Made by a program: the position numbers and the translations under genes. From an uncultured Mageeibacillus sp. (GTDB lineage: Bacteria; Bacillota; Clostridia; Saccharofermentanales; DTU023): a stretch of DNA of 64,000 nt. Below, piece by piece: positions 1-64,000 of this stretch. The DNA lies in assembly GCA_964346175.1 (NCBI GenBank), contig CAYFTG010000002.1:735-64734 (forward strand), written 5' to 3'. The notes under the pieces were generated by a model. The model saw nothing but the letters and a program-made list of their open reading frames with translations. It was not told the origin of the DNA and did no database searches. Each line of letters begins with the position of its first letter. Position 1 is the first letter of the stretch.

Positions 1-455
1 CCGGTGCCAACTTTCATCAGAGTTATTTACAGGCAATGTCCGAGCGAAAAAATGCTGTGTTTATTAAAGGAATAATCTGCGCAGCAACTTATGTTATCTT
101 GGCTATCAACCTGCTGGGAGCCTTTGCCAATGCGCTTAACAAGCGTAGCTTTGAGATCGGAGTCAAGCGCGCTATCGGTGCGAGCCCGGGCCAGATTCTT
201 CTTCAGTTTTTCTTAGAAGGTGTCACAGTTATATCCGCCAATATTATATTGGCTTCTTTAGTGAGCGTTATTCCTTTTCTTGTCTACAAACTGTATCAAA
301 GTATAGAAAACGGCCTTGTCTGGACCATCTACATCAGTACGCCTTCTGCCATCATCTACTTGTTTAACTGCTTCGTAATTTGTGTAGTTTCATCACTATA
401 CTTTGCCTACAGATCTTCGAAGGTAGAGGTGATTACACTTATCAAGGGCGCTTAG
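1..455 (+). CDS. ABC transporter permease, FtsX/MacB-type, C-terminal fragment (5' end lies outside the window)
   Basis: The reading frame is open from the window edge (frame 3, no stop before 36). It contains the FtsX-domain core FEIGVKRAIGASPGQILLQFFLEGVTV followed by two hydrophobic helices. Confidence 0.75.
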   Translation, partial: GANFHQSYLQAMSERKNAVFIKGIICAATYVILAINLLGAFANALNKRSFEIGVKRAIGASPGQILLQFFLEGVTVISANIILASLVSVIPFLVYKLYQSIENGLVWTIYISTPSAIIYLFNCFVICVVSSLYFAYRSSKVEVITLIKGA

Positions 456-511
456 AATTCTAGCTTTTTGCGACATGCTCATCGACTTTAATGATAAGAA
501 GACATGTAACA

Positions 512-540
512 TTGATTAAAGTCAAAGCTGTAGCTACAAT
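512..540 (+). promoter_or_regulatory. candidate sigma-70 promoter for the flavodiiron gene
   Basis: TTGATT (512-517), a 17-nt spacer, then TACAAT (535-540), about 70 nt upstream of the ATG at 608. Confidence 0.35.
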
Positions 541-607
541 TTCTTTGCTATATTGTTAGGCAGGAAAATAATATTAATCTTAGCGAATTCTTCAAGGAGA
601 ATATTTT

Positions 608-1792
608 ATGCGCAAAAAAATCAAAAACAATGTTAGTTGGGTTGGTTTCATCGACTGGGAATTGCAGGAATTTCACGGTTCCGATTACAGTGTCTTCCAT
701 GGTTCAAGCCAAAATGCTTATCTGATTGAGGAAGAGAAAACCGTACTAGTAGACACAGTCTGGAAACCACACGAAGACTTTTTTATAAACAATCTTAAAC
801 AGGAAATCGATTTGAATAACATTGACTATATTGTAGTCAACCATGGTGAAGTCGATCATTCCGGTGCCCTTCCTGCCTTGATGCGGGAGATCCCCGACAC
901 ACCGATTTACTGCACAGCCAATGCTGTCAAGAGTCTCAAGGGTCAGTACCATCAGGACTGGAACTTCCAAGTTGTAAAAACCGGAGACACTTTGGACGTC
1001 GGCAACGGCAAATCACTAGTCTTTGTGGAAATGCGCATGCTGCACTGGCCCGACAGCATGGCAGCCTATCTAACCGGCGATAACATTCTCTTCTCTAATG
1101 ATGCCTTCGGACAGCACTTCGCAGTTGAAGAGCTCTTCAACGACCTAGCTGATCCCTGCCTTTTGGAGAAAGAGGCCATGAAATATTACGCCAATATTCT
1201 CAATCCTTTCTCTCCTTTAGTTAGCCGTAAACTCGAAGAAATCGGCGGTCTTAACCTGGATATAGATATTATCGCTCCTAGCCACGGTGTCATCTGGCGG
1301 GACAATCCGGTACAGATTATTGAGAAATATGCTGCATGGGCCGACGACTATCAAGAAGATCAAATCACAATTGTCTACGACAGCATGTGGGAAGCTACAA
1401 CCGCATTAGCCAATGCTATTTCCAGCGAAATCAGTGCTCTTTCACCGGAGACCAGAGTCAAATCTATGAGCGTTTCCAAATATGATAAAAACGAAATCAT
1501 GACGGAAGTGTTTAAGTCTAAAGCTATCGCAGTGGGCTCGCCCACAGTAGGTAACGATATGTTATCCAGCGTTAGTGGTTGGCTGGCCTTCCTCAAGTCT
1601 CTCAAGTTTAAGAACAAAAAGGCTGCTGCCTTCGGCAGCTATGGCTGGTCAGGTGAATCCGTTAAGAAAATCGAAGAAATGTTGGTCGAATCCGGCTTCG
1701 AACTTGTTGATGCTTCACTGCGCGTCAACTGGACTCCGACACAAGAAGATCTGGCTGGGGCAAAAGCGATTGCTGAGGCTCTGCTAAGATAG
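608..1792 (+). CDS. fprA: flavodiiron protein (FprA-type; metallo-beta-lactamase-like di-iron domain plus flavodoxin domain)
   Basis: 394 aa. The di-iron ligand motif NHGEVDHSG lies in the N-terminal MBL fold, and the C-terminal flavodoxin-like domain reads AIAVGSPTVGNDM...AAAFGSYGWSGE. AAGGAG RBS before the ATG. Confidence 0.9.
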   Translation: MRKKIKNNVSWVGFIDWELQEFHGSDYSVFHGSSQNAYLIEEEKTVLVDTVWKPHEDFFINNLKQEIDLNNIDYIVVNHGEVDHSGALPALMREIPDTPIYCTANAVKSLKGQYHQDWNFQVVKTGDTLDVGNGKSLVFVEMRMLHWPDSMAAYLTGDNILFSNDAFGQHFAVEELFNDLADPCLLEKEAMKYYANILNPFSPLVSRKLEEIGGLNLDIDIIAPSHGVIWRDNPVQIIEKYAAWADDYQEDQITIVYDSMWEATTALANAISSEISALSPETRVKSMSVSKYDKNEIMTEVFKSKAIAVGSPTVGNDMLSSVSGWLAFLKSLKFKNKKAAAFGSYGWSGESVKKIEEMLVESGFELVDASLRVNWTPTQEDLAGAKAIAEALLR

Positions 1793-1833
1793 TTGAGTTT
1801 TACTAAAGCTATTAATTATCATTAATAATTGCC

Positions 1834-1868
1834 AGCCACAGCAAACCGACTGCTGTGGCTGTTTTTTT
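1834..1868 (+). terminator. rho-independent terminator after fprA
   Basis: 10-bp perfect stem AGCCACAGCA / TGCTGTGGCT with a 7-nt loop, followed by a T8 run. Confidence 0.8.
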
Positions 1869-1933
1869 CAGAATTAAGACCACAAAGAAAAAAGGGCTGC
1901 CAAAACTATCGACCTAAGGTGTGCCAATCCCTA

Positions 1934-2521
1934 TCATATGTGCTTTGCCAGCTCGGACTCAATCCACTCTTCGGAGGCCTTCATTGCTTCCAAGGTTTTT
2001 TCGAAAAGTTCATCCAAGCTCCAGCCCAGCCGCTCAGCTCCCTCTGTAATGGTTTCCCGCGAACAGCCTGCAGCGAAGCGCTTATCCTTAAATTTCTTTT
2101 TTATGCTAGAAAGTTTCATGTCCTGAAAGCTCTTTGAAGGGCGCATCAACACAGCGGCACCCATTAAGCCGGTCAGCTCATCTACCGCGAAGAGAATCTT
2201 TTCCATCATCACCTCCGGCTCAACGTCTGCACAAATGCCGTAACCATGAGAGACGATAGAACGAATCATGTCTTCCCCTACCCCGCCGGCACGTAGCAAT
2301 TCCGGAGCTTTTGTACAATGCTCATCCGGCCATTGCTCGAAATCAATATCGTGCAAGAGACCTACCAGGCTCCAGTATTCAAGTTCATCAGCAGCATATT
2401 CCTGAGCGAAATGCCGCATTGAGGCTTCAACGGTCAGTGCATGCCGGATGTGAAAATCTTCCTCATTATATTTTTTCAAAAGCTCAAGCGCTTCTTCTCT
2501 TTTAATTGAACTTTGTCTCAT
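1934..2521 (-). CDS. HD-domain metal-dependent phosphohydrolase
   Basis: 195 aa. Contains H...HD ligands (HIRHALTVE ... GLLHDIDFE) and a later SHGYG motif, as in small stand-alone HD hydrolases. Confidence 0.75.
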   Translation of the reverse strand: MRQSSIKREEALELLKKYNEEDFHIRHALTVEASMRHFAQEYAADELEYWSLVGLLHDIDFEQWPDEHCTKAPELLRAGGVGEDMIRSIVSHGYGICADVEPEVMMEKILFAVDELTGLMGAAVLMRPSKSFQDMKLSSIKKKFKDKRFAAGCSRETITEGAERLGWSLDELFEKTLEAMKASEEWIESELAKHI

Positions 2522-2567
2522 TTCTCACCTCATAAAAAATTCATAGTACAAATACTAGCAGATTTAA

Positions 2568-2595
2568 AGTAGCCATACCGAACGGCATGGCTACT
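2568..2595 (-). terminator. hairpin downstream of psuG (weak terminator)
   Basis: 12-bp stem AGTAGCCATACC / GGCATGGCTACT with one G:U pair and a 4-nt loop. On the minus strand it is followed only by TTTAAATC, so the U tract is poor. Confidence 0.4.
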
Positions 2596-2633
2596 AGAGT
2601 ACTAATTTTATTTTCTATTTATGAGCGTACTAT

Positions 2634-3557
2634 TTAGAGGCGAGACAGTGCGACAGCCAGATCTGCTGCGACGCGCGAATTGTTGTATACAAGTTCTATA
2701 TTCGCTGTCAGGCTTTTACCGGCGGTTATGTCTTTTACCTTTGCCAGCAAAAACGGCGTCGTTTCTTTGCCTTGGATGCCTTGTGCTTCCGCCTCCCGGA
2801 CAGCATCGTCTATTGCTTTAGTGATCAGATCCGAATCTAGTTCATCCGCTTCGGGGATCGGATTGGCCACTACTATGCCGCCGTTAAGATTGAGATCCCA
2901 CTTGGCCTTAATCGCCTGAGCCAGTTCATCTGCGCTGTCAACTTTGTAGTCCACAGCGTGGCCGGATTTGCGAGTATAAAAAGCAGGGAACTCTTCCGTT
3001 TGATAGCCGACTACGGGAACTCCGAAAGTTTCCAGATATTCCAGAGTTAGAGCGATATCAAGGATGGACTTGGCTCCTGCGCAGACGACAGCGACGTTCG
3101 TATTAGCCAATTCTTGCAGATCCGCTGATATATCAAAGGTCTCCTGAGCATTCCTGTGGACTCCGCCAATACCGCCGGTGGCAAAAACCTTAATACCGGC
3201 CAATGCCGCTATGATCATGGTTGCAGCGACTGTGGTTGCGCCGTCGCCACCTCTTGCCACTATGAAGGGCAAATCCCGGCGCGAGACTTTGACAATACCT
3301 TCTTCCTTGCCCATATACTCGATCTCTTCTTCAGTCAGGCCAACTATTAAGCGGCCTTTAATGATGCCGATTGTCGCGGGAATTGCTCCGCGTTCGGAAA
3401 TGAATTTTTCGCATTGAAGAGCGGTCTCAACGTTTTGGGGATAAGGCATACCATGGGAAATGATTGTAGACTCGAGTGCAACAACAGCTTCACCTTTTTC
3501 GATAGCAGCCAGCACATCCTCTCTGACATCCAAGTACTTATTCAACATAGTAAACAT
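2634..3557 (-). CDS. psuG: pseudouridine-5'-phosphate glycosidase
   Basis: 307 aa. Colinear with the YeiN/PsuG family: ALESTIISHGMPYPQN, GGIGGVHR and VVCAGAKSILD motifs. Confidence 0.92.
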   Translation of the reverse strand: MFTMLNKYLDVREDVLAAIEKGEAVVALESTIISHGMPYPQNVETALQCEKFISERGAIPATIGIIKGRLIVGLTEEEIEYMGKEEGIVKVSRRDLPFIVARGGDGATTVAATMIIAALAGIKVFATGGIGGVHRNAQETFDISADLQELANTNVAVVCAGAKSILDIALTLEYLETFGVPVVGYQTEEFPAFYTRKSGHAVDYKVDSADELAQAIKAKWDLNLNGGIVVANPIPEADELDSDLITKAIDDAVREAEAQGIQGKETTPFLLAKVKDITAGKSLTANIELVYNNSRVAADLAVALSRL

Positions 3558-4635
3558 CCTCCAGAAATAAATTTAAGTTTTCTATAGACATATTAGGATT
3601 GATGGTGTTTTCGTGGCTGATGGCCAGTCTAGCAGCTGCTATCCCCACTCTGGCACTTTCCTCAATTCCTAATCTATTAATGTAAGCATATGCCAAAGCC
3701 GCAAGGAATGCATCACCCGCACCGGTAGCATTTATCACTTCGATAGGGGGACCACTAACAATCCCACTTTTGCGACCATCATAGAAGAAGGCTCCGTCTT
3801 TGCCCAAGCTGATGAAAACATTTTTTACACCTTGGTCCACAAAGTATTCACCTGCTCTGAGCAGGTCTTCGCGAGTATCAATCTTTATCCCCGACAAGAG
3901 CTCGGCTTCGATCTTATTAGGCTTAATGGTGTGAAAATAGCCAATCAGATCCTTTACCTTATCTGCCTTTGCGGTGGACACCGTATCAAGGAAAAAGACG
4001 AGATCCTTATAGGTAGTTACAAGGAATTCAATAATTCTTTTGGGCATGTTGCAGTCGATAACGACCAGTTGTGATTTTTGAATTAAGCGGTCTTTGGACT
4101 TAATAAACTCAATCGAGATACGTTTGAAAATATCCATACCCGCGATAGCCACTGCCATATCGCCTGTTTCATCCAAGATCGATAAATATGTTGAAGTTGC
4201 GCCGCCTTCAAGGAAAAGGGACTCTGACATGTCAACACCGTACAACTTGCATTCATCGTGGATTTTCTTACCATAGATATCCTGGCCTATAGCACTGATC
4301 AGTTTGACCGTGATTCCCAGCCGAGACATATTTTCGGCAATGTTCCTGCCGACGCCACCCAAAGAAATTTTGACTGCACCGGGATTCGAATCTGCAGGCA
4401 TCAGTTTTTCATAAGGAAAACCCTGGATATCAACATTAACGCCGCCAATGACCGTAGTGTAGGTCTTATTATCTGTGATATAACCTTTGCCGATGATCAG
4501 ACCCTTTTTCATTAAGTTACTAATGTGTACAGCAACTGACGACCTGGTTATTCCCAAAGCCTCAGCTATCTCCCTCTGGCTCAGCAGTGGTTCCTTCTCG
4601 ATCAACTTCAAGATCTCTGTTTCTCTCTGAGTCAT
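3538..4635 (-). CDS. psuK: pseudouridine kinase (PfkB family) with an N-terminal winged-helix DNA-binding domain
   Basis: 365 aa. The N-terminal 55 aa form an HTH (LSQREIAEALGITRSSVAVHISNLMKKGLI). The rest is a PfkB ribokinase-like fold ending in the signature NATGAGDAFLAAL. Overlaps psuG by 20 nt. Confidence 0.85.
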   Translation of the reverse strand: MTQRETEILKLIEKEPLLSQREIAEALGITRSSVAVHISNLMKKGLIIGKGYITDNKTYTTVIGGVNVDIQGFPYEKLMPADSNPGAVKISLGGVGRNIAENMSRLGITVKLISAIGQDIYGKKIHDECKLYGVDMSESLFLEGGATSTYLSILDETGDMAVAIAGMDIFKRISIEFIKSKDRLIQKSQLVVIDCNMPKRIIEFLVTTYKDLVFFLDTVSTAKADKVKDLIGYFHTIKPNKIEAELLSGIKIDTREDLLRAGEYFVDQGVKNVFISLGKDGAFFYDGRKSGIVSGPPIEVINATGAGDAFLAALAYAYINRLGIEESARVGIAAARLAISHENTINPNMSIENLNLFLEDVYYVE

Positions 4636-5160
4636 TTTTATACCCGCTTCCTAGTTACGATCCACTTCAAAAAATGGATAATTTATTCTGCGTGCAAAAT
4701 GTACATATTTTATTTTATTATACACTTTTTTATGTAGGACACATATACAACAATTTTAGTTGAACTTATTTAATTTTCAAGTCCAAAAAATGAAATTTAA
4801 GAAATTATAAATGTTCACTGCGTGGATACAGTAAGTAATTATAAAAACCATAAACAGATACAAAGATATGAATTAGGAATAAATATACACTAAGAATTCT
4901 TTAAGTATTGACTTGTCTATAGACTAAAACGAATTGCTTATTCTGCTTATAAGTTGGCAAATTGCCTAATTTACTATATTATCTTAATTTTTATTTGACA
5001 CTGCTGCTCCGATCATATACTTTTAGGCTAGTTACAAAAATATGTCTTAGATGATTTTGCACTTCAATCGGATGCATTATTATGCACGAATATATAAAAC
5101 AGGTAATTAAGCTGCAACGCTCTGCGCTGCAGCTTTGGTAATCCGAGGGGGGGGGGAAAA

Positions 5161-6090
5161 GTGAGTTCGAAAACCTTGTTCTACATTATTAAACGTATTG
5201 TTCTGGCTCTCTTAACGATTTTGGTAGTCATAACAATCACCTTTTTTGCCATGCGGGCAATTCCGGGCGGACCGTTCTTGGGTGAGAAAGCGGTGTCAGA
5301 GGCTGTAATCGAAGCCTTAGAAGCCAAATACGGTTTGGATAAGCCTCTTTTTGAACAGTACACAACCTATGTAAAGGGCATTATTTTAGACTTCGATTTC
5401 GGTCCCTCGCTTAAACAGCGCGGCATGATGGTTATTGACATCATCCTGAACGGACTGAAAACCTCTGTTCGTCTTGGCGTCATCGCTGCTGCCATTGCAT
5501 TAGTCTTCGGCCTTTTCCTCGGTTCAACCGCTTCACTTCGCCGCAACACAATTGTCGACAGAGTCATTATGGTTTTGACTACTGCCTTTGTGTCGATGCC
5601 CTCATTTATTATGGGCTCGTTGCTTTTGGTCATCTTTGCGGTGAAGTTGGGCATTGTCCCCGCGAATGGTTCAACACCGGCCGGCATGATTCTGCCCGTC
5701 ATTACTCTATCGCTCTATCCGATGGCTTATATTACGCGTTTGACACGTTCTTCCATGCTGGATGTTCTGGGGCAGGATTATATTCGCACAGCCCAGGCTA
5801 AGGGAGTCTCCCGTCCGGGAATCATCGGCGGGCATGCTCTCAAGAACGCAGTCATACCGGTCATTACTTATTTCGGCCCCATGTTGGCTTACATTGTCAC
5901 GGGCTCTTTGGTTGTTGAGCGTATTTTTGCTGTGCCGGGTATCGGCAGATCTTTTGTGAACAGCATCACCGGTCGTGATTATCCCCTGATCATGGGAACA
6001 ACTATAGTCTTGGCGAGCTTGATTGTCCTCATGAATCTTCTGGGAGACATCATGTACAAACTGGTTGATCCTCGTATCAGCTTTGAATAA
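5161..6090 (+). CDS. oppB: oligopeptide/dipeptide ABC transporter permease
   Basis: 309 aa. OppB/DppB-type N-terminus (YIIKRIVLALLTILVVITITFFAMRAIPGGPF) and the EAA-loop region DYIRTAQAKGVS. GTG start preceded by a G-rich RBS. Confidence 0.9.
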   Translation: MSSKTLFYIIKRIVLALLTILVVITITFFAMRAIPGGPFLGEKAVSEAVIEALEAKYGLDKPLFEQYTTYVKGIILDFDFGPSLKQRGMMVIDIILNGLKTSVRLGVIAAAIALVFGLFLGSTASLRRNTIVDRVIMVLTTAFVSMPSFIMGSLLLVIFAVKLGIVPANGSTPAGMILPVITLSLYPMAYITRLTRSSMLDVLGQDYIRTAQAKGVSRPGIIGGHALKNAVIPVITYFGPMLAYIVTGSLVVERIFAVPGIGRSFVNSITGRDYPLIMGTTIVLASLIVLMNLLGDIMYKLVDPRISFE

Positions 6091-6104
6091 GGAAAGTAAT
6101 ATAG

Positions 6105-7163
6105 ATGAAAAAAAATCCTTTAAGCATGCATATCGATATTGACGCCTTTATTCCCGCCAGCGAAGAAGAGAAAGAGTACATGGTGCAAATGCGCCCCTCC
6201 TCTACCTTCTTCCGCGATGGTGTCAGACGCCTGAGGAAAAACAAGGTGGCGATGTTCAGCCTTATAGTTATAGTGATAATTTCTTTCTCATCGATCTTTG
6301 TACCGATGTTTTGGCCCTATTCCTACGAGGAGCAACTTGGCGTACGACCGGGAAAAAGAGTCGATCCTTCATATAACAATCTAGGTCCGTTTGAATATGG
6401 TAAAACAGAACAGGAAATGATCGCTGCGGGAGAGTCCGTATTCCCTCACATCTTCGGCACCGACTCAGCCGGAAGGGATTATTTCATCAGAGTTATTTAC
6501 GGCACCCGCATTTCCTTAGCTGTCGGTTTTTTTGCCAGTATCATCGTATTAATTATCGGGCTGATTGTCGGCTCTCTCGCGGGCTATTTAGGTGGCAAGG
6601 TCGACCTGATCGTCATGCGTATCGTTGATATTATTTATTCATTACCGGACACCTTGATGGTCATACTGCTGGCCGCGATCTTGCGGGTCACGCTGGGAGA
6701 CAGCCTTGAAGGAACTTCCTTGGAAAGTATTGGTTCCAACATCATCAGTCTGTTTATTGTTTTTGCACTCTTGTACTGGGTCTCCATGGCACGTCTGGTT
6801 CGCGGACAAATCCTTTCACTGCGCGAGGAAGAATACGTCCTCTCGGCTAGAGCGACCGGTGCCAAAGGCTTGTGGATAATTCGTAAGCACTTGCTGCCTA
6901 ATTCTATCAGCGTGATTATCATCTCCACTGCCCTGCAAATACCTAGTGCGATTTTTACCGAAAGCTATCTGTCTTTCTTGGGCTTGGGCGTTAACGCACC
7001 CATGCCGTCGCTGGGCTCATTAGCATCCGATGCACTGAACGGAATCAATTCGTATGCATATCGTTTAGTTATCCCGGCAATATCAATTTCTTTGATTGTC
7101 TTATCGCTGAACTTGCTGGGCGACGGATTGCGCGATGCTTTTGATCCGAAATTAAACAGATAA
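6105..7163 (+). CDS. oppC: oligopeptide/dipeptide ABC transporter permease
   Basis: 352 aa. Contains GTDSAGRDYFIRVIYGTRISL and EEYVLSARATGAKGLWIIRKHLLPN, typical of OppC/DppC. Confidence 0.9.
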   Translation: MKKNPLSMHIDIDAFIPASEEEKEYMVQMRPSSTFFRDGVRRLRKNKVAMFSLIVIVIISFSSIFVPMFWPYSYEEQLGVRPGKRVDPSYNNLGPFEYGKTEQEMIAAGESVFPHIFGTDSAGRDYFIRVIYGTRISLAVGFFASIIVLIIGLIVGSLAGYLGGKVDLIVMRIVDIIYSLPDTLMVILLAAILRVTLGDSLEGTSLESIGSNIISLFIVFALLYWVSMARLVRGQILSLREEEYVLSARATGAKGLWIIRKHLLPNSISVIIISTALQIPSAIFTESYLSFLGLGVNAPMPSLGSLASDALNGINSYAYRLVIPAISISLIVLSLNLLGDGLRDAFDPKLNR

Positions 7164-7178
7164 GAAAAGAGGACACAA

Positions 7179-8210
7179 GTGGCACTTTTAGAAGTTAAAG
7201 ATTTACATACATCATTTTTCACCGAAGCCGGTGAAGTTAAAGCTGTTAACGGCATCTCTTTTGATCTTGAATACGGAAAAGTTCTCGGCATCGTGGGCGA
7301 ATCCGGGTCAGGAAAATCCGTTACAGCCTATTCCATCATGCAGATCCTGGCTCCAAACGGCAAAATCGTCTCCGGTTCAATCAAGTTTGACGGGCAGGAA
7401 CTGATTGGTATGGACAAAAAATCTATGCGTGAGATTAGGGGAAAAAGGATCTCCATCATCTTTCAAGATCCTATGACCTCTCTGAACCCTGTTTACTCCA
7501 TCGGACATCAGTTGTTGGAAGCAATTAAACTGCACACTGATTACAAAGGAGCTGCTGCCCGCGAGCGCGCGGTTGAGCTGCTACGCTTGGTCAATGTCAA
7601 TGATCCGGAAAAACGTGTCAAACAGTATCCCTACGAACTGTCCGGCGGAATGCGCCAGCGCGTTATGATCGCCATGGCGCTTGCCTGCGAACCGGACATC
7701 CTGATAGCTGACGAGCCGACCACCGCTCTGGACGTCACCATTCAAGCTCAGATCTTGGAATTGATGATGTCTCTGCAGGACGAAATAGGCATGTCCATCA
7801 TCATGATCACCCATGACCTCGGTGTGGTAGCGCAATTGTGCGACGAAGTAGTCGTCATGTATGCCGGCGAAATCTGCGAGCAGGGCACTGCTGATGAGAT
7901 TTATTACAATCCGCGTCATGAGTACACCAAAGGCTTACTCAACTCAATTCCCACTGCCAGCATGTCAGGCAAAAAGCTTAAGCCCATCAGCGGTACCCCG
8001 ATTGATTTATTAAACCTTCCGGCTGGCTGCCCTTTCGCACCGCGTTGCGGCGAGGCCATGAAGATTTGCATCAGGCAACATGCGCCACGCATGCAAATCA
8101 ATGATGAGCATATAGCCTACTGCTGGGTAAATGTCAGGGAAGGCGTAGCTGACGGCTCCATCATCCCTACAGGAACAGAAATGCAAACAGAGGTAGCTTT
8201 ACATGAATAA
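7179..8210 (+). CDS. oppD: oligopeptide ABC transporter ATP-binding protein
   Basis: 343 aa. Walker A GESGSGKS, signature LSGGMRQR, Walker [13 protein letters not shown], and a C-terminal Cys-rich oligopeptide-type extension. Confidence 0.92.
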
Positions 8211-9192
8211 CACTCTTACAGCTAAATATCTACTTGAGGTAAATAATTTAAAGCAATATTTCGATATCAACACCGGGCTCTTCCGTTCCCAGCCGCTAAA
8301 GGCGGTTGACGATGTCAGTTTCAACATCAGTGAAGGAGAAACCTTGGGGCTAGTAGGGGAATCCGGCTGTGGGAAAACTACCGTCGGTCGCAGTATTCTC
8401 CATCTCTATGAGCCTACTGCTGGTGAAATCTCCTATAAGGGAAAAGAAATTAAGACGGAAAAGGATCTCAGTAAATTTCGCAAACAGGCGACAATGGTCT
8501 TTCAGGATCCGTACTCTTCCTTAAATCCCCGCATGACAGTTGCAGACATTATTGGAGAGCCCCTTGATGTCCACAAACTTTGTTCCTCCAAGAGTGAGCG
8601 CAAAGAACGCATCCTCGAACTAATGGACAGGGTCGGACTTAACAGCGAGCATGCAGCTCGTTATGCGCACGAGTTTTCCGGAGGCCAGAGACAAAGAATC
8701 GGTATCGCCAGAGCTTTGGCAGTCAAACCCGATTTCATCGTATGCGATGAACCGGTCTCGGCTCTGGACGTATCCATTCAGGCGCAGGTAATTAATATGT
8801 TTGAGGAATTGCAGGATGACTTAGGTCTGACTTATCTCTTCATAGCTCATGATCTGCTCATCGTGCGTCATATTTCTGATCGTATCGCAGTTATGTACTT
8901 GGGTAAGTTAGTAGAAATGTCGTCGGCTGATGAAATCTATGATCACCCACTGCATCCTTATTCCAAATCCTTAATTTCTGCGGTACCGGTCCCGGATCCT
9001 CGTATCGCACGCGCCCACGAACGTATTGTCTTAAAGGGTGAAATACCGAGTCCTTTGAACGCCCCTTCAGGCTGCGGCTTCCGCACACGCTGTCCGTATG
9101 CAATCGAATGTTGCGCGGAAACTGTTCCGGAATTCGAGGAAGTACACGAAGGCCATTTCGTAGCCTGTCACAGGGTAGACGAGATTAATTAG
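8203..9192 (+). CDS. oppF: oligopeptide ABC transporter ATP-binding protein
   Basis: 329 aa. Walker A GESGCGKT, signature FSGGQRQR, Walker [13 protein letters not shown]. Overlaps oppD by 8 nt. Confidence 0.92.
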
Positions 9193-9271
9193 TTTTCAAA
9201 TATGTTAGTTTTGCACAGCATATTTTGAAATAGATCTTATGCAAGTTTAAGCACTGGAAAGGAAGAAAACT

Positions 9272-11122
9272 ATGAAAAAGATTATCGCACTGCTACTAGT
9301 TTTAGCGCTGGCGCTATCAATAGTAGCCTGTAACGGTACTGACGAACCCGTAGTTACTGATCCACAAGGAACGGGAAGTCAAACAGCCCCCTCCACGGAT
9401 GAACCAAGTACACCAACTGAGCCTGTTGACCCAGGTGCAACAAGTATTGCTGTTTCTTTAGCTTCTGAGCCGGATACCCTAGACCCTGCTCTGAACTCAG
9501 CAGTTGACGGCGCTACCCTGATTATTCATCTTTTTTCAGGTCTAGCAAAATGGGAAACTGACGCAGACGGCAACTTTACAATCGTAGCTGATGCAGCGGA
9601 AGAACTGGTTGAAGGCGTTGCCAACGACGACGGCACTGTTACCTACACCTATACTTTGCGCGACGGCTTAAAGTGGTCAGATGGACAGGACGTCACAGCA
9701 GAAAATTTTGAATATGCATGGAAACGCGCCGCTTCAGTTGATCTGGGTGCCGACTATGGTTACATGTTTGAAGTTATAGACGGTTATGGTGAAGAACTTA
9801 ACGTTCAGGCCACCGACGAGAAAACGCTAGAAGTAACGCTGTCCAACGCAGTCCCCTACTGGGACGAGCTCCTGGCATTCCCGACTTACTTCCCCGTTCG
9901 CGAGGATGTAGTCGCTAATGAGGCTTGGGCAACTGACCCGGCAACTTACGTCTCAAACGGTCCCTACACGATGAGCTCATGGGATCACGACAGCAAAATT
10001 ACATTGCAGAAAAATCCGGATTGGTTTGATGCCGACACCATCACCATGGATACAATCGAATTCTACCTTTCCGATGACTCCAACAATATGCTCGCCAACT
10101 TCAAGAGTGGAGCCTGGCAGCTGATTGACGACGTACCGACCAATGAGATCGCTTCCTTGAAGGATGAGTATCCTGATGAATTTTTCATCCAAGGTCAGAT
10201 TGGTACCTATTACGTGTGCTGGAACGTTAATGCTAGCGTCCTGCCGGAAGGCTCCGACCTCAGTGGTGTTGAAGCAGAACTGGCTCAGGCCGAAATCCGT
10301 AATGCTATCAGCTTGCTCTTCGACCGTAATTACATCGTGGAAGATATCGCTCAAGGCGGACAGGTCCCGGCTTCATCCTTCGTAGCCATGGGTCTCACCG
10401 ATGCTGACGGCTCAGAGTTCTACCAGAACGCCGGCCCCAGCGGAGACTATCACGGTTACTTTAACGTTGATCCTTCCGAAGAAGTTATGGATGCTAACTA
10501 CAGTGAAGCACTTGAGATCTTGAAGAAGTATTATGACTTTGACGATGCGACGCAGCAATTCACCAACTTCCCCACCCTGGATTATCTCTACAATACCAGT
10601 GAGGGACATAAAGCTATCGGTGAGTACCTGCAAAGTGCCTTAGCCGGTGTTGGCATTAACATGACCATGGAAAACCAGGAATGGGCAACCTTCCTCAACA
10701 CCCGTAAAGAAGGCGACTACACAGTAGCTCGTAATGGTTGGATTGCTGACTACAATGATCCGATTACCTTGCTTGACCTGTGGACCTCCGGCTCCGGTAA
10801 CAACGACGTACAGTTCGGAAAAGGTGAGCACGCAGACGTTGCCGCTTACGACATTGACCTGACAGAGTACGGCCTTGACATCGTAGTTGAGGGTGGAACT
10901 TGGGCTGAAACCTATGATGTTGTCATCGCTCAGATCAAAGCTTCCACAGACGACGAACAGCGTTATGGTCTGATGCACGCCGCAGAAGACCTGCTCATGA
11001 GCACCGGCGCCGTTACCCCGATTTATTTCTACACTGATCTCTACATGTTGAGTGAATCAGTCAGCGGTTTCTACTCTAACCCGCTTGGCTACAAATACTT
11101 TATGTACACTTCAGTCGAATAA
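9272..11122 (+). CDS. oppA: peptide ABC transporter substrate-binding lipoprotein (family 5 SBP)
   Basis: 616 aa. Signal peptide with lipobox LALALSIVAC, then a Pro/Thr/Glu-rich linker. The body is that of a family-5 solute-binding protein (LDPALN..., TYTLRDGLKWSDG). Confidence 0.88.
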   Translation: MKKIIALLLVLALALSIVACNGTDEPVVTDPQGTGSQTAPSTDEPSTPTEPVDPGATSIAVSLASEPDTLDPALNSAVDGATLIIHLFSGLAKWETDADGNFTIVADAAEELVEGVANDDGTVTYTYTLRDGLKWSDGQDVTAENFEYAWKRAASVDLGADYGYMFEVIDGYGEELNVQATDEKTLEVTLSNAVPYWDELLAFPTYFPVREDVVANEAWATDPATYVSNGPYTMSSWDHDSKITLQKNPDWFDADTITMDTIEFYLSDDSNNMLANFKSGAWQLIDDVPTNEIASLKDEYPDEFFIQGQIGTYYVCWNVNASVLPEGSDLSGVEAELAQAEIRNAISLLFDRNYIVEDIAQGGQVPASSFVAMGLTDADGSEFYQNAGPSGDYHGYFNVDPSEEVMDANYSEALEILKKYYDFDDATQQFTNFPTLDYLYNTSEGHKAIGEYLQSALAGVGINMTMENQEWATFLNTRKEGDYTVARNGWIADYNDPITLLDLWTSGSGNNDVQFGKGEHADVAAYDIDLTEYGLDIVVEGGTWAETYDVVIAQIKASTDDEQRYGLMHAAEDLLMSTGAVTPIYFYTDLYMLSESVSGFYSNPLGYKYFMYTSVE

Positions 11123-11156
11123 AGTTTAAGTAAAAAATTACTGTTCTTTAAATACA

Positions 11157-11187
11157 GCCCCTCCTCTTTCGAGCGGAGGGGCTTTTT
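11157..11187 (+). terminator. rho-independent terminator after the opp operon
   Basis: Stem GCCCCTCC / GGAGGGGC with a 10-nt loop, followed by T5. Confidence 0.8.
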
Positions 11188-11290
11188 CGTGCCTCTCACA
11201 GTCCCTAAGGTGTCGCGTTTTCAGTCATAAAACGTTATAATAGTTACGGAAATTCGCATTAACGGATTGACATTTTGTAAAGGAGTAAAA

Positions 11291-12529
11291 ATGCTAAAAG
11301 GAAATCTTGTCTTTGGACAATCAGGAGGACCGACTTCTGTCATTAATTCAAGCGCTGCCGGCTTGCTGAGCTCGGCTTTGGCCAGCCCTGTCATTGGAGA
11401 AGTCTACGCCGCTGAACACGGAATAGTCGGGATTTTGAATGACCGGCTTTTCGACATTCGACAGGAAGACCCTGAGGAGCTGAAACTGCTTACTCAGACA
11501 CCTTCTTCCATCTTCGGATCCTGCCGACACAAACTTGCTGATTTCGATGAAGATGATAGCGATTATTATCGCATCCTCGAAATTTTTAAGAAACATAATA
11601 TCCGCTACTTTTTCTATAACGGTGGCAATGACACCATGGATACCTGTCATAAAATAAGTCAGTTTATGCAAAGGGAGGGCTATGAGTGTCGAGTGGTCGG
11701 CATTCCCAAAACGATTGATAATGACCTCTGCGGAACTGACCATTGCCCCGGCTTCGGCTCGGCAGCCAAATACGTGGCTACCAGTTTCATGGAAGTCAAA
11801 TTGGACTCACAAGTTTACAATTACCCGCAAATTATCATTGTCGAAGTAATGGGTCGTCATGCCGGCTGGCTGGCAGCTTCTTCTGTTTTAGCTGCGCACA
11901 AAGGCGCGGGTCCGGATCTGATCTATCTGCCGGAAAGAGCCTTCACGCTGGAACAGTTTGAACGCGACGTGCGCGCTGTATATGAGAAAAAGGGCGACGT
12001 AATGGTTTGCGTTTCCGAAGGCTGCCATGACGAAAACGGCAGATTTATACCGGAAATGTTTGACGACAGCAACTTGCAGACAGATGCTTTCGGGCATAAA
12101 CAACTCGGCGGAGCTGCCGATATGTTGGCCTCTTTTGTCAAGGATAAGTTCGGCGTCAAAGTTCGCGCCATTGAGTTCTCCTTGCTGCAACGCTGCGCCG
12201 CCCATATCGCTTCACCGATAGACGTCAAGGAAGCGTATGCGGCCGGTGAAACTGCTTTGCAATACGCTCTGGAGGGCCACAGCGATTTTATGATCGGATT
12301 TGAGCGCGTATCCAACGATCCCTACGAGATCAAGATGATCCGCGTTCCTCTTGAAGACTGCGCAAATCTGGAAAAGACACTTCCGGACGAATGGATTAAC
12401 GAGGCCGGTAACTTCGTGCTTCAGCCTTTTATCGACTACAGTTTGCCTCTGATACAGGGAGCAACCGAACGCAGTGAAGAGGATGGACTACCACATTTCG
12501 CCGAGCTTAAGAAAGTATTAGTCGATTAA
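11291..12529 (+). CDS. pfp: pyrophosphate-dependent 6-phosphofructokinase (PPi-PFK)
   Basis: PFK fold (FGQSGGPTSVIN). It has GGNDT where ATP-PFKs have GGDGS, so Asp occupies the position equivalent to Gly104. It also has PKTIDND with Lys where ATP-PFKs have Gly124. Both are the classical PPi-specificity markers. The start is placed at ATG 11291 (AAAGGAG RBS) rather than the ORF-track start at 11267. Confidence 0.8.
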   Translation: MLKGNLVFGQSGGPTSVINSSAAGLLSSALASPVIGEVYAAEHGIVGILNDRLFDIRQEDPEELKLLTQTPSSIFGSCRHKLADFDEDDSDYYRILEIFKKHNIRYFFYNGGNDTMDTCHKISQFMQREGYECRVVGIPKTIDNDLCGTDHCPGFGSAAKYVATSFMEVKLDSQVYNYPQIIIVEVMGRHAGWLAASSVLAAHKGAGPDLIYLPERAFTLEQFERDVRAVYEKKGDVMVCVSEGCHDENGRFIPEMFDDSNLQTDAFGHKQLGGAADMLASFVKDKFGVKVRAIEFSLLQRCAAHIASPIDVKEAYAAGETALQYALEGHSDFMIGFERVSNDPYEIKMIRVPLEDCANLEKTLPDEWINEAGNFVLQPFIDYSLPLIQGATERSEEDGLPHFAELKKVLVD

Positions 12530-12582
12530 CGTACATTCAGCTCTCAGAGGGCTTTTCTATACAAAGAAGGGAAAAATCATAC

Positions 12583-13083
12583 ATGAGCCAACAAAATGTA
12601 AGCATTGAAGAAAAACTGGATCTGAGTCTTCTCGATCCGGTTCTAGAGAAAAACAGCGGTCTCAAAGGCAGTGCTATAGCTATCTTGCAGGAAGCTCAAG
12701 AAATATACGGTTACCTGCCTTTAGAAGTGCTGGAGAAAATCTCCGAAGTAAGCAACGAGCCTCTAGCCAAACTCTATGGAGTCGCCACCTTCTACACGCA
12801 ATTTCGTATGAATCCGGTCGGCAAACACCTCATCATGCTCTGCCAAGGAACGGCTTGTCATGTAATGGGAGCCGATCGTGTCCAGCAAGCTATAGAGGAT
12901 GAGTTGGAGATTCAAAATGGTGAAACGACAGCAGATGGAGTCTTCACCTTACTGACAGTGGCCTGCTTGGGTTGTTGTTCACTTGCCCCCGTAATGATGA
13001 TTGACGGAGAGACCTACGCAAGTCTGACCTCCGATTCAGTGCGTAAGATTTTGCGCAAACTGCGAAAGGAAGCAGATGCTTAG
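12583..13083 (+). CDS. NuoE/HydC-like [2Fe-2S] thioredoxin-fold subunit of a flavin-FeS oxidoreductase complex
   Basis: 166 aa. Cys pattern CQGTACH...CLGCCSLAP is typical of the NuoE/HndA family. Confidence 0.88.
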   Translation: MSQQNVSIEEKLDLSLLDPVLEKNSGLKGSAIAILQEAQEIYGYLPLEVLEKISEVSNEPLAKLYGVATFYTQFRMNPVGKHLIMLCQGTACHVMGADRVQQAIEDELEIQNGETTADGVFTLLTVACLGCCSLAPVMMIDGETYASLTSDSVRKILRKLRKEADA

Positions 13084-13161
13084 TCTTAACGTTATTTTGA
13101 TAAATTCGCACACCACCTCCGATCCTTTGCGATCATGGTCTCAACATATAAGGAGTAATTA

Positions 13162-14922
13162 ATGAGAGTAGTTGTTGGCGCCGGTAGCTGTGGACTTGCT
13201 GCTGGAGCAGATAGCCTAGTAAAAGAACTAAAATCCAGAGACCTCGGCTCCGACACCGTGCTGGAAATCACCGGCTGTGTCGGAATGTGTTACCTCGAGC
13301 CGATTGTCGATATTTATGACGACTGCGGACAGTTGCATCGCTTTACCCAAGTCAAGCTTAAGGACCTGGATACCATCCTGGAACACTTTGATGAAGATAC
13401 CTGTGATCAGTTCAGAATCGCTGAAGACGACGAGCGCATTCTAGGCAAACAGGTACGCATCGTGCTGCGCAACTGCGGCGTGATCAATCCTGAATGCATT
13501 GATGATTACATCGCCAGCGGCGGTTACACTGCTCTGGAGCGTTGCGTAAAGGAAATGTCGCCGGAAGAAGTAATTGAAATAATCAAGGAATCCGGTCTGC
13601 GCGGTCGTGGAGGAGCAGGCTTCCCGGCATGGTTTAAATGGAACGCCGCCAGGAACGCTGCAGGAAAAGAAAAATATATGATCTGTAATGCTGACGAGGG
13701 TGATCCGGGAGCATTCATGGACCGCAGTATTCTCGAAGGCGACCCTCATGCCCTCTTAGAAGGCATGTTGATCGGCGCCTATGCAATCGGGGCAGAAACT
13801 TGCATGATCTACGTGCGAGCCGAATACCCTCTCGCAATCAAGCGCTTAAAGATTGCCATTGAACAAGCCAGAGAGCGCGGCTACCTCGGTAAGAACGTAC
13901 TAGGGGTCGAGGGTCTCAATTTCGAAATGATCATCCGTGCAGGAGCAGGAGCTTTCGTCTGTGGTGAAGAAACAGCCTTGATTGCTTCGCTTGAAGGCGA
14001 ACGCGGAATGCCTAGACTCAAACCACCCTTCCCTGCCGAACGTGGATATTTCAGAAGTCCTACAAATATCAATAACGTTGAGACTTTAGCCAACGTACCT
14101 TATATAATCGCCAAGGGACCCGAGGCCTTCACCAAATACGGTACTGAGAAAAGTCCGGGCACCAAGGTTTTTGCCCTTACAGGTAAAATCAAAAAAGGCG
14201 GCCTAGTGGAAATCCCCATGGGAACACCGTTGAAAGAAATTATCTACGATATTGGCGGCGGCATCATTGATGACCGTGAGTTGAAGGGCGTCCAGATGGG
14301 CGGTCCTTCCGGCGGCTGTATCCCGGCCTCAATGATGGATACACCGGTTGATTATGAGAACATCGTCAAGACAGGAGCTATTGTCGGTTCAGGCGGAATG
14401 GTTGTCATGGACGACAGCACCTGTATGGTTGAGATGGCACGTTTTTTCCTAGATTTCACCTGTGAAGAATCTTGCGGAAAATGCACTTATTGCAGACTGG
14501 GAACCAAGCGTATTCTAGAAATACTGGAACGCATAACCTCCGGTGACGGGCGTGCAGACGATATCGAACTACTCGAGGAAATTTGCCCCAAGGTCATGGA
14601 AGGCTCACTCTGTGGTCTCGGCCAGACAGCACCTAACCCGGTCTTGACGACTATGAAATATTTCCGTGATGAGTACGAAGCGCATTTGGATGGTAGATGT
14701 CCGGCAAAAGTGTGTCAGCCCTTGATTCACTATCATATCAATGAAAAGTGTACCGGCTGTACAATCTGTGCCCGCAACTGCCCTGTCGGCGCTATCTCAG
14801 GCGCATTGAAAGAGGATCACATTATCGATCAAGATATGTGTACAAAATGTGGTATTTGCTTTGAAAAATGCAATTTCGATGCGATTGATCTCTTGGAAGG
14901 AGCCTTTCTATGGCAAGAATAA
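13162..14922 (+). CDS. NuoF/HydB-like NAD(H)- and FMN-binding FeS subunit
   Basis: 586 aa. N-terminal thioredoxin-like 2Fe-2S region (GCVGMCYLEP), FMN/NADH site GLRGRGGAGFPAWFKW, NuoF 4Fe-4S motif ESCGKCTYCR, and two C-terminal ferredoxin-type CxxCxxCxxxCP motifs. Confidence 0.9.
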   Translation: MRVVVGAGSCGLAAGADSLVKELKSRDLGSDTVLEITGCVGMCYLEPIVDIYDDCGQLHRFTQVKLKDLDTILEHFDEDTCDQFRIAEDDERILGKQVRIVLRNCGVINPECIDDYIASGGYTALERCVKEMSPEEVIEIIKESGLRGRGGAGFPAWFKWNAARNAAGKEKYMICNADEGDPGAFMDRSILEGDPHALLEGMLIGAYAIGAETCMIYVRAEYPLAIKRLKIAIEQARERGYLGKNVLGVEGLNFEMIIRAGAGAFVCGEETALIASLEGERGMPRLKPPFPAERGYFRSPTNINNVETLANVPYIIAKGPEAFTKYGTEKSPGTKVFALTGKIKKGGLVEIPMGTPLKEIIYDIGGGIIDDRELKGVQMGGPSGGCIPASMMDTPVDYENIVKTGAIVGSGGMVVMDDSTCMVEMARFFLDFTCEESCGKCTYCRLGTKRILEILERITSGDGRADDIELLEEICPKVMEGSLCGLGQTAPNPVLTTMKYFRDEYEAHLDGRCPAKVCQPLIHYHINEKCTGCTICARNCPVGAISGALKEDHIIDQDMCTKCGICFEKCNFDAIDLLEGAFLWQE

Positions 14923-17900
14923 ATGTTACGATAAATGGCCGCAGCTTCGAGGCAGAACAAGGCCTCACCATTTTCCAAATAGCACGCGATAACGACATCT
15001 ATATTCCGACGCTTTGTCAGGATGACAAGCTGGAGAGCTATGGTTCCTGCGGTATGTGTGTCGTGGAAGTTGAAGGCAATAACAAACTTGTGCGTGCCTG
15101 TTCCACACCTGCGAGCGACAAGATGGTTATTCACACCCGCACAGAGCGTGTCACCGAATCTCGCAAAACCGCCTTGGAGCTTTTCATCACTAACCATACC
15201 GGTGATTGTAAGGCACCCTGTTCCCTCACCTGTCCTGATAATTTAGATATCCAAGGCTATGTCGGTCTCTGTGGCAACGAAGAGTACGATGCTGCACTGC
15301 GCCTGATCAAAGAGGATCTGCCTCTTCCGGCGTCTATTGGTCGCATCTGCCCGCATCCGTGCCAAACGGCCTGTCGCCGTGCTTTGATTGACGATGACAT
15401 CGAAATCAACTATCTCAAGCGTTTCGTGGCCGACCGTGATTTGAATTCAGGCTCTCCATACAAGCCGGAGCAGAAGCCCTGGACAGGCAAACATGTAGCC
15501 ATTGTCGGCGGTGGTCCCTCCGGACTGTCCGCAGCTTACTTCCTCCTGCGCGAGGGACACGACGTGACTGTCTATGACGAAAATCCTGAATTTGGCGGCA
15601 TGATGCGCTACGGCATCCCTATGTACAGACTGCCCAATGACATTATTTATCAGGAAGCGCAACTGATCGCTGATATGGGCGCAACACTCGTGCCCAATAC
15701 TAAAATTGGTCGCGATCTTTCTTTGGATTACCTGCGTGAAAACTTTGATGCAGTATATGTCGCAGTCGGCATGTGGCAGAGCATTCCTCTGGGTATTGAG
15801 GGAGAAGATCTGGCAGGTGTCTACGGCGGTATTGACTTCCTCTATGATTTCTGTGTCGGACAACCGCTACACCTAGGCAAAAAAGTAGCAGTCATCGGCG
15901 GCGGTAACACAGCCATGGACGCCGCTCGTACAGCCATCCGCATGGGTGCAGAAGAAGTCACCGTCCTTTATCGCCGCACCAAAGCTGACATGCCGGCTGA
16001 AGAGATTGAAATTATCGAAGCCGAAGAAGAAGGCATCCAGTTCAAGTTCTTAGTGACTCCGGTCTCCTTGAAGGGACAAGATGGACAGCTTCAGGGCATT
16101 ACACTGCAGAATATGCGCGCTATCCCACCAGCAAATCCGGGAGAACGCAGCAAGATTGAGCCGATTGAAGGCGAGTTTACTGAACTAGACTTGGACAGCT
16201 TAATCGTAGCTACCGGGCAGAGAACAAACTTGGCCGGTTTAGAAGACATCGCTACTGATCGCTGGGGCCTGATTGATATCGACAAGTCTACATATCAGAC
16301 ATCTCTCCCGGGCGTTTTCGCAGGCGGTGACGTAATTGACAACGGCTACAAGATTGCCATTCAGGCGATAGCTGATGCCAAGCACGCTTCTTACGTGATC
16401 TCGAATTACCTTAACGGTAAAGAAGTTAATTATGTCCCCGACTACCATGTCGTACGTACAGACGTAACACGAGAAGAGCTGCTCAAAACCTTCAGCGAAA
16501 CCGAGAGCGCAAAAATGGAGCACATGTCCCCTGCTGATCGCCGCGATAATTTCCATGAGATCGCTGCCGGATACACAGAAGTACAAGCCCAATACGAGGG
16601 TGATCGTTGTCTCGAATGCGGCTGCATGGACTACTTCGAATGTGACCTCTTTGATCAATTTAATCGCTACGATGTTGAGCCGGAGCGCTTTGCAGGTGAG
16701 ATGAGTGATTTCGATCATGACAATGATCATCCTTATATTTTGATAGATCCTAACAAATGTGTTCTCTGCGGCATGTGTGTGCGCGTCTGTGATGAAGTCA
16801 TGGGTGTGTACGCCTTGGGCCTGGCTGATCGCGGTTTTGAATCCCGCATGCTTCCGGCCGCTCATCGTCGTTTGCAGGATACCAACTGCATCTCTTGCGG
16901 GCAGTGTGTCGAGCTGTGCCCGGTAGGAGCCTTGCAGGAGCGTCGTCCCGTACATAAACAAGTACCTCTCGACAGTGTCCACACGTTTACTACCTGTGCC
17001 GGCTGCTCCTTTGGCTGTTCACAAATCCTAGAAAGCACCGGCGACATGCTGCTGAGAGCTTTACCGGTTGAAAATTGTGTTGTCTCCGGCGGCCTACTCT
17101 GCGAAAAGGGACGCTTCGAACTGGATAGATTCCTACCCTCGAACGAAAACCGCGTCAGATGTCACATGGTGCGTCATGACGGAGTATTGGAAGAAGCGAG
17201 CTTCGATGAAGCCAGCCTTTCTTTCACACGTGGTGCTCAGGCTCTCTTGGCGGTGGAAGGCGCAGACAAACTAGCAATTTCAATCTCCGACGAATATACG
17301 CTGGAAGAAATAGCTCTAATCCGCTCTTTTACTGAGTCTTATCTAGGGGATACCAAACTCTACAGCCTGGATTACAAAAAGAGTGCTTTAGAAGAACTGC
17401 TCGGAAGCGACCGCTCTCCTAACACCTTTAACGAAGTCTACTCCACTGATCTCGTGATCGTCGTGGGTGGAGACCTCTTGCAGTCCCATCCCATGATGGC
17501 GACAAAGATCCGTCATGCCATGAAGGAAGGCCTACAGCTAGGCATCATTAATACACAGGATACCCTGATGGATCAATGGACCACCGGGCTGCTCAAAGGC
17601 GACAATCTTCTCGCCTTATTAAATGAGTTCAGCGGGCCCACTTCCGAACTGGGTCAGCGCTATCGCAGCGCTAAACGAGCACTCCTTGTCTACGATAAGG
17701 ACGCTGTCAGCTATGAGGAAGAAAGCAAGTTACTCGAGATAGCTCAAGATAGCGGACACTTCGGCTCCACGGGTCAAGGGCTGATCCAGCTCAAGGCCAA
17801 CGCCAACTCTCAGGGTCTGTATGATCTTGGTGTGAGAAGCAGCCGTGAAGAACTGCTAAAAGGCATTGAAAGCGGACAAATTAAGGGCCTACTACTCTTT

Positions 17901-18248
17901 GGCGATAGTGATTTGCCGGAAGAATATGCTGCACAACTGAATTTCCTCGCTGTACAAGCTACGAAGCAATCCCCTAGTCTGTTGCAGGCAGATGTAATCT
18001 TAGCAGGCGCGGCAATAGCTGAAAAAGAAGGCCTTATCACGAGTAGCGAAGGCAGAGTGCAGGCCATTGAACGAGTTCTGGATACGGATGTAGACAGCTT
18101 TGATCAGCTCCGTTACTTCTGGCATCATTTCGATCGTTCCGACTCGGAAATAAATCTCGAAAACACACGTGAAGCTGTGGTCTTTTACAATGAAGACTAC
18201 CAGGGAATTCTTGATCCCGATCACTATGCAGTCTGGGCCAGAGCCTAG
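14910..18248 (+). CDS. fusion protein with four parts in order: a NuoG-type 2Fe-2S N-terminus, a GltD-like NAD(P)H/FAD module, 4Fe-4S domains, and a truncated molybdopterin-oxidoreductase-like domain
   Basis: 1112 aa. The 2Fe-2S region is CQDDKLESYGSCGMCVVEV. The GltD-like FeS region is CPDNLDIQGY...GRICPHPCQTACRR. Two dinucleotide folds follow: VAIVGGGPSGLSAAYFL and VAVIGGGNTAMDAAR. Then come CVLCGMCVRVC, CISCGQCVELCPVGAL and an MopB-type TCAGCSFGC cluster, followed by only about 420 aa. I found no [FeFe]-hydrogenase H-cluster motifs. The start overlaps the upstream stop by 13 nt. Confidence 0.8.
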   Translation: MARINVTINGRSFEAEQGLTIFQIARDNDIYIPTLCQDDKLESYGSCGMCVVEVEGNNKLVRACSTPASDKMVIHTRTERVTESRKTALELFITNHTGDCKAPCSLTCPDNLDIQGYVGLCGNEEYDAALRLIKEDLPLPASIGRICPHPCQTACRRALIDDDIEINYLKRFVADRDLNSGSPYKPEQKPWTGKHVAIVGGGPSGLSAAYFLLREGHDVTVYDENPEFGGMMRYGIPMYRLPNDIIYQEAQLIADMGATLVPNTKIGRDLSLDYLRENFDAVYVAVGMWQSIPLGIEGEDLAGVYGGIDFLYDFCVGQPLHLGKKVAVIGGGNTAMDAARTAIRMGAEEVTVLYRRTKADMPAEEIEIIEAEEEGIQFKFLVTPVSLKGQDGQLQGITLQNMRAIPPANPGERSKIEPIEGEFTELDLDSLIVATGQRTNLAGLEDIATDRWGLIDIDKSTYQTSLPGVFAGGDVIDNGYKIAIQAIADAKHASYVISNYLNGKEVNYVPDYHVVRTDVTREELLKTFSETESAKMEHMSPADRRDNFHEIAAGYTEVQAQYEGDRCLECGCMDYFECDLFDQFNRYDVEPERFAGEMSDFDHDNDHPYILIDPNKCVLCGMCVRVCDEVMGVYALGLADRGFESRMLPAAHRRLQDTNCISCGQCVELCPVGALQERRPVHKQVPLDSVHTFTTCAGCSFGCSQILESTGDMLLRALPVENCVVSGGLLCEKGRFELDRFLPSNENRVRCHMVRHDGVLEEASFDEASLSFTRGAQALLAVEGADKLAISISDEYTLEEIALIRSFTESYLGDTKLYSLDYKKSALEELLGSDRSPNTFNEVYSTDLVIVVGGDLLQSHPMMATKIRHAMKEGLQLGIINTQDTLMDQWTTGLLKGDNLLALLNEFSGPTSELGQRYRSAKRALLVYDKDAVSYEEESKLLEIAQDSGHFGSTGQGLIQLKANANSQGLYDLGVRSSREELLKGIESGQIKGLLLFGDSDLPEEYAAQLNFLAVQATKQSPSLLQADVILAGAAIAEKEGLITSSEGRVQAIERVLDTDVDSFDQLRYFWHHFDRSDSEINLENTREAVVFYNEDYQGILDPDHYAVWARA

Positions 18249-18290
18249 TTTAGATACTCGAGCTTAGTTTGCACAATCGTTAATCCTAAA

Positions 18291-18320
18291 GCCTCCGTTC
18301 CTCAGAGCGGAGGCTTTTTT
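18291..18320 (+). terminator. rho-independent terminator after the three-gene oxidoreductase operon
   Basis: Stem GCCTCCG / CGGAGGC with a 10-nt loop, followed by T6. Confidence 0.8.
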
Positions 18321-18439
18321 ACTCAAACTTTATTTTGGCGCTACTTGAATGATTTCTATTTTGATATTTCTCCCTTATACTAGGTACTAAGAACAGTAGT
18401 TTCGATTGAATCATCGAAAATTAGTTTAGGATTTTGTAT

Positions 18440-20071
18440 ATGAAGGATGCACCAATTTATATTTTTGGACACAAGAATCCCGATACAGACTCAATTTGTT
18501 CGGCCATCGCTTATGCTGAGTTAAAAAAAGCACAGGGACATAGAGCCAAACCGATCCGCCTGGGCAAGATTAACAAGGAAACGGAATTTGTACTCGATTA
18601 CTTCAATGTCGCTGCTCCCGATTATCTCCCTACTATCAGAACTCAGATTTCCGACTTGAATATTGATAAAGTCGAACACCTGAGTCCCCTATTATCCTTG
18701 CGGACAGCTTGGGAAAAAACTAAAAGCACTAATATCAAGGTAGCTGCTGTAGTGGATGAAGAGGATAAACTCTTAGGCATCGTGACGCTCTCCGACATCA
18801 CTAGCCGTTTCATGGATATCCAAGGCAATGTCGAAGCACTTAAAGCCACTCCCTTGAAAAATATCTTAAAAACTCTGAGTGCCTATCTTTTAGCGGGCTC
18901 TGAGGAACAGTTCAAACCCAGTGGAAACGCTCTTATCGCCGCCATGACTCCTGACGGAATGGCCCCTTTCGTAGAAAAGAATGATATCGTGCTGGTTGGA
19001 AACCGCAGGGATAGCCAACTTAAGTCCATTGCGGAAGGAGCTAACTGCCTGATTGTCACCTGCGACGGACATGTTTATGAAGATGTAATTAAAAAGGCGG
19101 AAAAGCATGGCTGCATCATTATGAGAACGATGCATGATACCTATACGGCCGCCCTCTTGCTTAATCAGAGCATACCGGTCGAATTTGTGATGGCCAAGGA
19201 TAGCCTAGCCGCCTTCCAAATCAACGACTATATTGACGAGATCAAGGAAGAAATGCTTCAGTCCAGACACAGAGCATACCCGGTCGTAGACAGCAACAAT
19301 GTCGTTCAAGGCTTCGTCACCCGCTACCATCTGATCAGCCAAAACAACAAAAGAGTCATTCTCGTCGACCACAACGAAATCTCTCAATCCATCGACGGCT
19401 TGGAACAAGCACAAATCTTGGAAATAATCGATCATCACCGCATTGGCGGCATCATGACCGGCTCGCCCATCTACTTCAAGAATGAAGCGGTGGGTAGCAC
19501 CGCCACCATAATTTCGGGATTATATCGGGACTTTAAGATAAGACCTTCAGCTAATATTGCAGGCATTTTGTGCGCTGCCATTATTTCCGACACGATGTAT
19601 TTTAAGTCGCCGACCAGCACCGGCAAAGACAAATACATGGCTGAGAAGATGGCAGAAGTGGCCGGCTTGGATCTTGACGAATTTTCTAAAAAAATGCTCG
19701 ACAGCTCATCCTCAATAATCAGCATGAGCCCTAAAGAAATTCTCAATTATGATTTCAAGGAATTCTTCCTCAATCGGCACAAGGTCGGTATCGGGCAAAT
19801 CACTTCCAGCAATATGGAGGAACTGGACCTTATCAGAGAAGACCTTCTCGCCTATCTCGAGGAAACTCTAGAGGCCAAAGAATATCAGGTCTTAATGATC
19901 ATCGTGTCCGACCCGGCGCGTGAAGGTTCAGAGATCTTATTTGCAGAGAAAGAAAGCGGCACCGTCAACAGAGCATTTAACACCGGCACTACTAATAACA
20001 GCATGTTCCTCAAGGGAGTTGTCTCAAGAAAGAAACAGATTGTTCCTTTCTTGAACTCAGTCCTGAAATAG
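18440..20071 (+). CDS. ppaC: CBS-domain-containing family II (DHH) inorganic pyrophosphatase
   Basis: About 543 aa. DHH N-terminus YIFGHKNPDTDSICSAIAYA with an inserted CBS pair and a DRTGG-like segment (CLIVTCDGH). Then LVDHNE, IIDHHRIG and the DHHA2 C-terminal domain. The start could be TTG 18434 or ATG 18440. Confidence 0.85.
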   Translation: MKDAPIYIFGHKNPDTDSICSAIAYAELKKAQGHRAKPIRLGKINKETEFVLDYFNVAAPDYLPTIRTQISDLNIDKVEHLSPLLSLRTAWEKTKSTNIKVAAVVDEEDKLLGIVTLSDITSRFMDIQGNVEALKATPLKNILKTLSAYLLAGSEEQFKPSGNALIAAMTPDGMAPFVEKNDIVLVGNRRDSQLKSIAEGANCLIVTCDGHVYEDVIKKAEKHGCIIMRTMHDTYTAALLLNQSIPVEFVMAKDSLAAFQINDYIDEIKEEMLQSRHRAYPVVDSNNVVQGFVTRYHLISQNNKRVILVDHNEISQSIDGLEQAQILEIIDHHRIGGIMTGSPIYFKNEAVGSTATIISGLYRDFKIRPSANIAGILCAAIISDTMYFKSPTSTGKDKYMAEKMAEVAGLDLDEFSKKMLDSSSSIISMSPKEILNYDFKEFFLNRHKVGIGQITSSNMEELDLIREDLLAYLEETLEAKEYQVLMIIVSDPAREGSEILFAEKESGTVNRAFNTGTTNNSMFLKGVVSRKKQIVPFLNSVLK

Positions 20072-20073
20072 AA

Positions 20074-21387
20074 TCAGCTGCCAAACTCTACTTCCACGGT
20101 TGCCGGCAGCAAGCTAGCTCCGCCCAGTTCCAGCCACTGGGCCTCTGAACCGGCGAAGCGGACTACCTCCAACTTGTCGCTGGAGCGGAAAGCGTTTGCG
20201 TCAATCTCGATCACGGATGCGGGAATTTCAATAGAAAGTAAAGAGTTGCAGCGCGCAAAAGCAGAGCTGCCAATTTTGCTGACCTGTTCCGGAATTGTGA
20301 CGCTTGTCAAAGAAATGCAATCGGCAAAAGCTGAATCTCCAATTATTTCTAAAGAATCCGGAAGATCGATATACTCCAGCTTATGGCTTTTTCTGAAAGC
20401 ACTACTGCTGATTTCAATTAAGGAACCGGGCAATTCAACAGTCTCTAGAGCAAAGCAGTCCGCAAACATCCAGTCTTCGATTTTTTGAATAGAATTTGAA
20501 AAGCTGACGCTCTTCAGATTTGAGCAGCCGGAAAACGCCCTTCTGCCGATTTTGCTCACAGAATCAGCCATCTTTACGCTCTCAAGATTGGCAGAATTTG
20601 CGAAGGCATACAGGCCAATCTCGCTAATAGAGCTTGGGATTTCTATCGAAATCAGCGAGTGACAGTTGGAGTAGGTCCAATCCTCAATAACACTGACATT
20701 CTCGGAATGAGAGATATCGCTTAAGGAGAAACAGCCGTAAAAGGCTCCCTTACCTATAGAAGTAACTGAATCAGGAATGTCGATGGAACCCAGCGCATAA
20801 CTGTACTTGAAAGCGTATTCCCCGATGGATTTAATAGAATCGGGCAACTCAATTGTCTCCAGTAACGGCAAACCCGAGAAGGCATAGTTACCGATTTCAG
20901 TGACAGAATCAGGAATTTCCACACTTTCCAAGAGAGGCAGATCTGCGAAAGCATAGCGATCAATAATCGTTACCGAATCCGGGACAGTGACGCGTTCCAG
21001 ATACTTAAAAAAGAAATCTTCCACTTTGTCTCTGTCACTCATCAGTCTGACTCTACAAATGTCTCTCAGTGCTACCACATTGTAGCCGTCAACAGTATCC
21101 GGAATGCTCCAACTGGCATCCCAATTATCATAATCAAAATCTTCCGGAGGCTGATACTCCGTCAGAATAATATTATTGTTGCCCAATTTATCGTAGACAT
21201 AGCCGAGTGGCTGTTCGGAGGAAACATTTTCGATTCCCGGATCAGCTCTTTTTTCCAGCCATGGTTCTATAACAAAAGGTTTCAGCACGATTCCGACAGC
21301 TACTAAAATAGGTATAGCTGCGAGTATACTGCCAATTTTGAGCCAGTTTTTGCGTCTTACCGGCCTTTTTCTCTTGCCTTTACTCAT
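20074..21387 (-). CDS. membrane-anchored leucine-rich-repeat protein (BspA-type LRR_5 repeats)
   Basis: 437 aa. Basic N-terminus plus one TM helix (WLKIGSILAAIPILVAVGIVL). This is followed by roughly 12 tandem units of about 23 aa with the pattern IPDSVTxIGxxAFxxCxxLxSI. Confidence 0.8.
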   Translation of the reverse strand: MSKGKRKRPVRRKNWLKIGSILAAIPILVAVGIVLKPFVIEPWLEKRADPGIENVSSEQPLGYVYDKLGNNNIILTEYQPPEDFDYDNWDASWSIPDTVDGYNVVALRDICRVRLMSDRDKVEDFFFKYLERVTVPDSVTIIDRYAFADLPLLESVEIPDSVTEIGNYAFSGLPLLETIELPDSIKSIGEYAFKYSYALGSIDIPDSVTSIGKGAFYGCFSLSDISHSENVSVIEDWTYSNCHSLISIEIPSSISEIGLYAFANSANLESVKMADSVSKIGRRAFSGCSNLKSVSFSNSIQKIEDWMFADCFALETVELPGSLIEISSSAFRKSHKLEYIDLPDSLEIIGDSAFADCISLTSVTIPEQVSKIGSSAFARCNSLLSIEIPASVIEIDANAFRSSDKLEVVRFAGSEAQWLELGGASLLPATVEVEFGS

Positions 21388-21424
21388 TATTCCCCCCTGA
21401 TTAAATGCAAGTTGTCCTCGAGAT

Positions 21425-21464
21425 GGAAAGAAAGGACGAGGCCATTATTCAACAGCGTCGTCCT
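21425..21464 (-). terminator. terminator downstream of tRNA-Gln
   Basis: On the minus strand, AGGACGA pairs with TCGTCCT and is followed by TTCTTTCC. Confidence 0.55.
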
Positions 21465-21469
21465 CCGTT

Positions 21470-21543
21470 TGGCTGCCGATTCAGGATTTGAACCCGAACA
21501 TACTGAGTCAGAGTCAGGTGTGCTACCGTTACACTAATCGGCA
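21470..21543 (-). tRNA. tRNA-Gln (anticodon CUG)
   Basis: The 74-nt reverse complement folds as a cloverleaf. Acceptor stem TGCCGAT/ATCGGCA with U1:A72, D stem GTGT/GCAC, anticodon loop CU-CUG-AC, T arm TCGGG-TTCAAAT-CCTGA, and an encoded G-CCA 3' end. There is one C:U mismatch at the top of the anticodon stem. Confidence 0.85.
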
Positions 21544-21592
21544 ATATTGACTTACCTTGAGAATGTTAGCATATAGCGCTTTTTACTGCAAG

Positions 21593-22882
21593 TTAATTGC
21601 GGGCCAAAAGGCTGCGAGCTACATTTTTTCCGGCCACATAAGCAGATGAAAAAGCCCAGCGCAGATTATAGCCTCCGGTGTCGCCGTTGACATCCAAGAT
21701 TTCGCCAACAAAGTACAGTGAAGGACATATTTTTGACTCTAAACTTTCGGGATTAAGCTCGGAAGTCTTGATACCTCCGGCAGTCACTTGCGCAAATTCG
21801 AAGCCACGCGTGCCCCGAACCGGGCGCTTAATTTCCTTCAAGACTTTGGCCAAGTATTTGGCGCCGCTTTCCGACTTTTCTATTTTGTCGTCCGCCTTTA
21901 AATCCCGCAAGAAGATAATCAGCAGATTTAGCGGCAAAAGACCAAGCAGCAAAGCTTCCCAGTCGTACCCGGGATGTAGCTCTATTTGTCGCAAAATGAA
22001 CTTGCTCAATTCTTCCTCGGAGAAGTCCGGGAACAGGTCGAAAATCAGATCACCTTTTATCTCGGAGCGATCCTTTGCCACAGCTTCCGACAGTTCCATG
22101 GCTGCGATGCCGGAGACGCCGTAATCCGTAAATAGAAACTCACCTTCGCTGTGAGATGAAGGCTGTCCGGAACGGCTGCTGTAGTATGCACTAGCGCGAA
22201 CACGTTGGCCTGAAGCGCGCTTCCACGCTCCTACATCGTTCAATTCAAGCGGCACCAGAGCGGGTAGCAACTCGGTGCAACTGTGACCCAGTGACTCGGC
22301 CAGAAAGTAGCCGGAATCGTGACCGCTGAGCTGGGGCTGGCTTTTGCCCCCGCCTGCGATGATGACTCGTCTAGCTCTGACCTGACCTTTCTTGCCCTTG
22401 CTAGCACCGGTGTGGCTTCTGAAACTTAGAATAAAACTGTTCCCTTCAGTGCTCGTGTCGGGCCTAATTTCATAAACTTCTAACCCACAGTCGATTCTGA
22501 CCGACCTCGCAGTGAGAGCATTCAGCAAGGCGTTATGAACCGTGTCGGAACGCATAGTTCGAGGATAAAGTCTGCCTGCTTCATCCTCCAGCAAAGGCAC
22601 GCCTAAATCTAAGAATATGCGACGATAATCTTCTTCGGGCACGAGCGCAAAGACAGGTAAAACGAAATTCGGATCTTGTCCGCGATAGTGTCCTGCTAGA
22701 GGGCCGCTGTGACCCAAATTGCAGCGACCGTTGCCCGCTGCCAGCAACTTGCGTCCGGTCTTTTCCCGGCGCTCAAAGAGGCGCACAGACAGTCCTGAGC
22801 CTTCCCTAGAATTAATTGCAGACCAGGCTGCCATTAAACCGGCAGCACCTGCTCCAACGATTGCAAGATCTACTTTTTCCAT
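21593..22882 (-). CDS. BaiN/RdsA (HI0933-like) family NAD(P)/FAD-dependent oxidoreductase
   Basis: 429 aa. N-terminal FAD fold VDLAIVGAGAAGLMAA, the GNGRCNL motif, and a C-terminal GGYNLRWAFSSAYVAG, characteristic of this family. Confidence 0.8.
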   Translation of the reverse strand: MEKVDLAIVGAGAAGLMAAWSAINSREGSGLSVRLFERREKTGRKLLAAGNGRCNLGHSGPLAGHYRGQDPNFVLPVFALVPEEDYRRIFLDLGVPLLEDEAGRLYPRTMRSDTVHNALLNALTARSVRIDCGLEVYEIRPDTSTEGNSFILSFRSHTGASKGKKGQVRARRVIIAGGGKSQPQLSGHDSGYFLAESLGHSCTELLPALVPLELNDVGAWKRASGQRVRASAYYSSRSGQPSSHSEGEFLFTDYGVSGIAAMELSEAVAKDRSEIKGDLIFDLFPDFSEEELSKFILRQIELHPGYDWEALLLGLLPLNLLIIFLRDLKADDKIEKSESGAKYLAKVLKEIKRPVRGTRGFEFAQVTAGGIKTSELNPESLESKICPSLYFVGEILDVNGDTGGYNLRWAFSSAYVAGKNVARSLLARN

Positions 22883-22891
22883 CTTTTTACC

Positions 22892-24061
22892 TTAATCAAG
22901 AGAATACAAATATCCATCATCAGCTGTCAGGACGATTAAAGTGTTATTGTCCTGAGCGATCAAGTTAAGTACTTTTTCGGATAATTTACTTTCAGCAAGA
23001 AAACCTCCGCTGCCAAAATCATAGACGCGGATCAAATCGTCTTGGGCCAGGAAAATGCTTTCAGCTGAGTTAACCAACAGCAGCTCACCCTCCGTATTGT
23101 CGAAACTTTCTAAGGTTTCAAGTATGAAACCTTCCCGTGTCTCGCGCAAGAGTAGCAGGTCACTCCTTCCCTCTTCACTTACTAAGAGGGCTAAATTATT
23201 AGCTGACAAGGCCAGGTTCTCGATCCGGCTAAAAGATTCTTCGAAGATAAGCTCGCCTTGAGCCAGATCTAACAGGAGCAAAGTCTCATCGTTGTACAGA
23301 GCAACAATATCGCCGGAGAAAGAGGCAATCGCCACCAGAGGTTCGGAGACAGGTAAGATCATCTCTGCCAGCTTTTCACCCCTCTCACTATATCTTTGCA
23401 CAACGGTCCGAGTCTGAGCCTGATTCACATTCAACAAGCAGATGTCAAAGGCATGACCGTCCGCATGAAAGGACATATCCAGCGGATAGCCGGATTCATT
23501 AAAGCTCAGCGTCAAAAGGGCTTGTGACTGCCCCTTTTCGTATAGATTGACCTCACCCAAGCTGTCCGTAGCTTTGTGCAAAAGCAAGACTCTTTCTTGC
23601 GAGGCAGCAATGTTCTCAACTAAGGAGCCGGTCTCAAAGACAATCGATTCGCTCTGAGGGCGAAACATAAGCAAACTCGCGGATTGATTCGACCTGACAA
23701 ATAGATTGCCGCCCGCGCTGAAGAGCTCAGCTTCCCGGAAAGGAAGCTCATAAGCCTGCTGTACTTGGCCCAAAACATCGCTGAAGATGACGGAACCTTC
23801 TTCTATCCGCGCCAAATAGGTGCCCATGCCCAGATAGGACTTAGGATCGGTGCTCATCAGATCAAAGCTACTCCTACGGTTCAGTCCCCGACTTTGCTCT
23901 TCCGGGCTTGTGTCTTGCAGAGGCAGGCGCATGACGAAGGCTAAGGTCAGTAGTAGCAAAAACCAGGCTAACGCATACCAAATTACAAACGGATTTCTCT
24001 CCACTGCTTGCTCAGTAGTTTTTGCTTCAACAAACTCAGGCATCCTTTTTCTCTTCCTCAA
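22892..24061 (-). CDS. hypothetical membrane-anchored protein (single N-terminal TM, repetitive beta-rich ectodomain)
   Basis: 389 aa. TM helix FVIWYALAWFLLLLTLAFV. The remainder has no catalytic motif I recognise, but it shows recurring hydrophobic-D/E-G/N beta-strand periodicity compatible with a propeller-like fold. Overlaps the upstream gene by 26 nt. Confidence 0.5.
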   Translation of the reverse strand: MRKRKRMPEFVEAKTTEQAVERNPFVIWYALAWFLLLLTLAFVMRLPLQDTSPEEQSRGLNRRSSFDLMSTDPKSYLGMGTYLARIEEGSVIFSDVLGQVQQAYELPFREAELFSAGGNLFVRSNQSASLLMFRPQSESIVFETGSLVENIAASQERVLLLHKATDSLGEVNLYEKGQSQALLTLSFNESGYPLDMSFHADGHAFDICLLNVNQAQTRTVVQRYSERGEKLAEMILPVSEPLVAIASFSGDIVALYNDETLLLLDLAQGELIFEESFSRIENLALSANNLALLVSEEGRSDLLLLRETREGFILETLESFDNTEGELLLVNSAESIFLAQDDLIRVYDFGSGGFLAESKLSEKVLNLIAQDNNTLIVLTADDGYLYSLD

Positions 24062-24623
24062 ATTCTTTCTCTTCTTCCTGAGGCACCATAGGTAAGATTC
24101 GATTTATTAACAATGCCACAATAACACCAATCAGAGTATCGAGAAAGCGCGAAACGGCCGCTTGAAAGGGAGACATATCCAAAATCGGGCCGATGGCGAT
24201 AGCCAGTAAGACAATGGAACCGAGGATTGCTCCCTCGGATCTGAGAAAGGAGACGCTGATCCAAATAACCAAAAGCACAAAAAGTGAGAGCAGCAGATTG
24301 TACGGCAGGGTATTATATTCTAAATGACTTACTTCTTTTAACTGCAGGATTATCAAACCGAAAATTGCACCGACAAAAGTAGATTGTAATCGGATGAAGG
24401 CCGCCAAATAGCTATCTTTGATGCTGCTCTTAGTCGCAATGATGGTAGCGATCGACGCTGTCAGAACGTTAGATGTTTCCGGCATGATCAGATAAAGCAT
24501 CAGACAAATAAAAACCGCCAAGGTGGTCTTGATAATACGAAGACCCGGAAAGCGTAGCGGTTCGTTCCTGTGGTCAGACAAGGATGAGCTTAAATTTTTG
24601 AAAAACTCACGAATCATAATCAC
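24036..24623 (-). CDS. small FUSC/aromatic-acid-exporter-like integral membrane protein
   Basis: 195 aa. The N-terminal signature LRIIKTTLAVFICLMLY is followed by 4-5 hydrophobic helices and an acidic tail. This is about half the length of typical family members. Confidence 0.5.
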   Translation of the reverse strand: MIMIREFFKNLSSSLSDHRNEPLRFPGLRIIKTTLAVFICLMLYLIMPETSNVLTASIATIIATKSSIKDSYLAAFIRLQSTFVGAIFGLIILQLKEVSHLEYNTLPYNLLLSLFVLLVIWISVSFLRSEGAILGSIVLLAIAIGPILDMSPFQAAVSRFLDTLIGVIVALLINRILPMVPQEEEKEFEEEKKDA

Positions 24624-24676
24624 TCCCTAAACCATGTTACCCACATTTTAGCAAATAGGCTAAGGTAAAACATCTG

Positions 24677-24719
24677 CAAAAGAAACTCCCCCGTGGACTT
24701 AGGAGAATTCCCGGGGGAG
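24677..24719 (-). terminator. rho-independent terminator after groEL
   Basis: On the minus strand, CTCCCCCG pairs with CGGGGGAG (8 bp) and is followed by TTTCTTTT. Confidence 0.75.
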
Positions 24720-24758
24720 CAAATTCAAATAGCGGTAAAATGCTATTTATTTAACTTC

Positions 24759-26408
<1,650 letters not shown>

Positions 26409-26418
26409 TCAAACAAGA

Positions 26419-26703
26419 TTACTCGACGATTGCTAAAATATCGCCCTGTCTCAAAATTGTGAATTCCTCATCATCAATTTTGATTTCTGTACCGGCATAC
26501 TTACTGATTAAGACGTGATCGCCGATTTCTACTTCCATAATGACATCCTTGCCGTCAACCATGCCACCCGGTCCTACTGCAATAATCTCTGCAACCTGTG
26601 GTTTTTCCTTTGCAGACGAGGGCAGTACGATCCCCCCCTTAGTGGTTTCTTCGGTTTCGAGCATACGGATCACAACGCGGTCACCTAATGGTCTAATTTT
26701 CAT
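26419..26703 (-). CDS. groES: co-chaperonin GroES
   Basis: 94 aa. [12 protein letters not shown]...GGIVLP. Confidence 0.97.
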
Positions 26704-26770
26704 AATGTACCTCCAAAATTTTTTCTAATATATAAACATATAAAATATGTATATAACTCTCTGCGTAAAC

Positions 26771-26797
26771 TTAGCACTCTAACACCTCGAGTGCTAA
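26771..26797 (-). promoter_or_regulatory. CIRCE operator (HrcA binding site) of groESL
   Basis: Perfect inverted repeat TTAGCACTC-N9-GAGTGCTAA, about 70 nt upstream of the groES start. Confidence 0.92.
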
Positions 26798-26807
26798 TTC
26801 CCTAATT

Positions 26808-26835
26808 AATATAACATGCAGATAAAGTTTGTCAA
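26808..26835 (-). promoter_or_regulatory. candidate groESL promoter
   Basis: On the minus strand: TTGACA, a 16-nt spacer, then TATATT, immediately upstream of CIRCE. Confidence 0.55.
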
Positions 26836-26846
26836 GCGAAAAAATA

Positions 26847-28806
<1,960 letters not shown>

Positions 28807-28824
28807 TTATACTCAAATGCTGTT

Positions 28825-29109
28825 CTATTGCTCTATTGGATAGACACTTGCTTTGGTTTTGTTGCGTCCTAAACGCTCAAAACGCACTGTTCCATCGATT
28901 AAAGCAAATAAAGTATCATCTTTTCCTTTGCCGACATTAAGTCCGGGATGGATCTTCGTGCCGCGCTGGCGGTAAATGATATTGCCGGCCAAACAGCTCT
29001 GACCATCACCCAGCTTCGCTCCCAAACGTTTTGATTTGGAATCGCGCCCGTTACGTGTGCTTCCCATTCCCTTTTTGTGGGCTAGAAGTTGTATATCTAC
29101 TCGAATCAT
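28825..29109 (-). CDS. rpmA: 50S ribosomal protein L27 with a cleavable N-terminal extension
   Basis: 94 aa. [24 protein letters not shown]: a 9-residue Firmicutes-type propeptide precedes the conserved (A)HKK motif. Confidence 0.95.
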
Positions 29110-29141
29110 TCTTGCTTCCTCCGTAATATCTTTAAAATCTC

Positions 29142-29477
29142 TCAGTGCTCATCTATACATTTAATGTAGTGAGAGCCGTAACTAGCCTCAAGTTGCATGC
29201 AACCAATCCGTACGCTTCCCATCAGACTCGCAATCTGTATCAGCTGCTTTTCGTCCTTACCGTCATAGCTTACTTGACAGCAAATGAGGCCATCTTCTGC
29301 CTGATAATCCGGATCGATCTGAGCTATGTCCTGCAAGCTACCGATCACAGTTTGTGCGATAGCGGATGCAGCAGCACAGATTATATTCTCACCCTTGATC
29401 GCTGTCCCCGCATGTCCTTCCAGACTGAAAGAAACTACACGATCATCTTGATCCAGTTTGAAGCGTGCTTCCAGCAA
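29142..29477 (-). CDS. prp: ribosomal-processing cysteine protease Prp
   Basis: 111 aa between rplU and rpmA. GHAG...ICAAASA motif (catalytic His/Cys). Confidence 0.85.
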
Positions 29478-29479
29478 AA

Positions 29480-29794
29480 CTAGCTCACAATCTCGCTGAT
29501 ACGAACTTTGGTGTAAGGCTGGCGGTGACCTTGCTTCCTACGATAGCCCTTCTTAGATTTATACTTGAAAACCGTAATTTTCTTGGAGCGGCCCTGTTTC
29601 ACTACTTCCGCCTTAACTGAAGCACCTTCCACCAGGGGATTGCCTGTTTTCAAGCTTTCTCCGTCATGGACTGCCAGAACCTCGTCAAAGACGATCTCGC
29701 CTTCAGCTTCAACATCCAATTTTTCAACGAAGATTTCGTCACCAACTGCTACGCGGTATTGTTTACCGCCTGTCTTAATAATTGCGTAATTCAT
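29480..29794 (-). CDS. rplU: 50S ribosomal protein L21
   Basis: 104 aa. [15 protein letters not shown]... Confidence 0.96.
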
Positions 29795-29902
29795 TGCGTT
29801 CCTCCTAAAAGTCTCGCCCGGCCTAGGTTGCTGGCAAGCAGCATTAATACCCCGCCAGTGCGGTCGCCGAATTATGATATAACACGCTGCTCAAACTGTC
29901 AA
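29795..29902 (-). promoter_or_regulatory. candidate promoter plus structured 5' leader of rplU-prp-rpmA (possible L21-leader-type element)
   Basis: On the minus strand: TTGACA (29902-29897), a 17-nt spacer, then TATCAT (29879-29874). An approximately 80-nt GC-rich leader follows, with small hairpins (CCGC/GCGG, TGCTG/CAGCA) before the AGGAGG RBS. Confidence 0.4.
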
Positions 29903-30038
29903 ATTTATTTGGGGCTTAGTGACAGAAGGTTACAGTAGTTTTTTCATTCTTCTGCAAGCAGGATAAGTGTACTATAATTAGATGAAAAAACACAGCGCTT
30001 TTCTTTGAATCAGCGGTTAGACAATATGGGAGCGAGGC

Positions 30039-31577
30039 ATGACAACACTATCTGAAGCAATGAGCGAAAAATCTATTTTTTCTCACATCACAGGTGAGGC
30101 TGAACCTGATTACACAAAATATGCATCCTTCGTATCTGAAGGCAATAGGATTTTCTTCGTCGGTATTGGCGGAATCAGTATGTGCGGTCTGGCAGAGTTG
30201 TCCGCCTGCTACGGTGCCACTTGTTTTGGCTCCGACCCCCATCCTAATCAGCGCACCGACTATTTGCAGAATGAATTAGGGATCAAGGTCTGGACTGAAC
30301 ATCGTGCAGCCAACATTGATGAGGTAAAGCCTGACCTGGTGGTTTTTTCCCGTGCCGTTTTTGACGACAATCCCGAGAGGCTACGAGCTGCAGAATTAGG
30401 TATCCCCTGCATTGAGAGGTCCATCTTCCTTGGCTCTCTCTTACGTCTTTACAAAAAGGTAATTAATATCAGCGGTACTAACGGCAAATCTACTGCTGTG
30501 GCCATGAGCGCCCTTATGATGATCGCAGCCGGACTCGATCCAACTGTACATCTGGGCGCTGAACTGATCAACTTTAAAACAACCGTCCGCGCAGGACGTG
30601 GTCAAGAATTAATGCTGTCTGAAGCCTGCGAGTTTCGTCGTGGTTTTTATAATTACAGAGGAGATATCAACATCATCCTCAATATGGTGCACGACCATAT
30701 CGACAGCTACAAGACCCCGGACGATATGGTGGACACCTTTGCGCGTTTCGCCGCCCTGCAGCCGGCGGGTTCTACTCTGATTTTGCCCACCTATGAACCT
30801 GCCTTGGATAGTTTTTTCCAAAAACTGGAAGAGCTAGTCCCCGGTCACAGTAAGGCCTTGCATCTCCTCTATTTTGGCCGCGAAGATCAGCTCACGCCGT
30901 TCGGCGGCAAGCCCGACTACGCCTACTGTAATCTCAAGTACGATGAGTATGGTAATCCTTCCTTTAAAGTACGTTGCCTGAATGAAGACTGGGGCGAGCT
31001 CGCTCTGAGGATTCCGGGTGAATTTAATGTCCAAAACGCTCTGGCCGCCATCGCTGTGTCGCACTTGGCAGGGGCAGATCGCGACAGCGTAGCTTCAGCA
31101 TTGCTGCAGTTTCAGGGTGCGGAAGGGCGCTTTACTCGTACAGGCTTCTACAACGGCGCACAAGTTATCATCGATTACGCCCACCATCCCTCGGCCATTG
31201 AAGTCACCATTGATGCTGCTAAACATATCCCGGCCAAGAAGCTCTGGATTTGCTTCCAACCCTTGACACACAGCAGGGTGCGCGGCTTTTTCAACGAATT
31301 CGTAGAAGCGCTGCGGCACGAAGATCTGATTATGATGTCGGAAATCTATGACGACCGTGAGCGCGACAGTTCGATCAGTTCAAAAGATATCGTCGATCGA
31401 ATCAACGAGCTGGGCGGTAACGCTGAGTATTATCCCACTAACGAAGCTCTAGAAGCCCATCTCAGGTCTATTCTCGAACCCGGTGACCTGCTTTTAATCA
31501 TGGGAGTAGACCTGCGCGACGTTGGCGACAACCTGACAGGTCGTCATGACCATATGGAAGAAGTTAAAAAGTTTTAA
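30039..31577 (+). CDS. murC: UDP-N-acetylmuramate--L-alanine ligase (Mur ligase family)
   Basis: 512 aa. N-terminal Rossmann motif FFVGIGGISMCGLAEL, ATP site ISGTNGKSTA, and the Mur ligase central and C-terminal domains (DYAHHPSAI). Confidence 0.75.
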   Translation: MTTLSEAMSEKSIFSHITGEAEPDYTKYASFVSEGNRIFFVGIGGISMCGLAELSACYGATCFGSDPHPNQRTDYLQNELGIKVWTEHRAANIDEVKPDLVVFSRAVFDDNPERLRAAELGIPCIERSIFLGSLLRLYKKVINISGTNGKSTAVAMSALMMIAAGLDPTVHLGAELINFKTTVRAGRGQELMLSEACEFRRGFYNYRGDINIILNMVHDHIDSYKTPDDMVDTFARFAALQPAGSTLILPTYEPALDSFFQKLEELVPGHSKALHLLYFGREDQLTPFGGKPDYAYCNLKYDEYGNPSFKVRCLNEDWGELALRIPGEFNVQNALAAIAVSHLAGADRDSVASALLQFQGAEGRFTRTGFYNGAQVIIDYAHHPSAIEVTIDAAKHIPAKKLWICFQPLTHSRVRGFFNEFVEALRHEDLIMMSEIYDDRERDSSISSKDIVDRINELGGNAEYYPTNEALEAHLRSILEPGDLLLIMGVDLRDVGDNLTGRHDHMEEVKKF

Positions 31578-31672
31578 GTTTTTTCTGCTTTTTTACTTCT
31601 ATTTTTGATAAACTTAAGGAAAATTAGCGCGGTAATGTAATATTTCGAATACCGCTAGCAAATGGAGACGAA

Positions 31673-33478
31673 ATGACGGACTACAAATACCCGCTACATC
31701 CCTATCATAAGATTACGGATTTGAAGGACATGCTGGAGCAATCACATCAGAAGCATCCGGACAATGTCGCATTCCTAAGCAAACCGGTCAAAGGCGAGCC
31801 TTACTTTCCGGTCAATTACAAGAAGTACTATGCTGACGTGGAAGCCGTGGGAACTATGCTGCTAGAACTCGGTTTCGGGCCCGACAGCCGCTTAGCCATT
31901 GTCGCAGAAACGCGATACGAATGGTACGTATCCTATCTGGCAGGCATGAACGGCGAAACAATCATGGTGCCGATTGACAAAGAACTTCAGAAAGACGAAC
32001 TGCTGAGCCTCTTTAATCGTTCTTATTGCGATGGGATCATCTACTCCCCGCAATTCGCTGATCGTGTGGAAAGCGTTGCAGATCAGGTACCCACCTTGAA
32101 GCATCTCATACTTATGAATGATTCTTCTTTTGCCACAGGCAAAACGGAGCAGGACGATGAGACAATTCACGACCATCTAACGGAGATTGTCCTGGAAGAC
32201 GGCACAGCTGTACCGGTAACTGCCTGGAACGATGTCCTGCGCGAAGGTCGTCGCTTGGTCTCCGGTGGAGATCAGCGTTTCCGAGAAGTCCAAATTGATC
32301 CCGAGGCAGTCAGAGTTCTCCTCTTCACATCCGGCACAACAGACAAATCCAAATGCGTTATGCACAGTCATAAAACGATTTGCGCTAACATTATGGAAAT
32401 GGGGCAGCTACTCTTCGTCGGGCTCAATAACGACGATATCGTGCTGTCGGTCTTACCGCTTAACCATACCTATGAGTGTACCTGCGGCTTTTTGTATCAG
32501 ATCTATAAAGGCGACACGATCGCCCAAGTCGAAGGTCTGCGTTATATTACCGATAATATGAAAGAATCCAAGGTCACCACCATCCTCGCCGTCCCGCTTC
32601 TGCTGGAATCCGTCCACCGTCAAGTGTGGAAAAACATCCGCAGACAGGGTAAAGAGAAGCTGGTCCGTCGCATGATGTCGCTGAGTCGCGGCCTGAAGAA
32701 AATCGGCATCGACATTCGCAGAAAGATCTTCAGTTCCATCCATGACGCTTTTGGCGGAAATATGAAAACTTTCATCTCCGGTGGAGCCGCTATAGATCCA
32801 CAAATCTTGCAAGATTTTTATGATTGGGGTTTTGTCGCCGTACAGGGCTATGGCCTGACCGAGTTCGCACCGATCCTAGCACTCAACCGTGAAAAATACT
32901 TCCGCCATGATTCTGCAGGTCTCCCCTTGCCCGGGAACGAGATCAAAGTCATCAACCCGGACGAAGACGGCATCGGTGAAATCCTCGGACGCGGTGCCAA
33001 TATGATGTTGGGCTATTATGAAGCCCCGGATCTGACCGCAGAAGCCATCATTGACGGCTGGTATCATACCGGCGACATGGGTTATCTTACTGATGAAGGT
33101 TTCCTCATCATAACCGGCCGCAAGAAAAACACCATCATTACTAAGAACGGCAAGAACATCTATCCCGAGGAATTGGAAGCCGTACTGAATCGGAATCCTG
33201 AGATCGCTGAAAGCGTAGTATCCGCTGAACCTCGTATCAGTGGCGATCACTTGATTGTTGTAGAAATCTTCCCAGACAAAGAAGCTGTCGAAGAGCGCCT
33301 AGGCAAGGGTGCTGACGAAGAACAGATTCTTAACTTGATGCAGGAGCTGGTGAAAAAGCTGAACAGCCAGATTCCTACCTATCAGGGAATCCGTGACGTC
33401 AGAATCAGGGATACAGAGTTCCCGAAGAACACATCACGTAAGATCCTTCGCGATTACAGCAAGAAAGAAGCTATCTAA
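31673..33478 (+). CDS. AMP-dependent acyl-CoA synthetase (long-chain fatty acid--CoA ligase-like)
   Basis: 601 aa. AMP-binding motif LFTSGTTDKSKCVMHSH, plus GYGLTE and the WYHTGDMGY...GRKKN motif. Confidence 0.85.
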   Translation: MTDYKYPLHPYHKITDLKDMLEQSHQKHPDNVAFLSKPVKGEPYFPVNYKKYYADVEAVGTMLLELGFGPDSRLAIVAETRYEWYVSYLAGMNGETIMVPIDKELQKDELLSLFNRSYCDGIIYSPQFADRVESVADQVPTLKHLILMNDSSFATGKTEQDDETIHDHLTEIVLEDGTAVPVTAWNDVLREGRRLVSGGDQRFREVQIDPEAVRVLLFTSGTTDKSKCVMHSHKTICANIMEMGQLLFVGLNNDDIVLSVLPLNHTYECTCGFLYQIYKGDTIAQVEGLRYITDNMKESKVTTILAVPLLLESVHRQVWKNIRRQGKEKLVRRMMSLSRGLKKIGIDIRRKIFSSIHDAFGGNMKTFISGGAAIDPQILQDFYDWGFVAVQGYGLTEFAPILALNREKYFRHDSAGLPLPGNEIKVINPDEDGIGEILGRGANMMLGYYEAPDLTAEAIIDGWYHTGDMGYLTDEGFLIITGRKKNTIITKNGKNIYPEELEAVLNRNPEIAESVVSAEPRISGDHLIVVEIFPDKEAVEERLGKGADEEQILNLMQELVKKLNSQIPTYQGIRDVRIRDTEFPKNTSRKILRDYSKKEAI

Positions 33479-33502
33479 GTACTTTGCACATCCCTAAACA
33501 AG

Positions 33503-33537
33503 AGCCTGATCCTGTGGCCACAGGATCAGGCTTTTTT
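33503..33537 (+). terminator. rho-independent terminator after the acyl-CoA ligase gene
   Basis: 14-bp palindromic stem AGCCTGATCCTGTG / CACAGGATCAGGCT, followed by T6. Confidence 0.85.
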
Positions 33538-33570
33538 ATTTGCAGCGACAAGAGGCTGTTCTCATTGTGC

Positions 33571-33603
33571 AAAAAAATAAATCCTGAGATCTCTCTCAGG
33601 ATT
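33571..33603 (-). terminator. rho-independent terminator after ftsH
   Basis: On the minus strand, AAATCCTGAGA pairs with TCTCAGGATTT and is followed by ATTTTTTTG. Confidence 0.75.
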
Positions 33604-33630
33604 TACGAAATTCTTTAATTTACTTAGTTC

Positions 33631-35622
33631 TTAATTGGAGGCAAAGAGCCAGGCGGAATAGCTGAGTGTAGATGTGCCTGTTTCATTGTCTACGCCTCTA
33701 CCGCCTTCAATTTTTGCTTCGGTATTGGCCATTTCTTCAGGACTAAAGATATGTTCCTGCTCTACTTCTTTATCTCCTGGAGGTGGCTTGTAGTCTACCG
33801 CGTAACGCTTGTATATATCTTCGAACTCTTCGGAATCAATCTTTTCTTTCTCTAAGAGAGCTTCGCACAATTCGTCCAAGAGGACTCGGTTCTTCTCTAA
33901 TAAAGCGATGGTCTTGTTATACGATTCTTCCAAAATGCGGGCAACTTCTTCATCGATAACGGTTTGCAAGCTCTCGCTGTGGCTGCGGGTGTGACCGTAG
34001 TCGCGGCCGAGGAAAACCTCATCGTCGTCGCCGATGATGACGTTTCCGAGACGCTCACTCATGCCGTATTTCGTGACCATGTTGCGGGCAATAGCGTTGC
34101 ATTGCTTCAAGTCCTGACCTGCGCCTGTGCTCATCTCGTTATAAACAAGCATCTCGGCAGCGCGGCCACCCAGGCCTGTCATGATCTCTCCTGTCAGCTG
34201 ACGCCGTGTCTTGAAATAAAGATCCTCGTTCGGACGCCAAGCGGTATAACCACCTGCCGCACCTGCGGGAATGATCGAGACGCGCTCGACGCGATCCGTT
34301 TCAGAGACTGCACGCAAAACAATGGCGTGTCCCGCTTCGTGATAGGCGGTACTTCTGCGTTCGCGTTCGTTGACCACGCGGCTCTTCTTTTCCGGTCCAA
34401 CCATAACCTTGAAGACTGCTTCGCTGATGTCGTCGTAGGTTATGACGCTCTGCTTTTTCCGGGCTGCCAACAAGGCACCTTCGTTAAGCAGGTTGGCCAG
34501 ATCAGCACCGGTGAAGCCGGATGTAATCCTGGCGATCTCGCTCAGGTCGACATCGTCGGCTAGAGGTTTTTCGCGCGCATGGACCTGCAAAATCGCTTCA
34601 CGTCCCTTTATGTCAGGGCGCATAATCATGATTTGTCGGTCAAAACGTCCAGGACGCAGCAAAGCCTGGTCTAGAATGTCCGGACGGTTGGTTGCTGCTA
34701 GAACAATAACACCTTCGTTAGGACCGAAACCGTCCATTTCGACCAGTAACTGGTTCAAGGTTTGTTCGCGCTCGTCGTGACCGCCGCCGAGACCTGCTCC
34801 GCGCTGGCGACCGACAGCGTCGATCTCATCGATGAAAACGATGCTAGGTGCTTGTTTTTTGGCGTTATTAAAGAGATCACGCACCCTTGAGGCGCCGACA
34901 CCAACAAACATCTCTACGAAATCTGAGCCGCTGATGGAAAAGAAAGGTACTTTTGCTTCACCGGCGACAGCTCTCGCCAGAAGGGTCTTGCCGGTTCCGG
35001 GTGAACCGACCAAAAGGATACCTGTGGGGATTTTCGCACCCAGTTCGGTATATTTTTTGGGGCTACGCAGGAAATCAACAACCTCCTGCAACTCGGCCTT
35101 TTCTTCTTCTGCGCCTGCTACATCTTCAAAGGTTACCTTGTTCTTGCCGGGATCGTTAAGTTTGGCTCGGCTTCTGCCAAAAGACATGGCCGACTTACCA
35201 TCTCCGGACTGACGCGAATAGGATACGTATATAAACGCACCGATGGACACCATCAGGAGTACAAGAAAGACCAGATTAATAATGCCGCCTATATCTGTTG
35301 GCTGATTATAGTCAAAAGTCTCAATTTTCCCATCCTGAGCAGCAGCTAAGAATTTCTCCAAATACAAATCTAAAGCCGTCGCGGGGATGGCTTTCTCTAT
35401 TTGGGCAGGCTTGCCGTCTGCAACAGCTGCTTCTGTCATGGTTAACTTTAGTGTAGTGCCGTCGAGCAAGATACTTTCGACGTCACCGTTTTCAATATAT
35501 TGTTCAACCTCAAAGAGGGTGACCGCTGGTTCACGCGTTTTATTTGACATGTAGACTGTCAGAAGTAGGATTCCGACCATCAGAATCAAATAAAACGACG
35601 TCCCCCTTGATCTTCTTTTCAT
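33631..35622 (-). CDS. ftsH: ATP-dependent zinc metalloprotease FtsH
   Basis: 663 aa. Two N-terminal TM helices, Walker A GSPGTGKT, Walker B FIDEIDA, SRH region, and the zinc motif HEAGHA. Confidence 0.97.
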
Positions 35623-35701
35623 GTTTATCCTTACTAATTCCTTTTACTAATAATCTATTCTATATATCCGTTATATCTTCACAAATAATTGCCGACAAAT
35701 C

Positions 35702-36241
35702 TTATTCTTGAGATTCATCGCTATCTCTTAATACTACTACATCAGATAAATTGCGGTAACGTCCATTCAAATCCAGCCCGTAGCCGACGATAAACTCATC
35801 GGGAATTTCCTTCCCGATATAGTCAATATGAATCGGGACAACGCGTCTTGAAGGTTTATCAAAAGCCGTACAAATACGTATGCTGGCGGGGTTACGGGTT
35901 GTCAGCATACTCTTCAAGTGACTCAGAGTAAGTCCTGTATCGACAATATCTTCAACAATTATGACATTTTTACCGGAAATGTCATAATCCAGGTCTTTAT
36001 GGATTTTTACCACGCCTGTGCTCTTCTCGCCTTTGTAACTGGAGACTGCCATAAAATCTAACATACAGGGTAAGTCGACATGGCGTACCAGATCCGCCAT
36101 GAACATGAAGGATCCTTTCAAGACACAGACAAAATAGACCTCGTGTCCGGCGTAATCAGCAGTTATCTGTTTTCCGATGCGCTCGCAAAACTCTTCAATT
36201 TCTTCTTTTGATACAAGTAAATGGTCGACAACTTTGTCCAT
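35702..36241 (-). CDS. hpt: hypoxanthine phosphoribosyltransferase
   Basis: 179 aa. PRPP-binding motif VIIVEDIVDTGLTL. Confidence 0.93.
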   Translation of the reverse strand: MDKVVDHLLVSKEEIEEFCERIGKQITADYAGHEVYFVCVLKGSFMFMADLVRHVDLPCMLDFMAVSSYKGEKSTGVVKIHKDLDYDISGKNVIIVEDIVDTGLTLSHLKSMLTTRNPASIRICTAFDKPSRRVVPIHIDYIGKEIPDEFIVGYGLDLNGRYRNLSDVVVLRDSDESQE

Positions 36242-36316
36242 TATGAACCTCCTGATGTTATGGCAATTTATAAAAAGTCTGATCTAGAATAGCCGTGGTT
36301 TACGTGAGGTATTCTA

Positions 36317-37366
36317 TCACAGCTCCTCATTGTTTAATAGTAATATGCGACTTTCTGAAACCTGCGCCACAAGACTCTGCGGCAAATGGTGACGGCGTTG
36401 TTTCTTATCTCCGTGCACTGCTTCAGCGATGGAAGCGGAGAGAATCGTCAAGTGAGCATGGCTCAATTCGGCTTGATCGGTGTCAAGTTTTTCCCTGTAA
36501 TAATTTTCCAGATATATTCTAAGCACACGCTTCTGTAGCGGCGGATCCAGCTCCGCCATAATGACGGTCGAAAGACTGCCGTCGGGAAGCAGTGCGTTTT
36601 TTATAAGTTTTTCAGCTGAAGTATTAAGGAAGTCTTCATCCTCTCGGGCTGAATTAATGTAGCGCAGCAAAACCGGCATCACGTCATAGTCCAACAATTC
36701 GGACCAGAGTGGGAGCAGCTGATGTCGGATACGGTTGCGCAAAAATTCAGGCGATAAATTTGTTTCATCTTCCCGCCAGTCGATTTTCTCCGCCACAGCG
36801 ACTTCTTTAAGTTCGTTCACACGAGTTTCTAAGAGGGGGCGAATAACGTCACCGTCAGAGATGCGCATTGCACCCACTCCCCTGCTACCGGAGCCGCGAC
36901 CCAAATTCAACAAAAAGGTTTCAACTGCATCATCGACATGATGTGCCAGTGCGATACGGCAGACCCCATTCGTGTGTGGGCGCTTTTCATCTATCAGGTC
37001 GCGGAAAAACTCTTGCCGCGCTTCGCGGCCGGCTGCTTCCAGACTCAGCTTCCTTCTTGTGGCCAGCGCCGGCACGTCAACATGCCGGACAGAGAGTTCG
37101 ACCTGAGCCTCGGCGCAGAGTTTCCTGACAAAAGCTTCGTCCTCATCTGCAGTTTGTTCGCGAATACCATGGTGTAAGTGGCAGGCTGAAAGTTCGAAAT
37201 CCAGCTCTTTGCGGTAATAGAGTAGAAAGTAAAAAAGCATTACTGAGTCCAGACCGCCGGAAAGGGCGCAGATAATATGATCAGAAGAAGAAATCAAACT
37301 GTTTCGTTCAACTGTTTCACGCAGCGACTGAAGAAAATTGTAGGCAGTTCTTGAATACGAATGCAT
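36317..37366 (-). CDS. tilS: tRNA(Ile)-lysidine synthetase (short form)
   Basis: 349 aa. PP-loop motif CALSGGLDSV. The tilS-hpt-ftsH order is conserved in Firmicutes. Confidence 0.88.
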   Translation of the reverse strand: MHSYSRTAYNFLQSLRETVERNSLISSSDHIICALSGGLDSVMLFYFLLYYRKELDFELSACHLHHGIREQTADEDEAFVRKLCAEAQVELSVRHVDVPALATRRKLSLEAAGREARQEFFRDLIDEKRPHTNGVCRIALAHHVDDAVETFLLNLGRGSGSRGVGAMRISDGDVIRPLLETRVNELKEVAVAEKIDWREDETNLSPEFLRNRIRHQLLPLWSELLDYDVMPVLLRYINSAREDEDFLNTSAEKLIKNALLPDGSLSTVIMAELDPPLQKRVLRIYLENYYREKLDTDQAELSHAHLTILSASIAEAVHGDKKQRRHHLPQSLVAQVSESRILLLNNEEL

Positions 37367-37374
37367 ACTTCTTA

Positions 37375-38754
37375 TTAGAAGGGTACCTCCGGTAGTGCGT
37401 CTTCACTTTCATAGAAAGTCATCAGAGCAGGGTTGAATTCCAGGATAGTCTTGCGCGTCTGACCCTGGCGGTTTTTCTCGACTATGAATTCAACATCAAT
37501 CACTTCTTCTGTGAAATCTTCTTCTTCGTCGACAGGCTTATGCAAAAACATAACTACGTCGGCATCCTGCTCAATCGATCCTGATTCACGTAGATCTGCC
37601 AGACGGGGCTGGCGTCCGCTCTTGTCAATTTCACGGTTCAGCTGGGACAAAGCTATAACCGGCACATCCAGTTCACGTGCCATTACCTTCAACGTCCGGG
37701 AGATTTCAGCTATTTGCTGTTGTCTATTCTCGGCCAAAGAGCGGCGACTGGCGCTGCCCATGAGCTGCAGGTAGTCAACAATTACCAGATCCAGCGAATG
37801 TTGCAACTGCAGTTGACGGCAACGAGCGTGAATCTCGACCGCTGAGATTGCAGATCTATCATCGATAAAAATCTTACGATTATAGAGGTCGCCCAAGGCC
37901 TTCCCGATCTGCTGCCAGCTCGCTTCATCTTTCATACGCAAACTTTCAAGCTTTTGCAGCGGCATCAGAGAACGCGAAATCAAGATACGTGTGGCCACTT
38001 CAGATTTACCCATTTCTAAACTGAAGATTGCTACAGTGGCATCCTCGAAACTCGCCACATTATGCCCAATATTTAGCGCCAAAGAAGATTTACCGATACC
38101 GGGTCTCGAAGCCAGAATATACAGTCCGCCCTTACGCAAACCTCCGATAATGGAGTCGATGCTGGGGAAGTGCGTCTTCAACTGTCGCGGGGCCTTGCCG
38201 CTGGCTCGCTCTTCCAGCTCACGTATGCGCTCTCTCAAAACTACACCAATACGCTCGAAGCCACTATTGTCGCTGTTTTCGCGAATCTGGTAAATCTTCT
38301 GAGCTGCCAGCTGGATCAGAGTGGAAGCATCCTCGTTCGAGGAATAGCAGAGGCTGATGATTTCATCCAGAGCGAAGATCAGCTGACGCTTCTCGGAATG
38401 ATTGAGTACAACTTCAATGTACTGCGGATAATTAGCCAGTATCGGTGTCTTGTCCGGCAAGGAAGCTATATACTCATAGCCGCCGGCTTGCCCGATCTGA
38501 TTATTAGATTCCAGATAATCCGTTACTGTTAAAATGTCGCATACTTCATTGCGGTCCGTCAGAGCCAGAATTGCATCATAGATCAAACGATGCTTAGGAT
38601 CGTAAAAATCTTCAACTGATAATTCGCTCACAGCTGCTGCCAGCTGCTCACTGCCATAGAGTGCACTACCCAGTACCGACTGCTCGGCCTGGATAGAGTG
38701 CGGTAATGTCAGACCCTGAAGGCGCGTGGAAAGCTTGGCCGGCCTCTTTTCCAA
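37375..38754 (-). CDS. dnaB: replicative DNA helicase DnaB
   Basis: 459 aa. PHSIQAEQSVLGS N-terminus, Walker A SRPGIGKSS, Walker B VIVDYLQLM. Confidence 0.96.
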   Translation of the reverse strand: MEKRPAKLSTRLQGLTLPHSIQAEQSVLGSALYGSEQLAAAVSELSVEDFYDPKHRLIYDAILALTDRNEVCDILTVTDYLESNNQIGQAGGYEYIASLPDKTPILANYPQYIEVVLNHSEKRQLIFALDEIISLCYSSNEDASTLIQLAAQKIYQIRENSDNSGFERIGVVLRERIRELEERASGKAPRQLKTHFPSIDSIIGGLRKGGLYILASRPGIGKSSLALNIGHNVASFEDATVAIFSLEMGKSEVATRILISRSLMPLQKLESLRMKDEASWQQIGKALGDLYNRKIFIDDRSAISAVEIHARCRQLQLQHSLDLVIVDYLQLMGSASRRSLAENRQQQIAEISRTLKVMARELDVPVIALSQLNREIDKSGRQPRLADLRESGSIEQDADVVMFLHKPVDEEEDFTEEVIDVEFIVEKNRQGQTRKTILEFNPALMTFYESEDALPEVPF

Positions 38755-38799
38755 CTTACTTCCTCCTCTTACGTTAGATCACTTAATACTTCAGATTAC

Positions 38800-39246
38800 T
38801 CACTCTTCTGTTTTTACAACAACAAAAAGCTTGGTCGATATGCTGGGATGCAGACGGATGGTAATTTCGTAGGTGCCCACAGTTTTAACAGTTTCGGACA
38901 GAGTTACATCACGTTTATCCACCTGATATCCCTCTTTTTGCAGAAGATCTGCGATATTTTGTGCGGTGATAGTGCCGTAAAGGCGCCCGCCCGAACCGGT
39001 TTTGACAGCCATCTCAATGTGTTTTCCGGACAGTTCGTCGGAAATCTTTTGAGCTTCTTCCAGCTGTTGCGCTTCACGTTCATCTCTAGCTTTAGCTTTA
39101 GCTTTCACTTCGTTCAGATTGGCGGCTGTTGCAGGAATGGCTAAATCCTTCTTGAAGAGAAAATTCTCCGCATAACCTCTTTTTACCTCAACCACTTCTC
39201 CGGCATGGCCTAGCTTCTTAACTCCTTCGGTCAATATAACTTTCAT
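38800..39246 (-). CDS. rplI: 50S ribosomal protein L9
   Basis: 148 aa. MKVILTEGVKKLG... Confidence 0.95.
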   Translation of the reverse strand: MKVILTEGVKKLGHAGEVVEVKRGYAENFLFKKDLAIPATAANLNEVKAKAKARDEREAQQLEEAQKISDELSGKHIEMAVKTGSGGRLYGTITAQNIADLLQKEGYQVDKRDVTLSETVKTVGTYEITIRLHPSISTKLFVVVKTEE

Positions 39247-39353
39247 AGATTATCTCCGGGAAATATATTCCCTTGCCTCCTATCTAATTATCAAAACTTT
39301 CTGAATCTTCATTCTAGCACGACCGGCAAGTCTTTGACTGCTTCAATAAATTA

Positions 39354-39398
39354 ATAAAAAAACTTGGCTGCGATTTCACGAATAATCGCAGCCAAGTT
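39354..39398 (-). terminator. rho-independent terminator after rpsR
   Basis: On the minus strand, a 14-bp stem AACTTGGCTGCGAT / ATCGCAGCCAAGTT is followed by T7. Confidence 0.85.
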
Positions 39399-39453
39399 AT
39401 ATTACTGTCGTTAATGACAGCAAAGTTCATTATGATGTCCTCTAAAAAAAGGA

Positions 39454-39699
39454 CTATTCTTCGGTGTATGGCAGTAAGGCAACGTGACGCGAGCGACGAA
39501 TGGCATTGGTCAGTGCACGCTGATGTTTGGCGCAGACACCTGTCATTCTGCGAGGCATAATTTTCTTACTTTCTGCAATATATCTTTCCAGAGTGTTGAC
39601 GTCTTTATAATCAATAGCGTCGACATGCTCTGCACAGAAAGCGCAATACTTCTTACGCCCGCGGCCGCCACCATAACTGCGGCGTCTTCTGTTACTCAT
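39454..39699 (-). CDS. rpsR: 30S ribosomal protein S18
   Basis: 81 aa. KKYCAFC...IDYKDV... Confidence 0.95.
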
Positions 39700-39725
39700 G
39701 TTTACTCCTTAATTCAACTTATTAA

Positions 39726-40184
39726 TCAAGTCATATCAAACGGCAAGGCTGTCTCGTCTTCATCCGGATCAGGCAGGAATCCATCTCCACCACTACTTTT
39801 TGCAGGTCCACTCGAGTAATTGTTCGAATAGCTGTCGTAGTCGTTCTGGCCTTGTCTGTCGTCAGAGCGTTTTGATTCACAGAAATAAATCTGGTCGACT
39901 ATTACTTCCGTAATATAGCGACGCTGTCCGTCCTGATCTTCCCAGGAACGGGGCTGAATTGTACCTTCTACCAGCATGCGATCTCCCTTATGGAAATAGC
40001 GATGGGCAAAGTCCGCGGTCTGACGCCAGGCAACACAAGGAATAAAATCGGTCTGTCTTGTGCCATCTGCAGATTTATAACGTCTGTCGCAGGCAAGAGT
40101 GAAACTTGCCATTGATATGTTGCTCTGCGTTGTTCTGATCTCGGGATCTTTTGTTAGCCGTCCCATTAAAATAGCCTTGTTCAT
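39726..40184 (-). CDS. ssb: single-stranded DNA-binding protein
   Basis: 152 aa. MNKAILMGRLTKDPE OB-fold, with a C-terminal acidic tip ending DEDETALPFDMT. Confidence 0.95.
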   Translation of the reverse strand: MNKAILMGRLTKDPEIRTTQSNISMASFTLACDRRYKSADGTRQTDFIPCVAWRQTADFAHRYFHKGDRMLVEGTIQPRSWEDQDGQRRYITEVIVDQIYFCESKRSDDRQGQNDYDSYSNNYSSGPAKSSGGDGFLPDPDEDETALPFDMT

Positions 40185-40708
40185 TCAGCAGTCCTTTCTG
40201 CGGATGTCTGCTCAGCGTCTTCATCTGCGTTAGCAGTCTCGACTGCCTCGACTTCTTCAGAAGCTTCTTCAACGCTTTCTTCGACACTTTCAGCAGACTC
40301 TTCTTCGCTGACTTCTGCCTGAGCGCTTTCGATGATCAGCTGTTCAACCAGCTCTTCCGGATCATCGACTGAAAGCTCATCGATTTCTTTCTCACTCAAC
40401 TGTTTAACTGAGGGCATGAAATCGTTCTCCGATACTGTAATCAAATAGCGCAATACAAAATCGGTAATTCTCAGCAGACGTTCTATGTTTTGTGGTTGGT
40501 CGGGTTCAGCATGGAAATGGATGATAACGTAATAACCTTCACGTAGATCCTGAATCTCATACGCCAGTTTGCGACGGCCCCAGACGAAGACTTCTTCGAT
40601 TTCCCCAGCGGCTTCAACAACAGCCTGTACGCGTGTCATTTGTTCGCCGAGTGCTTCGTCTGTCAATGTTCCGTTAAGAACATACAGCAATTCATACTTC
40701 TTTTTCAT
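40181..40708 (-). CDS. rpsF: 30S ribosomal protein S6 with a long acidic C-terminal extension
   Basis: The start is placed at ATG 40708 (MKKKYELLYVL, GGAGGTG RBS). The 39 codons upstream in the ORF track have no RBS and are unlike S6. The last roughly 75 residues are a Glu/Ala/Ser-rich tail. Confidence 0.9.
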   Translation of the reverse strand: MKKKYELLYVLNGTLTDEALGEQMTRVQAVVEAAGEIEEVFVWGRRKLAYEIQDLREGYYVIIHFHAEPDQPQNIERLLRITDFVLRYLITVSENDFMPSVKQLSEKEIDELSVDDPEELVEQLIIESAQAEVSEEESAESVEESVEEASEEVEAVETANADEDAEQTSAERTAE

Positions 40709-40778
40709 TAGTTCACCTCCTCTCGGTCTATTGGCTCTGCAGCGGGCAGAGCGAGGATGCATTAAAAATCCATTCACT

Positions 40779-40807
40779 AATTTAGCATGATCTAAGTGCA
40801 TCGTCAA
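40779..40807 (-). promoter_or_regulatory. candidate rpsF operon promoter
   Basis: On the minus strand: TTGACG, a 17-nt spacer, then TAAATT. An approximately 70-nt leader follows, containing a CTCTGC/GCAGAG hairpin before the RBS. Confidence 0.4.
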
Positions 40808-40883
40808 GCCGACTGAGATCTCCACACTAGATTAAGTATATCAAGTATCTCAGGTTCCAGTTTTGATTTGATCGAAATTTTGC

Positions 40884-42434
40884 TTAAGCTTGGGAGTCTG
40901 TGTTGTGCTCTTGCCACAGATCGGCAATCAGCTCCTGCAAGAGATCGCGCGTCTCACGATAAACAGCTTCTGCTTGTGCGTAGGGATCGATGACGTCAAT
41001 AGCTGCATCTGCGGCTAAGCCCCGTGCCCACTCGGAGAGAGTTTTAATCTTGTCTTGCTCGTGGGGTGCAATAGAGTGCAGCATATCACGCTGGTTTCTC
41101 GTCATGGTAGCAACGATATTCGCCTCATCCAGCAGTTCTTCCGTTAGTTGAACGGAGCGATGTGCCGCTATATCTATGCCTACTTCACGTAAAACACTAA
41201 TCGAATGTGAAGAAGCCGGAAGTCCATCCATTGTGTAAAGTCCCGCCGATAGGGCTCGCCATTTGCTCGTTGAGCCATGCTGCTGTTCTTCTGCATAAGC
41301 ATTAAACAAGGCCGCGGCCATCGGACTGCGGCAAGTGTTGCCCGTACAGACAAAGAGAATTGTCTTGGCTTCTACTTCACCAGAGTCGTCAGGGGCACAG
41401 GCTTTACTGAGACGATTCATATATGCTTCGGCCCCAGGCAAAGCCTCTGCCAAGATGACATCCACTCCTTCAGCGTCCAGTGCCCGCAAAGCGGCAAATA
41501 ATTCTTGAGCGGCTGACTCGTGTGGTTTTTTTGCGAAAAAAAGATAAGTACTGATCCTGCTCTCGTCTATCTCGTAGAGCTGTTGCAGTTTTTCCCAACT
41601 TTTATCATTAATAAAAACTCCTATTTGCTTGTCTGCAAACTGGTCAAGAATTTGAATAAGCTGAGCTAATAAGTCGTTCTCGTTCCCGCCACAAAATTGA
41701 ATAACTCTGGCGTTGGGAGCGTAATGCCGATACTTCAAACCGGGCGAGGCCGGATGTTCCAGATCAGCCGTCTTCAAACTCTCCGCAAAAGACTGAACCT
41801 CAATACCGCTACGCTCTTTAATTTCAGCTGCTGTGATTACACCGGGACGCAAAATACGTGGTTCCGGGCTCTGCAAGTCCAGCACGGTTGACTCGAGCCC
41901 TAAGGCTGTTGCGCCACCATCGATGATGTAAGGGATTTTATCTTGGAAATCGTCTAGGACGTGGGAAGCACGTGTTGCGCTGGGCCTGCCGGAAAGATTG
42001 GCGGAGGGAGCTACTACCGGAGTATCAACCAGGCGCAGAAGTGTCTGACTGATTTCCTGATCGGGGAAGCGCACTGCCACAGTGTCAAGTCCGGCGGAGA
42101 CGATGTCGGGGATGAGATCCGACTTTTCTAAGACAAAAGTTAAGGGGCCGGGGCAAAAGGCATCATATAATTGATAAAATTCTTGGGGGATGTTCTTGGC
42201 TACCTGCTCGATTTTTGTTTTGTCGGGCAGGTGCACTATGAGTGGATTATCCTGCGGTCTCCCCTTCAGGAGAAAGATCTGCTCTACTGCCTTTTCGTTC
42301 AAGGCGTTGGCACCGAGACCATAGACCGTTTCCGTCGGGAAAGCCACAATCTCGCCAGCTCGCAAAGCTTGAGCGGGCTCCTGTAGAAGCTGCTCCAAAT
42401 CGTTCGTGTCTGCTGTGATTACTTCAGTCTTCAT
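40884..42434 (-). CDS. L-threonylcarbamoyladenylate synthase (Sua5/YwlC type) fused to a low-molecular-weight protein phosphatase (YwlE-like)
   Basis: 516 aa. The N-terminal YrdC/Sua5 domain contains GEIVAFPTETVYGLGANA and SANLSGRPS, followed by the Sua5 C-domain. The C-terminal roughly 160 aa carry the LMW-PTP P-loop ILFVCTGNTCRSPMAA and a distal DP (IDPY) motif. Confidence 0.85.
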   Translation of the reverse strand: MKTEVITADTNDLEQLLQEPAQALRAGEIVAFPTETVYGLGANALNEKAVEQIFLLKGRPQDNPLIVHLPDKTKIEQVAKNIPQEFYQLYDAFCPGPLTFVLEKSDLIPDIVSAGLDTVAVRFPDQEISQTLLRLVDTPVVAPSANLSGRPSATRASHVLDDFQDKIPYIIDGGATALGLESTVLDLQSPEPRILRPGVITAAEIKERSGIEVQSFAESLKTADLEHPASPGLKYRHYAPNARVIQFCGGNENDLLAQLIQILDQFADKQIGVFINDKSWEKLQQLYEIDESRISTYLFFAKKPHESAAQELFAALRALDAEGVDVILAEALPGAEAYMNRLSKACAPDDSGEVEAKTILFVCTGNTCRSPMAAALFNAYAEEQQHGSTSKWRALSAGLYTMDGLPASSHSISVLREVGIDIAAHRSVQLTEELLDEANIVATMTRNQRDMLHSIAPHEQDKIKTLSEWARGLAADAAIDVIDPYAQAEAVYRETRDLLQELIADLWQEHNTDSQA

Positions 42435-42446
42435 CTGCGCTTGTAA

Positions 42447-43526
42447 TTATGCTTCACGCATAGCTTCTTCGTGTTCGGCGGCCACCAAAGCCTCGATGAT
42501 TTCATCAATGTCACCCATGAGAATAGCGTCCAACTGATACAGTGTCAGACCAATCCTGTGATCAGTGACTCGACCCTGAGGATAATTATAGGTACGGATG
42601 CGCTCGCTGCGGTCGCCGGTTCCCACTTGGCTTCGGCGTTCACTGGCGATGGCATCGGCTTGCTCACCCTGCTTAATGTCCAGGAGTTTAGTGCGCAAGT
42701 GCTTCATGGCTTTATCACGGTTTTTGTGCTGAGAACGCTCATCCTGACAGGTAACTACAGTCCCCGTTGGTATATGCGTAATGCGAATGGCGGAGCTTGT
42801 TACGTTAACATGCTGACCGCCCGCACCGGAGGCGCGATAAGTATCGATCTGTAAATCAGACGGATCGATTTCGATGTCCACTTCTTCTGCTTCAGGCAAA
42901 ACCGCTACCGTGACTGTAGAGGTATGAATGCGCCCGCCCGACTCAGTCACAGGCACGCGCTGGACACGATGGACGCCACTTTCATATTTCAAGCGGCTGA
43001 AGGCACCTTTACCTTCTATCATGAATACTACTTCCTTTAAACCGCCAATACCGGTTTCATGGGAATCAATAATTTCTGTGGTCCACGATCTGTTCTCTGC
43101 GTAGGCCGTGTACATGCGGAAAAGTTCAGCGGCAAATAAGCCTGCCTCGTCGCCGCCGGCTCCGGCACGGATTTCGACAATAACGTTCTTATCGTCGTTA
43201 GGATCCTTGGGCTGAATTGCCAGTAGAATATCTCGGTCTAATTTCTCCTTCTCTGCTTCCAAGTCAGAAATCTCAGTGCGGATAAGCTCACGAAAATCAG
43301 CCTCGTCAGTTTCGTGCAAGAGTTCAGTGTTTTCTTTTAACTCCGCCTCGACTTCACGCAAACGACGCATATTGTTGACCAGGGGCATTAAAGCTGCGTG
43401 CTCCTGTGTATACTTTTTATAAAGCTGTTGATCGCGCATTACTTGGGGATCCGCAATTAGCTTGTTCAGCTCCTCATAGCGCAGCTCACTCGCTGTCATA
43501 TTGTTTTCATCAATGTTTAATTCCAT
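42447..43526 (-). CDS. prfA: peptide chain release factor 1
   Basis: 359 aa. Contains the PxT-type tripeptide region and the GGQ motif (SGAGGQHVN). Confidence 0.96.
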
Positions 43527-43640
43527 ATACTCTCTCTTTATTAACGTCTTAGTCTAAAAATTATCGGTGCTCTCACCTGATTTATTTTACTGTAAGAAAT
43601 ATGGCTTGTCTTGTCCCTAAATATTCTACTCTATACCGAC

Positions 43641-43676
43641 TAAGTTCATTTTCGTGCCTGGCACGATTCTTGACTT
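43641..43676. repeat. 36-nt palindromic intergenic repeat, copy 1
   Basis: TAAGTTCATTTTCGTGCCTGGCACGATTCTTGACTT matches 56449-56484 at 34 of 36 positions. The core CGTGCC-N-GGCACG is a perfect palindrome flanked by AAGT...ACTT. Confidence 0.8.
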
Positions 43677-43681
43677 CTTCG

Positions 43682-44581
43682 TCAGCCAAAGGGATTTAAT
43701 TCTCTCAGCTCAAAGATGAGTACCCGTGCGTTACCACCGTAATCATTTAGTTCGCGTACAAAAGAAAACAGGGAGTCTGCAAATATTTCCTTGATTGCAG
43801 CTCTCTGATCATAAGCGTGCTCGACTGCCAAGATAGCTCCTGGTCTTGAGTGTTCGGCTGCCTCAACGGCTAATCTCCGGTAAAAATCCAAACCGTCAGA
43901 ACCGCCATATAACGCCTGATAGGGTTCAAAGTGAGCTACTTCAGGCATCAGTTGCGCCATATCTTCCCGCTTAATGTAAGGAGGATTGCACGTAATTACA
44001 TCATACTGTTCTCCGTTGTTCGGCCAGAAATCACATTCCCAATGCGAAACCTCTTTCTCTACAGCATGCCTCTTAGCGTTACGCCGAGCTATCTCCAAGG
44101 CTTTCTGCGAATTGTCACAAAGGTCCAAACGGTTAATAATGTGGTCCGCTTTCAACTCAAGCAAGAGACTGAGACCAATACAGCCACTTCCGGTGCAGCT
44201 ATCCAAGACGGAAATGCCGTTACCGGAACTTGAATAGCGCTCCCTTATTTCTTGCAAAACCGCTTCCACTAAAATTTCAGTGTCAGGACGAGGAGTCAAA
44301 ACGTCTTCCGTGACATAAAAGGGTCGCCCATAAAAGTAGACTTCGCCCAGTATCTGCGACAAGGGTTTGCGTCGGCACCTCTCCTGCACTGCCTCTTTTA
44401 TCTCGTATTGCAGCTGAACATCCACTTCGTGTTCCGGATGGCGCAACTGTTCTAGTCGGTCAAAACCGCTAAACGATTCCAAGATTATTGCTGCCTCTAG
44501 CGATGCATCCTCAATTCCGCAGGAAGACAATTCCTGCTCAATCTCATTGAGAATATGCTTAATAGAAGATTTATTAGTCAT
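43682..44581 (-). CDS. prmC: release factor glutamine N5-methyltransferase PrmC (HemK)
   Basis: 299 aa. SAM motif VLDSCTGSGCIG and catalytic NPPY. Confidence 0.92.
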   Translation of the reverse strand: MTNKSSIKHILNEIEQELSSCGIEDASLEAAIILESFSGFDRLEQLRHPEHEVDVQLQYEIKEAVQERCRRKPLSQILGEVYFYGRPFYVTEDVLTPRPDTEILVEAVLQEIRERYSSSGNGISVLDSCTGSGCIGLSLLLELKADHIINRLDLCDNSQKALEIARRNAKRHAVEKEVSHWECDFWPNNGEQYDVITCNPPYIKREDMAQLMPEVAHFEPYQALYGGSDGLDFYRRLAVEAAEHSRPGAILAVEHAYDQRAAIKEIFADSLFSFVRELNDYGGNARVLIFELRELNPFG

Positions 44582-44631
44582 TGGCTTACCGATTAATTTA
44601 GAAAAATTCTATGACGATAGATTCAGACGGG

Positions 44632-45795
44632 CTACCAATCATCTTCCCCGTCATCTTCCGGAATGACAGCTGCCATAGCGGCAATCGAAACTTCCAACAT
44701 AGAGTCATCGGGCTCTGCTGTTGTTAGATTTTGCAAGGCTAAGCCCGGCTTGGAGAGAATCCGCGACAGTTTACTGTCACTACGGCCAGCGAAACGAGTA
44801 ATTTCATAGGTGATCCCTGCTACTAGAGGTACCAGCACGAGGCGCAAGAGCACATTGACCCAGACAGAGTAACGACCTATCAGCGCAAAAACCAGAATGC
44901 TGATGAACATAAACAGAAAGAGGAATGAGGTTCCGCATCGCGGATGTTGCCTTGGCTGTTGGCGACAATTATCCACTGTCAGCGGTAGACCCGCTTCATA
45001 GCAGGCGATGGTTTTATGCTCTGCTCCATGATACTGCCAGACGCGCTTGATCTCTTTCATCTTGGAAGTAGACCAAACATATAAGAGGAAGATAAACATT
45101 CGCAGGACGCCTTCGATCAGAGACAGTAAGAAGACGCCTCCGAAAGTTCCATTGTGGCCTAAGCCTGTCAGAGAACGAATTAGATCCGTAATCAGGCTCG
45201 GGATCAGAACGAAAACCGCTACCGACAGTAACAGAGATACGAAGACAGTCAATGTCATAGCTAAACCTTGATGGCGCTCCAGAAAACTATCCAGCTTACT
45301 TGCTTCCTCAACTTCTTCTTCAGTCGAGCTGAGTTCTGCTGAGCGCATTAATGCGTTGACACCGGTGCGCAACTGAGTGACTAAGCGCACAGATCCACGC
45401 AAAAACGGGACATTGAAATTACTGCTGCGTTGCGCTCTAGGTTTCACCTGCAAATCAATCTCTCCCGATGGCAAACGAACAGCGGTCGCCTGCTTATCAG
45501 GTCCCAACATCATCAATCCTTCAATTAGAGCTTGACCGCCAATACTGGTTTTCTTAGCAGCTCTTTGCACTGCGACATCAGGAACAGTCACAGTCACATT
45601 AGGATCCGCTTCCGCTTCCGCTTCTGCCTCAAGCTCAGTTGTAACGGCCGACTCCACTGACTCGGCTTCAGCAGTTGCAGCTTCAAGCTCCGCAACATCT
45701 GACTTGAGCTCTGTAAGTTCAGCATCCTCAAAAGACGCTTCCGGAACAGGATCGTTTTTTAGATTGAAATTATTGGTTTCAGTCAATTTAGGCAC
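44632..45795 (-). CDS. DUF1385-domain membrane protein with an acidic N-terminal extension
   Basis: The DUF1385 core starts at IGGQALIEGLMMLGP and includes YHGAEHK. About 85 preceding residues are Glu/Ala-rich. The true start is uncertain, because in-frame GTG codons exist near VTVTVPD. Confidence 0.75.
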   Translation of the reverse strand: MPKLTETNNFNLKNDPVPEASFEDAELTELKSDVAELEAATAEAESVESAVTTELEAEAEAEADPNVTVTVPDVAVQRAAKKTSIGGQALIEGLMMLGPDKQATAVRLPSGEIDLQVKPRAQRSSNFNVPFLRGSVRLVTQLRTGVNALMRSAELSSTEEEVEEASKLDSFLERHQGLAMTLTVFVSLLLSVAVFVLIPSLITDLIRSLTGLGHNGTFGGVFLLSLIEGVLRMFIFLLYVWSTSKMKEIKRVWQYHGAEHKTIACYEAGLPLTVDNCRQQPRQHPRCGTSFLFLFMFISILVFALIGRYSVWVNVLLRLVLVPLVAGITYEITRFAGRSDSKLSRILSKPGLALQNLTTAEPDDSMLEVSIAAMAAVIPEDDGEDDW

Positions 45796-45833
45796 CTAGA
45801 AAAAGGAGGAGCTGCGAGCTCCTCCCAGAATTC

Positions 45834-46046
45834 TTATTCCCCGCGCTGCATGCGCTTTTTAAATTTGTCTACGCGTCCACCGGTATCCACGAGCTTCTGA
45901 CGGCCTGTGTAGAAAGGATGGCATTTGGAACAAATGTCAATTCTCATTTCATCAATAACAGACTTAGTTTCAAAAGTCTCACCGCAAGCACAGCGTACTG
46001 TACAATCTTTGTATTCAGGATGAATATTATCTTTCATGCTTCTCAC
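45834..46046 (-). CDS. rpmE: 50S ribosomal protein L31 (zinc-binding type)
   Basis: 70 aa. Contains CxC...C..C (CACG...[10 protein letters not shown]). Confidence 0.95.
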
Positions 46047-46309
46047 CTCTCATGGCAATCGCGCGAAAACAATTAGCCTCGTATGCGATTCCAGAATTAG
46101 CTATTTTTAGCCGAATTAGATTGTATACCCCCCTTATAAGACTGTCAAGCATTCGGCTGCTCTGTAACCTGAATATTTTCACAGCAATCGACATAGCAAT
46201 CTCCAGGTGCAGAGACTAAAACCTACTCTTAAATTACGACGTATAATGTTAGCATTATCACAAATGAAGTGATATTTTTTGACAAACATTAAAAACGTAG
46301 GAGGGAAAA

Positions 46310-47938
46310 ATGAACAACGCAATTTTTAAAGTACCGGAAGCACGCAATGAAGCCATCTTGGCCTATGCACCCGGCAGCAAAGCTCGAGAAAACCTGAAGC
46401 TCGAACTTGAGCGTCAGAGCAAAATGACAGTTGAGATACCGGTCGTCATTAACGGAGAAGAAATCTTTACCGGAGACAGCGAATCAGTTGTAATGCCGCA
46501 TGAACATAAACACGTCTTGGCAACTACGCACTTGGCGAGCGAAGATGAAATGAAACAGGCAATTGCTACTGCCTTAGAAGCTAAAAAGGAATGGGCGCGC
46601 ATGCCTTTCGAGCATAGGGCTGCTATCTTCCTCAAGGCTGCCGATCTGCTGGCTGGACCTTGGCGGGATCGCATCAATGCAGCAACGATGCTGGGCCAAA
46701 GTAAGACAGTGATCCAATCAGAGATCGACGCCGCTTGTGAGCTTTGCGATTTCTTGCGTTTCGGTGTCGCCTGCGCCGAAGAGATTTATCAACAGCAGCC
46801 TATGAGCACTCCCGGTGTCTGGAATCGGCAAGAGTATCGCCCTCTGGACGGTTTCGTCATGGCAATTTCCCCTTTCAACTTCACCTCCATCGGCGGCAAC
46901 CTCGCTATCGCACCCGCATTGATGGGCAACACAGTGATCTGGAAACCTGCTCGCACTGCCGCCCTCTCTAACTACTATGTCTTTCAGCTCTTACTGGAGG
47001 CAGGCCTACCGGCGGGAGTTATCTCCTTCTTACCCTCACGCGGCAAAGATGTCGACCAACATATCCTAAGAGATCCCCACTTGGGAGGTTTTCATTTCAC
47101 CGGCTCGACCGCTGTCTTCCAAAATGTGTTCAAAGTCGTCGGCGAAAACATTAGTTCCTACAAGCAATACCCGCGCCTCGTCGGGGAAACCGGAGGTAAG
47201 GATTTTGTCTTTGCTCATCCAACAGCAGATATTGACACACTTGTAGCGGGCTTAGTGCGTGGCTCCTTCGAATACCAGGGGCAAAAATGCTCTGCCGCTT
47301 CCCGTGCCTATATTCCTCAATCTATCTGGCCAGAAGTCAAAGATAAACTCCTAGGAAAAATCAAAGACTTAAAAATGGGCGATGTTCGTGATTTCACAAA
47401 TTTCCTATCAGCTGTCATCGACCGCAAAGCATTTACAAAGATCTCACAGGCGATCGAAAACGCGAAAGCCTCTGCCGATGCGGAAGTTCTGATTGGCGAC
47501 TACGATGATAGTGTCGGTTATTTCATCTCTCCCACTGTAATCCTAGCCAAAAAAGCTGATTACTCAAGCATGAAAGAGGAGCTCTTCGGCCCGGTCCTGA
47601 CTGTCTATGTCTACGAAGACGAGAAGCTCGAAGAAACCTTGACTCTGTGTGACGAAACTTCACCTTACGCTTTGACCGGAGCGATCTTCGCACAAGACAG
47701 AGCTGCCATCGTCGCCATGGAAGCGGCATTAAGTAGCGCAGCCGGCAATTTCTATATTAACGACAAACCCACCGGCGCTGTAGTGGGGCAACAGCCTTTC
47801 GGCGGTTCGCGCGCCTCCGGCACTAACGACAAAGCCGGCAGTGTCCTGAACCTCCTGCGCTGGGTTAGCCCGCGTACCATCAAGGAAAATCTCTTGCCTT
47901 CTGAAGATATCAGCTATCCCTTTATGAAGGAAAGTTAA
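46310..47938 (+). CDS. pruA: L-glutamate gamma-semialdehyde (1-pyrroline-5-carboxylate) dehydrogenase
   Basis: 542 aa aldehyde dehydrogenase. Catalytic region FEYQGQKCSAASR, plus ETGGKD and EELFGPV motifs. Confidence 0.88.
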   Translation: MNNAIFKVPEARNEAILAYAPGSKARENLKLELERQSKMTVEIPVVINGEEIFTGDSESVVMPHEHKHVLATTHLASEDEMKQAIATALEAKKEWARMPFEHRAAIFLKAADLLAGPWRDRINAATMLGQSKTVIQSEIDAACELCDFLRFGVACAEEIYQQQPMSTPGVWNRQEYRPLDGFVMAISPFNFTSIGGNLAIAPALMGNTVIWKPARTAALSNYYVFQLLLEAGLPAGVISFLPSRGKDVDQHILRDPHLGGFHFTGSTAVFQNVFKVVGENISSYKQYPRLVGETGGKDFVFAHPTADIDTLVAGLVRGSFEYQGQKCSAASRAYIPQSIWPEVKDKLLGKIKDLKMGDVRDFTNFLSAVIDRKAFTKISQAIENAKASADAEVLIGDYDDSVGYFISPTVILAKKADYSSMKEELFGPVLTVYVYEDEKLEETLTLCDETSPYALTGAIFAQDRAAIVAMEAALSSAAGNFYINDKPTGAVVGQQPFGGSRASGTNDKAGSVLNLLRWVSPRTIKENLLPSEDISYPFMKES

Positions 47939-47965
47939 AGGCACTGGCAAAACTAAGCAACAAAG

Positions 47966-48001
47966 AAGAGCCGCTGATTGGTAATTCCCTCAGCGGCTCT
48001 T
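47966..48001. terminator. bidirectional terminator hairpin between convergent pruA and the flavoprotein operon
   Basis: 12-bp stem AAGAGCCGCTGA / TCAGCGGCTCTT with a 12-nt loop. It is flanked by A-rich sequence on the left and T-rich sequence on the right. Confidence 0.65.
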
Positions 48002-48027
48002 CTCTTAACTTCTATTTACTTTGCAGA

Positions 48028-49179
48028 TCAGACGACCGAACTTTCGGTCGGCAACAAGCCTCCGTCTTTGAAACGGCTGACATTAAGACAAGTCACGTCA
48101 ATATCCGCTTCCTCGCCCATAATCTGTTTAGCTATGACATGACCTGTGACAGGTGCCAGCATGAAGCCGTGACCTGAAAATCCTGCGGCAATATAAAAAC
48201 CCGACAATTCAGGATCTTCATCGTAGATGGGCTGTGCATCTGCTGTCATGTTATAAAGCCCTGCCCACTGGCGAACAACTTTCAAGCGACCAAGTCGCGG
48301 CATCAAAGTGGTACAGGTCTTACTCATTTTTTCCAAAAACTGCCACGAAGATGTCAAGCGCAAATCTCTGGGCTCGCTGTCGTCACTCCGCCCCATAATA
48401 AATGAGCCGTGCGGAACCTGCTGAATATAAATGTTAAGGGAAAAGCCCATAAACATTGGATCCTGCATAGGTTCGACCGGTTCTGTTACCATGATTTGGT
48501 GTCGCCTTGAGAATACCGGCAGATTTGAGCCTGCCATTTCTGAGATCAGTTTGGAATAGCCACCGGCTGCATTTACTACGACCGGAGCAGAGATATCACC
48601 CTTGTCAGTCCGCACACCTGTAACCTTAGCACCGTCCCGTAGGATTTCGCAAACTTCAGTATATTCGTAAATACTCACGCCCAGACTACGTGCTGCTTCC
48701 GCAAACGCCTCGGTCGTACGGAAGGGATTCAAGTGGCCGTCTCTCTGGCAGAAAGTTGCTGCCTTGATTTTCGTTATATCGAGGTGAGGCATAATTTCAC
48801 CAGCCTCTTCCGGGCTGAGGAAATCAGATTCAATGCCCAGACTGTGCTGCAGATTTACGTTTCTTCTGAACTGTTCTACTTCCGCATCAGTTCCGGCAGC
48901 AATCAAGTACCCGCCCTGCTCGAACTCGATATCAATGTCATTATGAAAAATATCTTGTGCATTTTCAAAAAACTCACAGGAATATTTTGATAAAAGACAG
49001 TTCAGCTCTGTCCCCCACTGCATACGGATCCCTGCACCACACCGGCCGGTAGCGCCACTGCCAAGGAAATTCTTCTCAATCACGGCAACGTTTTTGACAC
49101 CCTCACGAGCCAGATGAAAAGCAATCGAGAGGCCTGAAATGCCACCACCTACGATTACAACATCAAATGTTTTCTGCAT
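48028..49179 (-). CDS. FAD-dependent oxidoreductase, DAO/sarcosine-oxidase-beta family (putative catalytic subunit of a proline or imino-acid dehydrogenase)
   Basis: 383 aa. N-terminal FAD fold DVVIVGGGISGLSIAFHLA. The C-terminal GFSGHGFMLAP is typical of the DAO family. Confidence 0.8.
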   Translation of the reverse strand: MQKTFDVVIVGGGISGLSIAFHLAREGVKNVAVIEKNFLGSGATGRCGAGIRMQWGTELNCLLSKYSCEFFENAQDIFHNDIDIEFEQGGYLIAAGTDAEVEQFRRNVNLQHSLGIESDFLSPEEAGEIMPHLDITKIKAATFCQRDGHLNPFRTTEAFAEAARSLGVSIYEYTEVCEILRDGAKVTGVRTDKGDISAPVVVNAAGGYSKLISEMAGSNLPVFSRRHQIMVTEPVEPMQDPMFMGFSLNIYIQQVPHGSFIMGRSDDSEPRDLRLTSSWQFLEKMSKTCTTLMPRLGRLKVVRQWAGLYNMTADAQPIYDEDPELSGFYIAAGFSGHGFMLAPVTGHVIAKQIMGEEADIDVTCLNVSRFKDGGLLPTESSVV

Positions 49180-49993
49180 TTTCTTCGCTCCCTTTCGCTA
49201 ATATATCCATTGAAACCGGAGTAGCCGGCGGCCGGAAACTGCCACCTTCAAATTCTTCCAAGGAAACTCCGGCATCTTTAGCCAGTTCATTTAGAATCAC
49301 TTGGCGGCAACTGCGCCCTTGGCAAGGTCCCATTCCTGCGCGACTTCTATGTTTGATCTCATCTACAGTTTTGTAACCGCGTGCTATGAGATCGCGGATC
49401 TCGTCTAAGTCAATTCCTTCACAGCGGCACACGATCGGAGCCTCTTCCTCCAGTTCCTCAGCCTCATAAGTGGAAAGCAGAGCCGTTTCTTCGCTAATTA
49501 TGGAAAAAGAGCGCACATCCTGAAGATAGTCTTTGGGTATTTCCAGAGTAACCAGTGGCGTCTTGCCTTTTCCACCTTTCATGACGCGAGTAACTGCGGC
49601 CGGGAACAGCTCACTGCCGTCGCGGCCTCTCGCCATTACTTGATCGCCCCTTTCAGGAAGAGGCAGATACTCATACGGCAACATAATCGTGCCTTTGTCC
49701 CCCTCCATAGATTCATCAATAATAAAAATGGCCAGACCGGGGCAAACTCTGGCACAGACAGCACAACCTGTACATTTAGAGAAATCTACAAACGGTAAGT
49801 CGTTTATATTTTCAAAAGGATAAATAGCGTTGAAGCGACAGGAAACTACGCAAGGGTTACAGGGTATTTCTTCGAAACATTCGATGACTGCGTAAGGGCC
49901 CCGCTTTTTATCACTTTCATTTGGCAGACGACCTTGGAGATTGTCTGCAGTAGCCAAACCTTCAATTCTTAATTGTGTCAAATCAGTCTTCAT
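49163..49993 (-). CDS. iron-sulfur subunit (ferredoxin-type 4Fe-4S plus BFD-like 2Fe-2S domain)
   Basis: 276 aa. Contains CNPCVVSC and CTGCAVCARVCP. The C-terminal CRCEGI...GPCQGRSC resembles a BFD-like [2Fe-2S] motif. Confidence 0.7.
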   Translation of the reverse strand: MKTDLTQLRIEGLATADNLQGRLPNESDKKRGPYAVIECFEEIPCNPCVVSCRFNAIYPFENINDLPFVDFSKCTGCAVCARVCPGLAIFIIDESMEGDKGTIMLPYEYLPLPERGDQVMARGRDGSELFPAAVTRVMKGGKGKTPLVTLEIPKDYLQDVRSFSIISEETALLSTYEAEELEEEAPIVCRCEGIDLDEIRDLIARGYKTVDEIKHRSRAGMGPCQGRSCRQVILNELAKDAGVSLEEFEGGSFRPPATPVSMDILAKGSEENAENI

Positions 49994-51075
49994 GAATACG
50001 CTCCGGCCAGGGCCATCCCTGTTCTTATTTTCTCACTTCCGGGGCCAGCCCTCAGCTGGCGCAGTTGACTAAGGCATTCCTTCTTGAGAGCTTCACTTCC
50101 CTCGTTGGAGAAACCCAAATGCTGAGCTGCAGCAATACCTGCCAGCTCACCTTCGACCATAGCAGAACTGGCCTCTTCAATACCGGCGACGTCACCTGCA
50201 ATATATAATCCTTTTCGCGAAGTCATCATGTCGGCGTTTCTTAGCGGAACGTAGCCACCCAAAACTCCGATATATTTCATATCGACAGCCGCCTGCCAGA
50301 GTAGGTCCGTCAGTGGCGACAGACCGACTGCCACACAGACAACGTCAACATCCAACTGCCGTTCGCTACCTGCTATCTTCTGCCACTCATCATCAAGCGC
50401 ATGGATGATGACGTGTTCAACTTTTTCGTCGCCAAAAGCACACTCTACTGTATGACGAGTCAAGATCGGCACGCCTGCACGGCGAATTTTACTGGCATGC
50501 ACCAGGTAACCGCCTATGTGTTCCGCAGCATCCAAGACCGCTGCTACTTCCACACCGGCCTGCAGCAACTGATAGGAGACAATCAGACCGATATTCCCTG
50601 CACCAATCATCAGAACTCTTTTACCTGGACGCACTCCATACTCATTCATCAGAGTCTGAACAGCACCTGCCCCGTAGACACCTGGTAGATCGTTACCCAT
50701 AAAAGGAAGCGTCTTTTCCGATGCACCGGTAGCAATAATACAGGCCTCCGGGCAATACTTCACAAACTTGCCCTGTACCTCAGCAGTGATGACACCATCT
50801 TCATAGAATCCTAAGACGGTCGCATCTGTTTGAATTTCTACACACCCGGGAAGCCCCTCGAGTCGAGAGGTCAAAATATCACTTATCTCAATACCTCTAG
50901 TGGATGCAAACTGCTGCTCTGAACCAAAGAATTTATGCGTCTGCTTGACGAGCTGTCCGCCAGTCTTCTGTGCGCGCTCCAAAATCAGCACATCAACACC
51001 AAGCTCCGCAGCTCGGTAGGCGGCGCATAGTCCGGCCGGGCCTGCCCCGATAATTAAGAGTGGCACTGAAATCAT
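49990..51075 (-). CDS. pyridine nucleotide-disulfide-type NAD(P)/FAD oxidoreductase subunit (HcnB/OoxA/PDH-alpha-like)
   Basis: 361 aa. Two dinucleotide folds: LLIIGAGPAGLCAA and VLMIGAGNIGLIVS. Also contains a GD(V/I)AG motif. Confidence 0.78.
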   Translation of the reverse strand: MISVPLLIIGAGPAGLCAAYRAAELGVDVLILERAQKTGGQLVKQTHKFFGSEQQFASTRGIEISDILTSRLEGLPGCVEIQTDATVLGFYEDGVITAEVQGKFVKYCPEACIIATGASEKTLPFMGNDLPGVYGAGAVQTLMNEYGVRPGKRVLMIGAGNIGLIVSYQLLQAGVEVAAVLDAAEHIGGYLVHASKIRRAGVPILTRHTVECAFGDEKVEHVIIHALDDEWQKIAGSERQLDVDVVCVAVGLSPLTDLLWQAAVDMKYIGVLGGYVPLRNADMMTSRKGLYIAGDVAGIEEASSAMVEGELAGIAAAQHLGFSNEGSEALKKECLSQLRQLRAGPGSEKIRTGMALAGAYS

Positions 51076-51425
51076 GGTAGCACCCCCCTATTATTTTGTG
51101 AGCACACAACCATGCCTGCTTCCAAAGGTTCAACACAGACCCGTACATTAGGCACACCGTTCACAATCATCAGACACGAGGAACAGTTACCGATTGCGCA
51201 ATAAAAGCCACGCGGCCGCTCGTTCTTGAAATGGTGACCTAAAACACGGACTCCGGCCGCATGTAGTGCCGAGGCAATCGTATCTCCGGATTTCCCTATG
51301 AGCTCCTGACCGTCGAAGGTAAAAGGTATGTCTTCACCTTTTGCAAACTCCAGTATAGGATGCTCCAATATTCTATTACTATCCACAGAATCCCTCCAGA
51401 AAGCAGTGATATCAGAATTAATCAA
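51072..51425 (-). CDS. small (2Fe-2S)-binding subunit (HcnA/OoxA N-terminal-like)
   Basis: 117 aa. [20 protein letters not shown]...FCAIGNCSSCLMIVNG...CV pattern. The four genes overlap one another by 4-17 nt. Confidence 0.7.
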   Translation of the reverse strand: MINSDITAFWRDSVDSNRILEHPILEFAKGEDIPFTFDGQELIGKSGDTIASALHAAGVRVLGHHFKNERPRGFYCAIGNCSSCLMIVNGVPNVRVCVEPLEAGMVVCSQNNRGVLP

Positions 51426-51684
51426 GTAGATTGTATCATAGCAAAGGAGTGAATAAGTAAAAGGCCAAGCAAGTCATCTTAACAATAATTTGCCCATTCC
51501 TTGTCTTCTTGCATAGATTAGCAGCAGCACATTCAGACAATCTCATAATATTGACAATGATTTTTTGCTTTTTAATATTTTATACAATATACTAATAACG
51601 TAAATTATGAGCCTGAATATTGAAGTAGAGACAGCTCGGAAAGCTGTTTATTAAGCCCGTAACACACATTATCATCAATAATTA

Positions 51685-51722
51685 CCCTGTCTTGCCCTAG
51701 CAAGAGGGGAGTTTTTATTTTT
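51685..51722 (+). terminator. terminator-like hairpin A inside the hppA leader
   Basis: CCCTGTCTTGC-CCTA-GCAAGAGGGG is followed by AGTTTTTATTTTT. There is no plus-strand gene upstream that it could terminate. Confidence 0.5.
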
Positions 51723-51780
51723 AACTTTTTTGGATAAGTAGTCCTTCTAGGGAGACGTGTTACTTATAATTTATGGATTA

Positions 51781-51829
51781 AACAATACGTTTGATCGAGG
51801 GGATTGACCAGCATAACGTATTGTTTTTT
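51781..51829 (+). terminator. terminator-like hairpin B inside the hppA leader
   Basis: Perfect 11-bp stem AACAATACGTT / AACGTATTGTT with a 23-nt loop, running into a T6 tract, 34 nt before the hppA ATG. Confidence 0.5.
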
Positions 51830-51862
51830 GATAGAACGATAAATATTCATTATGTGGAGGCT

Positions 51863-53863
51863 ATGAAGTTGAACTACGAGATTTTTTCCAGAGTTGTCTT
51901 ACCAATCAGTGCACTAGTTACACTACTTGCAGCGTATCTTATTCATCGCGTCGTCAAAGGCAAAGATGGCGGCACCGGAAGAATGGAGGAAATTGCTTCC
52001 TTCATTCGTGAAGGAGCAATGGTTTTTCTTTCCCGCGAATATAGATTTATAACATTATTTATCGCAGCAATGTTCATTCTGTTGCTGGCCTTGTTAGGCT
52101 GGCCCACCGCTATCGCTTTCGTTATCGGTGGTATATTTTCAGTTTTAGCAGGATTTTTCGGCATGCGCACAGCTACTTTAGCTAACGTTCGCACCGCCGA
52201 AGCCGCTCGCAGCAAAGGTATGCTTGCTGCTTTAAGAATCGCCTTCAGTGGTGCTTCCATCATGGGTCTGTGCGTTGTCGGACTGGGTTTACTAGGTATC
52301 AGCGGCATTGTTCAGTTTGCTAGTGACAGCATAGTAGTTGAAGCACTCACAGGCTTCAGTCTAGGCGCTTCTTCTATGGCCTTATTCGGACGCGTCGGCG
52401 GTGGCATTTACACAAAAGCGGCTGACGTCGGAGCTGACTTGGTGGGTAAATTGGAAGCCGGAATCCCGGAAGATGACCCACGCAACCCGGCAGTTATCGC
52501 AGATAATGTCGGCGACAACGTTGGTGACGTTGCCGGTATGGGCAGTGACCTCTTTGAATCCTACGTCGGATCTATCGTGTCAGCAATCACCCTAGCTGTT
52601 ACCTTGCCGGTCAGCTTAGTCGGCAACAGAATCGCAGCTGTGTCCTATCCGCTCCTGTTGAGCGGTGCTGGAGCCCTCTTTTCTCTTTTAGGAATCATAT
52701 TCGTCAACAAACTTAAGTTGAAGAACCCTGCGAAAATCCTTAATGCAGGTACTTATATCAGCAGTTTATTAACTATTTTAGCTGCATTAGGACTTAGTTA
52801 CTGGCTCTTCGATACGCACCAGCACTTTATCGCTATTACCTCTGGCTTGATTGCTGGAGTTCTGATAGGCACAACAACAGAGTATTTCACATCAGCTGAT
52901 TACAGACCTGTAAAAAGCCTAGCTAAAGCATGTCGAACCGGATCCGCCACTACTATCATTGACGGATTTGCTATCGGCATGGGTTCATCTTTCTTTCCGA
53001 TTTTGTTAATCGCTGCTGCCACCTTTGCTTCCTTTAGAGCAGTTGGACTTTACGGGGTTGCCCTGGCCGCAGTCGGCATGCTTTCTACTGTCGGCATGAC
53101 GATTTCTGTCGATGCCTACGGCCCGATCGCCGACAACGCAGGCGGTATTGCACAGATGGCCGATCTGCCGCATGAAGTTAGAGATATTACAGACAAGTTG
53201 GATAGTGTCGGTAACACAACCGCAGCCATAGGAAAGGGCTTTGCCATCGGTTCAGCCGCTTTAACAGCTCTGGCTCTATTTGTCTCCTACGCTCAGGTGT
53301 CGCGTGTAGCAGTTATTGACCTATTGGATCCTTATGCCATCATCGGTCTCTTTATTGGCGGTGCCTTCCCCTTCCTCTTCTCCGCCTTGACGATGAACTC
53401 TGTCGGCAGAGCAGCTTTCCAGATGATTGAGGAAGTAAGACGCCAGTTTAAAAACGAACCCGGTATCATAGCCGGAACGGTATTGCCCGATTACAATCGC
53501 TGTATCGAAATCAGCACGAACTCCGCACTCCGCGAAATGATTCTGCCGGGACTGTTGGCCGTCCTAGGTCCGATTCTAGTTGGACTTCTCTTAGGACCGG
53601 CAGCCTTAGGTGGCATGTTGGCCGGAGCTCTGGTAACAGGTGTTGTTCTTGCCATTACCTTATCTAACTCGGGCGGAGCATGGGACAATGCTAAGAAACA
53701 TATCGAGGAAGGTCACTGTGGTGGTCCCGGAAGCGACGCACATAGAGCTGCTGTCGTCGGTGACACCGTAGGCGATCCTTTCAAAGATACGTCCGGACCT
53801 TCAATCAACATTTTGATTAAGTTGATGACAATTGTAGCAATGGTGTTTGCGCCATTCTTTTAA
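51863..53863 (+). CDS. hppA: membrane-integral ion-translocating pyrophosphatase (K+-dependent subfamily)
   Basis: About 666 aa with around 16 TM helices. Motifs [51 protein letters not shown] and [16 protein letters not shown]. The start is placed at ATG 51863 (GTGGAGG RBS) instead of TTG 51791. Confidence 0.93.
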
Positions 53864-53893
53864 TAGAGTTATCCTAAAATAAAGAGGTGTGTT

Positions 53894-55393
53894 TTGGGAT
53901 TATTTACTGAAAAACTTAAAGAAATGGGTGCATCGGTTATACCGATCACCCTTTTCGTTGTCCTTTTACACTTTACATTAACCCCTGTTCCGATTGACGA
54001 TTTTTGGCGCTTTATCATAGGCGCCATTCTTATTATTGTCGGTTTAGGGATTTTCTTAGCAGGCGTGGATCTGGGTGCGACACCCATCGGAGAGCAAAGT
54101 GGAAGTGCTCTAGTCAAAACGAATAATATGCCGCTGCTACTATTCGGCGGTCTTATGTTGGGCTTCATTATCTCCTTTGCCGAACCCGACTTGCATGTTC
54201 TTTCTATTCAAGTAGAGCAATTTACAGCGAACGCCATTGGCAGGTGGCAGATGGTTTTAGTTGTTTCTCTGGGAGTCGGAGCAATGGTTATGGTTGGCTT
54301 CTGGCGCTTAGTAAAGCGCATACGCCTGCGAACGGTGCTCTGGATTGCGTATGGCGTGATCTTTTCCCTGGCCTTGTTTAACTCACCGGAATTTCACGCT
54401 TTCGCTTTCGATGCCTCAGGTTCTACAACCGGAGCCATAAGTACACCATTCTTACTTGCATCGGTTGCGGGCATCGCAGGTTTATATGAAGGCGAAGCCG
54501 AGGACGCCAGAGACAGATACGGCATGGTCGGTCTTGCTTCAGCAGGTGCAATTTTGGCGATGTTATTGCAAGGAGTCATCAACTCGCCCACGTCATATCA
54601 AGAAATTGGGGTGACGGAGAATGTTACTCCGGCGTTCTTCATGCAACCTTTTACTGAGACTGTTGGCAGCGTCCTTTTTGATTCTCTGTTCAGTATTGCT
54701 CCTTTGGCAATTGTTTTCATTATTTTTCAGTTTGCAGTCTTAAAGCTAAAACGCCGAAGCGCTTCCAGAATAATGCTCGGGCTTCTGTACTGCTACATCG
54801 GACTCAGCCTTTTCATGATCGGCGTCAGTGGCGGCTTTATGAGAGTGGGCCGCTTCATCGCTTCTCAATTAGTTCTGGAACATCATCCTCTGGTCACTAT
54901 TATGGCCGGGTTTTTCCTAGGCATGCTTACTGTAATAGCAGAACCTGCTGTCCACGTGCTTGCTGATTCAGTGGAAGACAGCACCGGCGGCACAGTTCCG
55001 AGAAAACTAACCTTACTATCATTTGCCATTGGTGTCGCTTTCTCTATCGCGCTAGCCATGATACGGGTTTACATTGACGGGCTGATGCTCTGGCATATTC
55101 TCCTGCCAGCTTACATTATCATCATGATCATGAGCTATTTTACACCGGATCTCTTCATCGGCATCGCCTTCGACGCCGGAGGTGTTGCGTCCGGCCCCAT
55201 GGCGGCTACCTTTATTCTCGCTTTTGCTCAAGGTGCTGCAGGATCTCACGCAAGTGCGAACGTCTTAATCGATGGTTTTGGCGTCGTTGCTTTGGTTGCC
55301 ATGACTCCCCTCATAACAATTCAAGCCATGGGCTTGATCTATAAACATAGACACAAAAAGACGCAGACTGCTTCCAGAGAAGAACCCGATTAG
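53894..55393 (+). CDS. DUF1538-family integral membrane protein, internally duplicated (two DUF1538 halves in one chain)
   Basis: 499 aa with about 12 TM helices. The two halves align: FAEPDLHVLSIQVE with IAEPAVHVLADSVE, and AFDASGSTTGAISTPFLLA with AFDAGGVASGPMAATFILA. TTG start with an AAGAGG RBS, 30 nt after the hppA stop. Confidence 0.75.
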   Translation: MGLFTEKLKEMGASVIPITLFVVLLHFTLTPVPIDDFWRFIIGAILIIVGLGIFLAGVDLGATPIGEQSGSALVKTNNMPLLLFGGLMLGFIISFAEPDLHVLSIQVEQFTANAIGRWQMVLVVSLGVGAMVMVGFWRLVKRIRLRTVLWIAYGVIFSLALFNSPEFHAFAFDASGSTTGAISTPFLLASVAGIAGLYEGEAEDARDRYGMVGLASAGAILAMLLQGVINSPTSYQEIGVTENVTPAFFMQPFTETVGSVLFDSLFSIAPLAIVFIIFQFAVLKLKRRSASRIMLGLLYCYIGLSLFMIGVSGGFMRVGRFIASQLVLEHHPLVTIMAGFFLGMLTVIAEPAVHVLADSVEDSTGGTVPRKLTLLSFAIGVAFSIALAMIRVYIDGLMLWHILLPAYIIIMIMSYFTPDLFIGIAFDAGGVASGPMAATFILAFAQGAAGSHASANVLIDGFGVVALVAMTPLITIQAMGLIYKHRHKKTQTASREEPD

Positions 55394-55425
55394 TCCACCC
55401 ATTTACTAATGTTTCGGAGGAACCT

Positions 55426-56451
55426 ATGACTAAGCACTCCACTTTAGACTTAAACAATAGAGCTATGCTGCTCCTAATCGTTCCCCACGGTAGAGCTGAA
55501 GACATTGCCCACTTTGCGCTGGCTGAAGGGGCTTCCGGCGTCACTGCCTTCCCCGGACACGGAACAGTACCAAAACGATTTTTGCGCACATTGGGACTCG
55601 ACGAAATTCGTCGCGAGCTAGTGCTTATAATCCTCCCGGAAATGGAAGCCGCCTCCGAGCTTTTGGAAAAAATTGAGCTAGCAGGACATTTGGAGAAAAA
55701 TATTTTCAGCATCGCTTTAATTCAGCCTCTCTTGGATCTGAACGAGAGCGTTCAGCCGGACCCTGAAGAAATAACAAGCTCTTCAAAAGCTGATTACCGA
55801 TCCTTGATTGTAATAGTAGATAGAGGAGAAGGTAAAGGCGTCGTCGATATCGCACGACAGAACGGAGCTGTCGAAGCCACGATCTTAGATGCTATGGGAA
55901 GCGCCGATCACAGTGCGCATGTTTTTGATTTTGAGATTAATCCGCGCAAGGACTTGGTCTTACTGGTCACAACTAAAGAAAAGGCCGCAGTCATCCAGAA
56001 AGTCCTCCTAAACACTCTGCGCAGCAGCAGCCCGGGCAGAGGAATAAGCTTCTTACTAAACGTGACGGAAACACTGGGCATCACGGGTCTAGGCAGTGAC
56101 AAAAATTTCTTGGCGGGCAGCTGGGCCGCACCCACTCCCAGTCCCCATACTGCTCTTTTCATCTTGGTAAACCGCCCCAAGACCAAAAAGCTCATCCGAG
56201 CTTGTGAGGCCGCAGGCAGTTCCGGAGCCACTATCATTCACGGTCGTGGAATCAAAAAAGCTAAACTCGGGGGTATCTTCTTCAAGGAAAGTTTTGATGT
56301 TGAACGTAATTTAGTCTTGATGTTAATAAAGGAAGAACAAGAACAGACCATCCTGCGAGCCTTGCGCGACTTGAATGAGATGGATACCGAATGCGCACTC
56401 TCAGTGACAGCAACAGACGCCATTAATTTTCAGAAATTTTCAGAAACTTAA
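55426..56451 (+). CDS. protein with three tandem PII-like (GlnB-fold) domains
   Basis: 341 aa containing three repeats of about 95-110 aa. Each has the pattern hydrophobic beta1 (LLLIVPHG / SLIVIVDRG / ALFILVNRP), then a helix, then GA.G.T beta2 (ASGVTAFPGHG / AVEATILDAMG / SSGATIIHGRG), then a variable loop, then a second beta-alpha-beta (RELVLIILPE / KDLVLLVTTK / RNLVLMLIKE). GGAGG RBS. Confidence 0.7.
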   Translation: MTKHSTLDLNNRAMLLLIVPHGRAEDIAHFALAEGASGVTAFPGHGTVPKRFLRTLGLDEIRRELVLIILPEMEAASELLEKIELAGHLEKNIFSIALIQPLLDLNESVQPDPEEITSSSKADYRSLIVIVDRGEGKGVVDIARQNGAVEATILDAMGSADHSAHVFDFEINPRKDLVLLVTTKEKAAVIQKVLLNTLRSSSPGRGISFLLNVTETLGITGLGSDKNFLAGSWAAPTPSPHTALFILVNRPKTKKLIRACEAAGSSGATIIHGRGIKKAKLGGIFFKESFDVERNLVLMLIKEEQEQTILRALRDLNEMDTECALSVTATDAINFQKFSET

Positions 56452-56484
56452 GTTCATTTTCGTGCCAGGCACGATTCTTAACTT
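56449..56484. repeat. 36-nt palindromic intergenic repeat, copy 2
   Basis: TAAGTTCATTTTCGTGCCAGGCACGATTCTTAACTT. It fills the whole gap between two convergent stop codons: TAA of the PII-like gene at 56449-56451 and TAA of atpC at 56483-56485. Confidence 0.8.
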
Positions 56485-56938
56485 AGTCCTCTTCGTCGAA
56501 GTAGCCTTCTTCTTCCATCTGCAAATTAACTTCTAACCGTACCAGAGATCGACGCAAGAGCATCTGCAGTCTGCCGAGTTGAGCATCATCCATCTTCTCG
56601 CTCAGAGCTTCTTCAGCTTCTCGGAGATCTCTTTCAGCACGTTCGCGATCAATCTCTTCAGGCATCTGAGCAATCGTGGTGAAAATATTGACTGAATCCT
56701 GATCGATCTCAGCCATGCCACCGAAGACAGCGAGCTTCTTCTCCGAGCCGTTGTTGATTACCCGGAGGATACCGTCTCCTAAGGTCACAGACAACGGTTC
56801 GTGGCCCGGCATGACGCCCATATTGCCGTCACTGGCTACCATGACGAGCATATCCGCATCCTCGACAAATTTAACTCCCCTAGGAGTAGTAATCGTCATG
56901 GTCAGCTTTTTGCCTTTTTTCTTTGTCTTCTCAGCCAT
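56483..56938 (-). CDS. atpC: F1 ATP synthase subunit epsilon
   Basis: 151 aa. Last gene of the atp operon, with a beta-sandwich plus a helical C-terminus and an acidic tail. Confidence 0.9.
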   Translation of the reverse strand: MAEKTKKKGKKLTMTITTPRGVKFVEDADMLVMVASDGNMGVMPGHEPLSVTLGDGILRVINNGSEKKLAVFGGMAEIDQDSVNIFTTIAQMPEEIDRERAERDLREAEEALSEKMDDAQLGRLQMLLRRSLVRLEVNLQMEEEGYFDEED

Positions 56939-56946
56939 ATTAAACC

Positions 56947-58338
<1,392 letters not shown>

Positions 58339-59214
58339 TTATTTTTCCTTTGTCATAATTGTTCTGCTGCCTACTATTTCATTCAGCTCTTGAGTAATCT
58401 CGGCCTGACGTTGACGGTTGTAACTGTGAGTCAAGTCTTCCATGATCTCATCAGCGTTCTTGCCCGCAGCATCCATACTGACCATGCGTGCGGCTTGTTC
58501 GCTGGTATGAGCTTCCGAGAAGGCTCTAAAGATATACATATGCAGGTACAGCGGTATCAACTCTTCAATATATGTCTTAAGATCCGGTTCGTAGATCTTC
58601 TCATCAAGATAATTATCGTAATAAAAATCATCATTGTCTTCCGCACCGTTGCTGATTGGAAGTACCTTTTTTATTACCGGTTCATAAGAGAGCACATTCT
58701 TAAAAACCGTATACCCCACACAAATTTCATCAACTTCGCCAGCCAAATACAAGTCTGTAGCCCATTCGGCCAAACTCTGAGAAGCATAATAAATCTGGGC
58801 ATCAGCAACGTCGACAACGGCTCTTATGATATTTTTCCCGTTTCGCTTAAAAAACTCGTTACCAATAGAGCCGACAATCAAGAGCTTCTCGTTCTCGACA
58901 TCCTTTAAATGCTCCAAGACAAATTTATTAATATTTGAGTTGTAGCCACCCGACAATCCCCTGTCACTGGTGAAAATCATGTAAAGTGAATTGCGAACTT
59001 CTCGTTTTTTGAAAACCTCAATCGATCTGGACTCTTCTCTACTGGCCAAATCATCGATAATTCTCTGCAGGCCCTCCTGCATCGGAACCAATCCTTCCAG
59101 CTGAGCTCTCGCCTTCTGCAGCTTGGTTGATGACACCATGTACATGGCGCGGATCAACTGCTCGACGGAAGAAACATTCGCAATTCTTTCTTTTATGTTC
59201 CTAAGTGAACTCAC
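58339..59214 (-). CDS. atpG: F1 ATP synthase subunit gamma
   Basis: 291 aa. IKERI...TKLQKA N-terminus and ITQELNEIVG C-terminus. Confidence 0.95.
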   Translation of the reverse strand: MSSLRNIKERIANVSSVEQLIRAMYMVSSTKLQKARAQLEGLVPMQEGLQRIIDDLASREESRSIEVFKKREVRNSLYMIFTSDRGLSGGYNSNINKFVLEHLKDVENEKLLIVGSIGNEFFKRNGKNIIRAVVDVADAQIYYASQSLAEWATDLYLAGEVDEICVGYTVFKNVLSYEPVIKKVLPISNGAEDNDDFYYDNYLDEKIYEPDLKTYIEELIPLYLHMYIFRAFSEAHTSEQAARMVSMDAAGKNADEIMEDLTHSYNRQRQAEITQELNEIVGSRTIMTKEK

Positions 59215-59222
59215 ACTAACTC

Positions 59223-60731
59223 CTAATTCTGATCAAATTCGGCTTTGACTTCTTCAATCAATTGCTCAATGCGTTCGCTCATCTCCTCAGAAATTTCACC
59301 ACTTTCTCTGATCTCTGCCTTCAAATCGGGGGCGTGAGCATCAACATGAGTGAGAAACTCCCTTTGGAAATTTCTAATCTGTCCCAATCTGACATCAGTA
59401 AGATGTCTGCGATTAAGAGCAAAGAGGATCAAAATTTGATCTTCTATCGATATGGGCGAGTACTGTGGCTGCTTCAGCACTTCCGTTATGCGGTCTCCGT
59501 GATCTAAGCGGTCGATTGTATCTTGAGTTAAGTCAGAACCGAATTGTGAGAAAGCCGCGACTTCCTTGTACTGAGCGTATTCAATTCTCAGAGGGCCGGC
59601 AATCTTTTTCATGGCCGCAATCTGAGCCGAGCCACCGACACGAGAGACCGATAGTCCAGGGTTGATCGCCGGACGGATACCACTGTTGAACAGATCGGTT
59701 TCCAGATAGATCTGTCCGTCGGTTATGGAGATGACGTTCGTCGGGATATAGGCAGAAATATCTCCTTCTTGGGTCTCCACGATGGGCAAAGCGGTTATAG
59801 TTCCGCCGCCGTAATCGTCGCTCAGGCTGGCGGCACGCTCCAATAAGCGGGAGTGCAGGTAGAAGACGTCTCCCGGATAGGCTTCGCGTCCCGGTGGACG
59901 TCCGAGAAGGAGACTAATGGCGCGATAAGAGACAGCATGCTTGGACAAATCGTCGTAAACAATCAATACATCCTTGCCCTGATACATCCACTCTTCAGCG
60001 ATGGCACAACCTGCATAAGGAGCGATATATTGCATTGGTGCGGATTCATTAGCAGTTGAGAGAACTACGGTGGTGTAATCCATAGCCCCGGAATCTTGTA
60101 GCACCTTAACAATGCGGGCAACTGTAGAAGCTTTTTGACCGATACCGACATAAACACAGTAAACATCCTTATCTTTTTGATTGAGGAATGTGTCGATGGC
60201 GATTGCAGTTTTACCCGTCTGACGATCACCGATAATAAGCTCTCTTTGCCCTTTGCCAATCGGCACTAGGGCGTCAATAGCCTTGATTCCGGTTTCAAGC
60301 GGACGGTTAACTTCTTGGCGCATAATAACGCTTGGAGCCGGACTCTCAATGTCACGGTATGTGTCAGTTTCAATCTCTCCGAGGCTATCTATCGGTTCTC
60401 CCAAGGCGTTTACAACTCGCCCCAACATGCAATCGCCCACCGGGACCGCCGTCATTCGGCCTGTCATGCGCACCGGGTCACCTTCTACTATCCCGGCATC
60501 CGACCCCATAATAACAACGCCGATGGTGTCTTCTTCCAGGTTCAAAGCCATGCCGATAGTGCCGTTGGCAAATTCAAGCAACTCGCCACTTTTGGCGTTT
60601 TGTAGGCCATATACCTGGGCGATGCCGTCACCGACCTGTATGACGGTACCGGCTTCAGCATAATCCAATTTGGTCGAAAACGACTCAATCTGTCGTTTAA
60701 TAACATTAATTGTCTCGTCAGGTTTTGGCAT
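59223..60731 (-). CDS. atpA: F1 ATP synthase subunit alpha
   Basis: 502 aa. Walker A GDRQTGKT. Confidence 0.98.
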
Positions 60732-61264
60732 TAAAGATTCCCTCTCTTTAAACGTTTCTTCATTTCATTCAACTGAGTTCTGACAGTGCCGTCAAAGATA
60801 TGTCCCTCCACGAGAACATAAAATCCGGCAATAACTTCCGGGTCGATCTCACTGACTAAGCTGACCTCCAAATCAAGGTGTTGCGATAGCAAAACCTCGA
60901 GTGAAGAGATCTGTTCTACATCTAAGCCCCGGGCGGAGACAACCCTTGCTTTGATCCTGTCAAAATGTCTGTTAACTAATTCAATATAATCGGACAAAGC
61001 TGAAACGATAATATTTTCGCGTCTCTTCTGTAGCATAAGAAAGAGAAAATCCAAGAGCTGTGGAGCTATTTCCGGAAAGGCTTCCTGAAAAAATACTTCT
61101 TTCTGTCTCTTTTTAATTCCCGGATGATTCAGATAAGCCTGCACGTCGTCCTTGTCCAGCCTGTCCCTGACAAAGATGACCTGCTCCAGATCCCGCTCCA
61201 AAGAATCGTTTTCTTCAGAAACCCGGAAAAGAGCTCTTGCATAGCGCTCACTTACCTGCGCCAT
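60731..61264 (-). CDS. atpH: F1 ATP synthase subunit delta (OSCP)
   Basis: 177 aa. [10 protein letters not shown]-terminus, positioned between atpF and atpA. Confidence 0.9.
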
Positions 61265-61806
61265 TGTGATTCCTCCAACTGAGATCGTACCTGCTCGAAG
61301 AGTTCGTTCTGCTCCGTTTCGTCGATAGTGCCGATAAGATATTTCTCGGCCATCAACGTAGCCATCTCGATGATATAGGAACGTATTTCCATTTCATTAC
61401 GTTCTTTGTCCAATTCAATCGTGGCCAGAGCATTCTGCTTTATCCGCTGTGCTTCTGCGTTAGCCTCATGCAGAATCAGTTCCTCTCTCTCGCCGGCTCT
61501 GGCTCGGGCTTCAGCAAAGATCTGTTCTGCTTCCTGCTGGATATTGTCGATTTTAGCCTCATATTCGGCTATCAGCTCATTAGCACGAGCCATCTCGGTA
61601 TCTGCAGCGGCAATTTTTTCTTGAATTTTCTCCCTGCGCTTGGCCATAAAGTTCTTGACGGGCTTATATAAAAGCCGACCCAAGATCACAGCCAAAATAA
61701 TTCCATTTAAAAGTTGAATGGCAATCTGAATCAGAGTTTGTTGGTCCAGAGCAAACAATCTGCCCTCAGGGACCGTCTGAGCCATAATAGTAAAAATACT
61801 GTACAA
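61252..61806 (-). CDS. atpF: Fo ATP synthase subunit b
   Basis: One N-terminal TM helix followed by a long charged coiled coil. The start is probably TTG 61806, 7 nt after a GGAGG, rather than GTG 61824, which overlaps that RBS. Confidence 0.85.
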   Translation of the reverse strand: MYSIFTIMAQTVPEGRLFALDQQTLIQIAIQLLNGIILAVILGRLLYKPVKNFMAKRREKIQEKIAAADTEMARANELIAEYEAKIDNIQQEAEQIFAEARARAGEREELILHEANAEAQRIKQNALATIELDKERNEMEIRSYIIEMATLMAEKYLIGTIDETEQNELFEQVRSQLEESQWRR

Positions 61807-61859
61807 GCTACTACCTCCTTTCACTAACTGCCATCAATGTTTCTAATCTCCACCATTGC

Positions 61860-62141
61860 TTAGCTGACAAAATTGACGAATATATCAACCAAGGGGTTGG
61901 CAAAGAGCATGACAATTGAAATCAGAAGACCGTAGATACCGGATGTTTCAGCCATGGCCAAACCGACAAACATTGTTGTACGGATATCTCCTGTAGCTTC
62001 CGGTTGTCTGGCGATAGATTCAATCGCTTGCGAAACAATTTTCGCCTGTCCAAAAGTTGTAAGGAGACCGTTCAGAAGTGCGATCGCAGTTGCGATATGG
62101 GCCACACTGATAATTACTGATAATCCTTCTATTGCGTTCAT
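61860..62141 (-). CDS. atpE: Fo ATP synthase subunit c (candidate Na+-binding type)
   Basis: 93 aa hairpin proteolipid. It contains the loop ARQPE, a Gln in helix 1 (FGQ), and AETSGIY in helix 2. The start is at ATG 62141 (GGAGG 5 nt upstream). Confidence 0.92.
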   Translation of the reverse strand: MNAIEGLSVIISVAHIATAIALLNGLLTTFGQAKIVSQAIESIARQPEATGDIRTTMFVGLAMAETSGIYGLLISIVMLFANPLVDIFVNFVS

Positions 62142-62203
62142 ACATACCTCCATGTATTGTTATTGCTTAATTTATTTATTTTATAAAAATCATAGTAAAA
62201 AAC

Positions 62204-62881
62204 CTAATCGTCCGCCGCCATTTTCACATACATCAAACTCAATATTACGAAAATATATGTTTGGATGAAACCAAAAATTACATCAAATAAAGCGTGCAAT
62301 ACGGCAGGAATGCCAAACTGCACGAAGATCGGTGTCAAAGCGTAATAAAGAGTCAAGATTATAGTTCCCGATAGGACGTTTCCAAAAAGACGGAAACTGA
62401 GAGCGACGGGTTTCGCCAACTCTCCGATCAGGTTCATCGGGAAAAAGATAAATATGGGTTCAAATAGCGATTTAATATACGCAGCTTTGCGGTTTCTCAC
62501 GCCTGCATAAATCATGATGCAAAAGCTGGCAAGAGCCAAGGCAAAAGTTGTAGCCCAATCGGCCGTCGGAGCTCGCAAACCAAAGATACTGAAAAGACTG
62601 GAAGACAAGATGAGGACAAAAACCATGAAAAACCAAGGAGCATAATTGGCATGCTTTTTGCCGATTGAACTTACAACGAAGTTATCAAAGATTTCTACAG
62701 CCGCTTCAGTAACATTCTGGAAACCTGTGGGTATAGTCTGAAATTTTCGTAATTTAATGCGCACAAGAACAGCAACAGCTATCAGGATTGCCATGATGAT
62801 CCAAGTATTGACAATTGTCTCTGTAATCCAGATCTCAATACCTGCGATTTCTATGACACCATAATTACGAATATTAATCAC
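62204..62881 (-). CDS. atpB: Fo ATP synthase subunit a
   Basis: 225 aa polytopic protein. The conserved Arg lies in LSFRLFGNVLSG. Confidence 0.93.
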   Translation of the reverse strand: MINIRNYGVIEIAGIEIWITETIVNTWIIMAILIAVAVLVRIKLRKFQTIPTGFQNVTEAAVEIFDNFVVSSIGKKHANYAPWFFMVFVLILSSSLFSIFGLRAPTADWATTFALALASFCIMIYAGVRNRKAAYIKSLFEPIFIFFPMNLIGELAKPVALSFRLFGNVLSGTIILTLYYALTPIFVQFGIPAVLHALFDVIFGFIQTYIFVILSLMYVKMAADD

Positions 62882-62883
62882 GT

Positions 62884-63282
62884 TTAACTATCCTCTGTTC
62901 CTTGCACTTCAGGGTTCTTAACTGTTTTGTTCGCTATATAAATTGCGGGATGAAAGGCAATTATGCCTATAGCGGCTCCCCATAAATTAATCTGCGGCAC
63001 CAGGGCAGCGATAAGTAGTATAGCTACTGCCAGCCCCAGCCTGATAAAGGCTTGAGCATTGACATATCTGCCAACATCTTTTGCTTCCATCTTCAGCGCT
63101 CTTGTCACTGTGCGTTTAACTAGTAATACCCTAGCCACACTCCCCGCTGTGCCGATTAGAACACCTAGCGCAAAGGGCAGAAAGTCTAGCGAACGATAAA
63201 AAATCAAAGCTCCTACAATAGCCAAGATTGCGATAATCAAAATAATTATTATCATTTTTTTACTAATATCGGTTGATTCCAT
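62884..63282 (-). CDS. atpI: ATP synthase subunit I (AtpI-like small membrane protein)
   Basis: 132 aa with four hydrophobic helices, immediately upstream of atpB. Confidence 0.7.
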   Translation of the reverse strand: MESTDISKKMIIIILIIAILAIVGALIFYRSLDFLPFALGVLIGTAGSVARVLLVKRTVTRALKMEAKDVGRYVNAQAFIRLGLAVAILLIAALVPQINLWGAAIGIIAFHPAIYIANKTVKNPEVQGTEDS

Positions 63283-63328
63283 TATCCTATCCTAGCTAAA
63301 GCAAGCAAAATTGTCGATTTTAAATTTC

Positions 63329-63652
63329 CTATTTACTAAATCTTTTAGAAATTCTATAGATATAGTAAAGAGCTACTAATACTCCCAGAAGAGAAAACAA
63401 GAGCAACAGCCAAGGATCAGTTCCCAGCCGCCTGTCCAGAAATCTTCCAATCAGCACGCCCAAAAGCACTGAAACAGCAATGGTGAAGCCGATTTGGGTG
63501 AAGTAAGCGAGTGACGACCAGCCATTACTCTGTGAGCTCTCCGTTACCACTTTCTCTTCAATAGGAGGAGGTGCGAAAATCTCCAATTCCTCCAATATAA
63601 ATTCTTCAGGTTTGTCGTCAGATGAAGCACCTTTGATAGGCTCATGACTCAT
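63329..63652 (-). CDS. atpZ: AtpZ/AtpI-family small membrane protein (first gene of the atp operon)
   Basis: 107 aa. Acidic N-terminus followed by two TM helices (FTQIGFTIAVSVLLGVLIGRFLD...), as in AtpZ. Confidence 0.65.
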   Translation of the reverse strand: MSHEPIKGASSDDKPEEFILEELEIFAPPPIEEKVVTESSQSNGWSSLAYFTQIGFTIAVSVLLGVLIGRFLDRRLGTDPWLLLLFSLLGVLVALYYIYRISKRFSK

Positions 63653-63884
63653 AACATTCTCCTCTCTTAACCGAGAATTGTTCAGGTCTCCAGTCCTGCA
63701 AAAATTCTTCTTGACTCAGCAATTTACCGCGAAATCAGAATGGTTTTTCTCCTATATCTTACAGGATACCTTCCGATCAGCTGTGCCGTTCGCGATTGAG
63801 TTACCATTCTAACGTTATTTTTCTTGAAACTCTAGCAAAATTTTAGACTTTTTAAGTAAAAAGCTGAAACTGCTGAGCCTGCTT

Positions 63885-64000
63885 ATGGCCCGACATAAAA
63901 TTGACGAACAGCATAAGCAAGTGCCAATGCGATTTTCTGCTGACCTTCAGCAGAGCTGATTTCATTTCTATCTGTTTCGTTGCTGAGATAGCCCGGTACA
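63885..64000 (-). CDS. N-acetylmuramoyl-L-alanine amidase (Amidase_3 family), C-terminal fragment; the gene continues beyond the window
   Basis: My own translation of the minus strand gives VPGYLSNETDRNEISSAEGQQKIALALAYAVRQFYVGP-stop. This matches the conserved GFLSN...Q..A.ai..gi C-terminus of CwlD/AmiC-type amidases. It is not in the ORF track because it is truncated. Confidence 0.6.

What the first reader, a model, noticed from the sequence alone, without database searches (positions are those of the whole stretch)
12583..18248. NuoE/NuoF/NuoG-GltD three-subunit complex: candidate Sporomusa-type Nfn (Bfu-family) electron-bifurcating transhydrogenase
Three translationally coupled genes encode this complex. 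The first is a NuoE-like 2Fe-2S protein. The second is a NuoF-like FMN/NADH subunit with the extra N-terminal 2Fe-2S and C-terminal 2x[4Fe-4S] domains seen in bifurcating HydB-type subunits. The third is an 1112-aa protein in which a complete GltD-like NADPH/FAD module (about aa 95-500) is inserted between the NuoG-type 2Fe-2S N-terminus and its 4Fe-4S domains. It ends in a truncated MopB-like domain of about 420 aa, too short for a catalytic molybdopterin domain. I found none of the H-cluster motifs (TSCCP, MPCxxK, CxxGCxxGGG). The complex therefore has two different nicotinamide sites plus ferredoxin-type clusters and no obvious third substrate site. This is the architecture reported for StnABC/NfnABC (NADH + ferredoxin : NADP+). 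It sits directly after the PPi-PFK gene, which suggests a central redox-balancing role.
Basis: partly seen in the sequence, partly recalled or inferred. Interest (0 to 1): 0.55.

Follow-up and report, generated by a model that had tools for sequence, protein, structure and literature searches.

The report
Stn/NfnABC electron-bifurcating transhydrogenase operon

Summary
Window 12583-18248 carries three intact + strand genes: a 166-aa NuoE-like protein, a 586-aa NuoF/HydB-like protein and a 1112-aa fusion protein. The fusion reads [2Fe-2S] domain, GltD/NfnL-like FAD/NADPH module, 2x[4Fe-4S], then a truncated cofactor-less Fdh/NuoG-like domain.

For all three proteins the best solved-structure matches are the three characterised enzymes of this type: C. 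saccharolyticus NfnABC (9BOV/9BP5), S. ovata StnABC (8OH5/8OH9) and T. sibiricus NfnABC (9N5U). E-values reach 1e-279, far ahead of hydrogenases, formate dehydrogenases and complex I. Identities to Stn/Csac are about 60% (small subunit), 63-64% (NuoF-like) and 46-49% (large subunit).

Every ligand and substrate-site residue named in those structure papers is conserved:
- 26 Cys plus His96 plus Lys170, enough for seven clusters
- Arg240, GGGPSG (FAD), and GGGNTA with YRRT (NADPH)
- the FMN/NAD loops and the B1, B3 and B4 clusters
- the His508/Cys Zn site that marks bifurcating BfuB subunits

H-cluster motifs and the Mo-ligand Cys/Sec-His are absent.

Only genes 2 and 3 overlap; genes 1 and 2 are 78 nt apart. 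The N-terminal site of the NuoF-like subunit has 3 Cys plus Glu, which holds Zn in Csac.

Verdict: interpretation supported; new member of a known family; low interest.

The parts
11291..12529 (+). Context gene: PPi-dependent 6-phosphofructokinase (pfp). It is probably the first gene of the same transcription unit.
   Evidence: NF010675, E 5e-166. The likely true start is ATG 11291, behind AAGGAG; relatives align from ORF residue 8-9 onward. An oppA terminator and a TATAAT at 11237-11242 lie upstream. Only a weak 6-bp hairpin (12539-12553) separates it from stnA.
12583..13083 (+). stnA / nfnC (BfuC): NuoE-like small subunit of 166 aa and 18.2 kDa. It carries one [2Fe-2S] cluster (called A1 or C1) on Cys87, Cys92, Cys128 and Cys132.
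   Evidence: PF01257, E 1e-49. Best PDB matches are 9bov_C (5e-59), 8oh5_A (1.5e-58) and 9n5u_C. Identity is 59.5-59.9% over 152-153 aa. The motif CQGTACH...ACLGCCSLAP is identical to that in Stn and Csac.
13084..13161 (+). 78-nt spacer between stnA and stnB, containing the stnB ribosome-binding site (AAGGAG).
   Evidence: Sequence read directly. No significant structure: MFE -7.1, z +0.77.
13162..14922 (+). stnB / nfnB (BfuB): NuoF/HydB-like subunit of 586 aa and 63.9 kDa. It holds the FMN and NAD(H) site. Its features are: an N-terminal thioredoxin-like domain (Cys10/39/43 plus Glu46); cluster B1 (Cys438/441/444/484); a Zn-type site (Cys421, His508, Cys513, Cys518); and C-terminal clusters B3/B4 (Cys530/533/536/540 and Cys560/563/566/570), which form the ferredoxin-reducing end.
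   Evidence: Pfam hits. PDB matches: 8oh5_B 1.9e-251, 9bov_B 1.4e-248, 9n5u_B 3.7e-234. Identity 63-64%. NAD loops GLRGRGGAGFP (145-155) and TGAIVGSGG (404-412), Phe154, Phe290, Lys159, Glu269 and NADEGDPGAF are conserved. His508 is the bifurcation marker of Schut et al..
14910..15194 (+). stnC / nfnA, aa 1-95: HydA/NuoG-type N-terminal [2Fe-2S] domain (Cys36/47/50/64).
   Evidence: PF13510, aa 3-78. These Cys are invariant in 19 of 19 aligned homologues.
15195..16424 (+). stnC / nfnA, aa 96-505: inserted GltD/NfnL-like module that forms the NADP(H) site. It contains His96/Cys100/104/108, Cys147/151/155 and Lys170 (ligands of two [4Fe-4S] clusters), FAD motif GGGPSG (200-205), Arg240, and NADPH motifs GGGNTA (330-335) and YRRT (354-357).
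   Evidence: PF14691 and PF07992. 5jca_L NfnI large subunit, 3e-77. Cys108/147/151 plus Lys170 match the Csac A7 ligands at the same residue numbers. K170 and R239 were shown by mutagenesis in Stn. These columns are invariant.
16425..16934 (+). stnC / nfnA, aa 506-675: the permuted GltD leader with Cys567/570/572/578, followed by the 2x[4Fe-4S] ferredoxin-like domain (Cys617/620/623/627 and Cys660/663/666/670).
   Evidence: The HMMER alignment places NfnL residues 15-46 against query residues 540-571. PF22117, aa 608-675. These Cys are invariant.
16977..18248 (+). stnC / nfnA, aa 690-1112: truncated, cofactor-less Fdh/NuoG-like (MopB) domain with one [4Fe-4S] motif (Cys696/699/703/731). In Stn and Csac NfnABC this domain is a scaffold and tetramer interface.
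   Evidence: PF00384, aa 748-1060. Identity to StnC 601-1068 is 31%. The FDH catalytic Cys/Sec-His position reads L-Y-S-L-D-Y here, and S-L/S-F across the family. The only 'CH' (aa 751-752) is not conserved even in the 96%-identical homologue. A segment of about 30 aa and a tail of about 45 aa are absent relative to typical members of about 1190 aa.
18288..18323 (+). Rho-independent terminator that closes the operon.
   Evidence: 13-bp GC-rich hairpin plus a U-run, MFE -21.7 kcal/mol, z -6.5, with 0 of 200 shuffles as stable. Sequence.

Best explanation
The locus encodes a heterotrimeric Stn/NfnABC complex. This is the Nfn type of the BfuABC family of FMN-based electron-bifurcating enzymes. 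It catalyses the reversible reaction NADH + reduced ferredoxin + 2 NADP+ <-> NAD+ + oxidised ferredoxin + 2 NADPH.

Mechanism, by homology to the solved enzymes:
1. NADP(H) binds the GltD/NfnL-like FAD module of the 1112-aa subunit.
2. Electrons move one at a time along that subunit's chain of clusters: the Lys170-ligated [4Fe-4S], the next [4Fe-4S] clusters, then the N-terminal [2Fe-2S].
3. They reach cluster B1 and the FMN of the NuoF-like subunit.
4. The FMN, together with B1 and the [2Fe-2S] of the NuoE-like subunit, forms the bifurcating 'flavobicluster'. The high-potential branch ends in NAD(H) stacked on the FMN.
5. The low-potential branch runs through the mobile [2Fe-2S] domain of the small subunit to the C-terminal 2x[4Fe-4S] domain. 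That domain exchanges electrons with ferredoxin.
6. The C-terminal Fdh-like domain has no molybdopterin chemistry and acts as a scaffold.

In a sugar- or peptide-fermenting Oscillospiraceae-type anaerobe, the likely physiological direction is NADPH production for biosynthesis from the NADH and ferredoxin pools.

What is shown here: gene integrity, architecture, closest relatives, and conservation of every named ligand and substrate-site residue. What is inferred: the activity itself, its direction in vivo, and the oligomeric state.
For: 1. For each subunit the top three PDB sequence matches are the three characterised Nfn-Bfu/Stn enzymes, aligned full length. The PDB codes are tied to the papers.
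2. Identities are 59.5-59.9% (A), 63-64% (B), and 46-49% (C core) with 31% in the C tail.
3. The large subunit keeps 26 Cys plus His96 plus Lys170, which is 28 ligands for one [2Fe-2S] and six [4Fe-4S] clusters. This is the cofactor count reported for StnC and Csac NfnA. All are invariant in 19 aligned homologues.
4. Residues tested by mutagenesis in Stn and in Tsi NfnABC are present. These are Lys170 (Tsi K165E nearly abolishes bifurcation) and Arg239, which is Arg240 here.
5. The NADPH-type motifs GxGxxA and YRRT and the FAD motif GxGxxG are present.
6. The NuoF-like subunit keeps the NAD/FMN loops and Phe/Lys/Glu contacts described for Csac NfnB. It also keeps the E184/D186 loop of StnB, cluster B1, clusters B3/B4, and the His-containing B2 site. 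That His is missing in only 8 of 1558 BfuB sequences and is not present in non-bifurcating homologues.
7. Gene order (NuoE-like, NuoF-like, fusion) and predicted masses of 18.2/63.9/123.1 kDa match the predicted masses of the Stn subunits, 19/63.5/126.4 kDa.
8. Homologues at 45-47% identity come from genera that Kremp et al. list among Stn-encoding organisms, such as Acetoanaerobium and Alkaliphilus.
9. There are no H-cluster motifs, no Mo-ligand Cys/Sec-His and no MopB cap domain.
10. The operon is bounded by a strong terminator. The operon and its synteny are conserved in five related MAG loci.
Against: No biochemical data exist for this protein or for any close relative above 54% identity. 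Function is therefore transferred across 46-64% identity.

StnC Cys114 tunes the first cluster, and C114A halves activity in Stn. Here it is Ile114, but the Stn paper notes Val or Ile at this position in other homologues, and T. sibiricus NfnA has Val.

The Fdh-like domain is only 31% identical to StnC. It lacks an internal segment of about 30 aa and a C-terminal tail of about 45 aa. That domain mediates tetramerisation in Stn and Csac, so assembly may differ.

The metal at the N-terminal site of the B subunit cannot be decided from sequence.

No ferredoxin gene and no NADPH-consuming pathway were identified next to the operon to support the proposed in vivo direction.
Confidence: 0.88

Rival explanations
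1. The complex is a non-bifurcating NAD(P)H diaphorase or simple transhydrogenase. The architecture is Stn-like, but ferredoxin is not a substrate and no energetic coupling occurs.
For: The N-terminal site of the B subunit has only 3 Cys plus Glu. StnC Cys114 is replaced by Ile. The Fdh-like domain is trimmed. No biochemistry exists for this lineage.
Against: The features that separate bifurcating BfuB from non-bifurcating homologues are all present: the B2-site His508 with its Cys partners, the C-terminal B3/B4 clusters, and the small subunit's [2Fe-2S]. The same 3Cys+Glu N-terminal site occurs in Csac NfnB, which does bifurcate. Val at the Cys114 position occurs in the bifurcating T. sibiricus enzyme.
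Confidence: 0.05
2. The complex is an Nso/Sfr-like NADPH-dependent reductase of sulfur, oxygen or Fe(III). NADPH would be the donor, and an inorganic acceptor rather than NAD+/ferredoxin would be the physiological partner.
For: The T. litoralis NsoABC subunits are close homologues of StnABC and were first described as an NADPH:sulfur/oxygen oxidoreductase. SfrAB of Geobacter shares the GltD-like and NuoG-like parts.
Against: Kremp et al. argue that Nso is probably itself an Nfn-type enzyme. The related T. sibiricus complex was shown to be a genuine bifurcating Nfn. Sfr lacks the NuoE/NuoF-like bifurcating core that is present here. The query matches the bacterial Stn and Csac enzymes better than the archaeal one.
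Confidence: 0.04
3. The complex is a formate dehydrogenase-type or hydrogenase-type Bfu complex, or a glutamate-synthase partner. In that case the third substrate is formate or H2, or the GltD module feeds a GltB subunit.
For: Database names for homologues include 'formate dehydrogenase major subunit' and 'molybdopterin-dependent oxidoreductase'. The best NCBIfam model name is 'putative NADPH-dependent glutamate synthase small subunit', but the score of 640 is below its cut-off of 916.
Against: There is no Cys/Sec-His at the FDH active-site position and no PF01568 domain, and the MopB part is only about 420 aa. H-cluster motifs are absent. Purified Stn showed no formate activity. No gltB or other GltD paralogue lies in the window. 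FDH alpha subunits score about 207 bits, against 863-931 for Stn and Nfn.
Confidence: 0.01

Closest known systems
Caldicellulosiruptor saccharolyticus NfnABC (Csac_0621 cluster; PDB 9BP5/9BOV; Li et al. 2025, PMC11829005)
   Same: It has the same three-gene architecture and order. It gives the best PDB scores for the large and small subunits (E 9.5e-279 and 4.7e-59), with 1.4e-248 for the NuoF-like subunit. Identities are 46% (large subunit, aa 4-899), 63% (NuoF-like) and 59.5% (small). The A7 ligands carry identical residue numbers (Cys108/147/151, Lys170). The NAD-contact loops are the same. Both share the 3Cys+Glu N-terminal site in the B subunit and the 3Cys+His Zn site. The host is likewise a non-acetogenic fermenter, in which the enzyme is said to supply NADPH for biosynthesis.
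   Different: The query's large subunit is 66 aa shorter (1112 vs 1178 aa), and its Fdh-like tail aligns only weakly (27% over 153 aa). It has Ile114 where Csac has Cys. It has Thr459 where Csac has Cys at the fifth B2-site position. The host here is a presumed mesophile rather than a thermophile. The query has no biochemical data.
Sporomusa ovata StnABC (SOV_1c07740-60; PDB 8OH5/8OH9; Kremp et al. 2020, Kumar et al. 2023)
   Same: This is the founding member of the family. The alignment is full length (large subunit 1-1057 vs 1-1068, E 2.5e-258; NuoF-like E 1.9e-251). Identities are 64% (B), 60% (A), and 49%/31% (C core and tail). K170, R239, the E184/D186 loop, all cluster motifs, and the GxGxxG and GxGxxA motifs are conserved.
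   Different: In S. ovata the genes lie downstream of the Wood-Ljungdahl cluster of an acetogen. Here they follow a PPi-phosphofructokinase gene, and no acetogenesis genes were seen in the annotated part of the 64-kb window. Cys114 is Ile here. The Fdh-like domain is shorter by about 60 aa.
Thermococcus sibiricus NfnABC (PDB 9N5U/9N5V; Schut et al. 2022; PMC12018979)
   Same: It has the same NuoE/NuoF-like bifurcating core (B subunit E 3.7e-234) and the same GltD-like insertion with the Lys-ligated cluster. It has Val rather than Cys at the StnC-114 position, comparable with Ile here.
   Different: The archaeal large subunit is 963 aa, has an even more reduced C-terminal domain, lacks one cluster, and is a single heterotrimer rather than a tetramer. 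The query retains all seven cluster motifs.
NfnAB / NfnSL (classical bifurcating Nfn; PDB 5JCA, 4YLF)
   Same: It catalyses the same overall reaction. The query's aa 102-502 are homologous to the large subunit NfnL/NfnB (E 3e-77).
   Different: It belongs to an unrelated complex type. NfnSL bifurcates at the FAD of NfnL and has no NuoE/NuoF-like subunits. In the Stn type the homologous FAD is non-bifurcating, and a Lys replaces the Glu cluster ligand.
Bifurcating [FeFe]/[NiFe] hydrogenases HydABC(SL) (PDB 7Q4V, 8A6T, 7P5H, 7T2R)
   Same: The HydB/HydC core is homologous (B subunit 589-695 bits). The N-terminal and ferredoxin-like cluster domains of HydA are homologous to the ends of the large subunit.
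   Different: There is no H-cluster and no NiFe subunits. The catalytic module is replaced by the NADP(H)/FAD module.

Membership tests
Stn / Nfn-type BfuABC (Type 1 Bfu) | Three adjacent genes encode a NuoE-like (BfuC/StnA), a NuoF/HydB-like (BfuB/StnB) and a large BfuA/StnC subunit. | tested here: met
   ORFs at 12583-13083, 13162-14922 and 14910-18248. Domain content. The order is the same as SOV_1c07740-60.
Stn / Nfn-type BfuABC (Type 1 Bfu) | The large subunit is a fusion of a GltD/NfnL-like FAD/NADP(H) module with NuoG/HydA-like cluster domains and an inactive Fdh-like C-terminal domain. | tested here: met
   Pfam order is Fer2_4, Fer4_20, Pyr_redox_2, Fer4_Nqo3, Molybdopterin. Full-length alignment to 8oh5_C and 9bov_A. 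The FDH active-site Cys/Sec-His is absent.
Stn / Nfn-type BfuABC (Type 1 Bfu) | The large subunit has seven Fe-S sites (one [2Fe-2S] and six [4Fe-4S]). The first [4Fe-4S] next to FAD is ligated by 3 Cys plus an invariant Lys (StnC K170 / Csac K170). | tested here: met
   26 Cys plus His96 plus Lys170 are present and invariant in 19 homologues. Csac ligands Cys108/147/151/Lys170 carry the same numbers here.
Stn / Nfn-type BfuABC (Type 1 Bfu) | FAD and NADP(H) binding motifs of the GltD-like module (GxGxxG; GxGxxA with the following Arg-Arg) and Arg239 near the FAD. | tested here: met
   GGGPSG 200-205, GGGNTA 330-335, YRRT 354-357 and Arg240. These columns are invariant. The motifs are as described.
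Stn / Nfn-type BfuABC (Type 1 Bfu) | StnC Cys114, a second-sphere residue of the first cluster. The Stn paper states that it is not strictly conserved. | tested here: not met
   The residue is Ile114 here and in the nearest 10 aligned homologues. Kumar et al. note Val or Ile in other homologues, and T. sibiricus NfnA has Val. The authors do not treat it as defining.
Bifurcating BfuBC core | BfuB has FMN/NAD(H) site loops, cluster B1, a His-containing B2 (Zn) site and C-terminal B3/B4 [4Fe-4S] clusters. These B2-B4 sites are absent in non-bifurcating NuoF homologues. | tested here: met
   GLRGRGGAGFP 145-155, TGAIVGSGG 404-412 and NADEGDPGAF 176-185. B1 is Cys438/441/444/484. B2 is Cys421, (Thr459), His508, Cys513 and Cys518. 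B3/B4 are the 530-540 and 560-570 motifs.
Bifurcating BfuBC core | BfuC/StnA has a thioredoxin-like domain carrying a [2Fe-2S] cluster (CxxxxC...CxxxC). Deleting this cluster abolishes bifurcation in Stn. | tested here: met
   Cys87/92/128/132, with the motif identical to Stn and Csac. Functional requirement.
Bifurcating BfuBC core | [quoted passage not shown] | tested here: inconclusive
   The domain is present with Cys10/39/43 plus Glu46, the same pattern as both StnB and Csac NfnB. An extra Cys55 is unique to the query. The metal cannot be read from sequence.
Stn / Nfn-type BfuABC (Type 1 Bfu) | Catalytic activity: NAD+-dependent reduction of ferredoxin by NADPH, and the reverse reaction. 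FAD plus FMN are present and Mo/W is absent. | not testable with these tools
   This requires anaerobic purification and assays. It has been shown only for the S. ovata, C. saccharolyticus and T. sibiricus enzymes.
Stn / Nfn-type BfuABC (Type 1 Bfu) | Quaternary structure: a tetramer of heterotrimers held by the large subunit in the bacterial members. | not tested
   The Fdh-like domain that forms the interface is trimmed here. The archaeal member with a still shorter domain is a single heterotrimer. No multimer modelling was run.
Mo/W formate dehydrogenase (MopB superfamily) | A Sec/Cys-His Mo ligand pair, a full four-domain MopB fold and the C-terminal molydop_binding cap. | tested here: not met
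   The aligned position reads LYSLDY. The region is only about 420 aa, with a partial PF00384 hit and no PF01568 among listed hits.
[FeFe] hydrogenase (HydA) | H-cluster motifs TSCCP, MPCxxK and ExMxCxxGCxxGGG. | tested here: not met
   The regex search of the protein found none of the three motifs. The six-frame search of the window for TSCCP and MPCxxKxxE also found none.

The most novel reading that the evidence does not exclude
In this Mageeibacillus-like Oscillospiraceae lineage the Stn/NfnABC enzyme is a trimmed variant. Its scaffold (Fdh-like) domain has lost an internal segment of about 30 aa and the C-terminal tail of about 45 aa, and residue 114 is Ile. The variant might no longer form the tetramer seen in the bacterial prototypes. 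It may also be co-transcribed with PPi-phosphofructokinase, tying NADPH regeneration directly to a pyrophosphate-based glycolysis. Both points are compatible with the data, but neither is shown.
Probability: 0.15. Interest if true: 0.25.

Novelty: new member of a known kind. Interest (0 to 1): 0.15.

Why it matters
It matters mainly for annotation. Public records name these proteins 'FAD-dependent oxidoreductase', 'molybdopterin-dependent oxidoreductase' or 'formate dehydrogenase major subunit'. The evidence here supports annotating them as a ferredoxin- and NADH-dependent NADP+ reductase (Stn/NfnABC).

For metabolic models of anaerobic-digester and gut Oscillospiraceae, this assigns the link between the NADH, ferredoxin and NADPH pools. 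It does not open a new question about bifurcation. The family, its structures and its mechanism are already published.

Tried and rejected
1. I looked for an upstream alternative start that would close the gap between genes 1 and 2. None exists; 13162 is the first start after the in-frame stop, and StnB and Csac NfnB align from residue 1.
2. I folded the 78-nt spacer to look for a regulatory hairpin. It is no better than shuffles.
3. I searched for a Rex operator (TTGTGAAnnnnTTCACAA, up to 3 mismatches). The only match is a 3-mismatch site inside the opp genes, fewer than expected by chance.
4. The consensus promoter/terminator scan was no better than its shuffles (13 promoter-like and 13 terminator-like sites, 9.9 and 8.7 expected) and missed the obvious terminator after stnC, which folding confirmed.
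5. I searched the window for paralogues of the GltD, NuoF, NuoE and NuoG-like modules, such as a classical NfnAB or a hydrogenase. Only chance-level hits appeared.
6. I considered Cys751-His752 as a possible relic Mo-ligand pair. I rejected it: the position is wrong, and the 96%-identical homologue has Arg there.
7. I checked the extra DNA of about 1.1 kb between stnC and the pyrophosphatase gene in related loci for a ferredoxin or regulator. It holds only an antisense 237-aa ORF of unknown function.
8. A literature search for Mageeibacillus together with Nfn found nothing.
9. Structure prediction and the large profile searches were not run. The sequence matches to solved structures were already decisive.

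Full report
OBSERVATION. The stated interval holds three uninterrupted + strand ORFs: 12583-13083 (166 aa), 13162-14922 (586 aa) and 14910-18248 (1112 aa) (translations).

Domain content:
- Gene 1 is a NuoE-type thioredoxin-like [2Fe-2S] protein (PF01257, E 1e-49).
- Gene 2 has the NuoF core (Complex1_51K, SLBB, NADH_4Fe-4S). It also has a C-terminal 2x[4Fe-4S] domain (aa 525-575) and a weak N-terminal thioredoxin-like ferredoxin hit (aa 17-78).
- Gene 3 reads, in order, Fer2_4 (aa 3-78), Fer4_20 (100-179), Pyr_redox_2 (195-490), Fer4_Nqo3 (608-675) and a partial Molybdopterin domain (748-1060). NCBIfam GltD/gltA-type models cover aa 100-503.

H-cluster motifs are absent. The upstream gene is a PPi-dependent phosphofructokinase.

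Three details need correction.
1. Only genes 2 and 3 overlap (13 nt, with GGAAGGAG before the ATG). Genes 1 and 2 are separated by an unstructured 78-nt spacer, and gene 2 has its own AAGGAG.
2. The N-terminal domain of the NuoF-like subunit carries Cys10, Cys39, Cys43 and Glu46, not four Cys.
3. The GltD-like module is permuted. Its CxxC-bearing leader lies after the flavin domains, at aa 540-578.

WHAT IT IS. A sequence search of all PDB chains gives the same three entries at the top for every subunit:
- 9BOV/9BP5: large subunit E 9.5e-279, NuoF-like 1.4e-248, small 4.7e-59
- 8OH5/8OH9: 2.5e-258, 1.9e-251, 1.5e-58
- 9N5U/9N5V: 3.9e-171, 3.7e-234, 1.2e-48

These entries are Caldicellulosiruptor saccharolyticus NfnABC, Sporomusa ovata StnABC and Thermococcus sibiricus NfnABC. 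All three were shown biochemically to couple NADPH oxidation to simultaneous NAD+ and ferredoxin reduction.

The next-best matches score much lower:
- bifurcating hydrogenase HydB: 589-695 bits, against 830-839 for the Nfn/Stn B subunits
- non-bifurcating FDH beta and Nqo1: about 380-420 bits
- FDH alpha: about 207 bits, against 863-931 for the Nfn/Stn large subunits

BLASTP identities are 63-64% for the NuoF-like subunit. For the large subunit they are 49% (aa 1-593) plus 31% (aa 605-1057) to StnC, and 46% (aa 4-899) to Csac NfnA. The small subunit is 59.5-59.9% identical. Predicted masses of 18.2/63.9/123.1 kDa compare with the predicted masses of the Stn subunits, 19/63.5/126.4 kDa.

RESIDUE-LEVEL TESTS, LARGE SUBUNIT. 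The structure papers report one [2Fe-2S] and six [4Fe-4S] clusters in the large subunit. The query keeps 26 Cys in these groups:
- 36/47/50/64
- 100/104/108
- 147/151/155
- 567/570/572/578
- 617/620/623/627
- 660/663/666/670
- 696/699/703/731

With His96 and Lys170 this makes 28 ligands. All of them are invariant in an alignment of 19 homologues spanning 44-96% identity.

The unusual first cluster is ligated in Csac by Cys108, Cys147, Cys151 and Lys170, and the query has the same residues at the same numbers. Lys170 and Arg239 (Arg240 here) were shown by mutagenesis to be needed in Stn. The equivalent K165E change nearly abolishes bifurcation in the T. sibiricus enzyme.

The FAD motif GGGPSG (200-205) and the NADP(H)-type motif GGGNTA (330-335), followed by YRRT (354-357), are present and invariant. 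The only named residue that differs is StnC Cys114, which is Ile114 here. The Stn authors already note Val or Ile at that position in other homologues, and T. sibiricus NfnA has Val.

RESIDUE-LEVEL TESTS, NuoF-LIKE AND SMALL SUBUNITS. The NAD/FMN contacts described for Csac NfnB are conserved:
- loop GLRGRGGAGFP (aa 145-155)
- loop TGAIVGSGG (aa 404-412)
- Phe154, Phe290, Lys159 and Glu269

The StnB loop with Glu184 and Asp186 is also conserved, as NADEGDPGAF at 176-185.

The remaining cluster and metal sites in this subunit are:
- cluster B1: Cys438/441/444/484
- C-terminal clusters: Cys530/533/536/540 and Cys560/563/566/570
- B2 site: Cys421, Thr459, His508, Cys513 and Cys518

According to Schut et al., the His of the B2 site is missing in only 8 of 1558 BfuB sequences and is not present in non-bifurcating homologues. 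Non-bifurcating homologues also lack sites B2 to B5. The small subunit has the [2Fe-2S] motif (Cys87/92/128/132), whose deletion abolishes bifurcation in Stn.

THE C-TERMINAL DOMAIN. Residues 690-1112 are a reduced MopB-like domain. At the position of the FDH catalytic Cys/Sec-His, the query and all of its relatives have non-ligand residues (LYSLDY here). The only Cys-His pair (aa 751-752) is not conserved even in the 96%-identical homologue. No MopB cap domain is detected. This matches StnC, whose FdhF-like domain is described as catalytically inactive and needed for assembly. Purified Stn did not oxidise formate.

Compared with typical family members of about 1190 aa, the query clade lacks an internal segment of about 30 aa after residue 907. 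It also lacks about 45 C-terminal residues. Kremp et al. list putative StnC homologues of 891-1204 aa, so this length is within the known range.

CONTEXT. The nearest genomic relative is a MAG named Mageeibacillus sp. UBA5442, with 96-98% protein identity. Other relatives at 80-84% are Eubacteriales and Clostridiaceae MAGs. Mageeibacillus belongs to the Oscillospiraceae.

The gene order is PPi-PFK, A, B, C, then a CBS-domain family II pyrophosphatase. This order is conserved in that clade but not in a 53%-identical Peptostreptococcaceae locus, which keeps only ABC. The adjacency is therefore lineage-specific and is weak evidence for a functional link.

A strong intrinsic terminator follows stnC (18288-18323; -21.7 kcal/mol; z -6.5). 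Upstream of pfp lie the oppA terminator and a TATAAT box. Between pfp and stnA there is only a weak 6-bp hairpin. A pfp-stnABC transcript is plausible but unproven. No Rex box was found, and the window holds no paralogous modules.

MECHANISM. The following is inferred by homology and is not shown here.
1. NADP(H) reacts at the FAD of the GltD-like module.
2. Single electrons pass along the cluster chain of the large subunit to B1 and FMN in the NuoF-like subunit.
3. FMN, B1 and the small subunit's [2Fe-2S] form the bifurcating flavobicluster. NAD(H) is the high-potential partner at the FMN.
4. The mobile [2Fe-2S] domain of the small subunit hands low-potential electrons to the C-terminal 2x[4Fe-4S] domain, which exchanges them with ferredoxin.
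5. In a fermenter the expected in vivo direction is NADH + reduced ferredoxin to NADPH for biosynthesis, as stated for C. saccharolyticus.

RIVALS. Three alternatives were considered.
- A non-bifurcating diaphorase. The presence of every bifurcation-specific site argues against it.
- An Nso/Sfr-like reductase of sulfur, oxygen or iron. This is unlikely because the closest relatives are proven Nfn enzymes, and because Nso itself is suspected to be an Nfn.
- An FDH-type, hydrogenase-type or glutamate-synthase reading. This is contradicted by the missing active-site motifs and by the absence of partner genes.

NOVELTY AND SCORE. The family was described in 2020 and placed in the Bfu family in 2022. 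It was solved structurally in 2023 and 2025, and is reported as widespread in Firmicutes. This locus is a new, uncharacterised member in an uncultured lineage with minor trimming of the scaffold domain. The practical value is better annotation, since databases call it an FAD-dependent or molybdopterin-dependent oxidoreductase, or a formate dehydrogenase. Interest is 0.15.

Noticed in passing
window 11267-12529, 18434-20071 and 51791-53863: Three pyrophosphate enzymes lie in one 64-kb window. They are a PPi-dependent phosphofructokinase, a CBS-domain family II (Mn-dependent) soluble pyrophosphatase directly after the stn terminator, and a membrane H+/Na+-translocating pyrophosphatase (PF03030, E 2e-266). 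The last is followed by a DUF1538 protein (53894-55393). Together they suggest a PPi-centred energy metabolism.
   Followed up: partly
window 11160-11293: The PFK ORF as listed starts at TTG 11267. Homologues align only from ORF residue 8-9, and ATG 11291 sits 5 nt after AAGGAG, so the real start is probably 11291. The oppA terminator (11161-11181 plus T-run) and a TATAAT at 11237-11242 lie just upstream.
   Followed up: partly
window 5161-11122: A complete oligopeptide ABC transporter operon (oppB, oppC, oppD, oppF and a 616-aa OppA-like binding protein) lies immediately upstream. This hints at peptide use by the organism.
   Followed up: no
L002 10602-11726; L004 11333-12421; L005 4736-5793: Related MAG loci carry about 1.1 kb of extra DNA between stnC and the pyrophosphatase gene that the window lacks. 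In L004 it holds an antisense 237-aa ORF of unknown function.
   Followed up: partly
protein P0006 (72% identical StnC homologue), C-terminal region: This homologue has an insertion of about 50 aa made of a repeated low-complexity unit (…NLRCRAGDEPNLRCRAGGEPNLRRRAGDEPNLRRRSGG…) inside the Fdh-like domain. That insertion explains its length of 1170 aa despite belonging to the trimmed clade.
   Followed up: no
window 40884-42434 (- strand): A 516-aa protein fuses a Sua5/TsaC threonylcarbamoyl-AMP synthase (Sua5_yciO_yrdC plus Sua5_C) to a C-terminal low-molecular-weight phosphotyrosine phosphatase domain.
   Followed up: no
window 20074-21387 (- strand): A 437-aa leucine-rich-repeat, adhesin-like protein (HupY/LrrG-type repeats) converges on the pyrophosphatase gene. 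It is conserved at 92% in L001 but at only 64% in L002.
   Followed up: no
window 46310-47938: A 542-aa aldehyde dehydrogenase family protein (PF00171, E 3.5e-99). I did not examine whether it is an NADP-dependent (GapN-like) enzyme relevant to NADPH supply.
   Followed up: no
window 13162-14922, residue 55 of the NuoF-like subunit: [quoted passage not shown] It falls in a gap or non-Cys position in StnB, Csac NfnB and Tsi NfnB. It could in principle act as a fourth thiolate at the B5 site, but this was not analysed across relatives.
   Followed up: no
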